A DNA stretch of 64,000 nt from Chloroflexota bacterium (GTDB taxonomy: Bacteria; Chloroflexota; UBA5177): positions 144,008 through 208,007 of the forward strand of contig JBPCMQ010000060.1 of NCBI GenBank assembly GCA_051002135.1, given 5' to 3'. Each line of letters opens with the position of its first letter. The first letter of the stretch is position 1. The notes under the pieces were generated by a model. The model worked only from the letters and a program-made list of their open reading frames with translations. It did not search any database and was not told the origin of the DNA. This document shows positions 1 to 64,000 of this stretch, piece by piece. The position numbers were made by a program, and so were the translations under genes.

Positions 1-2686
1 CTGACCGCCGAATGCCACCCTCGTCCATGATGAGCTTCTTCAGCGTTTCCCATCGTTCTGTTGCGTGCCGACGCTGCTCTTGCCGCTCCTCCCATTCTCG
101 AAAGACCCGCTCCGCCTGCTCTTCATTCCCACCACGCGCTATCTCCCATTCATGCATCTTTCCAGACGCTTCGAAGGGGCCTAACGCCGGCATCACCGTA
201 AAGAAGCCAAACGGCCCCGCTCCAGTGTCCTTGTTTTGCTGCCACAACTGGTAGGTGGTCATTGTCACCTGGTGCATTGCCACGTGCTGAAGCTGGGGCA
301 GGCCATCAAGATTGATGCGGGTCTCGCCGGCCTCCACCCGCTCGATGAAGTGGTAGTAGAGATCGTACAGCCAGCGAGCACCGCCGAGCTTGTACGAGTC
401 GGGATTCCCATCCCGGTCTCTGGCACATGGAGCTGGGACATGGGTAGGGGACACGTAGTCACCAGGCGACGTCCAGACACCGGTGCCGTGCGAAGAGAAC
501 TTGCGGATGCGAAACCCTACGTCGCTGGTCTCCGACCCGGCGCAGCGGTTGTACAGCGCGTATCTCTTGAGCGAGATTCCGATGAAGTACAGCGGCTCAG
601 GTTTTCCCTCCCAGTAATTCTCCTTCTCAATCTCCAGAATCGAGTCGCCGTCCGCATAGGGAGACAACGGTGAAAACCACTCGACGACCTCCCGCACCAG
701 TGCTCGAAACCGTTCGCGTTCCATGCCCTCCGGCCGCGCGAAGAAAATCGAGTCAGTGTCACAGAAGGTATTGGGAAGGCCGCGTTGGACTCCGAGCGTT
801 TCGGCAAGCGCGATGAGGAGTCTGCCACCTGCCGGGATGTGTGTGCCGATGGGTCCCGCGAAGTACGGGCCGACCGCCTCCACGACGTGCGTGCGCCGTT
901 CCGTGTGATCCATGGCGTAGACATCCACGGGTGCGGTGTCGTAGGTCCGCTCCTCGGGATTGTCCTCGACCATGATGCCGTAGCTCGTGGCATTGGCCAG
1001 CAGCTTGAACCCCCGCTGTAGGCCATCGAAGTATTCCCACTCGACGCTGTCCTTCTTGCAGGCCTCCTGCCGGCGGATCACCTGATCGCGGAAGTTGATG
1101 ACGGTTGTAAAAAAGTCCTCCACGTTCAGGTCAATGGCGTACCGATCATCGCCGAGGAAATTCCAGGGTTTGGTCTCCACTCGCCCGTGGGGGACCAGCT
1201 CTTGCACCTCTTCGAAGGCCGGGACATTCCCTGTACGAAGGACGCTGACAATGACATCCGCCAGGGTGTACCAGGTGGACGGTCCAACAACATCCACCAG
1301 TGCAATGTTGGTTGACGCTGTTTTCTGGTCATACTTCCCTCGGACTGGTAGGACGGCCCCGTTAGGCTTGAGTCTGACGAAACACCGCAGCCGGCGCCAT
1401 GTTTCTTTCCGCTGGAGCAGAGTGAGGAGATCGGGAGACTCCAGTAGCTCCCTAATCTCGTGCGTACAGTCGCGGACCTCAATACGCTCTGCCAGCAGCA
1501 GCTCCTGGAGACCCACCAGAGCATGACCGGAGGGATACTCCGACTTGAAGTCAAGGAGTATTCCTTCAACGACCTGAAGACGGTTGTTGACCTCTGTCCG
1601 TCCGCCGTAGTACGCAACCATGCTGTGCCCGATGACCTCAGGGGAAAAGTCTGGATGCTGCTTCATGAACCGAGGGACGCCGAGGTCCTCGAAGTACGCC
1701 TTCCCCAGTGACGCCTCCGAGAAGATTTTCCAGATTTTCTTTGTGAGACCGTGCTTTCGGTAGAGCTCCCGCTCCTTTTGATACAGGCTGAAGGTTGCCG
1801 CCACATCCTGCCGGGCATAAGAGATATAGGCGTCGGTCAAGGCTTTACCGTGGTCACCGTCTGGAGACTTTTTGGGGTCAGTCTGGAATTTGGTGCAGAG
1901 TCCCTTCAGCGAGCAGTCGCCCGGACCGAGTAGGGCGCGGCCGAGGGTCATGGTGTCGAGGAACTTTCCCTTGTAGTGCTTCGTGTACTTCTTGCCGGTG
2001 GAGTTGTGATGCGACACGGAGCGAAACTCTATGCGATTCTTCATGGGGCCAAGATGTTTGATCCGAAGTGGTGGATGGTTGATGCACTCTTCATGCCCAC
2101 AATCGCAGAGGGTGAACCAAAAACCATTGCGATACGTGCCGGCGCCCTCACCATGGGTCGCGGACAGGACCGAGAGATCGAAAGCAAGGTTATGGTTGAG
2201 GCAGAGTGCCTGATAGCCGTAGATCCACTTATAGAAGACCTCGCAGACAAAGTCGTTCTTGGTCATGAGTTTCAAGCCGTTAAGTCGCGCGTACCGTGTC
2301 AGTACCGCCAGGTCATCCGGATTCATGTCGGGATTGTGGAAAAGGCCCTTGTCCGCCAGCGTATCGAGGGCTTCTCGATCCAAAGCGCCGCGTTTGAGCA
2401 GCCGTAGTCGCTTGTCACGGCTGATCCCGTGGACCTCGTAGCAGCCAAAGCGCAGCGTTTGGCTGACATCCGTGGTAGTTTCCGTGTCAACGACTAGTGC
2501 CCATCCTTCATAGGGCCGGCCAATCTCACGGATCGCTAGCTCCTCGGGTGACGGCTCTTCCTGGACCTTGTTATGGTTGCCACGCTTGGAGGCATCCGCT
2601 GTCGATTTGTCCTCGTGTTCCACGATGTAGGCCCGCACGTACTGCTGCATCTGATCGCGGGACGTCGGCACCTCTTCGGACGTCAT
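1..2686 (-). CDS. polB: Family B DNA polymerase (PolB), N-terminal 3'-5' exonuclease plus polymerase domain; partial. The start is at 2686 and the C-terminus runs off the left edge, so more than 890 aa lie in the window.
   Basis: Open minus-strand frame from an ATG at 2686 to position 1 with no stop; it is absent from the ORF track because the stop lies outside the window. Translation shows Exo I VVDTETT, an Exo II-like NLAFDLSVL, a YGYQ Exo III-like motif, motif A DFKSEYPS, motif B KLLANATSYG and motif C FCDTDSIFF. The + strand ORFs across 1-2700 are antisense artefacts. Confidence 0.85.
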   Translation of the reverse strand, partial: MTSEEVPTSRDQMQQYVRAYIVEHEDKSTADASKRGNHNKVQEEPSPEELAIREIGRPYEGWALVVDTETTTDVSQTLRFGCYEVHGISRDKRLRLLKRGALDREALDTLADKGLFHNPDMNPDDLAVLTRYARLNGLKLMTKNDFVCEVFYKWIYGYQALCLNHNLAFDLSVLSATHGEGAGTYRNGFWFTLCDCGHEECINHPPLRIKHLGPMKNRIEFRSVSHHNSTGKKYTKHYKGKFLDTMTLGRALLGPGDCSLKGLCTKFQTDPKKSPDGDHGKALTDAYISYARQDVAATFSLYQKERELYRKHGLTKKIWKIFSEASLGKAYFEDLGVPRFMKQHPDFSPEVIGHSMVAYYGGRTEVNNRLQVVEGILLDFKSEYPSGHALVGLQELLLAERIEVRDCTHEIRELLESPDLLTLLQRKETWRRLRCFVRLKPNGAVLPVRGKYDQKTASTNIALVDVVGPSTWYTLADVIVSVLRTGNVPAFEEVQELVPHGRVETKPWNFLGDDRYAIDLNVEDFFTTVINFRDQVIRRQEACKKDSVEWEYFDGLQRGFKLLANATSYGIMVEDNPEERTYDTAPVDVYAMDHTERRTHVVEAVGPYFAGPIGTHIPAGGRLLIALAETLGVQRGLPNTFCDTDSIFFARPEGMERERFRALVREVVEWFSPLSPYADGDSILEIEKENYWEGKPEPLYFIGISLKRYALYNRCAGSETSDVGFRIRKFSSHGTGVWTSPGDYVSPTHVPAPCARDRDGNPDSYKLGGARWLYDLYYHFIERVEAGETRINLDGLPQLQHVAMHQVTMTTYQLWQQNKDTGAGPFGFFTVMPALGPFEASGKMHEWEIARGGNEEQAERVFREWEERQEQRRHATERWETLKKLIMDEGGIRRS

Positions 2687-3216
2687 GGTAGGTCCCCAGT
2701 CCACGCCAATCGCAGGAGGCACGCGGGAATGGTGACGGGCCGGCCGGCGAATGCCTGGACGAACCACGCTGTGAATCGGAGCACCGCCAGCACTAGGTCT
2801 CGGCAGATGGAAGGTCGATCCTGGGGTGCGGTCCGCTCAATATGAAGCGAGCAGACATCCAGAATGCCCTGAAGGAGGAAGAGAAGTGGGCGGCTGCCGG
2901 CGGTCCACTCGCTGCTCCAGGCTTCTCGTTGCCGTTGTGACAGGAGCTGGTGACAGTTGAGGCAGGTAGGAATCGTCCATGTGGAGTTCCGCCTCCCGGC
3001 GACATGATTATCTTCAAGCGGTCCCCGGCATTCGCAGATTGAGCACCAGCCCTGCCGGCGACGATGGCCGTCGGCGCAGTTCAGGCACACAACCGTCCCA
3101 GCCACCTTGCGCACGCATGTCTGGTAGTACTCGCCGCAAGCACATGGTCCCAGCTCAGGCCGCACGACTGGCACCGTTCTCCGACGAAAACATGCGTTCA
3201 AAGTCCCCTGAGTCAA
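2683..3216 (-). CDS. HNH endonuclease-like zinc-finger protein
   Basis: CLNC...GH...EDNH...N...CLNCH arrangement (CxxC/HN/CxxCH) consistent with an HNH nuclease fold. Its TGA stop overlaps the PolB ATG (ATGA at 2683-2686), suggesting translational coupling. The ORF begins at a TTG; the true start may lie downstream. Confidence 0.6.
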   Translation of the reverse strand: MTQGTLNACFRRRTVPVVRPELGPCACGEYYQTCVRKVAGTVVCLNCADGHRRRQGWCSICECRGPLEDNHVAGRRNSTWTIPTCLNCHQLLSQRQREAWSSEWTAGSRPLLFLLQGILDVCSLHIERTAPQDRPSICRDLVLAVLRFTAWFVQAFAGRPVTIPACLLRLAWTGDLP

Positions 3217-3883
3217 AGTCTTGTTCGTCCAGCCATTCGAGCACCACGTTCAAATCTGTCTCCAGCCGGTACTGATTACCATCGACATCGCGGATGATGG
3301 TGTGTTTGAACCGTGCCAGAGATTGGTGCCCCTTACCGTTCTGGGCATTCCCGACAATGGCCCAGTACGTTCCCATCCGAGACAGATTCCTTTTGTCAAG
3401 GTCCACAGGAGGAAAGTACTCACCGTCGGACGTGAGAATGATTGAATGACCTGCCGGTCGTATACCCCAGCGGCGCGAGGTCCTGTCAGGCCGGTCAAGG
3501 AGCTGGTGCTCCTCGTTGACACGTCTCACCGTCTCCGGTGTTGTTCCCGCCTTCCTTGCCGCCGTTGTCAGTGAGTCGCCTTGGCTGATGTACTTAACGG
3601 TTTGGTAGTACTTGTCGAGCGTGCTTCCAGGTATACGTTCGATCTGGCCGATAGCCCGTAGACGAGAGATGGACGATTCACCTCTGGAAGAACGCGCATG
3701 CCCGCGCTGTTGAGCCTTGGTCAATCCAGGATGTGAACTGCCTTTTGTGCGTAAGTCGTATTCACTCGACTTGTAGATGCCGGGCGAAGCGCGTTGAATG
3801 CTACGAGCGGCTTCGCGCCCACTGACCTGCCGCGTTCTTCCCGTTTTCTTGTTGGTGAGGGTGTAGGTCCGGCGCGTGCTCAT
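3155..3883 (-). CDS. Hypothetical protein with a predicted helix-turn-helix region (element-associated)
   Basis: 242-aa ORF upstream of HNH/PolB on the same strand. The segment DKYYQTVKYISQGDSLTTAARKAGTTPETVRRV looks like an HTH. No family was recognised beyond that. Confidence 0.45.
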   Translation of the reverse strand: MSTRRTYTLTNKKTGRTRQVSGREAARSIQRASPGIYKSSEYDLRTKGSSHPGLTKAQQRGHARSSRGESSISRLRAIGQIERIPGSTLDKYYQTVKYISQGDSLTTAARKAGTTPETVRRVNEEHQLLDRPDRTSRRWGIRPAGHSIILTSDGEYFPPVDLDKRNLSRMGTYWAIVGNAQNGKGHQSLARFKHTIIRDVDGNQYRLETDLNVVLEWLDEQDFDSGDFERMFSSENGASRAA

Positions 3884-4383
3884 GACGCCGGCTCGCGGCC
3901 AATCGTGCCTTGGGTGGAGGGATGTTCCTGCCTAGTGCTACACTGATTTGACATTGTTTATTCCTAAACCTTGCCCTGTTGGAACCTTTGGTCGGGAAAC
4001 CAGCAGGGCAATTTTGTATTTGGCGCTATGTCGTGGCCGGGTGAGGCTCCCCTTTGCCGGACTGCTTCGAGGCGTCCCTATCCACGGGCATACAGGGACT
4101 CGGAAGGGAATGAAGTTGAAGATAATGGTCGAGGGCCATGGCAACGATGGCACTACGAGTGAGGCCGGTTCGTGTCGAAACTCGCCTCACAGCGTTTCCC
4201 AGAGACTGCGGGAGCATTACGGAAAACGCTGCCCGATCAACGCCGTTCTTGAGGTCATTCATCGGTGGTTGACTCCTGTAGGCTGGTTGTTAAAGGCACC
4301 CATCCGGCAGGCCTTGGGCACAGTCTCCCATTTGGTCCAAACATGACTTCCCGCTAAAATGTAGGTAAATACCGTCATGAGGA
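3884..4383. promoter_or_regulatory. AT-richer divergent intergenic region between the leftward HTH-HNH-PolB genes and the rightward HTH-Cas1 genes (putative divergent promoters)
   Basis: A ~500-bp stretch with visibly lower GC (for example ctacactgatttgacattgtttattcctaaacc) lacking a convincing ORF, flanked by divergently oriented genes. Confidence 0.3.
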
Positions 4384-5370
4384 ATGCGAGCTTTGGATCG
4401 GACACACACGATACCGGAGCTGGTCGCGGCAGCCGCTTCAAGCAACGTTGTGGTGAGCGAGCGCCAGATCGTTGAGTGGTGCCGGGACGGCCTTTTACCC
4501 ACGCCCTCACGACCTTCAATTCCGGGAAAACGTGGTCGTGGCCCGCTACGTTTCCCAGAGCCGGCTCCGGATGCCGTCGCATGGCTCGGTCGCTGGCGAC
4601 GCTCGATTGACGGAATTGAGCGGGTGAAGACGTGGCTCTGGCTTGAGGGCTTTGACTACGTCAGTACTGATGGCACCGCGATACAAGATGCTCTGAACTT
4701 GTGGATGAGAGCGGTATGGACAACGTTTCAGGCCGTATTCCCAGGGCTAACCGACACTGCGACGTTGCCGTCCGGAGAAGACTTAGGAATAAATGACGAG
4801 CGGCGAGACTCGATCCTGGATACGTTGGACAGGATCGTGACTGCACCTCTCGAAAACTCTGGCCATCAAGCCGGGCTAAGAGAACAAACAGATATCTCAA
4901 CGGCCCTGCTTGGAGTCCCGGTTAACGTGGAAAACTCCTCGGCTCCCTCCGCATTGTTGGCACTGGACGCTCTTAACAATCACTCGGCTGTTCGTCTTCC
5001 CATTAGCGCCATCCTCCAAACGCTTTGGGACCGTCAACCATCGATGGACGACTTCTACGACAAATTAGGACTGCCTGCGCTGATTCAAGGGGGAATTGAC
5101 ATTCACCACATTCGCCGGGTTTGGCAGGGAATAAGTGCGGCAGTTGAAGTTTTAGCATCGCCTGGCGTGCCGTCAGAGGTTCAAAACCTTGTGCCCCTAC
5201 TTCCGTTTCTCCAGGAAGTTCAGCGGCGATCCTTCGCCAGCGATCCCCGACTCATAACCATGGTGCTTGCTCTCATGATGCGCGTCGCTCGGCCTGGTGA
5301 TGCTGAACGATATGCCCGACGTATGGTGAATCGAAGGAATCGTATTCGGACGCACAATGCCACTCCGTGA
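4384..5370 (+). CDS. Hypothetical protein with an N-terminal excisionase/MerR-like HTH (HTH_17-like) domain
   Basis: The N-terminus IPELVAAAASSNVVVSERQIVEWCRDGLLP resembles Xis/HTH_17 DNA-binding domains. The gene overlaps the downstream cas1 by 14 nt, suggesting co-transcription. Confidence 0.55.
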   Translation: MRALDRTHTIPELVAAAASSNVVVSERQIVEWCRDGLLPTPSRPSIPGKRGRGPLRFPEPAPDAVAWLGRWRRSIDGIERVKTWLWLEGFDYVSTDGTAIQDALNLWMRAVWTTFQAVFPGLTDTATLPSGEDLGINDERRDSILDTLDRIVTAPLENSGHQAGLREQTDISTALLGVPVNVENSSAPSALLALDALNNHSAVRLPISAILQTLWDRQPSMDDFYDKLGLPALIQGGIDIHHIRRVWQGISAAVEVLASPGVPSEVQNLVPLLPFLQEVQRRSFASDPRLITMVLALMMRVARPGDAERYARRMVNRRNRIRTHNATP

Positions 5371-6784
5371 GTACCGGCACCTCACGTGCCCCCAGTGTGA
5401 GGCATCATTTGTCACCAAGGAACGCACACAAACCTATTGCTCGCGTGCCTGCTCATGTGCCGCCATGCGTTTGCGCCTTGCCGAAACACGAGCGTCCGGC
5501 GAGACTCCTGGACATGGTGGCACCGCTGCCGAGACTCGCCGTGCGTCCCTTGCAAAAAGACGTGCATCCGGCGAGGTTATGGGATGGGCTCTGCACAGAC
5601 AGAAGATGGCAGATGGAGAGGAGCGCATAGCGTCGCTTGATGGCCGGCCGGTCCTCGTGCCGGCACGAAACGGTGTGCCCGAGCACTTGAAGTTTACGCT
5701 CGACGGCGATGCCTACCGAGATGCCGGTGAACGCTGGGAGGTCCGTGCCGGCGCCATGGAGGCCTCGGCCACCCTGGTGTTGGCCGGCCGAGGATGTGGG
5801 CTGCGAGTCCTTCGAGGTGATCTTGTCGCACAACCAGGGCTCACGCACACGACCTGCGACGGTGAGGAGCGGCGCCTGTACCGAGGGCAACACGGAATCG
5901 AAACCATTGTGCTGGTGGGAACGGCCGGATCGGTGACCTTGGCTGCACTTCAGTGGTGCCGCGAGCAGGACATCACGCTCCTATCAGTGGATCGTGAGGG
6001 ACGCATCAGCGGTGTTGTCTCACCGGTCTCACCGGCCGCAGCGCATCTTCGGCGACTCCAGTACACGCTCCTTCCGCTCCACCTCGCCAGGATGCTGGTC
6101 TTATGGAAGCTCCGAGAATGCTGCCGCGACGAGCGAAGCTCCCAGCTGGAGGAGTACGCTCGACGCTGCGAGGACGCGGCACCCGTCGAGACGCTTCGGA
6201 CGGTAGAAGGCCAGGCCGCACGGGTCTACTGGCAGAGCTGGGAAGGCCTGCCTCTTACCTGGGTCGGGCCTCCCGTCCCTCCGCTCTGGCATCGCTTCGA
6301 TGGTCGAATATCGCCGCTATCGCAGTCCGGACGCCATGCGACACATCCCGTGAACGCAATGCTGAACTTTGCCTATGGCGTTCTCGCGGGCCACGTCGAG
6401 CGCTGCATCGTCTCCCGAGGCCTCGATCCCGCGATGGGCTCCCTGCACGCTCCGAAGGATGGCCGGCCCTCCCTCGTCTACGACCTCATGGAGCCCTTGC
6501 GCCCGCACGTTGATGCCCGGCTTCTCCCGTGGGCGTCGTCCCAGAGCTGGCGGCGCATCGACTTCCCCGTGTCCGTGTCCGGCGTCGTGCGGCTCAATCC
6601 GCAGCTGGCACGGTGCGTGGTGATTGTGGCGTCTCTACCGGCTGCCGCAGTGGAAGGCGTGCTCGACGCGTACGTCGGATTCCTGCGGTCGTCGGCCGGG
6701 CCGCGTGTGGGCGACCCCGAACGGTCGCGTGCTCGGGCGGGCCGTGCTCTGGGGAAGCGGCAGAAGCGGCTGACGAGGGCGTAG
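5357..6784 (+). CDS. cas1: Cas1-family integrase (casposase-like), with an N-terminal CxxC...CxxC zinc-ribbon extension
   Basis: Cas1 signature region NAMLNFAYGVLAGHVERCIVSRGLDPAMGSLHAPKDGRPSLVYDLMEPLRPHVD. Compare E. coli Cas1 [23 protein letters not shown], which contains the conserved His and Glu. The N-terminus CPQCEASF...CSRACSCAA is a Zn-ribbon. There is no cas2, cas4 or repeat array nearby; PolB lies 2.7 kb away. Confidence 0.85.
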   Translation: MPLREYRHLTCPQCEASFVTKERTQTYCSRACSCAAMRLRLAETRASGETPGHGGTAAETRRASLAKRRASGEVMGWALHRQKMADGEERIASLDGRPVLVPARNGVPEHLKFTLDGDAYRDAGERWEVRAGAMEASATLVLAGRGCGLRVLRGDLVAQPGLTHTTCDGEERRLYRGQHGIETIVLVGTAGSVTLAALQWCREQDITLLSVDREGRISGVVSPVSPAAAHLRRLQYTLLPLHLARMLVLWKLRECCRDERSSQLEEYARRCEDAAPVETLRTVEGQAARVYWQSWEGLPLTWVGPPVPPLWHRFDGRISPLSQSGRHATHPVNAMLNFAYGVLAGHVERCIVSRGLDPAMGSLHAPKDGRPSLVYDLMEPLRPHVDARLLPWASSQSWRRIDFPVSVSGVVRLNPQLARCVVIVASLPAAAVEGVLDAYVGFLRSSAGPRVGDPERSRARAGRALGKRQKRLTRA

Positions 6785-6975
6785 GGACACGACGGGCGAT
6801 GGTGCTCAATGGGGGTAGTGGAGCTCCCTCGGGCGATGGACACGGGCCCGAGCGCTGGGCGCTAAGCGGTCCCCGGAGCGATATGGGGTCAGAGGCCATA
6901 CGGGCTATGGAACGGCGTGGTGAGGCGCAGGGAAGCCTGTTTATGGTCGTCTAAGGTAGGTCGTGTCATGGCTAG

Positions 6976-7035
6976 GCGAGGATCGTTAGCTGCGAGGATC
7001 GTGCAGGCCGCCTTCGCCTGCTGCGAGGATCGTGC
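6976..7035. repeat. Three direct copies of GCGAGGATCGT(GC), two of them as CTGCGAGGATCGTGC with a 31-bp period, just downstream of cas1
   Basis: Copies at 6976-6986, 6990-7004 and 7021-7035. Nearby are the subrepeats cgggcgatgg (x2) at ~6793 and ~6829. The function is unknown; they may be terminal subrepeats of the element or binding sites. Confidence 0.5.
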
Positions 7036-7531
7036 GAGTGCTTTGACAGCTTGCGAGCGTCAGCGAAGATGACGAAACTGTTGACGGAGAGAGGCGATGA
7101 GGGAATACAGGCGTCACCTAGAGGGCAGCGTCTATATACCCCTCATGTTATCACAGGGGGTTTACACTACACGATTTCGAGGGGGCTTGACGGACGCTCG
7201 TCTCGCGGACGTACTGTCTGTCCTGGCCGCGGTAGACTCGGCCAGCGTCAGTCTCGCCATTGGACCATCCGCAGGCGCGGCTTTGAGAGAGCAAGGCCGG
7301 TCCGGACACTGGAACGTCCCGCCGGTCGCAGGGCACCTACCAGTTCGCAGTCACGCTGTTGAAAAAAGCCTGCGACATGTCGCTACGATGGAAGTGGCCC
7401 GGCAATGCCGGGTTGGTCGGGACCGGGCCCAGTGGGACCGAAAATGAGAGGGACTCTGGGATTCCATCTTCGATGTCGCCCCGTGGACCGCTCGCGCTTT
7501 CATACAGAAGGGCGACGCACAGCGCAGGCCA

Positions 7532-8116
7532 GTGCGAAGGATTCTCGGTATGCCGCATAGAAAGAAGGTTATCTTCAGCATTGCGCTTAGCGCGGGAGCA
7601 ACAATCCCAATAGCTCGTGCCGTGGCCAGACCGCTATCGGTCGTTCGCGCCGCTGGGGCTGTCTCAATTCCTCCCCACTGCCGGCCTGGCCCCAGGCCCA
7701 GAGTGCTCTCCTCACTGGTCGGTCCCGGCGTCGGATACTATCCGATCTGGTCGATAGGGATCGGCGGGCATCCAGCTACCCTCCCCTGCGGCAACTCGTG
7801 TGTACGGACCCCCCACGGCTGGGGACACAAGAACCTGCTGGTGGTTGCGCCACAGTTCCGCGGCCGAGTCACACTTCAGGGCAGTAAGGTCCACGGAGCG
7901 GGTCGTCTGTGGTTCGAGAATGAGGACCCCTACCATATCATGGTGAAGTACGTGAAGATCCTGCACATTGATCCCGATTGGCAGCGTATCCCTTCCGCGA
8001 AACGGGCCTACATCCAGTTCCCCGGCGGCATCATTTTCCCGCGACCCGGTCTGTACTACCTGAATGCACATTATCCCGGTGACAGTTGGTGTTTCACCTT
8101 TACTGCTCGCCACTAG
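7532..8116 (+). CDS. Hypothetical secreted protein (N-terminal signal-peptide-like segment)
   Basis: 194-aa ORF. The N-terminus MPHRKKVIFSIALSAGATIPIARA looks like a signal peptide. It is Gly/Pro-rich and no family was recognised. Confidence 0.4.
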   Translation: MRRILGMPHRKKVIFSIALSAGATIPIARAVARPLSVVRAAGAVSIPPHCRPGPRPRVLSSLVGPGVGYYPIWSIGIGGHPATLPCGNSCVRTPHGWGHKNLLVVAPQFRGRVTLQGSKVHGAGRLWFENEDPYHIMVKYVKILHIDPDWQRIPSAKRAYIQFPGGIIFPRPGLYYLNAHYPGDSWCFTFTARH

Positions 8117-8729
8117 CCACGCGCACACGTATTGAAGGATCTCGCTGTCCGCTGCGACAGCCGCGTCACTACGCACGAAACTGTCCTCGCCAGGCAGTTA
8201 CATACATCGTCGATGACTGCTGGATAAGTCGGACCCGTGCGCTCAATGACGGAAGCGAGAACGGAGCGCGTCAGGTCGCGAGGGATGCCATCAACGGATC
8301 GGACAACCCCTGGGGGCTCGCCGTGACGATACGCATCAATCGTGATCAAGGCAGTCCCGCACGCCGTTACCCGCTCGATGAACGCGGGCTCCAAGTCACT
8401 CTTGTGCCCTCCGCGGCTGTGAGCGTCGACAATCGCGTCATAGGGTCCTGCTCCGTGACCGCGCCAAATGAACCAGGTACATCACGCCCGCGTCGAACGA
8501 TCTCCGGGTCCGGAATCAGTGCGTTCCTCCGGACGAGTCTCCATTCTTTGATTCGCGTTTGTTGGCGCCTGGCGCACGCACTGCAACCCCCCGCGCACGC
8601 TGCGAGTAGGTTATCCGATGCCCTACCGCTTGTTCGCCCAAACATCCGGGTCACAGCCTGACGCGTCATGTCAGGTTCGTTCTGCAAGCTGGGCAGGTGC
8701 AGGCGATAGACCGTGTCGCCGACGGGCAC
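8113..8729 (-). pseudogene. Possible frameshifted gene remnant: two consecutive minus-strand ORFs in different frames
   Basis: ORFs 8367..8729 and 8113..8394 look protein-like (not Arg-rich) but overlap in different frames. The surrounding 8100-9200 region has only short overlapping ORFs on both strands. Confidence 0.25.
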
Positions 8730-9246
8730 ATCTCATTCAGCGGCGGTCCCGGCATGTTTTCGCGCAGATCGATGTGGGCATCACAGGTCTGGAGTATTGC
8801 CAGTCCTTTCGTGTCGATAGAGCTGACTCGCGAGGCGGCGCCCTCGGTCAGAGTTATCCGGGGAGGGCAAACCCTCACGGCAACCTTTAAGCCCAATCCG
8901 GGTGCTACCGGCAAGCCCTTCTACATGGATTCGACGTACTGCTCGACCGGTCCATCGGGCTCGTGGACGAACCAACATCTTCCCTGGACGATCCCCCTAC
9001 GCGACCCCCGTCTATCCGTACTGCAAGCAGCGGCAGTGGTGGCACGCTCATCGGGTGGCCGAATCATGCGGTGGCATTTGTGCGATACATCAGGCACTGA
9101 CAGCCGGACACTGTCGAGGAGCGACCCAGCGACGCGACGGCCCGCTCCGCACGGCAACGGTTGTCCTTGCTGATCCGATGGTCTTGTTTGTGTAGTCGAA
9201 AGGTCGCGATATTGCTATAGAGCGGGCTTGAGTATATACTAAAGGC

Positions 9247-9453
9247 ATGAGAAAAACAACCCTTACGATTGATGACGAGCTTATCGCGCAGGCCAAAGAA
9301 GCCTTGGGCACAACTGGTCTGAAAGCGACGATCGATGCCGCTTTGCGTGAGGCGGTCAAGGCGCGAGCACGGCAAAATCACGCGGAGCGGCTACGGACCA
9401 TGAACGGGCTCGACCTGGACAAACCTGAGGTGATGAACCAGGCGTGGGAATAG
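9247..9453 (+). CDS. vapB: Type II antitoxin VapB (DUF2191/RHH-like)
   Basis: [21 protein letters not shown] is the classic VapB N-terminus. It is 68 aa and overlaps the downstream PIN toxin by 10 nt. Confidence 0.8.
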
Positions 9454-9863
9454 ACGCGACATACATGGTGGACACGAGCGCTCTTGCGCGCTTCCCCAAC
9501 CCGGCGGTCTCTGCCATTCTCGCGCCGCTTTTCGCCGCTGGTCGCGTCGCTACCTGCGGGATCATCGATCTAGAGGTGCTCTACAGCGCGCGCAACCGGG
9601 CAGACATGATGGCACTGCGGCGTGAGCGTCGGGGCTTCGTCCAGGTACCAATCCTCCCTGCTGACTTCGAGCGCGCACTTGATGTTATGACCCTCCTGGC
9701 CCGACTCGGGCAGCATCGATCCGCCCGTATACCTGATCTCCTGCTGGCTGCGACGACCGAACGCGCGGGCCTGTGTCTGCTCCACTACGACCAGGACTTC
9801 GACAGGATCGCCGAAGTTACTGGACAGTGGGCAGAGTGGGTTGTGCCACGTGGCTCCCTGTAG
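9444..9863 (+). CDS. vapC: Type II toxin VapC (PIN-domain ribonuclease)
   Basis: The PIN N-terminus YMVDTSAL contains an acidic residue, and HYDQDF lies near the C-terminus. It is 139 aa and paired with vapB. Confidence 0.85.
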
Positions 9864-11010
9864 CCGCAATCAGAGCCGCCAGCAACGCGGCTCGCGGTGC
9901 GATGGAGTCCACGCGTACGTACTCGTCGGTGCTGTGCGCCCCACCCCCAATCGGCCCTAATCCATCAAGTACCGGCCGTCCGGCGGATGCGGCGGTATTG
10001 CCGTCCGAAGCTCCGCCCGTCGCGGTGTCCTTGACTTCCTGCCCTATGTCGGCCGCCAGACTCTGGTAGAGCCGAACGAGATCCGCGGTGGATTCCGACT
10101 TGTGCATCGGATGGTGATCGATGGTTATGTCAAGAGCCAGGTCGGTGCCATCAACGGAGCGATGGGAGACCGCGTCCTCGACGCGGCCAATCGTCTCCCG
10201 CAACAGGTCCAGCGAATGCGCTCGGAGCTCAAATCTGGCCTGGGCTTGGTCCGGTACCACATTAACGGGACCGCCCCCCTCGACCTTGCCAACGTTGAGC
10301 GTGACCCCCGGAATCGTCCCATTGAGGTGCTCCAGCGCGACGATGAGGTGCGCAAGCTCGTGGATCGCGCTACGTCCGTTCTTGTGGTTGACTCCGGCGT
10401 GTGCCGCCGTGCCCATCACGCGAAGCTCGCCGGTCGCCACGCCCTTACGGGCCGACACAATGTCTCCGTTCTCACGGCCGGCCTCGAGCACCAGCACGAC
10501 GTCCGCCTGCTCTGCCTCCGTTCGCACCAGCTCACGGCTGAATCGCGAGCCGGCCTCTTCATCGCTGTTGTACAAGATTGAGATCGATGCAAATGAGTCG
10601 CACGCCTGCCGGCGGAGCAGTCGCAGCGCATAGAGTATGGACAGAACGCCCGCCTTCATATCGCAGGTTCCCGGCCCGATGGCTCTCGCGCCATCGAGAG
10701 CGAAGGGACGCTCAGCAACAGTGCCTGCGGCGTAGACCGTATCCATATGCCCTAGAAGCAGCACCTTCCCCGCACCCGCGCCCTCGAATCCGACGACGAT
10801 GTTGTCGCCTACGGCGCCCTGCCGATGAATCTGGATGTGGCCGTCCATAGCCTCGTATTGAGCTTGCAGCCAAGCGCCAACGAGATCGACTCCTGCCTTG
10901 TCGTGCGTCCCGGAATCGATCGAGACCAAAGTCTTTAGATCCAACAGGTAGTCTTCGAGGAGCGCTTCCATGTCCACGACTGCTGTTTGCAGATCGAAGC
11001 CGCGGCTCAT
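9817..11010 (-). CDS. M20 family metallopeptidase (ArgE/DapE/carboxypeptidase G2-like)
   Basis: Metal-binding motifs HMDTV, DMKAG and SDEEAGS are present. The protein is 397 aa. Confidence 0.85.
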   Translation of the reverse strand: MSRGFDLQTAVVDMEALLEDYLLDLKTLVSIDSGTHDKAGVDLVGAWLQAQYEAMDGHIQIHRQGAVGDNIVVGFEGAGAGKVLLLGHMDTVYAAGTVAERPFALDGARAIGPGTCDMKAGVLSILYALRLLRRQACDSFASISILYNSDEEAGSRFSRELVRTEAEQADVVLVLEAGRENGDIVSARKGVATGELRVMGTAAHAGVNHKNGRSAIHELAHLIVALEHLNGTIPGVTLNVGKVEGGGPVNVVPDQAQARFELRAHSLDLLRETIGRVEDAVSHRSVDGTDLALDITIDHHPMHKSESTADLVRLYQSLAADIGQEVKDTATGGASDGNTAASAGRPVLDGLGPIGGGAHSTDEYVRVDSIAPRAALLAALIAATGSHVAQPTLPTVQ

Positions 11011-11070
11011 AATGGTGCCGCATTCCGTAGCTGGCGCAGTCCAGCAGCTTCGCGGAGGGAATCCACTCGT

Positions 11071-12036
11071 TTATCTCCTAAAGCCGACCTGGCGGTGCTG
11101 GGCGTAGGCGGGAAGCGCCAGGAGCCACTTCTCCACGCTACCGACCCTTGCCCTCTCGGTGAAGACGTCGAAGTTTCGCCGCTCAATCTTGACGAGGATC
11201 TGCTCGTAGAGGCGAGCGGAAAGGTGGACGGCGAACTTCGCGTAGGGGTCCAGAAGACCGGTACCGTCCTCGCCTCGCCGATAACGTTGGCGCGCCTCGC
11301 TCATCAAGAGCCGCATGACCGTGCGGAGCCCCGGGGAAAGGTGCCCCATGCGCACGGAATCCGGCGAGCAGCCGGCGCGAGCCAGCTCGGCCAGCGGCAG
11401 GTAGAGCCTGTCCCTACGGACGTCTTCGCCAACATCGCGCAGGATATTCGTGATTTGCATCGCGACCCCGAGATCGTTCGCAGCCTCGAATGCCTCTGGA
11501 GCTTCCGCCCCCAGGACATGCGCCATCACGATGCCGACACTGCCGGCCACGAGCGTGCAGTAGTGAATCAGCTCCTCGAGCGTGTCCACGGTTTGCATCC
11601 GCACGTCAAAGCGCGCGCCCTCGATTACTGTGACGAAGTGCTCGATTGGAATCCGATACCGGTCCGCCACTCGCAGCATCGGGCCCAGCGACGGAAAGGC
11701 TTCAGCCCGGCGGCCTAACAGCGCATCTTCCCATCGGCGTAGCTCCGCGAAAACCTCGTCTACGGACCCGTGTCCCGGCTCATCGACGAGGTCGTCGATC
11801 GTCCGAAAGTAGGCATATATCAGACGAACGTCGGACCTCACGGGTTGTGGCAGAAACAGAGACGCCAGATAGAACGTCCGCGCCCTTGAGCGCATCGCGG
11901 TATCCGGCCGCAGTAACGCCGGCGAGCATGGGACTCTACGCACCTGCCCAGTCCTCCTCCACGCGCTCCGCCGTGAGGCGGGATCCCATGATGACCATGG
12001 GGACGCCGCCCCCAGGCACCGTGCTCGCTCCGACAA
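11071..12036 (-). CDS. crtB: Phytoene synthase (squalene/phytoene synthase family)
   Basis: RTFYLASLFLP and YAYFRTIDDLVDE match the Asp-rich substrate-binding motif. The ORF's N-terminal extension overlaps crtI, so the true start is likely downstream. Confidence 0.8.
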   Translation of the reverse strand: MSERARCLGAASPWSSWDPASRRSAWRRTGQVRRVPCSPALLRPDTAMRSRARTFYLASLFLPQPVRSDVRLIYAYFRTIDDLVDEPGHGSVDEVFAELRRWEDALLGRRAEAFPSLGPMLRVADRYRIPIEHFVTVIEGARFDVRMQTVDTLEELIHYCTLVAGSVGIVMAHVLGAEAPEAFEAANDLGVAMQITNILRDVGEDVRRDRLYLPLAELARAGCSPDSVRMGHLSPGLRTVMRLLMSEARQRYRRGEDGTGLLDPYAKFAVHLSARLYEQILVKIERRNFDVFTERARVGSVEKWLLALPAYAQHRQVGFRR

Positions 12037-13432
12037 AGTACAGGTTGTCCAGGCCGGCGGCCTTGTTTGCCGGTCGCATGTACCCGACCTGGAAGAAACT
12101 GTGGGACAGGCCGAATGCGGACCCGCGGGTTACGTTGTAGTCGGCCACGAAGTCGTCGGGTGTGTAGATGCGCTCGAACACGACATGATCCTTGAGCTTC
12201 TGGAGGCCGACGTCCGTCAGGCGGTCATATATCTTCTGTTTGAACGCCTCGATCTCGCTGGTCCAATCGGTTGCTGGAGAGGAGCTGGGCACCGGCACCA
12301 GCACGTATAAACCCTCTTTACCGGCCGGCGCCAAGGAGCGATCAGTGCGGCCGGCAGCGCAGGTATAAAACGAGGGGTCATCCGGAAGACGACCGTGTCG
12401 GAAGATCGCGTCGAAGTTTCCGGCGACGTCGGCGGAGAGGTACACGTCGTGGTGATTCAGCTCCGGGTACTCTCGATCGAGTCCGAGAAACATCAGAAAC
12501 GCCGAGGAGCCGTGGTTGAGATGCCTCATCCTTGTCCGGTGCGCGGCGCTCTGCGCTTGCCTGGGTATCAGCGCATCATAGACGTACGGAAGATCGGCGT
12601 TGGCTATCACAACGTCCGCGTCGACGATTCTGCCGTCGGTAAGCTCGACCGCAAGCACGCGGCGGCCCCGCACCCGGATCCTCTCCACCTCGGCTCGCGT
12701 CTGCACACACACGCCCAAGGTCTCCGCCAGGCCGCGAAGACTCTCCACGATCTGGTACATGCCACCTCGGGGAAACCATATGCCCTGTTCAAGCTCCGTG
12801 TAGGGGAGGAGCGAATACACAGCCGGGGCATGATGCGGTGCGAGTCCGAGATACATGCTCTGAAACGTGACCGCGGCGACAATACGCGGGTCCTTGAAGT
12901 AACGGCGCGCGTGTCTGTCGAGCTTACGCAGCGTGTTGGTTGAGAAGAGATAGTACAGGTTGGCAGGCGTCGTGAACTGGTACAGATGATTGAAGTTGCG
13001 CTCCACGAAGCGGTCTCGCGACACCCGGTACTTGTAGCCGGCGTCATCGATATAGCGCCGAAAAGCATCTGCCGCTCCCGGTTCCAGGTCCTCCAGCTGC
13101 CGCGCCATCTTCTCTCGATGGGACGAGAACTCGAGGCTCCAGCCGTCCGCGAAGTGGACACAATAGTTGGGATGAATGCGCACGAGTTCGAGGTAATCTT
13201 CGAGGTCGTGGCCCACGGAGGCGAACAGGTTGTCGAGAACATCTCGCATCAGCAGAAGCGTCGGACCGGTGTCGAAGGTGAAGCCGTCCTCTCGCAGGAC
13301 GTTGCATCTACCACCGACACAGTTGTTCTTCTCCAGGACCGTCACGTCCCACCCGGCGTGCCGCAATCGAATGGCCGTCGCGAGCCCGCCGAGACCTGCC
13401 CCTACGACAACCGCTGACCTTCGCACACGCAC
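11936..13432 (-). CDS. crtI: Phytoene desaturase (CrtI family FAD-dependent oxidoreductase)
   Basis: N-terminal FAD motif VVVGAGLGGLATAIRL..VTVLEKNNCVGGR. It is 498 aa and lies upstream of crtB. Confidence 0.85.
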   Translation of the reverse strand: MRVRRSAVVVGAGLGGLATAIRLRHAGWDVTVLEKNNCVGGRCNVLREDGFTFDTGPTLLLMRDVLDNLFASVGHDLEDYLELVRIHPNYCVHFADGWSLEFSSHREKMARQLEDLEPGAADAFRRYIDDAGYKYRVSRDRFVERNFNHLYQFTTPANLYYLFSTNTLRKLDRHARRYFKDPRIVAAVTFQSMYLGLAPHHAPAVYSLLPYTELEQGIWFPRGGMYQIVESLRGLAETLGVCVQTRAEVERIRVRGRRVLAVELTDGRIVDADVVIANADLPYVYDALIPRQAQSAAHRTRMRHLNHGSSAFLMFLGLDREYPELNHHDVYLSADVAGNFDAIFRHGRLPDDPSFYTCAAGRTDRSLAPAGKEGLYVLVPVPSSSPATDWTSEIEAFKQKIYDRLTDVGLQKLKDHVVFERIYTPDDFVADYNVTRGSAFGLSHSFFQVGYMRPANKAAGLDNLYFVGASTVPGGGVPMVIMGSRLTAERVEEDWAGA

Positions 13433-13659
13433 CCCCAGTACTTTCCAAGGTATCAGTGATGCGGCTCGGAGAAAGACGTCTGTTTCCGAACCGCATCCAG
13501 ACTGGGTGCGTGCCGGTACACTAGAGCGCGTCAGCAGGAGGCCATAACGGTAAATAATGGCTCGGCGGGACGGCTCGAGCGCCCAAGCATGATCGAAGGA
13601 TGGTAGTGAGCCAGAGGTGAGAGATCGCGCGTCGCACAGCCGGCCCTAGTCCGCCAGTC

Positions 13660-15168
13660 ATGCAGCGCCCCGACGATGCGGATCTCGTTGCCGCCGAATT
13701 AGGAAACGAAGTGAGTGCGCCCCGGCGCGAGCCCGCGCGCGCTGTGCTGAGACGCGCGGCTCACGCCTATCGGAGCGGTATCATTGCGGCCGTCCCCGCC
13801 ACCGTTCTGACCTCCGGCATCGCCATCTTCGCCGGTTGGCCATCGCCGCTCGAAGCGACGGCGGAGCAGGTGATGGAGTGGACTCCGGTAGGAGTCGCCG
13901 AGTTCTTGCTCTTCCACCTCGGAAACGCGGCGCGGCCCGCGGCCCTCGTCGGCGCTCTAGCGATCACCATGTTTGTCACAGGCTCTGCCGGCGTGTCGCG
14001 TGTGCTCTTCGGGTGTGGATTCATGAGACAGCTGATTGGCACGGGGCTTTCCTCGGCTCTATTGGCCGGCGTTTTTCTCAGCGCTATTCCCTCGAGTAAT
14101 CGCGCGGCCGGCCTCTGTTTCGTTGCCGCGCTTATTATCTGTCTCGCGGTAGCATCCACGCCCCGGAGAGACGTGCCCGGACGCCGCGCCTTCCTCCAAG
14201 AGAACCTCCTGATGTTCGGAGGCATTGGCGCCTTGCTGACGATGTTCACCGTTCAACCGCTGCTTCGTGCGCTGACGCTGAAGCGCTTCTTCCCATTTCA
14301 TGCTCCTGCCGGCCTCGCGGTCGCGGGCCTCACGCCTTTGATCACTCCAAGCGGCCGCTTCTATCAGATGGACAAGGTGCTCCAGTATCCAGCCATTGGG
14401 CCGCCCAGCTGGATACTGACCATAGAAGGCATCGTTGACAAGCGCGTGACTCTCGACTACGGAGCGTTGCTGACACGACACGCCGTCGATCGCTATGTCA
14501 CCGTGGAGTGTGTCGATAATCCCGTCGGTGGTCCACTGATAGGCACGGCGCTTTGGACGGGCGTGCCGGTGGAGGACCTGCTCCGGCTCTCAGGGGCTCG
14601 TGGCGACACCGTGGTGTTTCAAAGCGCCGACGACTACGAGGAAAGCGCACCCCGTGCGGTGCTCGAACAGCAGGGAGCCCTGATCGCCTACGTCATGAAC
14701 GGAGAGGCACTTCCTCGATCCCACGGATATCCAGCTCGCCTTATCCTGCCCGGAATCTACGGGTTCAAGAGCGTGAAATGGATCACACATCTTCGCGTCG
14801 TCAACGGATCGCAGGCCGGCAACTGGCACGCTCACGGATGGACCGAGGGGGCGCCCGTCCACACAACGACGCGCATCGACGTTGCGCGCCGAGAAGGGTC
14901 CGACATTCTGGTCGCAGGCATCGCCTTCGGAGGTGCACGCGGAATCCGAGCAGTTGAAGTTCGCGCCAACGGCGGTCCGTGGCGCCGCGCCAACCTGGGA
15001 ATGTCGCTTTCGTTCGACACCTGGGTCCAATGGGCCGTTCGCCTCAGGGGATCGGGTCTTGCCCGAATCGAAGCGCGAGCGATTGACGGAGACGGCGTTC
15101 CACAGACGCCTCGACGCCACGCCGCATATCCCGATGGATCGACCGGATGGGCATCCGCGGAGGTGTAG
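13660..15168 (+). CDS. Molybdopterin-dependent oxidoreductase (sulfite oxidase / MsrP-like domain) with an N-terminal membrane domain
   Basis: The C-terminal domain VTVECVDNPVGGPLIGTALWTGVP...GYPARLILPGIYGFKSVKWI is typical of the SO-family Mo domain. The N-terminus has multiple hydrophobic segments. Confidence 0.8.
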   Translation: MQRPDDADLVAAELGNEVSAPRREPARAVLRRAAHAYRSGIIAAVPATVLTSGIAIFAGWPSPLEATAEQVMEWTPVGVAEFLLFHLGNAARPAALVGALAITMFVTGSAGVSRVLFGCGFMRQLIGTGLSSALLAGVFLSAIPSSNRAAGLCFVAALIICLAVASTPRRDVPGRRAFLQENLLMFGGIGALLTMFTVQPLLRALTLKRFFPFHAPAGLAVAGLTPLITPSGRFYQMDKVLQYPAIGPPSWILTIEGIVDKRVTLDYGALLTRHAVDRYVTVECVDNPVGGPLIGTALWTGVPVEDLLRLSGARGDTVVFQSADDYEESAPRAVLEQQGALIAYVMNGEALPRSHGYPARLILPGIYGFKSVKWITHLRVVNGSQAGNWHAHGWTEGAPVHTTTRIDVARREGSDILVAGIAFGGARGIRAVEVRANGGPWRRANLGMSLSFDTWVQWAVRLRGSGLARIEARAIDGDGVPQTPRRHAAYPDGSTGWASAEV

Positions 15169-16217
15169 CGGCCCAAGGCCTGGTGCTCGCTCACATTCTC
15201 TTCGGGTGGCTTTCATGGCGCAATTATCGACGAATGCCGCACCTGGATGAGAGTCTCCGGTGTGAGAACTTTCCGTCCGTCTCGATCGTCATACCGGCGC
15301 GCAACGAAGAATCGAGACTACCCGCATTGTTACGCTCACTCGCGGCACTGGACTATCCGGACCTCGAGGTGGTGGTCGTGGACGATCAGTCGATTGATGG
15401 GACGGCTCGAGTCGCTAGAGACTTTGGCGTCCGCGTTATCGAAGGAGCGGAAGCTCCGTCCGGATGGACGGGAAAATGCTGGGCGTGTTGGCAAGGAGCG
15501 GCGATGACAACCGGAACATACCTGCTCTTTACGGATGCGGACACTGTGCACGGCACGCGGAGCCTGACCCGAGCGATTCAGGCCGCGACTTCGCGCCGAG
15601 CCGCTCTGCTGTCGTTGCTACCCCGGCACCGGTGCGAGACCTTCTGGGAACGGCTGCTCGTCCCCTACGCATACGCGCTCTACTTTGCCGGCGGCCGGCG
15701 AGGAACGGGGATCGCAAACGGTCAGTACATGTTGTTTGAGGGCGACGCGTACCAACGCACGGGCGGCCACCGGGCGGTGCGCGGCAGCCTCGTCGAAGAC
15801 GTCGATATCGCGTCTCGCATAGCGAACGCCGGAGAGCGTGTGCTTCTGTTGCGTGCCGAACGGGACGTGTCGGTCCGGATGTATGACGGACTCGCGAGCA
15901 TTTGGGAGGGATTCGGCAAAAACGCATTTCGTTTCATCGCCGCTTCTCCCCGTTCCGGTCTTGTGACGGCCGCGGCAACCGTGGCCTTCGCCTCGGCGGT
16001 ACCTCGAGCCTTCCGGACGCCGCGATGGAGGGGCCGCATCGCGCTATATCTTACGCCGGCCGCGGCGCTGGTGCCATGGCTTCGTCGGGCCGACGTTCCG
16101 GCCGCGTACGCCCTGCTTCACCCGCTGGCCTCGGCCACGTTTCAGGTCCTCGCGCTCGACTCGATGCGTCGTGCCGCTCTTCGTCGGGGCACCGTGTGGA
16201 AGGGCAGGCGATATTGA
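15147..16217 (+). CDS. Family 2 glycosyltransferase (possible carotenoid glycosyltransferase, given the context)
   Basis: VSIVIPARNEE...VVVVDDQSIDGT...FTDADTV are GT2 motifs. It is adjacent to the crt genes. Confidence 0.8.
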   Translation: MGIRGGVAAQGLVLAHILFGWLSWRNYRRMPHLDESLRCENFPSVSIVIPARNEESRLPALLRSLAALDYPDLEVVVVDDQSIDGTARVARDFGVRVIEGAEAPSGWTGKCWACWQGAAMTTGTYLLFTDADTVHGTRSLTRAIQAATSRRAALLSLLPRHRCETFWERLLVPYAYALYFAGGRRGTGIANGQYMLFEGDAYQRTGGHRAVRGSLVEDVDIASRIANAGERVLLLRAERDVSVRMYDGLASIWEGFGKNAFRFIAASPRSGLVTAAATVAFASAVPRAFRTPRWRGRIALYLTPAAALVPWLRRADVPAAYALLHPLASATFQVLALDSMRRAALRRGTVWKGRRY

Positions 16218-16977
16218 GATCGACGATACTCTCGGGATCCTGTTCAGCCTAGGCGAGCGCGAAAGGGAGATAGGGGTGGCACGGTGGACGCGCGCGGCGC
16301 GTAAGCTCGATCTTCGACCGCGGTCGCGCGTGCTGGATCTTGGGTGTGCCTTCGGATTCGGAACCCGCTTCCTCGCAACGCGGTACAGAGCCTTCGGGCA
16401 CGATCTCTCGCCGCAATACATCGAGCAGGCAAAAAAGAGCGTGCCTTCGGGCACGTTTACGTGCGGCTCAGCGGACAGCGTGCCCTATCCTGATGGATTC
16501 TTCGATGGCATTGTGATGCTAGACGTCCTCGAACACGTGCCACGCGAGGAGCCGGTCATCGACGAATTGGCAAGGGTATTGCGTCCAGGCGGGAGGCTGA
16601 TTCTGAGCGTCCCCCACCGAGGCGCTCTCTCGAGGGCGGACTCGCTGAACGTCTACCAGCATGTTTTTCGCGGCCGCGTGTCTGCTCCCACGGATGATCC
16701 CTCGTGGCCGGCCTCTCCTCGCCACCGGCATTACACCCTCGCCGATATGCGAGGGAGGCTCGAACCCGGGTTCCGACTTCTGGACGTCGAATATTCAGGT
16801 CTGGGCATCGCCGAGCTTGTAAACCTGCCGCTCTTGATGGTGATGCGCCCGTGGCAGCGGCTACATCGCCTGTACGACCTGGCGCAGTACCTGTACTTCG
16901 GCGTTTACCTTCTCGAGGATATGATTCCCACCGGCTCCTGGGGATACCACATGATGATCACGGCCGAGAGAGCGTGA
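16171..16977 (+). CDS. Class I SAM-dependent methyltransferase
   Basis: SAM motif I VLDLGCAFGFG, plus DGIVMLDVLEHV and LRPGGRLILSVP. The start is probably downstream of the ORF-track start. Confidence 0.75.
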   Translation: MPLFVGAPCGRAGDIEIDDTLGILFSLGEREREIGVARWTRAARKLDLRPRSRVLDLGCAFGFGTRFLATRYRAFGHDLSPQYIEQAKKSVPSGTFTCGSADSVPYPDGFFDGIVMLDVLEHVPREEPVIDELARVLRPGGRLILSVPHRGALSRADSLNVYQHVFRGRVSAPTDDPSWPASPRHRHYTLADMRGRLEPGFRLLDVEYSGLGIAELVNLPLLMVMRPWQRLHRLYDLAQYLYFGVYLLEDMIPTGSWGYHMMITAERA

Positions 16978-17006
16978 ACCCGACGCATGGCGCGTGGCCG
17001 TGACGC

Positions 17007-17840
17007 TCAAGCCAGGATCTCGATGCTGATCGCTCTCGACGGTAGGCCGCAGGCCGGACGGCAGGCCGCCGACAGGACGATGGTGGCCGTGCCCGGTGCA
17101 ATCGCTTTGTAAATCCAGAATCGCGTCGTGAACGACAGCGCGCACGAGGGATCTCCTATGCACGACAGATCGCCTCGGACGCCGGATGTGATGTACTGCA
17201 ATGTACCCGCGTTGCCGCTCGAGACCGAGACCTGGTATGGGGTGTCCAAGGGCACGAACACCTCGATGGTGTCGCTTATGTGTACCTGGTATACCCCATT
17301 CGGCGCGAGAGCGTTGATGGAGATGGTTGGAGTCGCGCTGATGGTGGCCGATTGGGTCGTCAAAGTGATGGCGCGTGCCGTGGAGCTGTAGACCCAGATG
17401 CTTTGCCCAACACCGATGTTTCGCAGCAGATCGTACCGCTGAGTAGCGGAGTCCCAGAAAAATCCGGCTTCACCCGCCAGCAGCTCAGCCACCTGCGAGA
17501 AGGGGTCGCCAAGAAGACCCCAGCCGGCGGGAAGCGCGCATATTGCGGTTTGGACGGAAGAATCCATCGGCAGGGATACCGAGGTGGGCTTGTCGAAGTA
17601 AGCCCACAGACCGCGGCAGCCATTCGACACGCTGCTGCTCGGAGCAGAGTATCCAGTTTGCGATGTGTACGCGAGCAAACGCGAAGCGGCGCCAAAATTG
17701 GTTCCGGGCGGACCACCCACCATGTTCCAGCCTGGTGGGTAGGTCGGTATCACCGTGTGTGTCTGGGCACCGACGTTCGCAGTCAAGCAGGCGAATGCCA
17801 ACGCCACAAGAGTCAGCGACCGTGCAACATGCCGAATCAT
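17007..17840 (-). CDS. Hypothetical secreted protein
   Basis: An internal start MIRHVARSLTLVALAFACLTANVGA gives a signal peptide. It is Ser/Thr-rich with no recognised family. Confidence 0.6.
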   Translation of the reverse strand: MIRHVARSLTLVALAFACLTANVGAQTHTVIPTYPPGWNMVGGPPGTNFGAASRLLAYTSQTGYSAPSSSVSNGCRGLWAYFDKPTSVSLPMDSSVQTAICALPAGWGLLGDPFSQVAELLAGEAGFFWDSATQRYDLLRNIGVGQSIWVYSSTARAITLTTQSATISATPTISINALAPNGVYQVHISDTIEVFVPLDTPYQVSVSSGNAGTLQYITSGVRGDLSCIGDPSCALSFTTRFWIYKAIAPGTATIVLSAACRPACGLPSRAISIEILA

Positions 17841-17935
17841 CTCATCCTCCTCGCATGTCTCTACGAGTAACAACGAAAGACAGGGTCTTTTTGTAATCCT
17901 GGTTGACCGAGTTTTTCGAAGACCCTAGACTTGGG

Positions 17936-18320
17936 AGTCCAAGCAAGCCGGGCGGTTGCGTGCGGCGAGGCCGTACGAGGAAAGTCCGAGCTCCATAGAG
18001 CAGGGTGCTGGGTAACACCCAGTGGGGGCGACCCCAAGGAAAGTGCCACAGAAACATACCGCCGGCCTTGGCCGGCAAGGGTGAAATGGTGAGGCAAGAG
18101 CTCACCGGCAGCAGGGTGATCTGCTGGCCGGGTAAACCCCACCTGGAGCAAGACCGTGTAGGAAGGCGATGCGCTCCGGCGCGTCGGGGCTGCTCGTCCT
18201 GGTCCTTCGGGTAAGGTCGCTTGAGGCAACGAGAAATCGCTGCCCTAGATAGATGATCGCCACCCGCTCGGTCGCAAGGCCGGGAGGGAACAGAACTCGG
18301 CTTACGGCTTGCTTGGGCCC
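17936..18320 (+). ncRNA. rnpB: RNase P RNA (bacterial type A)
   Basis: Conserved elements are GGAAAGTCCGAGCTCC, AGGGTGCTGGGTAACACCCAG, GGAAAGTGCCACAGAAACATACCGCC, GGTAAACCCCACC and ACAGAACTCGGCTTA. P1 pairs 17939-17950 with 18305-18316. All ORFs in this interval are spurious. Confidence 0.9.
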
Positions 18321-18330
18321 CTTTTGGGGC
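18315..18330. terminator. Short GC hairpin (GGCCCC-TTTT-GGGGC) between the rnpB 3' end and the convergent tlpA 3' end
   Basis: A 5-bp GC stem with a TTTT loop, with no following U-tract; the call is weak. Confidence 0.25.
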
Positions 18331-18336
18331 ACGCCA

Positions 18337-18867
18337 TTACGCGGTTTGGACCTTGCGGAGCCCGGCAGACATTTGAGCAGCGGTCATGGGTCCGTAGTCG
18401 ACGGCACGAATGGTCCCGCGAGCGTCGAGCCAAAAGCTCACAGGCTGGATTCCATACACCCCGTACTGATTCGACACCGCGTAATTCGAATCCAGGACCG
18501 GAACGAACTGCAGCTTGAAGGAGGCGGCGAAGGATTGCACGTCCGAGGCCGGCTCCGCTTTGTCCACGGCCAGTACCCGGAGGTCCGAGGAGTGCGAGCG
18601 GTAAAACGTCTCGATGCGCGGCATCTCACTGCGGCACGGAATACACCAGGTGGCGAAGAAGTTGATAAGCACCGGCGTGCCCTTGAGCTGCCGCAGGGTG
18701 ACGAGCCGGCCCCTGGTGTCTTTCAGAGCAAAAAGGGGAGCGAGATGTCCGGCACGTGGCGCGTAGGACTCCGCTTTGCGCCCGGCAGGCCGCACCAGCG
18801 CTACTCCAGCCGCCGCGACCACGAGCACTAGCAGAGACGCGCCAATCGCCGCTTGCGGCCGTCGCAT
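18337..18867 (-). CDS. TlpA/ResA-like thiol-disulfide oxidoreductase (thioredoxin fold, membrane-anchored)
   Basis: ATWCIPC is the CxxC active site, with an N-terminal TM segment LLVLVVAAAGVAL. The start was taken at the internal ATG (MRRPQ) directly after the upstream stop. Confidence 0.8.
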   Translation of the reverse strand: MRRPQAAIGASLLVLVVAAAGVALVRPAGRKAESYAPRAGHLAPLFALKDTRGRLVTLRQLKGTPVLINFFATWCIPCRSEMPRIETFYRSHSSDLRVLAVDKAEPASDVQSFAASFKLQFVPVLDSNYAVSNQYGVYGIQPVSFWLDARGTIRAVDYGPMTAAQMSAGLRKVQTA

Positions 18868-18868
18868 C

Positions 18869-19585
18869 CTACAGCTCCACACTTTCCGCCGGGGAAACAC
18901 TGCGATCGGGTGGCTGCAGGCTGCCGGCGCCCGAGCAGCCCCGTACGGAGCAGTGAAAGTCCGAGTTGATCCAACAACCGGCATGATGGGCTGAGCCGCA
19001 AACGTTACATACTGCCGCAACTTCACCCGCACGCAGAAGCTCTTTGCACGTGGCGCACGGACGGGACAACGAGTCGACACCGACACGAATCGTGCGTATC
19101 CTGGCCTCGTCAGCCGTGGCGATCGGTGTCGACCCCACGGGCACAATGACGGGCTGCACCACGGGCCCGGCATCCGGCGGCCGGCTCTCAGCGGCGATTT
19201 CCTCCCCTACCACGGGTTTCGCCGACTCCTGGGTCGTCTCGGCCGCGAGCTCGTCCTGCACCGGTTGCGGACTTCGTGCGTCGGCAATCAGACCGCCAAT
19301 GAACGCCGGCAGCCCCGCGCTGACGGCCATCACTGCCAGAACCGTAAGTGGCGCGAACCCACGACCAGCTACAGCCTGCACTATGAGAGTGAAACATCCA
19401 CCAAGAATGGCGAGACGGCTGTACCAGGTGAATTCGCTCAACGACGCACTCATGTCTCTCGTTTGACCACCGGAAAGGGCGTCACACTCCTCGCATTCGC
19501 GAAAGCAGCTTGTCGCGCAGCCCCGCGTCATCGCGGAGACGAGCTGTGACGTTCGGCCATGACGTGCGGAATCGGAGATACTCAT
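18869..19585 (-). CDS. Membrane protein with N- and C-terminal Cys-rich (zinc-finger-like) segments, possibly anti-sigma-factor-like
   Basis: CATSCFRECEECD lies at the N-terminus, followed by two hydrophobic helices. CATCK...CNVCGSAHHAGCW lies at the C-terminus. The start is uncertain because the ORF overlaps the upstream gene by ~100 nt. Confidence 0.45.
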   Translation of the reverse strand: MSISDSARHGRTSQLVSAMTRGCATSCFRECEECDALSGGQTRDMSASLSEFTWYSRLAILGGCFTLIVQAVAGRGFAPLTVLAVMAVSAGLPAFIGGLIADARSPQPVQDELAAETTQESAKPVVGEEIAAESRPPDAGPVVQPVIVPVGSTPIATADEARIRTIRVGVDSLSRPCATCKELLRAGEVAAVCNVCGSAHHAGCWINSDFHCSVRGCSGAGSLQPPDRSVSPAESVEL

Positions 19586-20702
19586 CGATCTTTTCCCTCG
19601 CCGTCTCCGTAGTGTGACGCAGGAAGCCGTCTATATCCTCGGGATAGCGAGCGGCGCTCAAAGCCTCGCGGGCGTCCTCCTCGTGGTTGTCCGACAGGAA
19701 TTCTCCGGGATAGGGCATCAGCTCCTCGACCGTGAGCGGCCGCAGATCCGGCACGGTCTGCGAGATCAGCAGCTTCTCGCGCTCGTAGGTGAAGCGCATC
19801 ACGTCTTGCTCGAGCTTCGACCAGGAGGCGTCCTGGTACGAGCCCCCGGCGGGAGGGCGGTGGAGAATACGCAGGTCCTTGCGCATGAAGATATTCTTAC
19901 CTTCGAGGCGGGCGTTGATCAGGTAGTCGATGTCCTCGCCACGCGTAATCTGTGGGTCGAAACCGACACTCGCCGCGAGCTCCGGCGTGAATTCCATGTT
20001 GCCGCCGAAGCAAAACGGCGTCAGGACAATGTCCCCGGGGTCGCGCTGCAGCATCTCCGTAGCCGCATTCATGATCGACGCTTTGCGATCGAAGATGTTG
20101 GGCGACCTGGACTTATCGGGATCGATCCGCAGCAAGATGCCGCCGTCGTCCTGCAGGTAATACCCCGAAAGACCGTCGACGACACGACCGTCGATACTCG
20201 TTCCAAGCGGCTCGGTGGCCTTGCGGAGAAAGGCGGAATCGGTCACGATCTCATCATCATCGAGCGCGACGATCGCTTGACTCCCCAGGGTCAGAGGAAT
20301 CGCTAGCTGAAGATTTCGAATCTTTGGATATCGCGCAAGATCGAGGAATGAGGTTCGGTCTTCCCCGGCCTCACCGTTGAGCCGCTCCCGTAGCACCTGA
20401 AGAGTGGACGGACCAAAGACAAGACTTGTCACACCCGGATACCCCGCGACAAGATCGCGCACCCGGGCCTCGGCGTCTCGCGCGACGTCCGCACCGGTGA
20501 CAGCCACGAGAATCAGCAGGTAGAAGGTGCGAGTGTCGAGCTTCTCGAGGCTCTCGAGCAGGGCGTCGAGTGTGCTGGGAGCGTCCACGGCGGTAGGGTG
20601 ATCGTAGACAGCGTCCCCGGCACACGAGGCGCCCCCGGCACGCGACCAGTACGTCGGCACGACGACACATGTCGATGGCAGCATAACGGCTGATATTAGC
20701 AT
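19482..20702 (-). CDS. Glycosyltransferase-like protein (GT-A fold suspected), function unknown
   Basis: CVVVPTYW and IVALDDDEI (DxD-like) suggest a GT-A fold. The start was set at an internal ATG (MLISAVMLPS); the upstream part of the ORF is Arg-rich and unlikely to be coding. Confidence 0.55.
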   Translation of the reverse strand: MLISAVMLPSTCVVVPTYWSRAGGASCAGDAVYDHPTAVDAPSTLDALLESLEKLDTRTFYLLILVAVTGADVARDAEARVRDLVAGYPGVTSLVFGPSTLQVLRERLNGEAGEDRTSFLDLARYPKIRNLQLAIPLTLGSQAIVALDDDEIVTDSAFLRKATEPLGTSIDGRVVDGLSGYYLQDDGGILLRIDPDKSRSPNIFDRKASIMNAATEMLQRDPGDIVLTPFCFGGNMEFTPELAASVGFDPQITRGEDIDYLINARLEGKNIFMRKDLRILHRPPAGGSYQDASWSKLEQDVMRFTYEREKLLISQTVPDLRPLTVEELMPYPGEFLSDNHEEDAREALSAARYPEDIDGFLRHTTETAREKIDEYLRFRTSWPNVTARLRDDAGLRDKLLSRMRGV

Positions 20703-21017
20703 GCAGAAATTCGTGACCGGAGCGTTGCGGAATGGCGCACCGACTGCCGCGTGATCGAGCCTCCTTTTGAAAATGGAATGCGTCAGATCAGGCGGCCTTG
20801 TCCTCGTGCGGCGCTGCAAGAGCGAAGCTCGTTTCCCTCCCCGTACAAGGCACATTTGCGTCGTCTCTTCCTGAGCTCCACTCGAATCGTCTATTCCGCC
20901 AGCCGAGACCGCACGACGTACGAGTTCACGCAGGTCGCCGCCTTTCCGGGCTTTCACTCCTCCACGTGGCCCCTGGGTCGACGTGCAGCGAGTTCATTGA
21001 AGCGCACCAGAGCGCAG

Positions 21018-21479
21018 CTAAGGGTACGAGCGAACGGACTCTTTGTCTTGCGGCCACAGCTTTACGGACTGTTGGCCGTGACCGTACCGGATGAGAGCTG
21101 CGCTGTCGATGTCCACTGTGAACAGGTGAAAGCGCGCACCCTTCCATTCCGTCATCGTGTTCACATACGTACCCCTAGCTTCCGGCTCGTGAATCTCCGT
21201 CGCCAGACCACGAACACTGACTTCCACTTCGTCCCCTGTCGAGGTGCAAACGGTGTTGTGCAGAACTAGGCGCGGGTCGCGCAACAGATCAAGCGCTTTG
21301 CGTGACTGCCACATCATGCCGAGAAAGAGATTTCCATCGAGGATGCACGGTTCGACACAACTAATGCGCGGCGAGCCGTCGGCTCGAATCGTACCGATCA
21401 ACGCTACTTCTCTGCAGATCTGCGCCTTGGCCATAGCAGCGAACTCAGGGGCGGAGGACTCGAATCTCTGCCAGGTCAT
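21018..21479 (-). CDS. Pyridoxamine 5'-phosphate oxidase family (FMN-binding split-barrel) protein
   Basis: The pattern ALIGTIRADGSPRISCVEP...NLFLGMMWQSRKALDLLRDPRLVL matches PNPOx-like proteins. Confidence 0.7.
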   Translation of the reverse strand: MTWQRFESSAPEFAAMAKAQICREVALIGTIRADGSPRISCVEPCILDGNLFLGMMWQSRKALDLLRDPRLVLHNTVCTSTGDEVEVSVRGLATEIHEPEARGTYVNTMTEWKGARFHLFTVDIDSAALIRYGHGQQSVKLWPQDKESVRSYP

Positions 21480-21630
21480 TGCCGTTCCGATCTCGGTGTC
21501 GGGCGCCTACCGCCAGCGTCGCGACTCATCCCCTCGAACGCGTGAAAGGCGACGCGGTTGGATGTTCTCGCATCTAACAGGGATGCACTGAACGACGCAC
21601 AACGGGTCCGCGCCGCACGGTCGTCTCTTT

Positions 21631-21870
21631 CTAGTGATCCGCATCCTTCTGCTCGGTTGGGTGCACGAGTCGAGATCTCGCCGCCTGAAACTCTTCCTCG
21701 GTCAAGGTGCCCGATGTGCGCAACTCGTCAAGTCTGTCGAACTCTTCTTGCAAATGCAGTCCGGGAGAGCCTCCGCTACCCGGCACATACTCTTCACCGC
21801 GCATCCCTGTCTTGAAGGCCTGAACCGTCTCGGCAAGCAGCTCCTTGCTTCCTTCAATTGCATCGTCCAT
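21631..21870 (-). CDS. SHOCT-domain protein
   Basis: The C-terminus LDELRTSGTLTEEEFQAARSRL is the SHOCT motif. The protein is 79 aa. Confidence 0.7.
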   Translation of the reverse strand: MDDAIEGSKELLAETVQAFKTGMRGEEYVPGSGGSPGLHLQEEFDRLDELRTSGTLTEEEFQAARSRLVHPTEQKDADH

Positions 21871-21973
21871 TATTGTTTCCCCCTGAGCCCCAGTATGAAG
21901 AACTGTTCGTATCCCAGAAAATTCCGAAAAACCGCGGGGCCGTCAGCGAGAATGCCACACCTCACAGCTGGCG

Positions 21974-22675
21974 TCAGACCGACGCAACTCCGCCGCTCCA
22001 CACATCTTGCGCCGTGCGGAGCAACGCTTCCAGAGGCATCTGTGCCAGGGACGACAAGCACAAGTCCGCGTGATCAATCGGAAGCTGGCGCGAGATTGCG
22101 TTGGGCACGACAACGCAGAAGATGCCCGCGCCTTGCGCCGCCGTTATTCCATTCGGAGAGTCCTCGAAGGCGAGTGTTTCTGACGAAAGCAGTCTCATGC
22201 GCGCGAGGGCAACCTGATACAGATCCGGATGTGGTTTCGACCGCGGCGCGTCCTCCCCACAGACAACGGCTATAAATCGATCTCTTAGCTCGTACTCGTA
22301 GAGATAGGCGTCCACCCACGAGTGAGGAGAGCTCGATACCACCGCCAGGGCAAGACCCATCACTTGTCCCTCATCAATGCGGTCGAGCACACCGGGTAGC
22401 AGAGATTCTGCCTCGATAAGCTCCACCTTCCGGATCAGCCGCTGACGGTGAATCTCCTCACGATTGAGAGTCCGGCCCGTTTCGCTCTCCAGATATGCCA
22501 CGTGATCCCACTCGATGCCGGATCCACCCAGCACTCGGGACCACATCTCGATGGTCAATGTACACCCGTGCTCCCTGTAAACCTCCTGCCATGACGTGAA
22601 CGCAGGGACCTCGGTGTCGAGGATGAGACCGTCGAAGTCGAAGATGACGCCGCGGATTGGCGCTGACTGGCTCAT
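21974..22675 (-). CDS. HAD-superfamily hydrolase (beta-phosphoglucomutase-like subfamily IA)
   Basis: Motif I is GVIFDFDGLILDTE. The HAD core motifs are present downstream (FEDSPNGITAAQGAG). Confidence 0.85.
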   Translation of the reverse strand: MSQSAPIRGVIFDFDGLILDTEVPAFTSWQEVYREHGCTLTIEMWSRVLGGSGIEWDHVAYLESETGRTLNREEIHRQRLIRKVELIEAESLLPGVLDRIDEGQVMGLALAVVSSSPHSWVDAYLYEYELRDRFIAVVCGEDAPRSKPHPDLYQVALARMRLLSSETLAFEDSPNGITAAQGAGIFCVVVPNAISRQLPIDHADLCLSSLAQMPLEALLRTAQDVWSGGVASV

Positions 22676-22841
22676 GGGGCGACAAGCTTCTTCATGTATG
22701 CGAATGGTAGCAGGCTCAGAACATCGGACTGGAGGAGAGAACCGCAGCAGTGAGTTGGGTGCCGCGCCGAAAAACGTAAGAGAGCGCCACTCACGTCTAC
22801 ATCTAGCCGCATGGCAAAGCCGATGATACAGTGAGGGCGCA

Positions 22842-23993
22842 ATGGCCGATCCGATCTACCTGGACTACAACGCGACAGCACCCGTGGATCCCGCGGTCGT
22901 GGCGGCCATGCGCCCGTACCTGGAGAAGCGATTCGGCAACGCGTCGAGCGCTCACGAGTACGGCTATGAAGCCCGCGAAGGCGTGGAGGCCAGCCGCTCC
23001 AACGTGGCGTCGTTGATCGGCGCAAGCGCGGACGACATCATTTTTACGGGCGGCGGCAGCGAGACCAACAATCTCGCCATAAAGGGCGCGGTCTTCGCCT
23101 GCCTGGACAAACGGCCGCATATCATCAGCAGTGTGGTCGAGCACCCGGCGGTCCTGAACACCCTCCACTACCTGCACCGGCGTTTCGGTGTCGAGTCCAC
23201 CCTCGTGCCCGTGGACCAGAGCGGCACCGTGTCGCCCGATGCGATCCGCGAGGCACTTCGGCCGGAGACGGTTCTTGTCACTATCATGCACGCGAACAAC
23301 GAGGTGGGCACGATCCAGCCGCTCGCGCGGATCGGGGAAATTACGCATGCTGCCGGAGTCCTGTTCCATGTGGATGCGGCGCAGTCAGTCGGAAAACTGC
23401 CCGTGGACGTGACCGAGCTTGGCATCGATCTTCTGACAATCGCCGCTCACAAGCTTTACGGGCCCAAGGGAGTCGGAGCGCTTTATCTTCGGAGCGGGGT
23501 GCAGATCGACCCGTTGATTCACGGCAGCTCGCAGGAGCACGGCATGCGGGCCGGCACGGAAAATGTTGCCGGCATCGTGGGACTGGGGGTGGCCGCCGGC
23601 ATAGCCACGCACGACATCCGCGAGGAAGAGACTCGCCTGCGTTCCCTGCGAGATCGGCTACATCGACTCCTTGGCGAAGGCGTACGAGGGACGGAGCTGA
23701 ACGGCCACCCGGTGGATCGGTTGCCAAATACCCTGAACATCAGCCTGCCTCACGCCGTCGGTCAGGCTGTCTTGGTGTACGCTCCCGAGGTCGCGGCTTC
23801 CACGGGCTCGGCCTGTCATTCCGCAGCCGTTGAACCCTCGCCGGTGCTGCTTGCGATGGGTCTCAGTCGCGAACGAGCACTCGGCGCGCTTCGGCTCTCG
23901 CTCGGCCGGTGGTCGACCGAGGAAGAGATGGACCGAGCCTCGGAAGCGCTCGTGACGGCGTATGAAGCGGTTGCACTCATTCCGGCGTCGTAA
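22842..23993 (+). CDS. Cysteine desulfurase (NifS/IscS family, PLP-dependent)
   Basis: IYLDYNATAPVDP, SSVVEHPAVL and AHKLYGPKGVGALY (PLP lysine region) are present. The protein is 383 aa. Confidence 0.9.
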   Translation: MADPIYLDYNATAPVDPAVVAAMRPYLEKRFGNASSAHEYGYEAREGVEASRSNVASLIGASADDIIFTGGGSETNNLAIKGAVFACLDKRPHIISSVVEHPAVLNTLHYLHRRFGVESTLVPVDQSGTVSPDAIREALRPETVLVTIMHANNEVGTIQPLARIGEITHAAGVLFHVDAAQSVGKLPVDVTELGIDLLTIAAHKLYGPKGVGALYLRSGVQIDPLIHGSSQEHGMRAGTENVAGIVGLGVAAGIATHDIREEETRLRSLRDRLHRLLGEGVRGTELNGHPVDRLPNTLNISLPHAVGQAVLVYAPEVAASTGSACHSAAVEPSPVLLAMGLSRERALGALRLSLGRWSTEEEMDRASEALVTAYEAVALIPAS

Positions 23994-24010
23994 AGGCGAG
24001 AGCGAACTGC

Positions 24011-24667
24011 TCAGTTCATCCCCGCCGGTCCACAGCTCCTGATTGGGCCCTTCATATCGAGTTGGAATCCCGCGACCAACGCTCTTTCCCGACCCTTGTC
24101 CCTACACCTACTCACAAAATTTTCCAAGAGCCTTGGCCCGTCCCTTGTGAGCACCGACTCGGGATGAAACTGCACGCCCTCGATGTCGAGCGAGCGGTGG
24201 CGGAGCCCCATGATGGTGCCGTCGCTCGTCTGCGCGGTGATCTCGAGACATTCGGGAATCGAGTCGCGTTCTACGGCGAGCGAGTGGTAGCGGACTGCCT
24301 CGAACGGAGAAGGGAGACCCTCGAAGAGGCCTTGAGACGAGTGGAACACCAATGAGATCTTGCCGTGCATCAGATCGGCGGCCGGTCCGACGCGAGCGCC
24401 AAACGCGGCCCCGACGCATTGATGGCCAAGGCACACGCCCAGAACCGGCGCCTCCCGAGGGGTGTCACGCAGCACGTCGTTCGATACGCCGGCGTGGCTT
24501 GGGTTGCCGGGACCGGGCGAGATGACGATACCGTCGGGTCGCATGTTCCGAATTTCGTCGAAACTCACCTGATCGTTCCGTACCACCCGCACCTCGGCTC
24601 CCAACATCGCCAGCGCTTGATAGAGGTTGTACGTGAAGCTGTCGTAGTTGTCGATCAGAAGCATCAT
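24011..24667 (-). CDS. trpG: Anthranilate synthase component II / glutamine amidotransferase (TrpG/PabA)
   Basis: MLLIDNYDSFTYNLYQ...GVCLGHQ is a class I GATase with a catalytic Cys. It overlaps the trpE stop with ATGA. Confidence 0.9.
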   Translation of the reverse strand: MMLLIDNYDSFTYNLYQALAMLGAEVRVVRNDQVSFDEIRNMRPDGIVISPGPGNPSHAGVSNDVLRDTPREAPVLGVCLGHQCVGAAFGARVGPAADLMHGKISLVFHSSQGLFEGLPSPFEAVRYHSLAVERDSIPECLEITAQTSDGTIMGLRHRSLDIEGVQFHPESVLTRDGPRLLENFVSRCRDKGRERALVAGFQLDMKGPIRSCGPAGMN

Positions 24668-26124
24668 CTCGTCCCTCCCGCGGCCTCGAGCAGCGCCATT
24701 GCCTTGTTCATCGTCTCTTCGAACTCTCGGTCCGGGACCGAATCTGCCACGATACCGGCTCCCGCCTGCACGTAGAGCCGGCCATCCTTAACGACCCCGG
24801 TCCGAATTGTGATCGCCATCTCCACATCCCCGTTCGTATTGATGAATCCAACCGCCCCGCCGTACGGTCCCCTACGCTCGTCTTCCAGATCGGCGATGAT
24901 CTGCATGGCCCGTATCTTTGGCGCCCCCGAAAGCGTGCCCGCCGGGAAGGCGGCACGAAGCGCGTCGAAGCTGGTGCACTCCGGACGAAGGACGCCGGCG
25001 ACGTCAGACACGAGATGCATGACGTGGGAGAAGTGCTCGACATACATAAACCGCGTCACCTCCACGCTGCCCGGCCGGCTGACCCGGCCCACGTCGTTGC
25101 GCCCAAGATCGACCAGCATCAGGTGCTCCGCTCGCTCTTTGTCGTCCGCCAGCAGCTCGGCCGCAAGCTCCTCATCTTCCCCGGGCGTCGACCCACGGCG
25201 ACGCGTGCCCGCGATCGGCCGAAGGAGAACAGTATCTCCGGTCACCTCGAGCAGAAGCTCGGGAGAAGCCCCGACGATCTGGTGGTCGACGAAGTCAATG
25301 TAGTACATGTATGGCGACGGGCTCACGGCGCGCAGCTGCCGGTACAGATCGAATGGGTCGCCGGGGTAGGGCCTCGACAGCCTCTGTGACAGAACGACTT
25401 GCAGGATATCCCCGCAGCGGATATGATCCTTGGCCTTCATCACCATGGCTTCAAAGTCTTGCTGCCGAACATTGCTGCCCAGGCTGGCGGGCGTACTCCT
25501 GATCGTGGCAGAGGCATCCACCGGCCCGTGCAAAGCCTCGACAAGTCGGTCGATCCGACGGATCGCATCCTCGTACGCCTGCGGGAGTGGCGTGTCCATC
25601 CAGACATGGCTCAGCACTCGGATCTTGTGCAAGACGTGGTCGAAGATGAGCACCGTGTCCACGTCCATGAAGGCCGCGTCCGGGAGCTCCAGCGAGTCGA
25701 GCCGCGCTGCCGGAAGGCGCTCGAAGTAGCCGGCGGCCTCATAAGACAGATAACCGAGCGCGCCGCCCTCGAAACGGGCTCGCGCCATCTGACGGCAGTC
25801 GTAGCTCTGCACCATCGATCGAACCGCCGCAAGCGGATCCAGGCACGCCCATGACTCGCCACCATCAAACTGCGCCGTGCCGTCCTTGACCCGCAGGACT
25901 TTCCGAGGATTGTTTCCGATGAAGGAGTAACGTCCAAGCCGCTCGCCGCCTTCGACACTTTCGAGTAGGAAGCTGGGTCCAGTCGATCTAATCTTGAGAT
26001 AAGCGGAGACGGGGGTGTCCAGGTCGGCGAGAATCTCGCGCGAAACGACGACACTGTTGCCCTGGGGAAAACCATTCGACAGCTCTCCTAGAGAGGGCGA
26101 ATAGAGTCTCGCTTCTGCCTTCAT
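24664..26124 (-). CDS. trpE: Anthranilate synthase component I
   Basis: LLESVEGGERLGRYSFIG and the chorismate-binding C-terminal domain are present. The start was taken at the internal ATG (MKAEARLY) immediately after the aroH stop. Confidence 0.9.
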   Translation of the reverse strand: MKAEARLYSPSLGELSNGFPQGNSVVVSREILADLDTPVSAYLKIRSTGPSFLLESVEGGERLGRYSFIGNNPRKVLRVKDGTAQFDGGESWACLDPLAAVRSMVQSYDCRQMARARFEGGALGYLSYEAAGYFERLPAARLDSLELPDAAFMDVDTVLIFDHVLHKIRVLSHVWMDTPLPQAYEDAIRRIDRLVEALHGPVDASATIRSTPASLGSNVRQQDFEAMVMKAKDHIRCGDILQVVLSQRLSRPYPGDPFDLYRQLRAVSPSPYMYYIDFVDHQIVGASPELLLEVTGDTVLLRPIAGTRRRGSTPGEDEELAAELLADDKERAEHLMLVDLGRNDVGRVSRPGSVEVTRFMYVEHFSHVMHLVSDVAGVLRPECTSFDALRAAFPAGTLSGAPKIRAMQIIADLEDERRGPYGGAVGFINTNGDVEMAITIRTGVVKDGRLYVQAGAGIVADSVPDREFEETMNKAMALLEAAGGTR

Positions 26125-26471
26125 ACGTCCTCTCCGAGATCGGGGCGCAGCGACATCGCTTCGCCTAGATATACGTGACGAACGGGGTCGCGGCGATTTA
26201 CGTGAATGAGCGTTCGCAAGCAGCGCGGAATCGCGTCCGGGACGGCTATTTCCTGCATGTCCAGCATCGGCACGTCCCACCCCATGTGGCGGGCGGCGCG
26301 TGCTGGAAACGCGGCATTCAGATCGGGTGTGAGCGTGAACAGAACACTGACAATCTCATGGTTGCCAAGTTTGTTTCGGCGGGCCAGCTCGCGAAGAAGC
26401 TCGCATGTGGCTCTCTCTATCGCCTCCTCGGTATTGTTTTCCACCGTTATAGCGCCGCGTATTGCTCTCAC
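26121..26471 (-). CDS. aroH: Monofunctional chorismate mutase, AroH class
   Basis: VRAIRGAITVENNTEEAI matches the AroH N-terminus. A GTG start at 26471 is preceded by GGAGGA. It overlaps the aroQ stop (GTGA). Confidence 0.8.
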   Translation of the reverse strand: MRAIRGAITVENNTEEAIERATCELLRELARRNKLGNHEIVSVLFTLTPDLNAAFPARAARHMGWDVPMLDMQEIAVPDAIPRCLRTLIHVNRRDPVRHVYLGEAMSLRPDLGEDV

Positions 26472-26908
26472 GAGTCCTCCAGGAGGTCGAGGAGTCCCCA
26501 CAGCGCGAGCATATAGCTGCGCCAGCCGAATCCGCTCACTAGAGCCCGGCAAGCGGGTGCGACCACAGAAATCGACCGGAAAGTCTCGCGCGCCGCGGGA
26601 AGGGAGAGATGTACTTCGATCACCGGGTAGGCCACGGCGGCGACGGCGTCGCGGAGCGCATAGCTGTAGTGCGCGAGTGCTCCGGCGTTGAGCAGCGCGC
26701 CAGACGCCCAGGTTCGCGCCTCGTGCAGCATGTCTATAAGCTGTCCCTCGTGGTTGGACTGGAGACACGTCACTTCGACGCCTCGTTCCCGCGCAAGTCC
26801 GGCGAGACGCGTGTCGATGTCGTTCAGCGTGGTGTATCCGTAGACATCCGGTTCCCGCTCACCGGTGAGGTTCAAATTCGGCCCGTGCAAGATGAGTATT
26901 CGCTTCAT
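26468..26908 (-). CDS. aroQ: 3-dehydroquinate dehydratase, type II
   Basis: MKRILILHGPNLNLTGEREP...VIEVHLS is the type II DHQase signature. Confidence 0.9.
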   Translation of the reverse strand: MKRILILHGPNLNLTGEREPDVYGYTTLNDIDTRLAGLARERGVEVTCLQSNHEGQLIDMLHEARTWASGALLNAGALAHYSYALRDAVAAVAYPVIEVHLSLPAARETFRSISVVAPACRALVSGFGWRSYMLALWGLLDLLEDS

Positions 26909-28485
26909 GCCGCGGCTCGCAGGGCAAAACGGACGGCGGATCGTGCGTCGATCTCGGTTATGTCCACGACCCGACCTTCACCAATACGCACCGGTAGTGC
27001 AAAGCGCAGAGAGCCGCCGCGACGCTTCTTGTCCTGAGACATGTGCGCCATGACAACGTCCTCATCAAGGGCGGAGACGTGCAGAGGCAGTCCAAAGCGG
27101 TCGAGAAGCACGGATATGCGCTCCAGTGGTCCGCGTTCACACACGCCCAACCGTTCGGCTAGCCACGTCTCCGCGACCACCCCGATACTCACGGCTTCCC
27201 CGTGGGCCAGGCCATAGCCGCTCGCGGCCTCCACCCCGTGCGCAATCGTATGCCCAAAGTTCAGCATGGCCCGCTCCCCATTCTCGAATGGATCCCGTTG
27301 CACGATCCGTACTTTCTGGTGGATTGCTTCGCGAATGACCTGTGTGCAGCGCAGAATGGAACCCGCCCCATCCAGGTCTTCAAGCTGACGAAAGAGCGTT
27401 TCCGAACAGACCACGCCGATCTTGACTATCTCCGCCAGTCCTTCCGCCAGTCGCCCTGGCGGTAGCGTGCGCAGCGTTTTGGGATCGACGAGTACGGCAT
27501 CCGCTGGATAGAAAGCGCCAACCACGTTCTTCACCCGGCCAAAGTCAATGCCGACCTTTCCGCCGATGGATGCGTCGACCTGTGCCAGCAGGGACGTGGG
27601 CACAAGCACGAGCGGCAGGCCCCGGAGATACGTGGCCGCGACCAGTCCCGCAAGATCACACACCACGCCACCGCCAACTGCCACAATGACCGACTCTCGC
27701 TCAAGACGCCATCGTTGGCAAGCCTGGTAGAGCTTTTCGAGCCAGACGGTCGACTTCGTTACCTCCCCAGCGGGAAGCACCACACTATGTACGTCCGGCA
27801 CGAACACACGCAGCGACTCGACAATAGAGCCCGATATTCCTGCCGCCTCCACGTTTGCGTCGCCGACCACCAGTGCCTGCGTCATGGACGGCATCACGTC
27901 TCGCGCATTCTCAAGATGGGTCGCGATCCCGGCTTCAAAAACGATGCAGGAAACACGCGTGCGTTCCACATCGAGCGTCGCCACCCGTCGTAACTCGGAG
28001 ACCGCGGTCACCTGCACGGCGACTTCTTCCGCCGTCCGAGCCGTCGTGTCGATCTGCCGGAAACGAGCGTAGCCGTCGCGCCGCTCCTCGAGCAGCCGGC
28101 CGACAGTGCCGGCCGAAAGATCATTCAGCAATGGCCGGCCCGACGGGGAGTCGAGTCTGCGCTCCAGCTCATTGGCATCGCAGGTCAAGCAGAGGACGAT
28201 ATCCTCGGAGCCGAGCAGAGCACGGTTCGCACCCGATAGCAGGGCGCCACCGCCGGCGGCAATCACTCGGTGACGACCCCCGAGCGCAGCCCTCACTGCC
28301 ACGGTCTCCATCTCCCGAAATGCGCACTCCCCGTCCTCAGCAAAAATTTGTGCGATGCTCTTGCCGGCTTGTCTCTCGATCTGATCATCCGTGTCAACGA
28401 ACTGCAGGCCATGACGTTCGGCCAGCAAGCAGCCCACGGTGCTCTTGCCGGTGCCCATGAAGCCCGTCAGGACGAGATTTCTCAT
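26905..28485 (-). CDS. Bifunctional shikimate kinase / 3-dehydroquinate synthase (AroK-AroB fusion)
   Basis: The N-terminus MRNLVLTGFMGTGKSTVG is the shikimate kinase P-loop. The C-terminal half has DHQ synthase motifs (GGGVVCDLAG..., VDASIGGKVGI). The start was taken at the ATG overlapping the aroC stop (ATGA). Confidence 0.9.
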   Translation of the reverse strand: MRNLVLTGFMGTGKSTVGCLLAERHGLQFVDTDDQIERQAGKSIAQIFAEDGECAFREMETVAVRAALGGRHRVIAAGGGALLSGANRALLGSEDIVLCLTCDANELERRLDSPSGRPLLNDLSAGTVGRLLEERRDGYARFRQIDTTARTAEEVAVQVTAVSELRRVATLDVERTRVSCIVFEAGIATHLENARDVMPSMTQALVVGDANVEAAGISGSIVESLRVFVPDVHSVVLPAGEVTKSTVWLEKLYQACQRWRLERESVIVAVGGGVVCDLAGLVAATYLRGLPLVLVPTSLLAQVDASIGGKVGIDFGRVKNVVGAFYPADAVLVDPKTLRTLPPGRLAEGLAEIVKIGVVCSETLFRQLEDLDGAGSILRCTQVIREAIHQKVRIVQRDPFENGERAMLNFGHTIAHGVEAASGYGLAHGEAVSIGVVAETWLAERLGVCERGPLERISVLLDRFGLPLHVSALDEDVVMAHMSQDKKRRGGSLRFALPVRIGEGRVVDITEIDARSAVRFALRAAA

Positions 28486-29597
28486 GCGCTCGACACCGTG
28501 CATCTCTCGGCGATTTCGGTGATGCTGTCACCGCCGTACTTGTCCAGGAACGCATCCGCCAGAACGAATGCGACCATGGCCTCGCCCACGACGCTGGCGG
28601 CGGGTACGGCGCAGATGTCGGACCGCTGGTACGTCGCCCACGCCTCGTCGCCGGTACGCACGTCCACGCTCCGCATCGGCGTCAGGGTGGTGCTGATCGG
28701 CTTCATCGCGGCCCGCACGATCAGTGGCTCACCGTTGGTAACGCCGCCTTCAAGCCCCCCCGCCCGGTTGGACGCCCGCTCGAGCTCACGCTCGCCGGCG
28801 ACGATCGCATCGTGCACTTGTGTACCTGGAAGGCGCGCATTACTGAAAGCGGCTCCAATTTCCACACCCTTGATCGCCTGGATACTCATGACCGCTCCCG
28901 CGATCCGTCCGTCAAGCTTGCGATCCCATTGCACATAGCTGCCAAGTCCAACGGGAAGGTTCAGAGCGCACACCTCGAAGACACCCCCCAACGTATCGCG
29001 CTCACGGCGCGCGCGATCGATGCGAGCCACCATGCGCTCTTCCGCCTCCGCGCTGGCCGCCCGAACGGACGACTGTTCGACTCTCTCACGGATCCGCTCG
29101 TCGGCCACATCGCATGACTCCGTCCATTCATCGCCGATTTCCAGCACCTGGCTCGCAATCACAACACCGAACCGAAAGAGCAGCTGCCTGGCCAGCCCGC
29201 CCGCCGCAACCCGCATGGCGGTCTCACGCGCGCTCGCGCGTTCCAGCACCGTCCGCATGTCGTCAAGTCGATATTTGATGGACCCCGCTAAGTCAGCATG
29301 ACCGGGCCGGGGTACGGAAAGCACAGGCTTCTCACGCTTCTCCTGATTTGCCCAATCGCGGTTCTCGATACGCATCGCAATTGGGGCTCCCGTCGTCCGA
29401 GACTCGTGGACCCCACCCAGGAATTGGACGGTGTCGTGCTCGATGCGTTGGCGCCCACTTCTCCCATGTCCGCCCTGCCGGCGCTGGAGATCAAAATTGA
29501 TGCCGTCCACGTCGATCTCGAGGCCGGCCGGCATGCCGTCGAGAATCCCGGACAGTGCTGGCCCATGCGACTCTCCCGCCGTCATGAAACGGAGCAT
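28482..29597 (-). CDS. aroC: Chorismate synthase
   Basis: MLRFMTAGESHGPALSGILDGMPAGL is the typical N-terminus. The internal ATG start was used. Confidence 0.9.
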   Translation of the reverse strand: MLRFMTAGESHGPALSGILDGMPAGLEIDVDGINFDLQRRQGGHGRSGRQRIEHDTVQFLGGVHESRTTGAPIAMRIENRDWANQEKREKPVLSVPRPGHADLAGSIKYRLDDMRTVLERASARETAMRVAAGGLARQLLFRFGVVIASQVLEIGDEWTESCDVADERIRERVEQSSVRAASAEAEERMVARIDRARRERDTLGGVFEVCALNLPVGLGSYVQWDRKLDGRIAGAVMSIQAIKGVEIGAAFSNARLPGTQVHDAIVAGERELERASNRAGGLEGGVTNGEPLIVRAAMKPISTTLTPMRSVDVRTGDEAWATYQRSDICAVPAASVVGEAMVAFVLADAFLDKYGGDSITEIAERCTVSSA

Positions 29598-30448
29598 GTC
29601 TCGACCTTTCGGAGCTCTCGGACGCACGCGTCTCGCATGATTTGCAGGTCCGGCTTTACGCTCGTCCAGAGTCGAAATGCGGCGGCGCCCTGCCCGACCA
29701 ACATCTCCAGCCCGTCCGAACACACACAACCCGCTCGGCGCGCGCGAGCCAGAAGCGGAGTTTCCCGTCCATAGACGAGATCAAGGACGGCGGTCTGAGG
29801 CTGCAGGTAGGCGTCCTGGGGAACGGGGCAGGCGTGTCCCAAAGGCTCCATTCCGAGAGGAGTCGCATTGACCAGCAGGGAGCAGTCCGGCCGAGCGAGC
29901 AAGGCAGTCAAATCTCGGCGCGGCAGGGCCCGGCACCTAGCGCCGCCCAGAAGGGCCACGGCGGCCGCTCTTGCGGGATCGCGTGACACCAGACAGATAT
30001 GGCGGAAACGAGGACGCAAGATCTCGAGTGCCGCTCGCGCCGCGCCACCGGATCCGAGGACGATAGCAAGGCCGGTGTTAGCCGGCAATTCAAGAGACGC
30101 GAGCGCCGCCATGAAGCCGTCGACATCGGTGTTGTGTCCGACCAAGCGTCCCCAGGACGACACCACGGTGTTGACCACGGATAGGCGACGAGCCGCGGGC
30201 GCCAGCTCGTCCATGAGGCCGGTCACCAGCTGCTTGTGTGGGATCGTCACGTTCAAGCCGCGATACACCCCCGATCGCACGTCGTCAAGCACGCCTTCCA
30301 CGTCGTCTGCCTCCACACGAACGCAGTCGTAGCGCGCGTCAATGCCCGTGGCCCGGAAGGCGGCGCCCTGCATGACCGGCGACAGACTATGGGCGATGGG
30401 ATTGCCGATGACTGCGTATCGATCAGTGGACATAGAGGACTCCTCCAC
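29582..30448 (-). CDS. aroE: Shikimate dehydrogenase
   Basis: YAVIGNPIAHSLSPVMQ and VTIPHKQ motifs are present. The ORF has a GTG start; an in-frame ATG lies 5 codons downstream. Confidence 0.85.
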   Translation of the reverse strand: MEESSMSTDRYAVIGNPIAHSLSPVMQGAAFRATGIDARYDCVRVEADDVEGVLDDVRSGVYRGLNVTIPHKQLVTGLMDELAPAARRLSVVNTVVSSWGRLVGHNTDVDGFMAALASLELPANTGLAIVLGSGGAARAALEILRPRFRHICLVSRDPARAAAVALLGGARCRALPRRDLTALLARPDCSLLVNATPLGMEPLGHACPVPQDAYLQPQTAVLDLVYGRETPLLARARRAGCVCSDGLEMLVGQGAAAFRLWTSVKPDLQIMRDACVRELRKVETCSVS

Positions 30449-31703
30449 ACTCGCGGAATACGTCTACAAACTGTGGGAATGATACGCTCGCCGCCTCCGC
30501 TCCCTCGATCGTGACCTTGCCCGTCGCCACACTGCCGGCGATCGCCAGCATCATCGCCAAACGGTGATCACCGTAGCTGGTCACGGTGCCACCGTGGAGA
30601 GGCGCGGGACCCGTGACGACAAACCCGTCGTCAACCTCCTGAATATTCGCTCCCAATGCTGTGAGAGAGTCACTCACCGCCCGTATACGGTCGCACTCTT
30701 TGAATCGGAGCTCTCGCGCGCCACGAATGAACGAGACGCCCCGCGCCTGGGTCGCAAGCAGAGCGAGAAGCGGGATTTCGTCCAGTAGTAGCGGGACCTC
30801 TGACGGTTGGACCGTCATGGCGGACAGTGAATCGCTCGCGACGGTGACATCCGCCACGGGCTCTCCCATGATTTCCCTTTCCTCGGCCACGTGAACGCCG
30901 GCGCCCATCTCTTCCAGAGCACGTAAGAAACCCGTACGCGTCGGATTCACTCCGCAGCTCATCGCCGTGAGGCTTCCGCCCGTCAGGACCGCCGCGGCAA
31001 AGAAAAAGGCGGCGGTAGACAGGTCTCCGGGCGCTGCAACGTCAAACGGACGCGGTCTCTGGCCGCCCTCCAGTCTGATGGAACCATCCTCCTCGACTAG
31101 CTCGATGCCCGTAGCCGCAAACATTCGCTCCGTGTGATCGCGCGTCCGAAAACACTCAACGACCGCGGTCGAGCCGCCGGCGTAAAGACCCGCGAGCAGT
31201 ATGCACGACTTGACCTGAGCACTTGCCACCGGCATGACGTAGCGGATAGGACGCAGAGAGCCTCCGCTGATTGTCAAAGGCGCTCTGCCGCCGGCGCTCC
31301 GGATTGAGGCTCCCATGAGCTCCAAAGGCTCGATGACTCTGCGCATCGGTCTCCGGCGCAGAGACGCGTCACCCGTGATCGAGGTTGTAAAAGGTTGTCC
31401 GGCAAGTATTCCTGCCAGCAGCCGCAGCGTGGTCCCGGAGTTACCGGCGTCGAGAGGCGAAGAGGACGCGAAATATCGGCCCGTGGAGTCGACGGCCGCC
31501 TGCGTGCCTTGAAGGACAATGGGCACCCCTAAATCCCGAAGGCACCGAGCCGTAGATTGCACGTCCTCTCCCTCCGGCAGGTTTTCAATCACAGTTTTCC
31601 CGACGGCAATTGACCCCAGCATCAGTGCCCTGTGCGCGATGGATTTGTCACCCGGCAGGGTGACGGTGCCGTCGATGGTCGACGGTTGCACGTGCCACTT
31701 CAC
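30423..31703 (-). CDS. aroA: 3-phosphoshikimate 1-carboxyvinyltransferase (EPSP synthase)
   Basis: TVTLPGDKSIAHRALMLGSIA matches the EPSPS N-terminal region. A GTG start at 31703 overlaps the tyrA stop (GTGA). Confidence 0.9.
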   Translation of the reverse strand: MKWHVQPSTIDGTVTLPGDKSIAHRALMLGSIAVGKTVIENLPEGEDVQSTARCLRDLGVPIVLQGTQAAVDSTGRYFASSSPLDAGNSGTTLRLLAGILAGQPFTTSITGDASLRRRPMRRVIEPLELMGASIRSAGGRAPLTISGGSLRPIRYVMPVASAQVKSCILLAGLYAGGSTAVVECFRTRDHTERMFAATGIELVEEDGSIRLEGGQRPRPFDVAAPGDLSTAAFFFAAAVLTGGSLTAMSCGVNPTRTGFLRALEEMGAGVHVAEEREIMGEPVADVTVASDSLSAMTVQPSEVPLLLDEIPLLALLATQARGVSFIRGARELRFKECDRIRAVSDSLTALGANIQEVDDGFVVTGPAPLHGGTVTSYGDHRLAMMLAIAGSVATGKVTIEGAEAASVSFPQFVDVFRECGGVLYVH

Positions 31704-32545
31704 GCCGGGCTCTCCATCCGCTCCGCCGCGGCGCGATCTTTGCCTTCCGTCAAGATACGGGCGATCTCCTCGCCGGCGCGCCGCTCGATGGCGTCCGCCA
31801 GACGATTGAGATGGGCCAGACATCGTCTCAAAGCCTCCGACACGCGATCATCGTTGGCGATGAGAATATCGCGCCACACCTCGGGGTCGCTCGAGGCAAG
31901 GCGAGTCATGTCATGCAGTCCGCTGCCACTCAATCGACCGTCGCCCGGCTCGAGGGTCAACCCTAATGCGGTTGAAAGGAGTTGAGGCAGATGGCTCGTG
32001 CGCGCCAGCACTTCGTCGTGCAGTTCCGCGTCGGTGACAAGCGGTCGGGCCCCGACCATCTCGGCAAGCTCTCGCGCCGCTGCCAACGCCGTACTGGAGG
32101 TCCGAGATGTGGGCACCAGTACAAAAGGCTTGTCTCGGAACAGATCTATGTCCGCGGACGCCGGTCCTCCGGTTTCGCGTCCGGCGATGGGGTGTCCTCC
32201 TACGGTTCGGCGGGCGCCGGGCAGCCCTTCCATGGACTCCAGCACGGGACGCTTGACGCTTCCGACATCGACGATGAGGCTGCCGGGTGCGGCCAACGTG
32301 TCGACAGCAGGAAGAGAGTGGATTATGGCGGCAATAGGCATGGCGAGCACCACGGCATCGACCGCCTCGACAGCGTCCTCCAGCGACGCGCGCGCCTCAT
32401 CGATCATGCCGCGAGCGGTGGCGATCTCCAGACGTTCCGGTGCGAGGTCAAAGGCCTGAACGCGCGCGCCGGAGCGGCGTGCCGCGCCGGCGATCGACGC
32501 ACCGATCAATCCGGTGCCGATGACGCCCAGGCGGCGAAGTGTCAC
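31700..32545 (-). CDS. tyrA: Prephenate/arogenate dehydrogenase
   Basis: LGVIGTGLIGASIAGAARR is the NAD-binding motif. A GTG start at 32545 overlaps the DAHP synthase stop (GTGA). Confidence 0.85.
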   Translation of the reverse strand: MTLRRLGVIGTGLIGASIAGAARRSGARVQAFDLAPERLEIATARGMIDEARASLEDAVEAVDAVVLAMPIAAIIHSLPAVDTLAAPGSLIVDVGSVKRPVLESMEGLPGARRTVGGHPIAGRETGGPASADIDLFRDKPFVLVPTSRTSSTALAAARELAEMVGARPLVTDAELHDEVLARTSHLPQLLSTALGLTLEPGDGRLSGSGLHDMTRLASSDPEVWRDILIANDDRVSEALRRCLAHLNRLADAIERRAGEEIARILTEGKDRAAAERMESPA

Positions 32546-33585
32546 AGAGTTCGTCCCACCGCCGGAGCCAGGATGCTCAGCTCGTCCATCAGCGTGCCGA
32601 AGCGATCCAGCCGGAGGGATTGAGGCCCGTCCGACAGGGCTTCGCTCGGGCGCGGGTGCACTTCGACCATGAGACCGTCCGCGCCGGCCGCAATTGCGGC
32701 CTTGGCAACGGGCGCTACGAACATCCACTTTCCGGTTGCGTGACTGGGGTCCACGATCACCGGCAGGTGCGTCAGGTGCTTGAGCACGGGAATCGCGCTG
32801 ATGTCGAGCGTGAATCGGGTCGAGTTTTCGAACGTCCTGATTCCGCGTTCACACAGAATCACGCGGTTGTTGTTGTTTGCGAGGATGTACTCCGCAGACA
32901 TCAGAAGCTCTTCGACCGTCGCGCTCATCCCACGCTTGAGAAGGACGGGATGGCCGGAACGCCCGATTTCCTGCAGAAGGCTGAAGTTCTGCATGTTTCT
33001 CGCGCCGACCTGAAGGATATCTACGTGCGAAGCCACCACATCGACGTCATCCGGGGTCAAAACCTCGGTGATGACGACCAGCCCTAGATCGCGACGCAAG
33101 CGATCCATCATCTCGAGGGCGGCACGGCCGAGCCCCTGAAAGCTGTACGGCGATGTGCGCGGCTTGAACGCGCCGGCACGCAGGGCCCGAGCGCCGGAGG
33201 CTTGAATCGCAACGGCCGTCTCCCGCAGCTGTTCCTCGCTCTCCACGGCGCAAGGACCGGCAATGACAGCGAGGCGACGGGCTCCGAAGGAGACGCCGTC
33301 CACCCCGACTATCGTGTCTCTGGGCTTGAAGTCGCGACTGCCAAGTTTGTATGGCTTCCCGATAGGGACCATGTGGTCGACGCCCGGCAAGAATTCGAGC
33401 CTCTCGAGCTGTTCCGGCGCGCTGTGTCCGATGATCCCGATGATGGTCGTTTCCTCACCCTCCGAGACGTGTGGCCGGTAGCCCATATCGCGGATACATG
33501 CGACGACGCCCTCGATCTGCTCTTGACGAGCGCTGTGTTGCATGACGACAATCATGTCCTTCTCCTCCTGAGCTACTGCCAACAT
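32542..33585 (-). CDS. 3-deoxy-7-phosphoheptulonate (DAHP) synthase, type I-beta, with an N-terminal ferredoxin-like regulatory domain
   Basis: The catalytic core [16 protein letters not shown]...[13 protein letters not shown] matches DAHPS/KDO8PS-like enzymes. An N-terminal ~70-aa extension precedes it. This is the first gene of the operon. Confidence 0.9.
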
Positions 33586-33611
33586 GTCTACCCTCTCGGC
33601 GGTAAAAGAAA

Positions 33612-33636
33612 GACCGGAGGCGAAACGCCTCCGGTC
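33612..33636 (-). terminator. Intrinsic terminator / attenuator hairpin in the leader of the aromatic operon
   Basis: Perfect 11-bp stem GACCGGAGGCG-AAA-CGCCTCCGGTC. On the transcribed (minus) strand it is followed by UUCUUUU, ~25 nt upstream of the DAHP synthase ATG. Confidence 0.55.
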
Positions 33637-33666
33637 TCTGGGGCACAGGGATGCGGGCGGTTCCAG

Positions 33667-33741
33667 TTACAGAACCGTCACCATGTGCCCCGTATTAAAC
33701 CAGTAGTAGTGGCCAACCACGGCCACATCGAACCCGATCAT
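33667..33741 (-). CDS. Putative attenuation leader peptide MIGFDVAVVGHYYWFNTGHMVTVL (24 aa), with consecutive Tyr-Tyr-Trp-Phe codons
   Basis: An ATG at 33741 is preceded by GAGGAA at 4-nt spacing. The aromatic codon run lies at 33697-33708. A TAA stop sits 30 nt upstream of the terminator hairpin. The leader segment GGGGCACA can pair with TGTGCCCC immediately 5' of the terminator. Confidence 0.5.
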   Translation of the reverse strand: MIGFDVAVVGHYYWFNTGHMVTVL

Positions 33742-33908
33742 GGATTCCTCACTGTCTGCTCTTGAGCCCACTATAGGAAAGTTCTCGGGGCATGTCAAAT
33801 TGACTGGCGGGCGCGCGGCCAGAGGACAGGCATGGAGTACCCCATGCACGGCACGAAGGTCGTCGGATGCATTGGTAGACCTGGTACAGAATTAGATATA
33901 CTACAGCC

Positions 33909-34523
33909 GTGAATTTCGCATTTGAGGTTGGCCGCCGGGAACGGAAGCGCCAGGCGGTACACGAAAACCTTCTCGAGGCGGGACGCGAGCTGTTCCGGAC
34001 CCAGGGAATCGGGCGCACAACGGTCGACGATATTGCGCACGCCGTTGACGTAGCCCGGCAAACATTTTTCAACCATTTTCCCTACAAGGAGGCTCTGGCC
34101 CTCGAACTCGGGGCAGGCAGAGTTCAAACGGTTGCCGACGGCGCTAGGGCTTTGCTTGAAGCCGGCACACCCGCCCTCGATGTCCTGCAGCAGATCGGCG
34201 CGTGGATGCTCGACATGGCGTGCGATCAGGGCGAGCTTGCCGTTGTCGTGGCCCGTGAATTGCTGCATCCGGAAGCGGATCGAGCAACCAGCGCGGAGCG
34301 GCAGATGCCGCTGCAAGGTTTGTTCGAAGCGATTTTGCAACAGGCCCGAGAAGAGGGAGCGGTTCGCGATGACTTGTCCCTGCAGGTGGTTGCTACCGGA
34401 CTCAGCGGCGTGGTGACGGGCATGTTTGCGCGTGTCTTGCGAGCAAAGCGGGAGGATCTGCAAACGGAACTGGCGATTTGCTTTGACATGGTGTTCAATG
34501 GAATTACAGATAGGAGAAGATAA
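33909..34523 (+). CDS. TetR/AcrR family transcriptional regulator
   Basis: The N-terminal HTH GIGRTTVDDIAHAVDVARQTFFNHFPYKEAL is the TetR signature. It has a GTG start and is divergent from the aro operon leader. Confidence 0.85.
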   Translation: MNFAFEVGRRERKRQAVHENLLEAGRELFRTQGIGRTTVDDIAHAVDVARQTFFNHFPYKEALALELGAGRVQTVADGARALLEAGTPALDVLQQIGAWMLDMACDQGELAVVVARELLHPEADRATSAERQMPLQGLFEAILQQAREEGAVRDDLSLQVVATGLSGVVTGMFARVLRAKREDLQTELAICFDMVFNGITDRRR

Positions 34524-34525
34524 CA

Positions 34526-34849
34526 ATGCTTTCTTGGACGAACGCACGACGTATGGGACATCGACTGCTCAGCGCCACGCTGCGCTGCCGGCAGTGCAGC
34601 CGCCCCGCCGGCGATTTGGTCGGCTTTGCCGACCGTGACCTGGGCGAGGCGCGCTTTTTACCGCTCGACACGGGCTTTATGCCTCACGACCTGAGTGGAG
34701 AGTTGCGCTGTGGTCGTTGCTCCGGACAGCTCTACCTCGATGATATTGAGCCCCTGGGCCGCAATGTCCCCCTCGAGGAAGCCGGCGGCATTCCCTTTGC
34801 ACGTGTGGCCGCGGGTGAATGCGAAATCGCGGACACGTCGGCAGCCTGA
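34526..34849 (+). CDS. Hypothetical zinc-ribbon protein (two CxxC pairs)
   Basis: CRQC...CGRC are the Cys pairs. It is 107 aa and lies immediately downstream of TetR. Confidence 0.45.
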   Translation: MLSWTNARRMGHRLLSATLRCRQCSRPAGDLVGFADRDLGEARFLPLDTGFMPHDLSGELRCGRCSGQLYLDDIEPLGRNVPLEEAGGIPFARVAAGECEIADTSAA

Positions 34850-34883
34850 GCGCGTCCGCGGGTTTTCCGGCAAATCTCTTCGG

Positions 34884-36203
34884 TCATGGCGCGAGCTTGA
34901 CCCCCATCTCTGGTAACCAGTCCAGCGTCAGCGCGGCGCTCCAGCTAAAGCTGTTGGTTCCAAACCCTTCACCCGTTTGCGGATGGTAATACTCCCGGAA
35001 ACCTTCTCGTGAGACCATATCCAGCGTTCGTGAGCGGATGATCTGGGCAAGATCGGGCCGGCCGTAGGTATCCAGTCCCTGCGAGACCATCCAGTTGGTG
35101 TTGACCCACGTTGGCCCGAGCCAGTAGTTCTCGGGGTTGTAATACGGCGACGCCACCGACGTGGTTGGCACCGGGTAACCATCGGGCCAGAATCGGTCGG
35201 GGGTGAGCCACGAGTCGATCATGGGGTAGGCCCTCTCTTCCGTCGCGACGCCTCCCCAGAGGGTGTGCAGACCAGCGATCGTATCGTCCCGAAGAAGACG
35301 ATTCGACACTCGATCGTAGCTGTAGTACGTTCGCCGCTCCGGATCCCAGAGCTTGTCGTTGATGGCCTGCCTCGTCCGCCGGTTCCAGCCCTCGATCTCG
35401 CTCGAGTCCTCTTCGACGAGCGCAGCGATCGCCGCCAGGTCGTCGTTCGCGCGGCAGAGAATCGAGTTGAACAGCACGTCTTCGACGGCGAGAGGCGCAA
35501 TCTTCAGATACGCCGCCTGGTCCCAGCTCACGGCACGCATCTGCTCCAGCAAGAACACAAACAGGTCGTAGTCCTTGTTTGTCGGACGATTCTCGGCCGC
35601 GACATGCAACAGGTCGAGTCGCTCGTATTTTGGCTTATATGTCATATGGACCCGGCTACCGGCATCGAGATAGGGTGGAGAGTTGTCGAGGCCGGACTCC
35701 CAGGGATGGACGACGGCGATCAAGCCGGATTGGTCGGGATCCCTGTCACGATAGAGGAAGCGGTGGTAGCTCAAGATCTTCGGAAAGACGTCGTCCAGAA
35801 AAGCCGTGCCGTTTCCCTCGTCGGAGAATCGTTCAAAGACACGGCGTGCGGCCGTCGCCAGAACGGGGGGTTGCGTGATGCCGGAGGTCTCGACGTCTTG
35901 CGGCGCGTCCGGTGAGCGGTGACATTGCCACACGTCGGGACCGGGGAAATAACCGGAGCCCTCCGGACTGAAGACAATCTGCGGAACCAGTCCATTGGCC
36001 CATTGGCCTCGTAGGAGTGACAGAATCTCGACCGCCGCCCGAGCGGGATCGTACCGAGAGATGCCGATGGCAATGAAGCACGAATCCCAGTTCCACTGAT
36101 GTGGGTAGAGGCTGGGAGCGGGCTTTGTAGATGTGCCCAGGTCGTTTTCCTTGAGCACATTTCTAGCCCTCTCTGCTAGCTGCGTCAAGTCGCCCATCGC
36201 CAT
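34884..36203 (-). CDS. Glycoside hydrolase family 63-like (mannosylglycerate/glucosylglycerate hydrolase-like)
   Basis: YPHQWNWDSCFIAIG and VHPWESGLDNSP match the (alpha/alpha)6-barrel GH63/MGH family. Confidence 0.8.
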   Translation of the reverse strand: MAMGDLTQLAERARNVLKENDLGTSTKPAPSLYPHQWNWDSCFIAIGISRYDPARAAVEILSLLRGQWANGLVPQIVFSPEGSGYFPGPDVWQCHRSPDAPQDVETSGITQPPVLATAARRVFERFSDEGNGTAFLDDVFPKILSYHRFLYRDRDPDQSGLIAVVHPWESGLDNSPPYLDAGSRVHMTYKPKYERLDLLHVAAENRPTNKDYDLFVFLLEQMRAVSWDQAAYLKIAPLAVEDVLFNSILCRANDDLAAIAALVEEDSSEIEGWNRRTRQAINDKLWDPERRTYYSYDRVSNRLLRDDTIAGLHTLWGGVATEERAYPMIDSWLTPDRFWPDGYPVPTTSVASPYYNPENYWLGPTWVNTNWMVSQGLDTYGRPDLAQIIRSRTLDMVSREGFREYYHPQTGEGFGTNSFSWSAALTLDWLPEMGVKLAP

Positions 36204-36264
36204 CGCGCGAATCCTCCCGGAAGTCGCGAGTACTCGCGGGTCTGACTGTCATGGCCAAAGACAC

Positions 36265-36340
36265 CCGCAGTGTTATACATCCGTAGTGTTATACATGCGC
36301 AGTGTTATACATCCGCAGTCTTATACATCCGTAGCGTTGG
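36265..36340. repeat. 16-bp tandem repeat (~4.75 units): CCGCAGTGTTATACAT / CCGTAGTGTTATACAT / GCGCAGTGTTATACAT / CCGCAGTCTTATACAT / CCGTAGCGTTGG...
   Basis: Intergenic, with no unique spacers, so it is not CRISPR. The final partial unit is the 5' arm of the REP-like element at 36329. Confidence 0.8.
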
Positions 36341-36361
36341 CCTTCAGGCCGCCTTCAGGCC
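36329..36361. repeat. REP-like palindromic element, copy 1: CCGTAGCGTTGGCCTTCAGGCC, then GCCTTCAGGCC
   Basis: A GGCC-TTCA-GGCC hairpin core, duplicated. It is intergenic. Confidence 0.6.
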
Positions 36362-37371
36362 AACTCTCGCGCCGGCGTCCGGCCGAGAGAAGCATCCCGG
36401 GCAAACTGCAGGCCCCTCGCGGTCGGCAGTGAATCCACGGTTGCCAGGTGCCGCGGCGGCTCCTGCTCTCGCAGCACGGCATGGATGTGCTGAATCGCCG
36501 CGGTGAAGGACGGTTCCGGTCCCGAAGGGTGTTCGACCGAGGTCTCGCCGCCGCACAAGATCTCGAGCGCGTCATCCGGAGAGGGATGGAAGGGGTTGGA
36601 CAGGCGCACTTCCCCTTCGCTGCAAATAATCCGGCAGAAGGTGTCCTGCTCTCTGCTCATACCACAAGAGAAGATGAGAGTGGATGCGTCGACGAAATCC
36701 AGGACTCCGGCTATCTCTTCATCAACTCCCTCGGCTGCCCGCTGGGCGAGGGCCGTTCCCCTTGCCGGTGGCCGCCCAAACAGCAGCGTGGCGAGATGGA
36801 TGCAGTAGCAGCCGACATCGTTCAACGCGCCACCGCCAAGCTCCGGCATCAAGCGAATGTTCGCGCGGCCTTGTAATTGAAAGTGAAAGTTGGACTCGAT
36901 GGAGAGCAGATCACCGATGTCGCCGCCTGTGACGATCTCGCGAAGGCGGTGGAAATGGCGGCGAAAGGGGAAAACAAAGGCCTCCCAAAGCAAGGCCCGA
37001 CTCTCGTGTGCGACTCGGAGAACCGTCTCGGTCTCCGCTTCCGACACACACAGCGGCTTCTCGCACAACACGACCTTGTTCGCGTCCATCGCGCGAATTG
37101 TCCACTCCGCGTGCAGGGAGTTGGGCAGGGCGACATAGACGGCATCGATCGACGGGTCATCGAGGACCGCGTCGTAACCCTCAACCGCTCGCTCAACCCC
37201 CTCGCTCGCCGCAAACGTCTCCGCTCGCCGCAAGTCGCGAGCTCCCACCACCGCCGCCTTCCCATCGCCTGCGGCTCGCAGGGCCGGCAGGAAGGATCCT
37301 CGCGCAATACTCGCCGCGCTCAAGATACCCCATCGAATCGATCCGTTGTCGTTCATTGCATCCTCCCACAA
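36355..37371 (-). CDS. Gfo/Idh/MocA family NAD(P)-dependent oxidoreductase
   Basis: The N-terminus IRWGILSAASIARGSFLPAL is a Rossmann fold, and VVLCEKPL is the signature. The start may be the internal ATG MNDNGS. Confidence 0.85.
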   Translation of the reverse strand: MWEDAMNDNGSIRWGILSAASIARGSFLPALRAAGDGKAAVVGARDLRRAETFAASEGVERAVEGYDAVLDDPSIDAVYVALPNSLHAEWTIRAMDANKVVLCEKPLCVSEAETETVLRVAHESRALLWEAFVFPFRRHFHRLREIVTGGDIGDLLSIESNFHFQLQGRANIRLMPELGGGALNDVGCYCIHLATLLFGRPPARGTALAQRAAEGVDEEIAGVLDFVDASTLIFSCGMSREQDTFCRIICSEGEVRLSNPFHPSPDDALEILCGGETSVEHPSGPEPSFTAAIQHIHAVLREQEPPRHLATVDSLPTARGLQFARDASLGRTPARELA

Positions 37372-37694
37372 AAAAACGACCTCCGGTTGGGGGCCGTTCT
37401 CTCATTATGCAGCCGGGTTACCGGCGACGCGCGGGCTGGAAGCACTCTGAGCAATGGACGGGATTGTCACCTCTGTGAACAAACGGGACGGATCCTGGCA
37501 CCCACGGCCGGCAGGGAATTGCTGGTAGTGTAGTCAACGTCGGGTCAGAGCTGGAAGAACACCCGGAACGGTCTCGAAAGCGCTTGCCGAATGCATTGCA
37601 GACGTATCATAACCCACCGTGCGCGGTGTACGAAATCATCGTGCAACGACAACCGGAGGACCGGCTACTGCAATAGTGTTGGGGCCAAAAAAAG

Positions 37695-37716
37695 CCGTAG
37701 CTTTGGCCTTCAGGCC
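37695..37716. repeat. REP-like palindromic element, copy 2: CCGTAGCTTTGGCCTTCAGGCC
   Basis: It has the same motif as 36329. It is intergenic and preceded by an A-run. Confidence 0.6.
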
Positions 37717-37764
37717 AAGTGTCTGCCTGCCGGTTAGATTGCGAAACGCGGTACCCACACGATT

Positions 37765-39024
37765 TCAATTGCTGGGTTTGGCCGACCCACGCAACGCTCG
37801 CCTTGCCAGCGGGTCGACGTGTCTGTCGACTTTGAGCTTTGTTGCCCGCAGGTACGATTTGAAGTCGCCGGCGGCTCTGCTCAGGGCGTCAAGGAGATTC
37901 ATATCGGGCCGAACATTGGCCTCCCACCACCACCGTGAGACGACCCACGTCCTATCCTCTAGCCGAGAGTCGATTCTGCCGATGAAGCGGCCGTCGTACA
38001 GGACCGGCAGGACGTAGTATCCCCACTGACGCTTGGCGGCCGGTTTGTACACCTCCCAGGAATACTTGAAGTCGTACAGCTGCTCGATCGCTTTGCGATC
38101 CCACATCATGCTGTCTAGTGGTGCCAGGATGATGGCCCGAGGCTCGATCGCGGGCCGGTCGAGCAGCTCGATCTCCGACGCCGGCACGTGATACAGGCTC
38201 ATGCCACTCCCCACCCGAATAGGTGTGAGATCACCCTCTTCCACAAGTTGTTCGATGGATCCGAGACGCGTGGCCGCTTCCCCGCACGCGCTCCATATGG
38301 CGGGTTCGGCTGATCGGCGTAGCAGACCGACCGCACGGTGGCGCTGCAGGACGATCCAGCGGTGGAACTCGTCGAGAGATGGCTCCGCGCTCTCCAAATA
38401 CGGGGCCGGAATCACGCGTTCCGGCCGGTCGTAGTAGTGACGCGTCCCCTGACGATGATGTGTGACGACGACACCCCGCAACCACAGCGCACGCAGAATC
38501 CGCTTGATTCGCGTCGGACCGTACCAGGAGTGACCCTCGCCGGCGCGCGAGCGGTCCTCGAACTCGAGGGAAGACAGCGGCCCGCGCGCGTCGATTTCGC
38601 CCAGCGCCGCCTGGACCGCCTCTGGATGGGCATCCAGAACTTCCCGGTCGTGCCATCCGTGATACGACGTTCGAATGGGAGCCCGCTTGGCCCAATGAGC
38701 CGAAGGAACTAGGCACGCCTGCTTATCCCAGGCATCGTACAGAAGCCTCTCCTGATAGGCGGTTTGGTGCCAATCGTCCACGCGGTAGTCGGGCACACGC
38801 GCCTGGAGCACGAGGTCGGGGTTGCATCCCAGAGGCTTCAGCGGGTCGTACTGAATCGTCCCCAGGCGATCGATCACGCCGGCGACGTCGGTCGGCGTGA
38901 AGTGGTATCGCTCGAGAAAGCGGCGAGCCTCTTCAGGAGAGATAGAGAGCGTCACGCGACATGATACGTACGCGCCGTGGGGCTGATGGGGTGACCAAAG
39001 TCTCCGATCACCCAGCCCGCACAT
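37765..39024 (-). CDS. Winged-helix DNA-binding protein of the AlkZ/YcaQ (HTH_42) DNA glycosylase-like family
   Basis: GTIQYDPLKPLG contains the Q-phi-D catalytic-type motif of AlkZ-like proteins. The protein is 419 aa. Confidence 0.7.
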   Translation of the reverse strand: MCGLGDRRLWSPHQPHGAYVSCRVTLSISPEEARRFLERYHFTPTDVAGVIDRLGTIQYDPLKPLGCNPDLVLQARVPDYRVDDWHQTAYQERLLYDAWDKQACLVPSAHWAKRAPIRTSYHGWHDREVLDAHPEAVQAALGEIDARGPLSSLEFEDRSRAGEGHSWYGPTRIKRILRALWLRGVVVTHHRQGTRHYYDRPERVIPAPYLESAEPSLDEFHRWIVLQRHRAVGLLRRSAEPAIWSACGEAATRLGSIEQLVEEGDLTPIRVGSGMSLYHVPASEIELLDRPAIEPRAIILAPLDSMMWDRKAIEQLYDFKYSWEVYKPAAKRQWGYYVLPVLYDGRFIGRIDSRLEDRTWVVSRWWWEANVRPDMNLLDALSRAAGDFKSYLRATKLKVDRHVDPLARRALRGSAKPSN

Positions 39025-39102
39025 TTTGTCTGCGCAGCAGCGAGTTCTCGGTACGTTATGGCATCAGCGCCGTTCTCGAGTCCGCACACCGACGGCGGTT
39101 AT

Positions 39103-39669
39103 CTAATTGGTGGCCACCACCTCGATGGCATTGATCTCCGGGTTGTTCACGACCGTGGTAAAGGCGATGGGAAGGGTGCCGGAGGTCACCTTGACCGTCA
39201 CACTCTTGGTCATGGCATTGAACTTTCCACCAGCTTGTGCATAGACATCAAGTCCGTTGATCGTGACACCGTTGACGCTGACATTGAAGATGCGCTGTCC
39301 CGCCCCTGTGATGACCTTGCTCGTCTCAGCGAAATGCAGATAGACAACGTAGTTGCCATTCGGAACGGCGGTGGAAAACGAGCTCATGCCGTGATGCTCC
39401 GTCTGGTAGAGCGCGGGGTCGGTCGTGTTGGCGATGCTGATCGCGCCTCGGTTGACCTTGGTTCCACCAACAAAACCGCTGTCGGCGCCCCAGATGTCCC
39501 CGATGGAGTCCGTGTACGAAGACGCGCTCCCGGCATCGATCCGCGTGCCTGGCCGGTTGGAAGAATCTCGATGGCGTTGACCTCTGGGTAATTCGCCGCT
39601 GTTCGTGAAGCCCATCGCCACGGCCCCATTGGTCACCTTGACCGTCACAGTCTTGACAAGGGCTCTCAT
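39103..39669 (-). CDS. Malectin-like carbohydrate-binding domain protein (possibly a truncated/rearranged gene)
   Basis: RIFNVSVNGVTINGLDVYAQAGGKFNAMTKSVTVKVTSGTLPIAF...INAIEV matches the malectin pattern. There is no signal peptide. The N-terminal coding DNA is an imperfect copy of the 3' end (see findings). Its ATG overlaps the upstream stop (ATGA). Confidence 0.55.
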   Translation of the reverse strand: MRALVKTVTVKVTNGAVAMGFTNSGELPRGQRHRDSSNRPGTRIDAGSASSYTDSIGDIWGADSGFVGGTKVNRGAISIANTTDPALYQTEHHGMSSFSTAVPNGNYVVYLHFAETSKVITGAGQRIFNVSVNGVTINGLDVYAQAGGKFNAMTKSVTVKVTSGTLPIAFTTVVNNPEINAIEVVATN

Positions 39670-40361
39670 GGCCGGCCAACAGCGTCCTCGCCACGAACCC
39701 TCGGATCACCGTCCTTCTCTACCTCCACATCCTCGCGGCGGACCTCGCCTCCGACGTTCTGGGTCTCCACCACGTCCTTCTTGCGCACACGCAGCACCTC
39801 CGTGACGACGCGCCGCTTCACCAGCTGTTCCTCGACGATCGGGATCTCGATGACGTCGCCCGTGTCCCTGATCTGACCGAATTCGGGCTCGGCTGCTCCC
39901 GTGGAGGATGCAGTAGGCGAAACGAGAGGCTCGTCCCTCTGAGCACTGTTCGTGTCGCCGGCGCCGCCGGAGCCCACGGGAACAGCCGCGGGAACACCTT
40001 CGGCCTCGTCCGCCGATGGCGGGTCGGCCATCCTGGTTGATTCAGACTCTTCCTTGCCGGACGTTTGTCCCGAGTAGTAGGTCTGCACCTCGTCCAGAGT
40101 GTTCGCTTCGATAGTGTCGCCGATGTGGCCATGGTCCGGAGAGTTTTCGATCGTGTCACGGCTGAACGGCAGCTGCAGCCCGTTCTCACCCAGATCCCCA
40201 GCCTCCGCCGGCACGAGACGGTGCTTCGCGAACAAGCTGCCGATCTTTACCTCGACCATCCGGACATTCCCGGTGTCGTCCACGTAGCTGCGCTCGACGT
40301 GCCCAATTTTTTCACCGGCTTCATCCAGGACGCCGGCGCCGTCGTACTCTCGGTTCATCAC
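39666..40361 (-). CDS. PRC-barrel plus DUF2382 (YsnF-like) stress-response protein
   Basis: The N-terminal PRC-barrel-like region is DGAGVLDEAGEKIGHV. The C-terminus IPIVEEQLVKRRVVTEVLRVRKKDVVETQNV...VRREDVEVE is the DUF2382 repeat. Confidence 0.75.
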   Translation of the reverse strand: MMNREYDGAGVLDEAGEKIGHVERSYVDDTGNVRMVEVKIGSLFAKHRLVPAEAGDLGENGLQLPFSRDTIENSPDHGHIGDTIEANTLDEVQTYYSGQTSGKEESESTRMADPPSADEAEGVPAAVPVGSGGAGDTNSAQRDEPLVSPTASSTGAAEPEFGQIRDTGDVIEIPIVEEQLVKRRVVTEVLRVRKKDVVETQNVGGEVRREDVEVEKDGDPRVRGEDAVGRP

Positions 40362-40945
40362 GTGGCTCCTACCGCCCGGTCAATCTTCTTGTGGTAGTGA
40401 ACGCCCATCAGACCGCCCGCGATGGCAGCTACAAACATGACCACGAGCGTCACAGCCAGGGAGATAAGTCCCCTGGACGTGAGCGTCGCGTTGATGTTGA
40501 GGTGAAGCTGACTGGCGACGTTGAAGCGGTCGCCGAGCACACCGCCGATGATGCCGAGGATGATGGCGATGACGACCGTCCAGACCACCACCCCGAGCCC
40601 GTTCTTCGCCCCGTCAAAACGCGCCATTCGTCCGGCCGTGTACCCGCCGATCAGGTACGCGAGGAACAGCGCAATCAGGCCCCCCACCAACCCGCCGATA
40701 CCGAGATTTTGCTGTGTACCCGTCACATGGGCTCCAATCTTGGGAACCGGGGCGCCCAGCTGATACCCGACCGTTCCCACGATGGCCCCGACAATTCCGA
40801 AAAAGACAATGGTAAAAAAGACTGCCACGGCGAAGCCTATGAAATCCGATCCCCACAGGAACCCGCCGAAGCGGTCGCGAAGGTTGCGGTCGCGCTCGGC
40901 CTGGACCGACTTTGCGCTGCGTAACTGTCCCGTCGACTCTGCCAT
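40358..40945 (-). CDS. Hypothetical integral membrane protein
   Basis: Four or more hydrophobic Gly-rich helices are present. It overlaps the downstream gene start by 4 nt. Confidence 0.6.
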   Translation of the reverse strand: MAESTGQLRSAKSVQAERDRNLRDRFGGFLWGSDFIGFAVAVFFTIVFFGIVGAIVGTVGYQLGAPVPKIGAHVTGTQQNLGIGGLVGGLIALFLAYLIGGYTAGRMARFDGAKNGLGVVVWTVVIAIILGIIGGVLGDRFNVASQLHLNINATLTSRGLISLAVTLVVMFVAAIAGGLMGVHYHKKIDRAVGAT

Positions 40946-41030
40946 TTGCGTCCCCTTGACGGCGAAAGGGCGAGCCTCGCGGGCCCACCCTTTCTAACTG
41001 CATCTCTATACGTCCAGAATGCCCTCGGCC

Positions 41031-42038
41031 CTAGCGGTTGTCGTCGCGCCTCACGGCATCCTTTACGCGGTCCACCATGCCCCGGCCCTTGCCGCCCGTG
41101 TCCGATCCGGTGGACGTGTCGTCATAGGCACTGGTTCCGCTCTTTCCGGCGGTCGTGTCATACCCTCCGCTGGAGCGGACGCCGGTGCCCTGCGTGTCGC
41201 CTCCGCCGCGGTTAACTTCGACATCCTCACGCCGGACCTCGTCACCGACGTTCTGAGTCTCGGTCTGCACGTCCTTGTCGACTTTGACCTGGCCCGTGAT
41301 GTGCGCTTCTTTACCGACCACCGCCTCCTCGCGCATCACCGGGACCTCGATAGTCCCTTCCTGAAAGGCGTCCTCGGGCACGGAGACGCCTGATGCGTCA
41401 ACGCGCTCGATCTCGACCTCTTCTCGCCGCAGCTCGATCGGCTCGGTCACGCGCTCGGTCCGGATGACCTTGCGGAGGCGGATGCGGTCGCCCTCGACCT
41501 GACGCTTCCCAACCTGGAGCTCCTCTCCAGAAAGCACAAGATTCTGATCCGCCGTGTCGAGATCAGAAGCCGCGGCCGCGTCGTCGCGCTGCGAGGTATC
41601 CGTGCCGTAGTCACGGCGGGTGGTGCCCGTGTCGTACGCGTTGGTTGTCGCGTCCGTCCCATAGCCACCCGTGGCTGCCGCCGCCCCGGCGCCCTCAGCC
41701 AATCCTGTTGGGCTAGAGCTGCTGCTTCTGTCCATTCCGTAATAGCCGTATATCTGGTCCTCGTCCTCGGGGCTCAGCTCATCATCGGTGCCGAATGTGG
41801 GGGCGCCTTGCACCTGAGCTTTCGAAAACGGGATCTGAATCGTGCCCTCGCCCATTTGAGCGTTCTCGGTCGGGATCAAGTGGGTCTTGCCCATGATGAA
41901 GCCCGTCTTCACTCCCACGAACTCCAGCTGGCTCGTGGCGTCATCCACCCACACGCCGTCCACGTCGCCGATCTTTCCGCCGTCATGGTCGAGCACGTCA
42001 TAGCCGTAGAGCTGGTCGGGGGCTGCGTTGGTATTCAT
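41031..42038 (-). CDS. PRC-barrel plus tandem DUF2382 (YsnF-like) stress-response protein, paralogous to 39666..40361
   Basis: YGYDVLDHDGGKIGDV is the PRC region. Two copies of the EVRREDVEV-type DUF2382 motif are present. The start was taken at the internal ATG (MNTNAAPDQ). Confidence 0.75.
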   Translation of the reverse strand: MNTNAAPDQLYGYDVLDHDGGKIGDVDGVWVDDATSQLEFVGVKTGFIMGKTHLIPTENAQMGEGTIQIPFSKAQVQGAPTFGTDDELSPEDEDQIYGYYGMDRSSSSSPTGLAEGAGAAAATGGYGTDATTNAYDTGTTRRDYGTDTSQRDDAAAASDLDTADQNLVLSGEELQVGKRQVEGDRIRLRKVIRTERVTEPIELRREEVEIERVDASGVSVPEDAFQEGTIEVPVMREEAVVGKEAHITGQVKVDKDVQTETQNVGDEVRREDVEVNRGGGDTQGTGVRSSGGYDTTAGKSGTSAYDDTSTGSDTGGKGRGMVDRVKDAVRRDDNR

Positions 42039-42266
42039 GAGAGTCCCTTTCGCCTCCTTGTCAGTGAGTCCATTGCCATTCCTGGGGAGCCGTCTCAAAA
42101 TATGGCGACATCCTTCCACGTTGACAACGGTGCAGGATGCATGCCACAGACGGTCGCACGAGGAGGCGGTGAAGCGTCGGGTCATGCTCAGTGCGCATAA
42201 TTCGGTCATCGGGAAGCACGTTTCCGGACTGCTTCGCCCACGTGCGCGCTGGTCGCGGACAGAACG

Positions 42267-42288
42267 GGCCTGAAGGCCCGGAGCTACG
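42267..42288. repeat. REP-like palindromic element, copy 3 (inverted orientation): GGCCTGAAGGCCCGGAGCTACG
   Basis: It is the reverse complement of the CCGTAGC..GGCCTTCAGGCC motif. It is followed by a 15-bp direct repeat GAGCTACGAGAGTGA x2 (42281-42311). Confidence 0.6.
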
Positions 42289-42320
42289 AGAGTGATGAGC
42301 TACGAGAGTGAGACAGGACG

Positions 42321-42343
42321 GGTCTGAAGGCCCGGAGCTATGG
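42321..42343. repeat. REP-like palindromic element, copy 4 (inverted orientation): GGTCTGAAGGCCCGGAGCTATGG
   Basis: It is a degenerate copy 54 bp from copy 3, in the divergent intergenic region. Confidence 0.55.
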
Positions 42344-42376
42344 GCGTGAACGCCTCGTCGATAAAGGAGACATGAG

Positions 42377-43768
42377 TTGCGTGAGACGAATGGGCAGTTG
42401 CTGCGGGATGCTGTGGACTATGTGGACCGATGGCTCGCGTACCAGCAAAAGCTGAAGGAGATCCCGGCACTTACAGTGGCCGTTCGGCACGGTGATGACG
42501 TGATCCTGTCGAAGGCGTATGGACACGCCAATCTAGAGCGATGTGCTCCTGTGACGCCCGAGAGTATCTTTCGTGTGGCGTCCCACTCGAAATGGTTCAC
42601 GGCGACCGCAGTCATGCAGTTGAAGGAGCAGGGCAAACTGCGTCTGGACGATCCGCTGCCGCAGTACGTCACCTGGCTGAGCGGCCCGCTCGCAAGCGCC
42701 ACCATCCGGCAGGTGCTCAATCATGCAGCCGGGATCACGCGGGACGGCTATGACAACGACCACTGGCAGCTGGAGCATCCCTTCCCCGACAAGGAGCAGC
42801 TGCGCGCTCTGGTCGAAGACGGCGGTGAGATCTTGCCGTCCAATCACAAGCTGAAGTACTCCAACATTGGCTACTCGCTCCTCGGGGAAGTCGTGGAAAT
42901 CGCCGGTGGCATGCCGTACAACCACTACGTCAAGAAGAACATCGTAGACCGGCTGGGACTGAAGAGTACCGGTCCGGACACGACCCCGGAAGTCCGGTCA
43001 CGCATGGCCACCGGTTATACCTCTCGCGGCCTGCTCATGCCGCGCATCCCGCTCCCCGACGTGGAGACGGGTGCGATGTCATCGGCCACGGGGTTTTACT
43101 CCACAGCCCTCGACCTGTCCCGCTTCGCCGGCGCACACTTCTTCGGCAACGATGAGCTGATCAGCGACGAGTCCAAGCGTGAGATGCAACGCCCCTACTG
43201 GCCGGTAGACGGAATGGACAGCTATGGCCTCGGCATGCAGGTTATCAAGATCGGTGACCGCTGGATGTCGGGACACAGCGGGAGCTTCCCGGGTCACAGT
43301 ACCCGCACCTGCCTGGACCCCGAGGGCAGGCTGGCGGTATCCATCCTGACCAACGAGTCATCCGGCGTGACGACCGAATTGACGAAGTCCGTTGTCAAGC
43401 TGATCGATCTCGCGCTGAAACAGAAACCGAGCGAGCGTGGGGCGGACCGAGGTCACTATACGGGCCGCTTCACCAGCCTGTGGGGATACACCGATATTGT
43501 CCGTCTGGGGGAGCAGCTGTTCACGATCGAGCCGGCAGTGGATGACCCGGCTACCATGGCATTCAAGCTCGAGGTGCTGGACGAGAACACGTTGAAGATC
43601 GAGGAGAAGGAGGGCTACGGCTCTCCCGGAGAGACCGTCCGGTACGTGCGCCACGAGGACGGGAGCATCATCACCATCACCCTGGCGGGAAGCACGCAGT
43701 ACCCCTTGGGAACGGCGCAGGACTACCTGCAGCGGCGCCGCGAGGAGCTGACGGCACCAAAGATGTGA
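42377..43768 (+). CDS. Serine hydrolase of the beta-lactamase/PBP4-like (class C) family
   Basis: FRVASHSKWFTATAVMQL contains the SxxK active site. The protein is 463 aa. Confidence 0.85.
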   Translation: MRETNGQLLRDAVDYVDRWLAYQQKLKEIPALTVAVRHGDDVILSKAYGHANLERCAPVTPESIFRVASHSKWFTATAVMQLKEQGKLRLDDPLPQYVTWLSGPLASATIRQVLNHAAGITRDGYDNDHWQLEHPFPDKEQLRALVEDGGEILPSNHKLKYSNIGYSLLGEVVEIAGGMPYNHYVKKNIVDRLGLKSTGPDTTPEVRSRMATGYTSRGLLMPRIPLPDVETGAMSSATGFYSTALDLSRFAGAHFFGNDELISDESKREMQRPYWPVDGMDSYGLGMQVIKIGDRWMSGHSGSFPGHSTRTCLDPEGRLAVSILTNESSGVTTELTKSVVKLIDLALKQKPSERGADRGHYTGRFTSLWGYTDIVRLGEQLFTIEPAVDDPATMAFKLEVLDENTLKIEEKEGYGSPGETVRYVRHEDGSIITITLAGSTQYPLGTAQDYLQRRREELTAPKM

Positions 43769-43848
43769 ATTTTCGCATCCGCTGGCACGGAAGCTGCATT
43801 ATTGACGGGTCGTATTTGGCCTTTTACATTCGCAGGAGGACAGAGGGT

Positions 43849-44391
43849 ATGAAAAGAACATTGCTCATGGTGAGCTTGTCGGTTGCGTTGCTGGCCGGCC
43901 TTGTGGCGCCGTCATTCACGGGCCAGGCACAGGCGGCGGCCCCGCAAGCGCGGACCGCGGCGCACGCGCAATCTCACGCGCAGATCTTCAATCGGACGCG
44001 TTTCCTCTTTGACATGGGGGTGGCATATTACGCGTTCCATCACTTCGTCTACAAGCCCTGGAAGGCCGGCGATTTTAAGAAGGGAACCTCGCACCGAACG
44101 CGGCACATCGTGGAGGCCGGCGCCGCGCTGCTCTTCACCTACGATCGCCTGAATGCGGCTCTCAAGGCTGCCAACACCAGCAATAGCCACGTGCTGCATG
44201 TTCTGGCGAAGCCCCTGAACGTACTTTCGACGAAGGCAAAGTCGATAGCGAACAAGCTGCGCGGCGGGAATTTCAGCGATGGCGAGATCAGCCAGCTGAC
44301 GAGCTCCACCAACTCGTTCGGGAAGCAGGCTGCTAGTTCTGGATACGGGTTCTCGGACATCGGAAAGGGTGTTCCCGGCTTCGGGTCGTAA
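43849..44391 (+). CDS. Hypothetical secreted protein
   Basis: The start was taken at the internal ATG, giving MKRTLLMVSLSVALLAGLVAPSFTGQAQA as the signal peptide. Confidence 0.55.
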   Translation: MKRTLLMVSLSVALLAGLVAPSFTGQAQAAAPQARTAAHAQSHAQIFNRTRFLFDMGVAYYAFHHFVYKPWKAGDFKKGTSHRTRHIVEAGAALLFTYDRLNAALKAANTSNSHVLHVLAKPLNVLSTKAKSIANKLRGGNFSDGEISQLTSSTNSFGKQAASSGYGFSDIGKGVPGFGS

Positions 44392-44706
44392 ATCGGGATA
44401 GGACATTGATCTACACGCGGGGTGCTGGCCTTTTGACCGGCACCCTTCGCAATTTCTCCCCTTCGACGCGCGTCTCCGACGGTGGCCCCGGCCACCGAGT
44501 AATCGTCCTCTGCCGCAACTCTCCCGTCCGGGTGGGATGCATTGCGAGACAACGAATCAGCCTTCGGTCAGATTTGCGAGTCAATGCGATCGGGCACTTG
44601 ACAGACATGGTATGGTAGTAGCACGGAAGGTGTGAGCGCGGGCGGTCGCCGATCGTCTCGCCGCGATCAGCCAACGGTGAACCCGGTCTGGTGGGTATGG
44701 GTTTGA

Positions 44707-45150
44707 GTGCTCTTTGACCCACGCCTGAGGTGGCGCACCCATGATCCGCTCTCCACGCTATATCCTGACCAGCCTCGTAGCGTTTTCGACTCGGCTCACG
44801 GCGGTCAGCGTCCGGACCCGAGTACGTACTTCGTCAACCTGTGCTCGGCAGAGCAGGCCATCTGTTTGCATCTCACTCCCAACTCGGTGGCCCTCGGGGC
44901 TACGGTCACCGGCGAGTTCCAGGACCAGCAGTGCCCAAACGGCTCCGAGGACTCCGTCGACACCGCCGCCGCGGACGGCAGCTCGCGTGACCTGGGGACC
45001 GCCAGTTTGGACGATCACGGCGCAGTTGGCGGAACGATCCCCACGGCCGGCTTTGCCCTTGGGACTCACACCGTCGTGGTAACTGACTCATGCGGCCACT
45101 GTCTGGCGAGGCAGCCGCGTCCGTCAGATGACAGTCCACGCTCGCCTTAG
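44707..45150 (+). CDS. Hypothetical protein (weak call)
   Basis: It is acidic and Cys-containing. A competing overlapping ORF 44741..45082 looks less protein-like. Confidence 0.3.
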   Translation: MLFDPRLRWRTHDPLSTLYPDQPRSVFDSAHGGQRPDPSTYFVNLCSAEQAICLHLTPNSVALGATVTGEFQDQQCPNGSEDSVDTAAADGSSRDLGTASLDDHGAVGGTIPTAGFALGTHTVVVTDSCGHCLARQPRPSDDSPRSP

Positions 45151-45163
45151 ATTGACTGGGCGT

Positions 45164-45472
45164 CTAGCCGTACTTCTGGGCCGCCTGCTGGAGCGCAGCG
45201 GAGCCTTTCGCGAGATCCTCCGGGAGCATGACCGGATGAATCTTTACGGTGGCGCCCGCAAAGAAGAACGGCTCAGCCACAGCGGGAATCTGGGAGGCGT
45301 CGTCCAGATTAACGACAAAGTAGCCCCCTCTTGCCCCGTCCATCTCGGACAGATAGGCGGCCTCCGGCTTCACGTCGCTCATGATCGACTGCAGCATCTG
45401 CTCGAACTTACCGGCCTTGATCAGCTCGTTGGCCTTTTCCGTCGGAAGTCGAACTTCGAGTATGAAGCCCAT
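45164..45472 (-). CDS. Small hypothetical protein (102 aa)
   Basis: A well-formed ORF with balanced composition; no family was recognised. Confidence 0.5.
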   Translation of the reverse strand: MGFILEVRLPTEKANELIKAGKFEQMLQSIMSDVKPEAAYLSEMDGARGGYFVVNLDDASQIPAVAEPFFFAGATVKIHPVMLPEDLAKGSAALQQAAQKYG

Positions 45473-45673
45473 CTTGTCGTCCTTTCCGTTGTGACAGCGA
45501 ATAGACGTCTGGTCTTCCAGCGTATTATGCGCGAGGCACGCTTTCTGAGGCCGCTACATCCGGCGTCCCATCCGGATGTGAGTCATCTGCCGCGGCTGAA
45601 CGTTGCCTGGACGCGTCGCGGCGCCGTGCCACTGGCAGATGTGTTCCGGAGCCCAGGACGATGGAGCTATCGC

Positions 45674-47524
45674 TTAGCCGGCCCTCTTCTTGTTCCTGCC
45701 GCGCTGCTCGTGGCTCAGGACGCGCTTTCGCAGACGTAGGCTCTGCGGTGTGACCTCGAGCAGCTCGTCATCCTGGAGGAAGTCGAGCGACTGCTCCAGG
45801 CTCAGGGTCACCGAGGGTGTCAGGCGGACGAGGATGTCGGATGTCGACGCCCGCACGTTTGTCTTCTTTTTGTCCTTACTGACGTTGATCACGATATCGT
45901 CGCCACGAGCGTTCAGGCCCACGATCATGGCGCCGTATACGGGTGTTCCGGGCTCGACGAATGTCGTTCCCCGGTCCTGAGCGTTGGCAAGCCCGTAGGA
46001 GACGGCAGTCCCTTCCTCGAGGGCAACTAGAGCGCCCATGCGGTAGCTCGAGATGTCGCCGGCCCACGGACGGTATCCCAGAGCGATGCTGTTCATCACG
46101 CCGTTGCCGCGCGTCGCAGTCAAGAATTCGTTGCGAAATCCAATCAAGCCGCGTGTTGGGATGGTGTACTCGATACGCACATCTCCTTTGGGCCCGGTGA
46201 CGATATCGATCATTGAGCCCTTTCGGGCCGGAAGGGCCTGGGTTACGAAGCCCATGTAGTCGTCGGTGGTATCGATGACGAGATGCTCAAATGGCTCGTG
46301 AACCTTGCCGTCCACGATGTGCGTGATGGCTTCCGGACGAGACACCTCGAACTCATAACCCTCTCGACGCATCGTTTCAATCAAGATCGCCAGATGCAGC
46401 TCGCCCCGCCCCGAGACAAGGAACGCGTCGGCCCGGTCCATGTCGTCGACGCGCAGCGCAACGTTGGTCTGGAGCTCGCGATACAGCCGCTCGCGGAGCT
46501 GCCGGGAGGTGCCCATCGTGCCTTCTCGCCCCGCAAATGGAGACGTGTTGACGCCCACGGTCATGCGGACCGTCGGCTCCTCCACCTCAATCACCGGCAG
46601 GGGCTCAGGACATTCAGCAGCGGCCACGGTCTCGCCGATCGTCGCGTCTTCGATTCCGGTAAGCGCAACGATTTCTCCGGCGACCGCGCGGTCGACCGGC
46701 AGCTGTCGGAGTCCCGCGAACGTATGGACGGACACGACCTTTGTCTGACGAACTGAACCCAGGCGTCCGATTATACTGACGTTTTGTCCCGCTTCCACGG
46801 CGCCGCGTACGATGCGACCGATGGCGATCCTACCCTGGTATGAGTCGTAACCCAGGGTGGTGACGAGCATCTGCAGCGGCCCCTCCTCTATCGCGGGAGC
46901 GGGTACGGTATCGACGATGGCCTGAAACAGCAGATGCAGGTCCGTCTGTGGCTCATCCAGGTGGGTCATGGCAACTCCCTGTTTCGCTACCGAAAACAGG
47001 ACGGGAAATTCCAGCTGATCCGACTCCGTGGCGAGGTCCAGAAAGAGATCCTGCGTCTGCCGCAGCACCAGGTCGACTCGAGCGTTCGGCCGGTCGACCT
47101 TGTTGATGACCACGATCGGCCGTAGGCCGATCTCCATTGCTTTGCGCAGCACGAAGCGCGTCTGTGGCATCGGACCTTCCGCGGCGTCGATGAGCAGTAA
47201 GCATCCGTCGGCCATGTTGAGAACTCGCTCCACCTCACCGCCGAAGTCGGCGTGACCGGGAGTGTCAATAATGTTGATCTTCACGCCACGGTAATTCACC
47301 GCCGTATTCTTGGCCAGGATGGTGATGCCCTTTTCGCGTTCGAGCTCGTTCGAGTCCATGATGAGGGAGCCCACGTCCTCGTGCTGGCGAAAGACGTTGC
47401 TCTGTTTCAACATCCCGTCCACGAGGGTCGTCTTGCCGTGATCCACGTGCGCAATGATCGCCACGTTGCGAATCGATTCGTTGGTCCGAGTCACTCTAGC
47501 CTCGCAAAAAAGGCAACTCGGCAC
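45674..47524 (-). CDS. typA: Translational GTPase BipA/TypA
   Basis: G1 to G4 motifs [27 protein letters not shown] and NKVD are present. It has the EF-G-like domain order and is 616 aa. The true start is probably a few codons inside the ORF. Confidence 0.9.
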
Positions 47525-47631
47525 GCGAGTCGCCCTATCACATCGTATTACTATATAAAGTATAGCAGGAATGGGCTAGGAGCGCACCTAGTGCGATAAG
47601 GTGGAGATAGGAATAGAGCAGGGGTGAACGG

Positions 47632-49212
47632 ATGCGGATGACGGATCTTGTCGCGCGCGCGTTGAGCGTCGCTGTTCTCCTGCTCTTTCTCACCGGCACG
47701 AATACATCGGCCTCTCAGCGGCGTGACCCACCGATTCCGCGGCCCCCCGCCTTGACGGCTGCTTTGACCGACAAACCGCAGTATGTCGTCATGCTCGTTC
47801 TCGACGGGGCCCTGCCGTCCTACTTCAAACTTGCGGACTTCCCTCACCTCCGTGGGCTGATTCGCACCGGAACGCAATACTCCCGTGCCTGGGACGGAAT
47901 GTTGGAGTCCGAAACGCCGACCGGTCACGCGACCCTGGGTACCGGCTCGCTCCCCCGCAGGCATGGCGTGATTTCGTTCGGATGGGTGACGGATCGCAAC
48001 GTCCAGCAGCAGCCGACGAATCCCATTCCGTTACAGCATGGTCAGCTGGAGGAGCTGTTGCATCAATCGGGGGTTCCCTCGATCGCATCGCTGCTCAAGC
48101 AGCACGACCGCTCGGCGCGCGTTGTCGTGACCAGCGGTCACAAGGACTATGCGGTGGATGCGGTAGGAGGCTGGGCGGCGGATTACCTCATGTACTACGC
48201 CGTCAGGAATCAGATCTGGACCCCGCTCTCCATTCCCCGCCACGTTCCCCCGCGATCTGTTTTACAGGCGCCAGGTCTGACGACCTACGCGCCGCACCTC
48301 TACCCGGGACAACAGGACAGCCTGGCCGTTCGTCTCGCGCTCACCGCTTTTCAGCAGATCCATCAGCGCGTCACCATCGTTAACCTGCCGGAGTTTGACT
48401 GGCCGCTGGGTCATCTCCTGGGCGCCGGCGCGGACCGATGGATGGCCTGGAGACTGATGGTCCAGCTCGACAACGATGTTGCGACCATTGAATCCACCTA
48501 TGCCCAGGCGCGCGTACTGAAAAAAACACTGTTTGTGCTGACGGCGGATCACGGCATGCTGACCCTCAACCACCTCATCCCCCACGAGGTGATACAAAAC
48601 GCTGTCAAGTCAGCCGGCGCCAGCACATCCGACTACGAATTCCACTCCGCAGGCTATCTCTGGATTCGCGAACCGGCCAAGATTCCACTCGTCGCGGAAA
48701 AGCTGGTGGCTCTGCACAATCCGCACATCCTGGCGGTCTACTACCGCCAGCCCCACACGTATCAATACACCCGCGAGAGGGATCCTTTATCCCACGTATC
48801 TCCGGCACTGGATGGTGCGTATCGGTTTCTGCTCAGTACATTCGCCGGCCCCAGAGCCCCCCATGTCGTGCTGTTCCTCACCGAGAACACGGGGATAAGC
48901 GGGCGCAACCAGGTGGGTTGGCGCGGAGACCATGGAGGCCCGTCTTGGAATGCGGAGCACATTCCGCTGGTGCTATCCGGCCCGGGAGTCCGCATGGACG
49001 TCACTTCCAGCTATCCGGCAACCCTCTATGACGTGGCTCCCACGGTTCTGTCCCTTCTCGGTGTGCAGCCGCGGGGAATGGATGGCGTCACGCTCGACGA
49101 TGCTTTAACGAATCCGGACGACGCGGGGGTCGCGGCGCAGCAGAATCGTGCCAGGAACCTGGACGGCATCGTGCAAGCGCTGATTGCGAGGTCTCAGCAG
49201 GACGGGCGGTAG
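47632..49212 (+). CDS. Alkaline phosphatase superfamily protein (nucleotide pyrophosphatase/phosphodiesterase-like), secreted
   Basis: A signal peptide is present. VVMLVLDGALPSYF and LTADHGM are metal-site motifs typical of the NPP/AlkP fold. Confidence 0.75.
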   Translation: MRMTDLVARALSVAVLLLFLTGTNTSASQRRDPPIPRPPALTAALTDKPQYVVMLVLDGALPSYFKLADFPHLRGLIRTGTQYSRAWDGMLESETPTGHATLGTGSLPRRHGVISFGWVTDRNVQQQPTNPIPLQHGQLEELLHQSGVPSIASLLKQHDRSARVVVTSGHKDYAVDAVGGWAADYLMYYAVRNQIWTPLSIPRHVPPRSVLQAPGLTTYAPHLYPGQQDSLAVRLALTAFQQIHQRVTIVNLPEFDWPLGHLLGAGADRWMAWRLMVQLDNDVATIESTYAQARVLKKTLFVLTADHGMLTLNHLIPHEVIQNAVKSAGASTSDYEFHSAGYLWIREPAKIPLVAEKLVALHNPHILAVYYRQPHTYQYTRERDPLSHVSPALDGAYRFLLSTFAGPRAPHVVLFLTENTGISGRNQVGWRGDHGGPSWNAEHIPLVLSGPGVRMDVTSSYPATLYDVAPTVLSLLGVQPRGMDGVTLDDALTNPDDAGVAAQQNRARNLDGIVQALIARSQQDGR

Positions 49213-49224
49213 CCGCCCCGCGAC

Positions 49225-49482
49225 CTACCCCTGTATCGGGATCAACATGACGGAGTCGGCCAGGATACGGCCACCGGGTTGGGGCGCAACGCCGGCAACG
49301 GGGAGGAGGCGACCCTCATCTCTGCAGTCCGGACACTTGCCGAGTCCGCGGACGCACGCCGGAATTTCGACATCGTCCTCGATTGGCACATCGAGATCGA
49401 CCTCGTGCTTGCAATCGAAAGCAGCGTGGACCTGAGCCATGAATGCCTCGCTTTGTGGACGGACAACGACATCCCTCGTCAT
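49225..49482 (-). CDS. Small Cys-containing hypothetical protein
   Basis: The internal start is MTRDVVV. CKH...ACVRGLGKCPDCRDEG are candidate ligands. The upstream part of the ORF is Arg-rich and unlikely to be coding. Confidence 0.35.
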   Translation of the reverse strand: MTRDVVVRPQSEAFMAQVHAAFDCKHEVDLDVPIEDDVEIPACVRGLGKCPDCRDEGRLLPVAGVAPQPGGRILADSVMLIPIQG

Positions 49483-49705
49483 TGAGCTGCGTCGTTGCTC
49501 GGTGGTTCGCCGGCCGCCTGTCGCATTGTAGCTGCCGGTTTGGCACGGATTGGTCTTACACTGGAATCGTCCGTTACTAGACGGTGAGCGAAAGGTGCGA
49601 ATGGTGGAAGCATTCGGGCGACGCAGGAGAGCCAAATGAGCGACACCTCCGCCCTGCCCAAGCGCATGCCCCAGACGAAGAGTAGCCGGTCGCGGGTCCG
49701 TCACG

Positions 49706-50449
49706 TTGCCACGCCGGCGGCGACGTCCTCACTCATTTACTGAATCAATGCATGCGGTAGCCCGCGACGCCATAGGAATGTGGTGCAGAAGAGCCGTCGT
49801 CCACCGTGTGAGGTTGACCGCGATCGAAGGCCTGGAGAATGTTCCCCGGGCGGGTCCCGTCCTGGTGGTCAGCCGCCATTTTCACCACCTGTACGACGGG
49901 GTCGTGTATCTGGCTATTCTGCGACGCCAGGTGCACATCCTGGTCGCTCTCGATTGGGTATCGAGTCCACGGCTGCGATGGCTGATGGAGCCGGCTTGCT
50001 CCGTCGCGGAGTTGCCGGTCGTGCTGCGGCGTGAGCGTCTACGGCGTGCCCGGGGATCGGGATACGCGGGGCCAAAGAGCGCCTATCGAGCAACCGAGGC
50101 GGGGAAATACCTGAGGAGAGGTTTGAGGTTCTCGGTGTCTCTGCTGAGGCGAGGCCGCCTCCTGGTCATCTTCCCTGAGGCCTACCCGAACGTCGATCCC
50201 ATCGAAACTCCCAAGACCGATGCGGCTGACTTCCTGCCGTTTCGACGTGGCTTCGTGACGTTGATCCAGATGGCGCAGCGGGACGGACAGACACGCGTGG
50301 CCGTCGTGCCGGCGGGGCTGAGATATCGGGATGCCGGCAGCTGGCACATCGGTGTCCGCTTTGCGGCGCCGCTGTATCTGGAGTCCGGCGACGATCCGGC
50401 CGCGTTTACCGATCGCGTGGAGCGAGAGGTCAAGGCGCTTTCCGTTTAG
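49706..50449 (+). CDS. Lysophospholipid acyltransferase (PlsC-like) family protein
   Basis: VSRHFHHLYDG is an HxxxxD-like motif, and VIFPEAYPNVDP is the acyltransferase motif III region. Confidence 0.7.
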   Translation: MPRRRRRPHSFTESMHAVARDAIGMWCRRAVVHRVRLTAIEGLENVPRAGPVLVVSRHFHHLYDGVVYLAILRRQVHILVALDWVSSPRLRWLMEPACSVAELPVVLRRERLRRARGSGYAGPKSAYRATEAGKYLRRGLRFSVSLLRRGRLLVIFPEAYPNVDPIETPKTDAADFLPFRRGFVTLIQMAQRDGQTRVAVVPAGLRYRDAGSWHIGVRFAAPLYLESGDDPAAFTDRVEREVKALSV

Positions 50450-50511
50450 AAGTGCCGCCCGTAGCAACGCACTCACGAGCGCCGGAGTGCACCTAGGGAG
50501 GAACCAGGGCC

Positions 50512-52017
50512 TCAATGCTCCAGCGTCATCTGTTGGATGACGTCCAACAGGCGGCTCCCGGGATTGTGGCCGGGAACATACCGGCGAATTTGACTCTGCG
50601 CGGGAAACCCACCGGATAGCATGCTGGCCTCCATCGCTTTTGCCGCTTCCGGCCACTGCGTGTCCACGAGCGCGATGGGATCCGCGTCCGCGATCTGATC
50701 TACGGACACCCCCAAGTGTTCCGCCCAGAGACGAACCCTGAGATGTCGGGCCGCCGATGGAACGATAGCGTGTACGTTCATCTCGGTGTCGGTCGCTAAT
50801 CCACGGCCGTTCAAGTTGGCGGAGCCGACCGAAAACCACTCGTCATCGACGATGGACACCTTGGCATGCACGTAGATGGGTAGGTAGCGATAACCTGTGG
50901 TACCCATCGCCGGTCCGCCGGAGTACAGCGAAAAGGCGTGAAAGATACCCCTTCCTCTGTCGGCGTGGGACAGGAGCCTGACATGCTCGTCGTTGTCATA
51001 CTTCCCCGTATAGGCCTTCGCGGGGAGAACGACAACGATCCGAAACGGCCCGGACCGGTTACGGTTCATCGCGTCGACGAGAGCATCCACCACCTCCGGC
51101 GACCAGAGGTACTGATTTTCCAGGTAGACGTACCGCCGAGCCCGGCGAATAGCCGAGGTGAGGACGTGGTAGATGCCGAACTCGCCGTGTGGAGCAAACG
51201 GATAAAAGCCGGCGGGGACGGTCCGCACGATCTGTGCCGGCATGCTGCCGGCCGGCTCGATCGGCTTCACCGATAGTGGTTCGAGTCGCTCGCCGGTCAC
51301 CACGTTCCATCGCTGACAAAAGTTCTCTTCGACGTCGCTGACCAGCTCTCCACGGATACGCACCTGGACGTCGTGCCATCCCGGTCCAAAGCGCAACGGG
51401 TGCTCGCTCGTGTCCCACCGATCGCCCTGGAAGGTACTGAGGTCCATCCCTCCAACGAATGCCAGATGTCCATCTATGGTCACCGCCTTTTGATGGTGAT
51501 CGTGACTGAAGCTCGCGCGGTGATCGAGCTCGCACCGAACCTTGGGAGCGTAACGATTCAGGATCTTCTGTACATCTTTTGCCATGCGGTCCGTCGGTTC
51601 GAAAAGTGCCGGGGCGCCGCTCCAGAGCAGGACGTATACTTCCGCTCGTTCGGATGCGCGACGCAGAACGTCGACCAAAATCGACTCGCCTTCCCTCTTA
51701 CCGCGGAGCAAAGCCATCAGTGGGGTGAGGGACCAACCACAGATCGTCACGCGCTCTCGGGCGGCAAGCAGGGCCTCATACAGGTCATTGAAGTACTCGT
51801 CGCCGTGAAGCAAGGGCTCGAGGGCATTGTGGCCGCGCGGCGGAAAGCCTCCGCGGAACCAGCGCTCATCCTCCCAGGGTTCCGGAAGTGGGGGAAGATC
51901 GTTGTTTTGGTCCTTCTCTATCGACTGGCCGCGTCGATGGAGTGGCCCGACCAATTTTCGTACGGGGAGGAAAAGCACGGAGCTCAGTCGCGCGGCTGCG
52001 GCTAGTGGATCCGTCAC
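50512..52017 (-). CDS. Phospholipase D family protein (cardiolipin synthase-like, two HKD motifs)
   Basis: HQKAVTIDGHLAFVGGMDL and HAKVSIVDDEWFSVGSANLNGRG are the HxK(x)4D motifs. Confidence 0.85.
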   Translation of the reverse strand: MTDPLAAAARLSSVLFLPVRKLVGPLHRRGQSIEKDQNNDLPPLPEPWEDERWFRGGFPPRGHNALEPLLHGDEYFNDLYEALLAARERVTICGWSLTPLMALLRGKREGESILVDVLRRASERAEVYVLLWSGAPALFEPTDRMAKDVQKILNRYAPKVRCELDHRASFSHDHHQKAVTIDGHLAFVGGMDLSTFQGDRWDTSEHPLRFGPGWHDVQVRIRGELVSDVEENFCQRWNVVTGERLEPLSVKPIEPAGSMPAQIVRTVPAGFYPFAPHGEFGIYHVLTSAIRRARRYVYLENQYLWSPEVVDALVDAMNRNRSGPFRIVVVLPAKAYTGKYDNDEHVRLLSHADRGRGIFHAFSLYSGGPAMGTTGYRYLPIYVHAKVSIVDDEWFSVGSANLNGRGLATDTEMNVHAIVPSAARHLRVRLWAEHLGVSVDQIADADPIALVDTQWPEAAKAMEASMLSGGFPAQSQIRRYVPGHNPGSRLLDVIQQMTLEH

Positions 52018-52219
52018 GCTTGTGTCTCCTCCCGACTGTCGTCCCCGGCGTTGCTCCTGGCCACGACCTCGCGATCGAGTTTACGCCGGGCGCCGGCGAG
52101 GAGGGCGGTTGTCACTGCAACCTCTTCGCCATACTACTCGCCGCGGTCGGCAGGAAAGCGATGCTCCGCGGAGGCGCGGGTGATTGGTCGGACCTCGCGG
52201 AGTATGCCAGGTTTGCCGA

Positions 52220-52588
52220 CTACTCTTCGACGTGCGTTTCCAAAGAGGCAAGCGACAGGACGGCCAGCTCGAGCGCCACACGGACGCGGAACGGGATGAG
52301 ACTTGTACCCAGCAGGGCCTCGATGCGAGCAAGCCGATACAGCAGCCCACTTCGGTGGAGGTATAGGGCTTCGGCGGAACGTGTCGCATTGCACCCGTGC
52401 GCGAGATACGTGGCAAGTGTTCTCAACAGATCCGCATTGTGCCGTCGATCGTAGGCGGCGAGAGGCTCGAGGGCCGTCCCGGCTCTCAGCCGTGTGGCGG
52501 ACATCGCGGCATCCAAGAGGTCGGAGAGTGGGTCTGTGGTCACGGCGCCCTCAAATCGGCGCGGCGGCCGGCTCCGACGGGCGGGCAC
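52220..52588 (-). CDS. PucR-type C-terminal HTH domain protein (stand-alone, possibly a remnant of a larger regulator)
   Basis: LLRTLATYLAHGCNATRSAEALYLHRSGLLYRLARIEALLG matches HTH_30/PucR C-terminal domains. It is only 122 aa, with no room upstream for the sensor domain. Confidence 0.45.
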   Translation of the reverse strand: MPARRSRPPRRFEGAVTTDPLSDLLDAAMSATRLRAGTALEPLAAYDRRHNADLLRTLATYLAHGCNATRSAEALYLHRSGLLYRLARIEALLGTSLIPFRVRVALELAVLSLASLETHVEE

Positions 52589-52668
52589 TCACACCGGCTC
52601 GGCGGTCGCGCCTTACCGCACCGTCTCATCGGCAGCAGATGCCTGCGGACAGACACGGAGAATCCGCA

Positions 52669-53964
52669 CTAGCATTCGCCCGCTGCTCGCGCACCGATTC
52701 TCAGCCGCGCAAAGACAGCCCGTTCGTAAACGGAGAGGGTCTGAGCCGTGATGCGTGACCAATCGTAGGGCTGCATTGAAAAACGCGCTTGCCGCCCCAT
52801 GGCTGTGATGTGTGGGCTGAACAGTCCTTCGGTCAGGGCGCGGACAAAGTCGTGCTCGTCGCCGGGCCGGGCGAGAAAGCCTGTTTTCCCGTCTTCGATG
52901 GTCGACGAAAGCCCGCCCACGTCGAAGGCCACAACCGGTGTCTGGCAAGCCATGGACTCGATTGCCACCATACCGAAGGCTTCGTACGCGGAGGGAACCG
53001 CACACACGTCTGTCGCCGAATAATAGCGGGCGAGCTCCTCGTGTGGGACGATACCCCGAAAGTCGACGGCGTGTCCGATGCCCAGGGATGCCGCCAGCTG
53101 GCGGTACGAACGTGCAGTCGTGCCCCTGGCCTGGCCATGCTCGCCGAGAACAACGATGCGCACATCCTGGCCCGATGAATTCCGCACAGCCGCCACCACG
53201 CGCAGAAGAGTCTCCAATCCTTTGATGCGATCCACGCGGCCGACGAACAGGACGAGGCGCTCCCCGCCCAGCTTCAGATAGCGTCTGCTTTCTACCTTGT
53301 CGTATGGGCGAAACGCCTTCAGATCGACCCCACAGGGAATGACCTCAAAGTGCGCGGGGGAGCGGGCGTAAAGGTCACGCATGAGCTCGGCTTCCCCGGC
53401 AGTGGCGCCCACGACGGCGTCTACCGAGGTCATGAGGCACCGCTCCGCGTCCAGGCGCAACGCCGAGTCAGATCCGTCCTGGAACCCCAGGAATCTTTCT
53501 TTGGCCTTGAAGAGGGTATGAAACATGTGTATGACCGGCGTGCGTGGATCGTCGCGGACACGCATCGCAGCAAGTCCTGACAGCCAGTAGTGACTATGCC
53601 AGACGTCGTACCGTAGATCCTCGGAGACGACGAATTCCCGGATGGAGCGCACCGTGGAGGGGATGTGAAGAGGAAGAAGTTTCTTGGGAACGTGCCGCGC
53701 CGGTCCTCCCTCCACGTGGACGACTCGAAGGCCATTGCGTACCTCGATGATCGCCGGCGTCGCTCGATCGTGTCGCCTCGTGAAGATGTCAACCTTGATG
53801 CCCAGGTCGCCAAGTCCTTCCGCCAGACGCAGAACGTACACGTTCATTCCCCCAGCGTCCACGCTCCCTATGCGGGCCAGGGGCGACGTGTGCAGGCAGA
53901 CGAGGGCGACGCGCGCTACCGGAGTGGATCTAGCCACGGTATCGATAGATCGGACCGGCGACAT
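52669..53964 (-). CDS. Family 4 glycosyltransferase, MshA-like (D-inositol-3-phosphate glycosyltransferase-like)
   Basis: RVALVCLHTSPLARIGSVDAGGMNVYV is the MshA-type N-terminus. EAFGMVAIESMACQTPVVA is the GT4 C-terminal motif. The start was chosen at an internal ATG and is uncertain. Confidence 0.85.
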   Translation of the reverse strand: MSPVRSIDTVARSTPVARVALVCLHTSPLARIGSVDAGGMNVYVLRLAEGLGDLGIKVDIFTRRHDRATPAIIEVRNGLRVVHVEGGPARHVPKKLLPLHIPSTVRSIREFVVSEDLRYDVWHSHYWLSGLAAMRVRDDPRTPVIHMFHTLFKAKERFLGFQDGSDSALRLDAERCLMTSVDAVVGATAGEAELMRDLYARSPAHFEVIPCGVDLKAFRPYDKVESRRYLKLGGERLVLFVGRVDRIKGLETLLRVVAAVRNSSGQDVRIVVLGEHGQARGTTARSYRQLAASLGIGHAVDFRGIVPHEELARYYSATDVCAVPSAYEAFGMVAIESMACQTPVVAFDVGGLSSTIEDGKTGFLARPGDEHDFVRALTEGLFSPHITAMGRQARFSMQPYDWSRITAQTLSVYERAVFARLRIGARAAGEC

Positions 53965-54595
53965 GCATCGCGCTGAAGAGGTCGCGCTGTTTGCCGAAGG
54001 TGAAATCGTTGATTTTCCAGTGACCATTGAATGTGTCCAGCTCCACCAAGCCCCACCTGCCCGGTTGTGCCCAACCCCGCGTGAGCAAGGTCCCATGCGC
54101 GGCCGCCGCCGCGGTAAACATCACACACCGTACCGTGGATTGCGCCAACCAAGTGCCCATCATGCTTGGATCACCTGTCTGTCCCTCGCCATCGCCGAAA
54201 TTCCCATAGCGTAGCCCGCTGTTGTACTGATAGTACGGGAGCTGTGATGTCACGGCTCCCGCGTTCTTGGCGCGAAATGCCGCGCACAGATCGCTCAACA
54301 GGGAGCCATACGAGCCACCAACCCTGGCTGGTCCAGGCAAAGGCCCGCCGGTATTCGACGCCGGCGCCGGAGTCACCGCGGGAATCGGCGTTCTAGCGCC
54401 GGTCGCGGTTGGACCCGTATTGATCCGGATCGAGGCCGTGGCCCGCGCGTTCGCGGTAGCATCAGTCTGAGACACTGTCCTCGGTCCCGCGGAAGAGCCG
54501 CATCCGGCCAAAAGAAGCGTGAGGATCAGCAACAAAAGAGTGCGCACGAGACATCTCCCAGGAACATGACGACGCAGGCCCCTTCGCCTGCGCAC
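53930..54595 (-). CDS. Hypothetical lipoprotein
   Basis: A signal peptide with lipobox LLAGC is present. No family was recognised. Confidence 0.6.
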   Translation of the reverse strand: MRRRRGLRRHVPGRCLVRTLLLLILTLLLAGCGSSAGPRTVSQTDATANARATASIRINTGPTATGARTPIPAVTPAPASNTGGPLPGPARVGGSYGSLLSDLCAAFRAKNAGAVTSQLPYYQYNSGLRYGNFGDGEGQTGDPSMMGTWLAQSTVRCVMFTAAAAAHGTLLTRGWAQPGRWGLVELDTFNGHWKINDFTFGKQRDLFSAMHVAGPIYRYRG

Positions 54596-54663
54596 GCGGA
54601 TTCTACCACGCTACGAGAAAGGCGGGGCCGTCACGAGCAGAGCTTGGGGTATGGAACACGGGT

Positions 54664-55563
54664 TCATACCAGGACGCGAAGAGCTCCGGGCAGGATCTGA
54701 AACGAATGGAAGCGATCCTCGTACAGCTCTCCGTCAAGATCGAGCTGTGTCGGCCGCGAGAGCTGGATCGACACTGTACTACCCCTGGCCGTGAACACCT
54801 GTGGATGCTCCACGTGTAGCCCGGGGTAAATTTTCCATATTTGAGTGAACAGCTCGGGACGAGAAAAATCGCCGAGGACAACCACGTCCAGCAGACCGTC
54901 CGCCATATTCGCCACGGGAGCGATCTTCATCCCGCCGCCGAAGAAGCGACCATTCGCCGCCACGACGCTCAGGAGGCGTCCTGCATACAAGCACGCACCG
55001 TCCACGAGGACCCGCCCGTCCACTGGCTGGGAGGCGGCGCAGGCATGGAGAGCCGCGAAGAGAAAGGACAGGCGACCCGGAAGATGTGAGTGCATGGAAG
55101 CCTCACGCGCCACCACGGCAGCTCCTATGCCTGTCTCGCCGAAATTGACGAACACGCGCCTGCGCGTGGTTGTTTCGCAGGCGCCCAAATCGACGCGTGC
55201 AGACCTGCCGCTGAGAATCCGCTGCGCGGTGCTCTCCGTGGCTCGGCTCATCCGAAGATTTCGGGATAGGTCCATTCCCGTGCCCGCATAGACGAGGCCG
55301 AGTGGCACAGTGGCATCGCCGTTGCCGGCGGCATACAGGCCGTTGACCACCTCGTGAAAGGTGCCGTCGCCGCCGGCGGCGATAATCGCTGCGGGCCGGC
55401 GCTTCAAGAGCTCGCCCACTAGTTGTTCGGCATGTCCCGGGCCTTCGCTTCGCACGGCCCGGACTGTCACCCCGCTTCGGTCCAGGAGCCGTTCGACTCT
55501 CGCCCACCGCGCCTCGGAACGTCCGTTACCGGCGGCGGGATTGACGATGGCGGCAATCACCAT
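54664..55563 (-). CDS. Diacylglycerol kinase catalytic-domain lipid kinase (YegS/DgkA-like)
   Basis: MVIAAIVNPAAGNG and AAGGDGTFHEVVNGL are DAGK_cat motifs. The internal ATG start was used. Confidence 0.8.
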   Translation of the reverse strand: MVIAAIVNPAAGNGRSEARWARVERLLDRSGVTVRAVRSEGPGHAEQLVGELLKRRPAAIIAAGGDGTFHEVVNGLYAAGNGDATVPLGLVYAGTGMDLSRNLRMSRATESTAQRILSGRSARVDLGACETTTRRRVFVNFGETGIGAAVVAREASMHSHLPGRLSFLFAALHACAASQPVDGRVLVDGACLYAGRLLSVVAANGRFFGGGMKIAPVANMADGLLDVVVLGDFSRPELFTQIWKIYPGLHVEHPQVFTARGSTVSIQLSRPTQLDLDGELYEDRFHSFQILPGALRVLV

Positions 55564-55639
55564 GGATGCTGTAAATCCGGCCCCTTTCCCGGTTTGCGTT
55601 ATACTAAACCACCTGAGAGCACGAAAAGGAGCAGGCCGT

Positions 55640-56023
55640 TTGGCCGAGCAAGAACCACAGGAACTGAGCCAGGACGCCCTCGCTCGCATTGAAAGCGTTG
55701 TCAGGAGCCTACAAGAAGATCGTGTCGAACGGGGTGTTGCTCTCGCTATTCCTATGCGATGCGACAGCTGTCAAGATGAGAAGTCTTCGGCGGGAAGCGC
55801 GATGTACGGGGCGTACAAGTTGTGCAACGATTGCTTGCTCGACTTCACGGTCGCACTGGCGTCCGGGCGAGTGGCGAGCGTTGTTGAATTCATGACTCGC
55901 ACGTCGGATGGTCCGGATTCCGCTCCACCTCCCGATCTATCCGAACAGCACGAGCGCTCCTCCGTGAAGTACAACGCCAGGCTGTCGCGTGACAAGCTCA
56001 TGCCGAGCAACGAGCCCTGCTGA
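55640..56023 (+). CDS. Small hypothetical zinc-ribbon protein
   Basis: A TTG at 55640 is 9 nt after AAAAGGA. CDSCQ...CNDC are the Cys pairs. The call is weak; it could be shorter, from the internal ATG. Confidence 0.35.
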   Translation: MAEQEPQELSQDALARIESVVRSLQEDRVERGVALAIPMRCDSCQDEKSSAGSAMYGAYKLCNDCLLDFTVALASGRVASVVEFMTRTSDGPDSAPPPDLSEQHERSSVKYNARLSRDKLMPSNEPC

Positions 56024-56193
56024 CAAGAAACCTCGGGCATGGCGCTGCTGAAAGCTGCCGGGACGGTGCCTATTCCGCGGCTCGGCAACAGCGAAAGCGC
56101 GCGGAGCTGGAGCTGTTCAACCTGCGAGAGGTGAGAAGGTCGTAGGACCTGGGCGAACGTCAAACATTTTAGTGCGCGAAGCATGAGCCCGAC

Positions 56194-56598
56194 ATGCATG
56201 TAGTCATCATGGGATCTGGACGAACCGGCTCTCGTCTAGCGGCGATGCTCGACGAGGCGAACCACGATGTCACCGTCATCGACTGGGACATCCGCGCCTT
56301 TCGACGGCTTCCGAACACATTTTCGGGCACGACCTTCATGGGCAACGGGGTGGACGAGGACATCTTGCGCGCGGCCGGGATCGAAGGAGCGGACGTATTC
56401 GTCGCGACCACGAGCGGCGACAACCGAAACGTCATGGCCAGCCAGATCGCCAAACAGGTTTTCGAAGTCCCTAAGATCATCAGCCGGATCAAAGATCCAA
56501 TTCGTGCCGAGATTTATCGCGACCTGGGATATGATGTGGACTGTCGAACCACGAGAGGCGCAGACGCTGTCCTCGCATTGCTCGAGCCGGAGAGCTAG
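56194..56598 (+). CDS. TrkA-N (NAD-binding) domain protein, K+ transport regulatory subunit-like
   Basis: MHVVIMGSGRTGSRLA is the Rossmann GxGxxG motif. The protein is 134 aa. Confidence 0.8.
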   Translation: MHVVIMGSGRTGSRLAAMLDEANHDVTVIDWDIRAFRRLPNTFSGTTFMGNGVDEDILRAAGIEGADVFVATTSGDNRNVMASQIAKQVFEVPKIISRIKDPIRAEIYRDLGYDVDCRTTRGADAVLALLEPES

Positions 56599-57590
56599 AG
56601 TACGCGGCGCAGCCGCGGGTTCCTCGTCATCCCGGGAAGTCTGCCGCGCTTGGCGATGGCCGCTCCCTCAATCTCCCGAATGTCGGCTGTGAAGTCAATG
56701 GGACACGCGCCACTGATATAACTGCCGACGCCGAAGCTGTCCACGGGCGCCCCGTAGTCGCGAAAGGCGGTGATGCGTTCGGGCGTCATGCCTCCGCTGA
56801 CGGTGATGAGCACCGACCCGAAGCCGGCCTCATCAAGTCGCGCTCGAAGCTCGGTCACAAGGGCGGGCGTCACCCCTCCCCGTTCCGACGGGGTGTCCAA
56901 ACGCACGCCCTCGAGGCGCGGGCCGAGGGCTCCGGCAACGCGAAGGCTTTCCACAGTCTCGTCCTGAAACGTGTCGACGAGGATGATGCGCGGAATGTCG
57001 TGCGGCATGACAGCATCGAACGCCTCCGCGGCGCGAACCGTATCGCCGACGATGAGCACGTACGCATGTGGCATCGTGCCGGCGGGTTTCTTTCTCGCCA
57101 GTGCCGCCCCGAGGGGCGTGGAACACGTGAGGCAGCCTCCGACAACCGCTGCGTAGTCCATGATGGCGGCGACATTAGGATGGACGTGACGGGCACCAAA
57201 GCTCACCACGGGAGTCTCGCCTGCCGCCTCCACCGCCGCGCGCGCCGCCGTTGCCCAGGCAGTGCACGAGGCGAGAATGCCCAGCAGCGCGGTTTCGAAG
57301 CGGCCGAATGAGCCGTACAGTGCGAGAATTTCGACGGCGGCCTCTCCCGGTTGTACGGTCTCCCCCTCGGCGAGCATCCACAGCTCGCCGCCAAAGCTCG
57401 TCTCCTCAAATAGCTGACGGACCTGTCCGCCGCCGCAGAACACGCCGCCCAGACGGCAGAAAACCTGCATGCCCACAAATGGGTCCAGGTCCAATCGCCG
57501 CAGGACTTCGCGACTGCGCAGAAAGTAGACGTCGGCCGTCTCGGCGGTGGCGACCTGGGGCAGAAGCGGAAAGTCCACGTCGGACACCAC
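56595..57590 (-). CDS. Nicotinate phosphoribosyltransferase family protein
   Basis: The length and the motifs GARHVHPNVAAI, MPHAYVLIVGD and SFGVGSYIS are consistent with the NAPRTase family. Confidence 0.75.
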   Translation of the reverse strand: MVSDVDFPLLPQVATAETADVYFLRSREVLRRLDLDPFVGMQVFCRLGGVFCGGGQVRQLFEETSFGGELWMLAEGETVQPGEAAVEILALYGSFGRFETALLGILASCTAWATAARAAVEAAGETPVVSFGARHVHPNVAAIMDYAAVVGGCLTCSTPLGAALARKKPAGTMPHAYVLIVGDTVRAAEAFDAVMPHDIPRIILVDTFQDETVESLRVAGALGPRLEGVRLDTPSERGGVTPALVTELRARLDEAGFGSVLITVSGGMTPERITAFRDYGAPVDSFGVGSYISGACPIDFTADIREIEGAAIAKRGRLPGMTRNPRLRRVL

Positions 57591-57670
57591 CTTTCTTCGC
57601 TGATAGGGATCGTGACATTAAAAGAAGCGGGAAGATAGCATGCCATCTTCCCGCCTCCTCACGAGCTCTT

Positions 57671-59551
57671 CTATACGTACGAGCTCGCCGCCTGCGCGAT
57701 CCCCATGAGATCGTCGAAGGCGAGTCCCTCGATGGTCTCCTCGCTGATCAGCTTCTCGGACACAGTGATGAGCTTGTCCTTGTGCTTGATGAGCAGCTCG
57801 CGGGCCGTGTTGTACGCGGCGTTGATGAGGTTGCGGACCTCGCTGTCGATCTCTTGGGCGACGGCTTCACTGTAGTTGCGCTGCTCCCCGATCTCCCGGC
57901 CCAGAAAGACCAGCTCATCCTTCTTCCCGAAGGCCACCGGGCCAATCTTGTCGCTCATGCCGTACTGGGTGATCATCTGCCGCGCAAGTCCGGTTGCGCG
58001 CTCGATGTCGTTCGAGGCACCCGTCGTCACATCGCCGAAAATGAGCTGCTCGGCGGCGTGCCCTCCCAGGCTCCACGCGAGCGTCTCTTCAAACTGCTTC
58101 TTCGAGTAGAGATACCGATCCTCGGTGGGCAGGAGACGCGTGTAGCCGCCGGCCAATCCTCGCGCCACGATCGTGATCTTGTGAACGGGATCGAGATTGG
58201 GCAACATGCGTGCCACGAGGGCGTGGCCCACCTCGTGATACGCGGTGATGGCCTTCTCCTTGGGACTAATGATCCTGCTCTTGCGCTCCGGGCCCGAGAT
58301 GACGCGGTCGATGGCCTCCTCGAGCTCGGACATCCCGATCGCCTTCTTGTTGCGGCGCGCGGCGAGGATTGCTCCCTCGTTGAGGAGGTTAGCGAGATCG
58401 GCGCCGCTGAATCCTGGCGTTTGCTTGGCGAGTGTCTGAATATTGACACTTTTCTCGAAAGGCTTCCCTCGCGCGTGCACCTCCAGAACCTGAATGCGGC
58501 CCCGGATGTCCGGATTGTCCAGGACAACCTGACGATCAAATCGTCCCGGCCGCAGCAGTGCGGGGTCGAGCACGTCCGGACGGTTGGTTGCGGCAATGAC
58601 GATGACGTTCGTGTTGGTGTCGAAGCCGTCCATCTCCACAAGAATCTGGTTCAAGGTCTGCTCGCGTTCGTCGTGGCTGCCACCAAGGCCGGCCCCGCGC
58701 TGCCGGCCCACGGCATCGATCTCGTCGACGAAGACAATGCAGGGGGCGTTGCGCTTTGCCTGATCGAACAGGTCCCGGACGCGACTGGCGCCAACGCCCA
58801 CGAACATCTCCACAAACTCGGAACCGCTGATGGAGAAGAATGGCACGCCGGCCTCACCCGCAACCGCGCGCGACAGCAGGGTCTTCCCTGTGCCCGGGGG
58901 CCCGACCAGAAGCACGCCTCGCGGAATCCGTGCCCCCAACGCCGCGAACTTGTCAGGATACTTGAGGAACTCGACCACCTCCGCCAGCTCCTGCTTGGCC
59001 TCTTCGACACCGGCAACGTCCGCGAATGTGATGGTCGGACGATTCCCCGCGAACATGCGGGCTCGACTCTTGCCAAATGACAGCGCCTGATTGTTGCTGC
59101 CCTGCGCCTGACGCATCATGAAAAACAGAAGCGCGCCAAAGATGAGCAGCGGTAGGAAGCTGACGATCGTCGTGATCCAATTTCCCAGCTGACTGGGCTT
59201 GCTGTAGTTGATTGCCACGTACTTCTGGAAGCTCGCGCCGCCCAGCGGAACGCCGTTGTTCTTGAGGAAAGTGGTCACGTCCACGATGTTCGTGAAGTTG
59301 GCCTGATACTTCGTGGTGTCGGCTCCGTTGTTGGCCTGGAGAGATAGGCTGTCGCTGTCCTCGGTCAACGTCGCGTAGGTGCCATTACCCACATCCGCGT
59401 TCAGTCTGGACACCAAGCTGTTGGTCCCTCCGGTGAGCGGTACAGTCTTGGTCTGCGAGCTATTGGACTTGAAGAGCTGAAATGCGATGGCCAGAACGAA
59501 GACCATGATTATCAGCCAGATGAAGCTATTGCGAAACCACCGTGCATCCAT
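57671..59551 (-). CDS. ftsH: ATP-dependent zinc metalloprotease FtsH
   Basis: Two N-terminal TM helices are present. AAA motifs [15 protein letters not shown] and [10 protein letters not shown] are present, with the HEVGHAL zinc site. Confidence 0.95.
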
Positions 59552-59632
59552 CGAGTGCGGTACTCCAAACTAGAACCGCGGCAAGCGACGACGGCTCCGT
59601 GTCGCGCGCGGGCTCAGGAATTCTATCACGCG

Positions 59633-61051
59633 TCAAGCGGATGTGGGCACGCAGCGCACGTGCGCGACGGCGCGGGTATCCGACCTGACCGAGACCCGCT
59701 CGTCCATCGCGATGCCGGGCAGCCAGACGATGTGCCGCTCATTCTCGACAACCAGCACGCGGTCTCGCTCGGTTCGGGGAATGCGTCGATCGATCAGAAT
59801 GTCTTTGACCTTGCGCGTCCCTCCGAGTCCCAGCGGTCGCATGCGATCTCCGGGCTGCCGAGACCGAACGCGGAGGGGACTTCCGAGTGCCTGCGCGTCG
59901 GCAAGCAGATGCAGCGGGCCGCAGACCGAGATCATGCGGCCGATAAGCTCGACGTCCGCACTCGGCAACACGCTTGCGACGAGCCGGCCGGTCGCGACGT
60001 CGACGTTGCCGGGGACTGTCAGATCCGCCTCTCGCAGGACGAAACGCTCAGGCTCGCGAAACGTCAGCTGAAATCGGTCGGCGCGCCGCACCACCCGGAG
60101 GCCGCGGGGAAGCTGCCCCGATGGGTCAGGAACGTCTAAATGACGGATCGCGTGTGCAAGTCGCTCGATGTGGGACTGCTCGACATCGGCGACGTCTCCC
60201 AGAAGTCGCCGGAGCATGTCTCGGAGAAGGTGCCCTTGCAGCGACGGGTCGAGCGAACGCAAAGCACCGGTAGATGCTTCGACGGTTGCGGCTGTTTGCT
60301 TAAAGTCGACGAGAGGCAGGAGGCGCTCCACCTCCTGCTCGATATACGCCATGTCCCTGGACACGAGGCGGGCGGCACGGGCCAGAGAAGCGCGCGCGGC
60401 GTTGTTCTCGCGTTCGAGGACCGGAAGGACATCCAATCGCACCCGGTTGCGCGAGTAACGCCGGTCGACATTGCTGCTATCGGTTCGATATGCCACGTGC
60501 GTTCGCTCGAGCGTATGGACGATGTCGACTCGGGAAACCGTCAGGAAGGGACGCACAACCGCTCCCACCCTTTGACGCATACCTGCTATCCCAACGAGAC
60601 CACTGCCGCGCAAAAGGTGCATGAGAAGCGTCTCGGCCTGATCGTCGAGGGTATGTCCCAGAAGCAGTCGATCGAGGTGGAGCGATTCCGTGATATCGCG
60701 CAGAGCGAGATGACGCAGCTCCCGCGCCGCCGTCTCCCATGAGACGCGCGTCTCCTGCACATGTGCGGCCACATCGACCCGCCGCACATGCAAGGGAAGA
60801 TCCCTCTCAGACGCCAGAACCCGGACGAAGTCCTCATCCTCGTCGGACTCACGCCCCCGCGTCTGATGATTGACGTGAGCGATGTGCAATCGCCAGCCCC
60901 GCTCGTGCGTTCGATTGACTCGGAACACGGTGTCAAGCAAAGCGACGGAATCCGACCCTCCAGAGACCGCGACGAGGAGGGCCGCGGGCGAAGGCAGCGA
61001 CGTCGCGAGTACGGCATCGACGAGTAGATCGTGAGGTGGTACGGTAGTCAT
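59633..61051 (-). CDS. tilS: tRNA(Ile)-lysidine synthetase
   Basis: LLVAVSGGSDSVALL is the PP-loop. It lies upstream of ftsH in the conserved arrangement. Confidence 0.9.
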   Translation of the reverse strand: MTTVPPHDLLVDAVLATSLPSPAALLVAVSGGSDSVALLDTVFRVNRTHERGWRLHIAHVNHQTRGRESDEDEDFVRVLASERDLPLHVRRVDVAAHVQETRVSWETAARELRHLALRDITESLHLDRLLLGHTLDDQAETLLMHLLRGSGLVGIAGMRQRVGAVVRPFLTVSRVDIVHTLERTHVAYRTDSSNVDRRYSRNRVRLDVLPVLERENNAARASLARAARLVSRDMAYIEQEVERLLPLVDFKQTAATVEASTGALRSLDPSLQGHLLRDMLRRLLGDVADVEQSHIERLAHAIRHLDVPDPSGQLPRGLRVVRRADRFQLTFREPERFVLREADLTVPGNVDVATGRLVASVLPSADVELIGRMISVCGPLHLLADAQALGSPLRVRSRQPGDRMRPLGLGGTRKVKDILIDRRIPRTERDRVLVVENERHIVWLPGIAMDERVSVRSDTRAVAHVRCVPTSA

Positions 61052-61238
61052 GATGGAGGATACAGCGGGGGACGACTGGGAACGTCCACGCCGATATGCG
61101 TGCGTGACAGGTCACTCAATTGCGCGAGAAGACCTGGACGCGCTAACGCGAATCGAGCGCTTGGACGCCGGTGCCGAGGTACGTCTATGCCTCGAACACG
61201 GGGCGCCCGTCTCGGAAAGCATGCCGCCGCGCCGGCAT

Positions 61239-61263
61239 CCATAGCCCCGGCCTTCAGGCCGGG
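61239..61263. repeat. REP-like palindromic element, copy 5: CCATAGCCCCGGCCTTCAGGCCGGG
   Basis: It has the same GGCCTTCAGGCC core and lies intergenic upstream of tilS. Confidence 0.55.
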
Positions 61264-61362
61264 TTTGGGTACTTAACGAGCGTGTCATCTCCGCGTTTTG
61301 GGCCGGTCAACCGCGCGAGCTCACCAAGCGGTGTGGGCTACCCGCTCAACATGAAACCCGGC

Positions 61363-61833
61363 CTAAAGGACGGGGCTACGGACGAGACGAATGCGGCCTC
61401 CCGTCCAAACATACGTACGTGTCTGCGGCGAGAGACTGGGGCAGCAAAGCGGATCGCTGGGGCGGAATCTGTCCGATGTGACCGCAAAACCACCGGCGAC
61501 GAGTCGTACGGAGCGAATGTTCACGTACTGGTGACGCCAGACGGGCCGGGAGCGTCCGCCGACAAAGGCGTACACGGCCTGGCAGTGGCCGTCGGCGCTG
61601 CCGCTGCAAACCGCTCGATAGACATAGAGCAGCGAGCCGTCGGCGCCGCGAGCAGTGAGGCGGGCGGCGACGGTATAGCCATCGGCCCGAAGCACGGGAC
61701 TGTTGTCCACGGATTCCTGTCGAGTGCGCACGGAAGCGATGGGCGACCTAGAGCTGATGCTTGCACCGCAGCCGGTGAGGGCCACGCCGACAAATGAGAG
61801 GAAGACCATTCGCTGCACGCGCGCTCCACGCAT
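61363..61833 (-). CDS. Hypothetical lipoprotein
   Basis: MVFLSFVGVALTGC has an LTGC lipobox. Confidence 0.5.
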   Translation of the reverse strand: MRGARVQRMVFLSFVGVALTGCGASISSRSPIASVRTRQESVDNSPVLRADGYTVAARLTARGADGSLLYVYRAVCSGSADGHCQAVYAFVGGRSRPVWRHQYVNIRSVRLVAGGFAVTSDRFRPSDPLCCPSLSPQTRTYVWTGGRIRLVRSPVL

Positions 61834-62414
61834 GCAGTATTATCACCCACGAGCCGGGACGGCTTGCAGGGGTGTCCGGCGGAGAGGAGGTCAGTCACGT
61901 GGTGAATCGTGCGGAGAGGATCCTGCCCACGGACCAGGAGATCGCGGTCGCGCTTGGACCGCGAGTAGAGATGCGTGCTGATCGTGATCAGAGTGCGCCC
62001 AAGGGGGTGGGCGACGTCCTTCGGGACGCCGCCATCGACTCCGCATATCGCCGGTATCGCGGACGTGTGCTTCTCGCGGACGAGGAACGTCCCGTCGCCG
62101 TCGGTGCCCTTGCCCTTCTGTTCGACAGTTCGCAGACCGCCCTTCGCACTTTTTCTCAGGTGGCCGAGGCAGCACACCTGCGCACTCAGATGGGTGACGC
62201 AAGCGTAGCGGTGGAAACTGTGACGTCCCGGGCGGGACTGGTCAGTTATTGGGGATTTCTGCAGACCGGTGACGTCATCATGATTGTGACTCTCGACACG
62301 GTGGATCCGAAAGAGGTGTCGATTACCGATCTGCGGTCGCTACTGACCGCAGCGGCGCACCGACTTGAAGAGCATGGAAAGACACGAGACGGCGACCCCG
62401 GACCGACGCCCTAG
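61794..62414 (+). CDS. Hypothetical protein (weak call, start uncertain)
   Basis: 206-aa ORF with moderate protein-like composition in its C-terminal two-thirds. Confidence 0.3.
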   Translation: MRGRPFAARALHACSIITHEPGRLAGVSGGEEVSHVVNRAERILPTDQEIAVALGPRVEMRADRDQSAPKGVGDVLRDAAIDSAYRRYRGRVLLADEERPVAVGALALLFDSSQTALRTFSQVAEAAHLRTQMGDASVAVETVTSRAGLVSYWGFLQTGDVIMIVTLDTVDPKEVSITDLRSLLTAAAHRLEEHGKTRDGDPGPTP

Positions 62415-62488
62415 CCTCTCTTTTGACCCATTGGGTACACTGGCGGAGGGGTGTCGCGTAGGCAGCTCGCATACTGACACTCGCTTCT

Positions 62489-62565
62489 GCGCCCGTAGCT
62501 CAGCTGGATAGAGCGTTAGGTTGCGGACCTAAAGGTCGGGGGTTCGAATCCCTTCGGGCGTACCA
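62489..62565 (+). tRNA. tRNA-Arg (anticodon reads GCG from the sequence)
   Basis: It folds as a cloverleaf. The acceptor is GCGCCCG/CGGGCGT, the D-arm is GCTC-AGCTGGATA-GAGC, the anticodon arm is TTAGG-TTGCGGA-CCTAA, and the T-arm has a GGGGG stem (two G-U pairs) with TTCGAAT loop. CCA is encoded. It closely resembles E. coli tRNA-Arg(ACG). Confidence 0.9.
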
Positions 62566-62574
62566 GACTCTTCT

Positions 62575-63441
62575 TCACGCCGTCGATTCAGACGCCGTGG
62601 CGTCGAAGGCTCGGTCGATCAGGGGGCGAACCCGCGTTTCGCCGTGTAAGTGATGGCGATCGAGCCTGTTAGGGTCCAGGTCGATTTCGAGATCCGTGCG
62701 AATAGTCACCACCTCAAGGAACAGATTGGCCTGCTTCCGGCCGGCGATGAGGAGCTTCCGGCTCCGCGGCTCAACGAGGTGGAGGCTTTCGTAGATCCGA
62801 TCGAGAGTTCCAAACTCGTTCACCAGCCGGCTCGCCGTCTTCGCCCCGATACCGCTGACCCCAGGGATATTGTCCGACGCGTCACCGGCAAGAGACTTCC
62901 ACGCCGGCACGCCGCCAGCCGTCACCCCCAGCCGCGCACGGACATCTTCGTCATTCTGAAAGCGTTTGAGGGTCGAGTCGGGGGTGACCACGGTGATGCC
63001 TCCACCCACGAGCTGCAGCACATCGCGGTCCGTCGATACCACGTGAGCCGCCGTTTTCCCTCCCTTCGCCCGCTGTGCGAGCGTCCCAAGTATGTCGTCC
63101 GCTTCGAATCCCGGCGCTGTCAGACACGTGATTCCAAGTGCGGGCAGAAGACGTTGCGCGAGATGTATCTGTCGCTCGAAGTCACCGGCTTTCTCTCCAC
63201 CCATCGGCCCTCGTTGCGCCTGATACTCCGGATATAGCCGATGGCGGAATGTCGGGACCTCGGGCGTATCGAATGCCGCCACCAGGTGGCCGGCGCCGGC
63301 TTCCCGTTGCAATCTCAGGAGGAAGCCGAGCATGCCGTAGATCGCGTTGATCGGCTTCTCGTCCGGGCCGAGAATCGAGGACGGCAGACTGCAGAACGAC
63401 CGGAAGAGCAAATTGTACGCGTCGAGAAGATACAGACTCAT
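62575..63441 (-). CDS. 5'-3' exonuclease (FEN/Pol I N-terminal domain family)
   Basis: LYLLDAYNLLFRSF, GFEADDILGTLA and VVSTDRDVLQLV are typical of the 53EXO PIN-like and H3TH domains. Confidence 0.85.
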   Translation of the reverse strand: MSLYLLDAYNLLFRSFCSLPSSILGPDEKPINAIYGMLGFLLRLQREAGAGHLVAAFDTPEVPTFRHRLYPEYQAQRGPMGGEKAGDFERQIHLAQRLLPALGITCLTAPGFEADDILGTLAQRAKGGKTAAHVVSTDRDVLQLVGGGITVVTPDSTLKRFQNDEDVRARLGVTAGGVPAWKSLAGDASDNIPGVSGIGAKTASRLVNEFGTLDRIYESLHLVEPRSRKLLIAGRKQANLFLEVVTIRTDLEIDLDPNRLDRHHLHGETRVRPLIDRAFDATASESTA

Positions 63442-63512
63442 TACGCTGGCCCGCCCAAAGATTGTCTGCCCGCAGCATACAATGGCCTACCACGGCGGAG
63501 GTGAGAAGAGGC

Positions 63513-64000
63513 GTGGAATCTTTGGTCGTCGACACCTCCTGGCTGGCTGACCGTGGTCATGCAGAGGGTATCATCGTTGTGGACGCGCGTCCGCCGCACC
63601 ACTACAGCCGCGGACACCTCCCCGGAGCCATCAACCTTCCGCTCTTCTTGCTTGCTAACCCGGCGGGAGGCATTCCCGAATCGGCAGTCGTCTCTCGTCG
63701 CCTGGGTCAGGTGGGAATCGCGCCGGACAGCTATGTCGTCGCGTACGACGACGGAGAAGGCGCGACGGCCGCTCAACTCCTCTGGTCTCTGTTCTACGTC
63801 GGCCATAGAACGGCAGCGGTTCTCGACGGTGGCGTTGCCCTGTGGGCAACCGAAGGCCGTCCTCTGGACACCGGACGGCGGACTCGCGAACCGGCACAGT
63901 ATGACGCCGGTCAGGTGGACGAGGGCGTGGCGTGCACGATGGACGCGGTGCTATCGTCCCTCGGGGCGCCAGACACGATCGTGGTGGACGTGCGCACGCC
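63513..64000 (+). CDS. Rhodanese-domain sulfurtransferase (partial, runs off the right edge)
   Basis: A GTG at 63513 follows GGAGGTGA. Translation gives WLADRG...VVVDARPPHHYSRGHLPGAINLP, a rhodanese signature. It is not in the ORF track because no stop lies in the window. Confidence 0.6.
   Translation, partial: MESLVVDTSWLADRGHAEGIIVVDARPPHHYSRGHLPGAINLPLFLLANPAGGIPESAVVSRRLGQVGIAPDSYVVAYDDGEGATAAQLLWSLFYVGHRTAAVLDGGVALWATEGRPLDTGRRTREPAQYDAGQVDEGVACTMDAVLSSLGAPDTIVVDVRT

What the first reader, a model, noticed from the sequence alone, without database searches (positions are those of the whole stretch)
36265..36361. REP-like palindromic repeat family (5 intergenic copies in the window), with one copy expanded into a 16-bp tandem array
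The motif CC(G/A)TAGC-N3-4-GGCCTTCAGGCC (a GGCC/GGCC stem with TTCA loop) occurs at 36329, 37695 and 61239, and in inverse orientation at 42267 and 42321. All copies are intergenic. At 36265-36340 the 5' arm (CCGYAGTGTTATACAT) is tandemly repeated ~4.75 times and the hairpin core is duplicated. Between copies 3 and 4 a 15-bp segment (GAGCTACGAGAGTGA) is also duplicated. This looks like an active, slippage-prone REP/BIME-type element family, possibly mobilised by a RAYT/IS200-like transposase encoded elsewhere.
Basis: seen in the sequence. Interest (0 to 1): 0.55.

Follow-up and report, generated by a model that had tools for sequence, protein, structure and literature searches.

The report
GTAG-tagged REP palindromes, locally duplicated
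A family of short hairpin-forming repeats (REP elements) lies between housekeeping genes of an uncultured Chloroflexota bacterium, and one copy carries a slipped 16-bp tandem array; this is an ordinary, already described kind of bacterial repeat, seen here in a little-studied lineage.

Summary
The window holds six copies, not five, of CC(G/A)TAGC + N3-4 + GGCC-TTCA-GGCC at four intergenic sites (6 core matches against 0.28 expected). At 36265-36328 there is a 16-bp x4 array, and at 36340-36361 an 11-bp hairpin duplication.

The element has the anatomy of a GTAG-tagged REP (Di Nocera 2013). It has an unpaired GTAG tag, a 4-7 bp perfect stem whose outer pairs change in a compensatory way, and a 4-nt loop. 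It is extragenic and occurs as inverted and head-to-tail dimers. The same 23-nt design (GTAGC, 7-bp stem, TTCA) turned up in more than 80 other genomes. Most are Acidobacteriota, but Chloroflexota, Desulfobacterota-type, PVC, Clostridia and Bacteroidales MAGs also carry it. In those genomes 88 of 128 hits extend the stem (chance 1.6%), and only 14% lie in predicted genes.

The tandem arrays duplicate the 5' flank plus the tag. This is the kind of REP cluster already described, and replication slippage is the likeliest cause.

No RAYT/Y1 transposase lies in the window, its flanks or 119 REP-bearing loci (one doubtful case), and the window's full genome was out of reach. The array is identical in three assemblies, so current activity is not shown.

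Verdict: new member of a known kind; low interest.

The parts
36265..36328 (+). Tandem array of four 16-bp units (CCGYAGTGTTATACAT). Each unit is 10 nt of 5' flank plus the CCGYAG tag of the adjacent REP, without the hairpin.
   Evidence: TRF finds period 16, 4.4 copies, 89% matches at 36261-36331. The four 16-mers have 0-1 mismatch and occur nowhere else in the window or in 124 loci, except in the same locus of two other assemblies.
36329..36364 (+). REP copy 1. Tag CCGTAGC (36329-36335), outer stem GTT/AAC, core GGCC-TTCA-GGCC (36339-36350), and an 11-bp duplication GCCTTCAGGCC (36351-36361). The TGA stop of the Gfo/Idh/MocA gene (36357-36355, - strand) is the loop of the duplicated core.
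   Evidence: Sequence. TRF finds an 11-bp unit x2.0 at 100%. CM hit 36326-36367, 31.5 bits, E=8e-5. The C-terminal tail ...ELA* is not conserved in homologues.
37695..37718 (+). REP copy 2: CCGTAGC-T-TTGGCC-TTCA-GGCCAA. It has the same outer-stem subtype as copy 1. It lies 47 nt downstream of the AlkZ-like gene's stop and upstream of the Gfo/Idh/MocA gene.
   Evidence: CM hit at 38.7 bits, E=3e-6.
42265..42289 (-). REP copy 6 (on the - strand): CTCGTAGC-TC-CGGGCC-TTCA-GGCCCG. It lies in the divergent intergenic region between the PRC/DUF2382 gene (-) and the beta-lactamase-family gene (+).
   Evidence: CM hit at 42265-42280.
42281..42311 (-). 16-bp tandem duplication (x1.9, 100% identical). 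As at 36265, the unit is 5' flank plus tag (ATCACTCT-CGTAGCTC on the - strand) without the hairpin.
   Evidence: TRF; - strand read.
42319..42343 (-). REP copy 5 (- strand): CCATAGC-TC-CGGGCC-TTCA-GACCCG. It has one stem mismatch, which is a G.T wobble on the + strand. With copy 6 it forms a head-to-tail dimer 54 bp apart. A further small hairpin, GGCGTTCACGCC (42343-42354), abuts its tag.
   Evidence: CM hit at 42315-42346.
61239..61263 (+). REP copy 3: CCATAGC-CCCGGCC-TTCA-GGCCGGG (7-bp perfect stem). It lies between the TilS gene and a 218-aa ORF.
   Evidence: CM hit at 43.4 bits, E=3e-7.
61357..61381 (-). REP copy 4 (- strand): CCGTAGC-CCCGTCC-TTTA-GGCCGGG. It is the inverted partner of copy 3. 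The tags face outward and the spacer is 87 nt, giving a REPIN-like head-to-head dimer.
   Evidence: Inverted repeat with 29-nt arms, 90% complementary. CM hit at 38.1 bits.

Best explanation
These are members of a GTAG-tagged REP (repetitive extragenic palindrome) family. Each copy is a 23-25 nt module made of an unpaired tag (CC-GTAG-C, sometimes ATAG), a perfect stem of up to 7 bp (three variable outer pairs plus GGCC), and a TT(C/T)A loop.

The copies are non-coding. By analogy with characterised REPs, they would have been spread as single-stranded DNA hairpins by a HUH/Y1 enzyme that reads the tag and the hairpin. That step is inferred; nothing here shows it.

Once a copy is in place it multiplies locally. 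Neighbouring copies share their outer-stem subtype: copies 1 and 2 have TTGGCC, 3 and 4 have CCCGGCC, and 5 and 6 have CGGGCC. They form a head-to-head (REPIN-like) pair and a head-to-tail pair.

The 16-bp x4 array, the 11-bp hairpin duplication and the 16-bp x2 duplication are short-range tandem duplications of pieces of the REP together with adjacent flank. Replication slippage at a hairpin-forming site is the likeliest cause (inferred).

The visible consequences are incidental. One copy supplies the last two codons and the stop codon of the upstream oxidoreductase gene. It also places a stable hairpin at that gene's 3' end, 150 nt ahead of the next gene's start.
For: - Non-random motif. There are six copies against 0.28 expected, and a CM recovers exactly these six.
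- Hairpin under structural constraint. The outer stems differ between loci but stay complementary.
- Unbiased test in other genomes. 88 of 128 strict pattern hits extend the fixed GGCC stem by at least 3 further pairs, where chance gives 1.6%. The outer pairs are seen as GC, CG, UA and AU (that alignment was selected for pairing, so it is only descriptive).
- Tag plus hairpin is the commonest design. In the REP-bearing loci there are 246 tag+hairpin elements against 31 in shuffles, and their loops are TTCA (151) or TTTA (34).
- Extragenic location. All four window sites lie in the roughly 16% that is non-coding. In 103 GC-rich loci, 11 of 76 copies lie in predicted genes against 80% predicted coding, p about 4e-35.
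- Dimers. There is a 29-nt inverted pair at 61238/61354. 23 of 88 copies elsewhere have an inverted partner 1-84 nt away, and L028 carries a 58-bp head-to-head dimer repeated five times.
- Patchy, genome-specific distribution. No copies occur in 477 kb of control loci.
- Agreement with the published definition. Di Nocera et al. [quoted passage not shown]
- Comparable characterised REPs. REPs of group 3 RAYTs are perfect palindromes of about 23 nt, and the Marinomonas REP has a TTTA loop (PMC8266576).
- Partial tag-side duplications recur in other genomes with different boundaries (L068 15-nt units, L105 12-13 nt). That fits slippage better than a precise enzymatic cut.
Against: - No RAYT or other Y1 transposase was found in the window, in 14 kb of added flank, or beside 127 of the 128 pattern hits in other genomes.
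- The RAYT-like genes I could inspect are not flanked by this REP.
- Genome-wide copy number in the source organism is unknown. Six copies in about 78 kb, all within 36-62 kb, may not be representative.
- Window copies are somewhat degenerate: two have ATAG tags, stems are 4-7 bp, and two stems carry a mismatch. The family may therefore be old and inactive here.
- No array-length polymorphism is seen among three assemblies.
- The genome-collection scan used a fixed pattern, so the sequence identity of tag, core and loop across phyla was imposed by the search and is not a result.
Confidence: 0.75

Rival explanations
1. The hairpins are host-evolved transcription terminators or 3'-UTR stabilisers that arose at each site independently, not dispersed repeats.
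For: Copies 1 and 2 lie just downstream of genes on the transcribed strand. In some other genomes the same element is followed by a T-run (L044, L109, L068). REPs are known to be co-opted for such roles (PMC3733652 abstract).
Against: - No window copy has a U-tract directly after the stem, and the terminator scan flags none of them.
- Copies 5 and 6 lie in a divergent promoter region.
- An asymmetric, conserved tag and a conserved loop are not required of terminators.
- Copies occur in both orientations relative to transcription.
Confidence: 0.07
2. The 16-bp direct repeats, and possibly the GGCC-N4-GGCC palindromes, are protein-binding sites (operators or iteron-like) that regulate the downstream glycoside hydrolase gene.
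For: The array lies 58-125 nt upstream of the MGH1-like hydrolase's start codon. Each unit on the transcribed strand contains TATAAC/TATAAG, which resembles a -10 box. A TetR gene is nearby.
Against: - The 16-mer is unique to this one locus.
- No sigma-70-like promoter is scored in the region.
- The unit starts with the REP tag, and a second 16-bp flank+tag duplication exists beside another REP at 42281. Duplication is therefore linked to the REP, not to this gene.
- The stems covary, which points to structure rather than sequence recognition.
- The same palindrome occurs next to unrelated genes in many phyla.
Confidence: 0.05
3. The copies are relics of the hairpin ends of an IS200/IS605-type element or of another MITE, and are not a RAYT-dependent REP family. 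Alternatively, they are a REP family with no dedicated transposase, as reported for CGTC repeats.
For: IS200/IS605 ends also have a guide tetranucleotide 5' of a subterminal hairpin (PMC8266576). No RAYT was found anywhere near a copy. CGTC-tagged REPs lack an associated transposase (PMC3733652).
Against: - There is no TnpA or TnpB, and no Pfam transposase hit, among the 30 predicted proteins I scanned in 30-64 kb; three short ORFs there and all ORFs in 1-30 kb were not scanned against Pfam.
- Similarity between copies stops at the 23-29 nt module, so there is no longer shared unit.
- The GTAG tag is the hallmark of the RAYT-associated superfamily.
Confidence: 0.12

Closest known systems
GTAG-tagged REP superfamily (24 families; Di Nocera, De Gregorio & Rocco 2013, PMC3733652)
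   Same: Both have an unpaired GTAG at one end and a 6-9 bp perfect stem with complementary subfamily changes. Both have a short loop and an extragenic location, mostly between unidirectional genes. Both form HH/HT dimers 20-100 bp apart and clusters that repeat flanking DNA in tandem. Some copies overlap gene ends.
   Different: This sequence type (GTAGC, N3+GGCC stem, TTCA loop) did not occur as a text string in the paper or its supplements. The published consensus sequences are in a figure I could not read. Acidobacteriota, the phylum with most hits here, was reported there only for TIR-flanked transposases, not for REPs.
GTAG-23 repeats of Chloroflexi (Thermomicrobium roseum, Roseiflexus castenholzii)
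   Same: Same phylum as the window's organism. They are GTAG-tagged with G+C-rich stems and are largely found as clustered or grouped elements.
   Different: The GTAG-23 consensus could not be retrieved. A BLAST of this REP against the plasmid collection, which holds T. roseum chromosome 2, found no match. No GTAG-hairpin cluster lies in the first 50 kb of that replicon. Identity with GTAG-23 is therefore untested and seems unlikely.
REPs of group 3 RAYTs (S. maltophilia REPSm/SMAG; Marinomonas MWYL1 REPMb; Corneloup et al. 2021, PMC8266576)
   Same: Same overall design: about 23 nt, GTAG followed by a perfect 7-8 bp palindrome and a 3-4 nt loop. REPMb has a TTTA loop whose first and last bases matter, and here the loop is TTCA or TTTA.
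   Different: Those REPs flank a demonstrated cognate TnpA(REP) that binds and cleaves them in vitro. No such enzyme has been identified here. The hosts are Gammaproteobacteria.
REPIN-RAYT systems (Bertels & Rainey 2011; Bertels et al. 2017, PMC5581495)
   Same: An inverted REP doublet with a spacer is present: 61239/61357 in the window, and 23 of 88 copies elsewhere have an inverted partner.
   Different: Many window copies are singlets or head-to-tail pairs. REPIN systems are defined by a single-copy RAYT flanked by the repeats, which was not found. In that work only RAYT groups 2 and 3 are linked to abundant flanking 16-mers.
E. coli BIMEs
   Same: Both are clusters of REPs in intergenic DNA.
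   Different: BIMEs have regularly alternating orientations, defined linker motifs, and bulged imperfect palindromes of about 35 nt. Here the palindromes are short and perfect, the arrangements are irregular, and there are partial-unit tandem arrays.

Membership tests
GTAG-tagged REP superfamily | Unpaired GTAG (or a degenerate G-Y-R-G) tetranucleotide at one end of the stem-loop | tested here: met
   Four of six window copies have GTAG and two have ATAG, always 1-4 nt 5' of the stem. For relatives elsewhere the tag was part of the search pattern.
GTAG-tagged REP superfamily | Short perfect or near-perfect stem (mostly 6-9 bp) with a short loop, and subfamilies that differ by complementary stem changes | tested here: met
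   Window stems are 4-7 bp, two with one mismatch, and the loop is TTCA or TTTA. Three outer-stem subtypes keep their pairing. In other genomes 88 of 128 hits extend the stem by at least 3 bp against 1.6% by chance.
GTAG-tagged REP superfamily | Repeated many times per genome | tested here: inconclusive
   There are six copies in the 64-kb window, none in 14 kb of added flank and none in 477 kb of control loci. The rest of the source genome could not be read.
GTAG-tagged REP superfamily | Predominantly extragenic | tested here: met
   All four window sites are intergenic, with about 84% of the window coding. Elsewhere 11 of 76 copies lie in predicted genes against 80% predicted coding, p about 4e-35; the gene calls are rough, made with a GC3 filter.
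GTAG-tagged REP superfamily | Association into HH/TT/HT dimers and clusters | tested here: met
   HH pair at 61239/61357 and HT pair at 42265/42319. 23 of 88 copies elsewhere have an HH partner, and L028 carries a dimer repeated five times.
REPtron / REPIN-RAYT system | A RAYT (Y1 HUH transposase, PF01797) gene in the same genome, flanked by the same REPs | not testable with these tools
Within reach there is none (tblastn with 9 RAYT/TIRYT probes and an HMM). Of 119 REP loci only L094 has a Y1 gene. It is frameshifted, has one imperfect REP 50 nt downstream, and its homologues lack REP flanks.
REPtron / REPIN-RAYT system | Evidence of recent transposition (insertion polymorphism between close relatives) | not testable with these tools
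   The three assemblies are identical. The next relatives are at most 66% identical in protein sequence and lack synteny.
E. coli-type BIME | Regularly alternating REP orientations with conserved linkers, and bulged imperfect palindromes | tested here: not met
   Orientations and spacings are irregular (11 bp, 54 bp, 87 nt, 1.37 kb) and the palindromes are short and perfect.
Intrinsic (Rho-independent) terminator | G+C-rich stem-loop immediately followed by a U-tract on the transcribed strand | tested here: not met
   The terminator scan of 36000-37900 flags no REP copy, and two copies lie in a divergent promoter region.
CRISPR array | Identical repeats of 24-48 bp separated by unique spacers of similar length | tested here: not met
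   Window arrays are head-to-tail with no spacers. The 58-bp periodic array in L028 repeats the whole unit, 'spacer' included.
Known structured RNA (Rfam) | Match to a curated covariance model | tested here: not met
   Only RNase P and one tRNA reach gathering score in the window.

The most novel reading that the evidence does not exclude
One REP sequence type (CCGTAGC, 7-bp stem ending in GGCC, TTCA loop) is shared by genomes of at least seven phyla. The contigs range from 47% to 73% G+C, and they include AT-rich Clostridia and Bacteroidales MAGs in which the G+C-rich element stands out.

If binning errors do not explain this, the family is either spread horizontally together with an as yet unidentified mobilising enzyme, or it is maintained by a conserved host factor. 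Either would run against the view that REP/REPIN populations are lineage-specific and vertically inherited alongside a resident RAYT.

The recurrent tag-side partial duplications (16, 16, 15 and 12-13 nt in four genomes) could then be a footprint of that enzyme's cleavage and rejoining, and not of slippage.
Probability: 0.15. Interest if true: 0.5.

Novelty: new member of a known kind. Interest (0 to 1): 0.25.

Why it matters
The practical value is mostly in annotation. These 23-nt modules explain the odd intergenic palindromes, the tandem arrays and one REP-derived stop codon in this Chloroflexota genome. The covariance model built here, or the pattern CCRTAGC-N3-4-GGCCTTCAGGCC, marks the same family in many Acidobacteriota and other uncultured lineages.

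REPs have hardly been catalogued outside Proteobacteria and Cyanobacteria. Extending the GTAG superfamily to these phyla gives material for asking whether REP-RAYT partnerships exist there too. The answer does not change current understanding of what REPs are.

Tried and rejected
- **RAYT near the REPs.** I ran tblastn with a recalled E. coli YafM sequence, the L094-type Y1 protein and six published RAYT/TIRYT sequences from PMC3733652 supplement 5. I also ran a recalled consensus of a ~190-aa RAYT-like type, and an HMM built from 40 homologues. The only hit was L094.
- **L094 as a REPtron.** Rejected. The gene is interrupted by about 100 nt after codon 15, the adjacent REP has an imperfect stem, and three homologous genes (L122-L124) have no flanking hairpins.
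- **A second RAYT-like family.** I probed with the recalled ~190-aa consensus and inspected five real genes. None is flanked by the REP.
- **Orthologous empty site or array-length variation.** The metagenome scan with the hydrolase and a protein search with the oxidoreductase gave nothing closer than 60-66% identity and no synteny. The three assemblies of the same population are identical.
- **Terminator or promoter reading.** The consensus scans are negative at the repeats.
- **Known RNA family.** None.
- **CRISPR reading of the 58-bp periodic array in L028.** Rejected, because the 'spacers' are themselves repeated.
- **Comparison with GTAG-23 of T. roseum.** The consensus sits in an unreadable figure, BLAST against plasmids found no match, and the first 50 kb of chromosome 2 holds no cluster. 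I abandoned this.
- **Naive any-frame ORF mask for coding versus intergenic.** It was uninformative in G+C-rich DNA, where 94% is 'coding'. I replaced it with GC3-filtered calls.
- **Pair-count covariation on alignment A3.** It is circular, because the rows were selected for pairing. I did not use it as evidence.

Full report

Yes. The 12-mer GGCCTTCAGGCC, allowing one mismatch, occurs six times in the 64-kb window against 0.28 expected from dinucleotide-preserving shuffles.

Tandem Repeats Finder reports a 16-bp unit x4.4 at 36261-36331, an 11-bp unit x2.0 at 36340-36361 and a 16-bp unit x1.9 at 42281-42311. Reading the sequence and scanning for tag plus hairpin gives six elements, not five.

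- On the + strand they start at 36329, 37695 and 61239.
- On the - strand they lie at 61357-61381, 42319-42343 and 42265-42289.

It has a TTTA loop and one stem mismatch, and it forms a 29-nt, 90% complementary inverted pair with the copy at 61239.

I built a covariance model from 38 relatives and three window copies. With filters off it ranks exactly these six first in the window, and the next hit has E=0.2. It finds nothing in 477 kb of unrelated control loci and nothing in 14 kb of extra flank fetched from other assemblies.

**2. Anatomy**

The consensus is CC-(G/A)TAG-C, then a stem of up to 7 bp whose inner four pairs are GGCC/GGCC, then a TT(C/T)A loop.

The three outer pairs differ between loci but remain complementary: TTG/CAA in copies 1 and 2, CCC/GGG in 3 and 4, and CGG/CCG in 5 and 6. 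Neighbouring copies therefore share a subtype, which points to local duplication after arrival.

The copies are arranged as follows:

- a direct pair 1.37 kb apart that brackets a Gfo/Idh/MocA oxidoreductase gene;
- a head-to-tail pair 54 bp apart in a divergent promoter region;
- a head-to-head (REPIN-like) pair with an 87-nt spacer.

All four sites are intergenic in a window that is about 84% coding.

The surrounding genes are ordinary. They include an MGH1-like glycoside hydrolase, a Gfo/Idh/MocA oxidoreductase, an AlkZ-like glycosylase, PRC/DUF2382 proteins and a beta-lactamase-family protein. TilS, FtsH, BipA and shikimate-pathway enzymes are also present. Rfam recognises only RNase P RNA and one tRNA in the window.

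**3. The arrays**

The four 16-mers at 36265-36328 (CCGYAGTGTTATACAT) each begin with the REP tag CCGYAG and continue with 10 nt of AT-rich flank. The fifth 'unit' is the true REP (CCGTAGC-GTT-GGCC...).

The 16-mer occurs nowhere else in the window or in 124 fetched loci, apart from the same locus in two other assemblies. The second 16-bp duplication, at 42281-42311, has the same make-up. On the - strand it reads ATCACTCT-CGTAGCTC twice, followed by the hairpin.

The 11-bp duplication GCCTTCAGGCC doubles the hairpin core of copy 1. On the - strand, the TGA in the loop of the extra core is the stop codon of the oxidoreductase gene. The last residues of that protein (...ELA*) are REP-encoded, and the tail is not conserved among homologues.

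Similar tag-side partial duplications, with other boundaries, occur in unrelated genomes: 15-nt units in L068 and 12-13 nt in L105. One Acidobacteriota contig (L028) repeats a whole 58-bp head-to-head dimer five times. [quoted passage not shown]

**4. Relatives elsewhere**

I scanned one genome for each of 185,579 species with GGCCTGAAGGCC-N3-4-GCTAYGG.

Most hits are Acidobacteriota (Vicinamibacterales, Terriglobia and others). Chloroflexota, 'Deltaproteobacteria'/Desulfobacterota, Planctomycetota, Verrucomicrobiota, Clostridia and Bacteroidales MAGs also have them, several with multiple hits per assembly.

The pattern fixed the tag, the core and the loop, so their identity across genomes is not a finding. 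The informative part is what the pattern left free.

- 88 of 128 hits extend the stem by at least three further complementary pairs, where chance gives 1.6%.
- 23 of those 88 have an inverted partner 1-84 nt downstream.
- Tag+hairpin elements in these loci number 246 against 31 in shuffled sequence, with loops TTCA (151) or TTTA (34).
- Only 11 of 76 copies fall inside roughly predicted genes, against 80% predicted coding (p about 4e-35).

The hits without an extended stem include a recurrent in-frame coding match, seen in L005, L021, L053, L058 and L106. The REP-bearing contigs span 47-73% G+C. In the AT-rich L068 and L091 the G+C-rich element is conspicuous.

**5. Source organism**

Exact look-ups name the window's proteins as 'Chloroflexota bacterium' MAG proteins on a contig of 278,875 bp. 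The same DNA is also present in GCA_036816325.1, GCA_003244175.1 and JGI metagenome 3300009400. Across the array region, the window and two of these (the GCA_036816325.1 and JGI contigs) are identical base for base.

**6. What it is**

The features match the published definition of GTAG-tagged REPs (PMC3733652). The 23-nt 'tag + perfect palindrome + 3-4 nt loop' design matches the REPs cleaved by group 3 TnpA(REP) enzymes, and the Marinomonas REP even has a TTTA loop (PMC8266576).

I therefore file the elements as a member family of that superfamily. Whether it equals the Chloroflexi family GTAG-23 could not be checked, because the consensus is in a figure. A BLAST against the plasmid collection, which contains T. 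roseum chromosome 2, found nothing.

**7. How it most likely works**

Shown:
- a dispersed, extragenic, structure-constrained hairpin repeat with a tag;
- local duplication, visible as shared subtypes, dimers and tandem partial units;
- donation of a stop codon to one gene.

Inferred from established knowledge of REPs:
- dispersal as single-stranded hairpins by a Y1 HUH enzyme that reads the GTAG tag and the hairpin;
- tandem partial duplications produced by replication slippage at a hairpin-forming site;
- possible side effects on mRNA 3' ends.

**8. What was not confirmed**

I found no Y1 transposase in the window, its flanks or the REP-bearing loci, with one exception. I used nine protein probes and an HMM.

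The exception is L094. It is a frameshifted ~304-aa Y1 gene with one imperfect REP 50 nt downstream. Three homologous genes have no flanking hairpins. Five genes of a second, ~190-aa RAYT-like family are likewise not flanked by this REP.

With perhaps hundreds of REPs per genome and a single RAYT, seeing about one in 119 loci is uninformative. The test needs the whole genome, which these tools could not supply.

'Active' is also unproven. There is no polymorphism among the assemblies and no close relatives to compare.

**9. Rivals**

- Terminators: there is no U-tract, two copies lie in a divergent promoter, and the scan is negative.
- Operator or iteron array: the 16-mer is unique to one locus, the duplication is tied to the REP tag at two loci, and no promoter is scored.
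- IS or MITE ends, or a transposase-less REP family: this cannot be excluded without the genome. However, the shared module is only 23-29 nt, and none of the 30 predicted proteins scanned against Pfam in 30-64 kb is a transposase.

**10. Verdict**

This is a real, correctly recognised REP-type family with slippage-type arrays. It is a new member of a known kind and of low interest. The residual curiosity is its apparent spread across phyla and its unidentified mobilising enzyme.

Noticed in passing
window 1-6784 (with L207 1-11428): A 475-aa Cas1 (PF01867) is encoded at 5357-6784 (+). An overlapping 328-aa ORF lies upstream of it. A 242-aa ORF is at 3155-3883 (-), and a 1129-aa gene with no Pfam hit runs off the left end of the window. 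Beyond that lies a type I restriction-modification operon. No CRISPR array was detected in 1-9500. This could be a stand-alone Cas1 or an unusual defence island.
   Followed up: partly
L209 5275-5302, L210 5275-5302, L213 5278-5305: Genes of a widespread ~190-aa RAYT-like Y1 family (P0248, P0249, P0267) contain an in-frame, perfect 28-nt palindrome. It reads GTAGGGGCACG-nnGCnn-CGTGCCCCTAC, so it starts with GTAG and ends with CTAC, and it encodes RGTxxRAPT. 93 of the 120 best homologues carry that peptide, though the probe sequence contained the motif. This looks like a REP-like hairpin inside the transposase gene itself.
   Followed up: partly
L210 5001-5570, L213 5001-5597, L217 3001-3630: Three of five inspected genes of that RAYT-like family lie between hsdS and hsdR of type I restriction-modification operons, with overlapping start and stop codons.
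   Followed up: no
L094 892-1912: A 304-aa-type Y1 transposase gene in a Puniceicoccaceae MAG is interrupted by about 100 nt after codon 15 (MARKQRIEYPGAVYH | ... | IISRGN...). It lies next to an ORF that, read by eye only, resembles a group II intron maturase.
   Followed up: partly
window 36355-36364: The last two codons and the TGA stop of the Gfo/Idh/MocA oxidoreductase gene are supplied by REP copy 1, with the stop codon in the hairpin loop. The protein's C-terminal tail is not conserved in homologues.
   Followed up: yes
window 42343-42354: A further small hairpin, GGCGTTCACGCC, has the same TTCA loop but a different stem and no tag of its own. It abuts the tag of REP copy 5.
   Followed up: no
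L028 2395-2648: An Acidobacteriota contig carries a 58-bp head-to-head REP dimer repeated five times in tandem. Two alternating variants of the partner hairpin are present (GGCGACCTCAAGGTCGCC and GGCGCCCCAAAGGTCGCC).
   Followed up: partly
L206 7500 onward (window about 58527): The GCA_036816325.1 contig is collinear with the window at 99.4% identity up to a point inside ftsH and then diverges completely. It is either a chimeric contig or a strain-level rearrangement. Its gene calls also differ from those of the other assemblies.
   Followed up: partly
window 37683-37718: Upstream of REP copy 2, GGCCAAA (37683-37689) can pair with the REP's own 5' arm TTTGGCC. This gives an alternative 7-bp hairpin that encloses the tag. 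On the transcribed strand a run of seven T follows 9 nt after the REP hairpin.
   Followed up: no
window 17940-18319 and 62489-62562: RNase P RNA (bacterial class A, 282 bits) and one tRNA gene.
   Followed up: no
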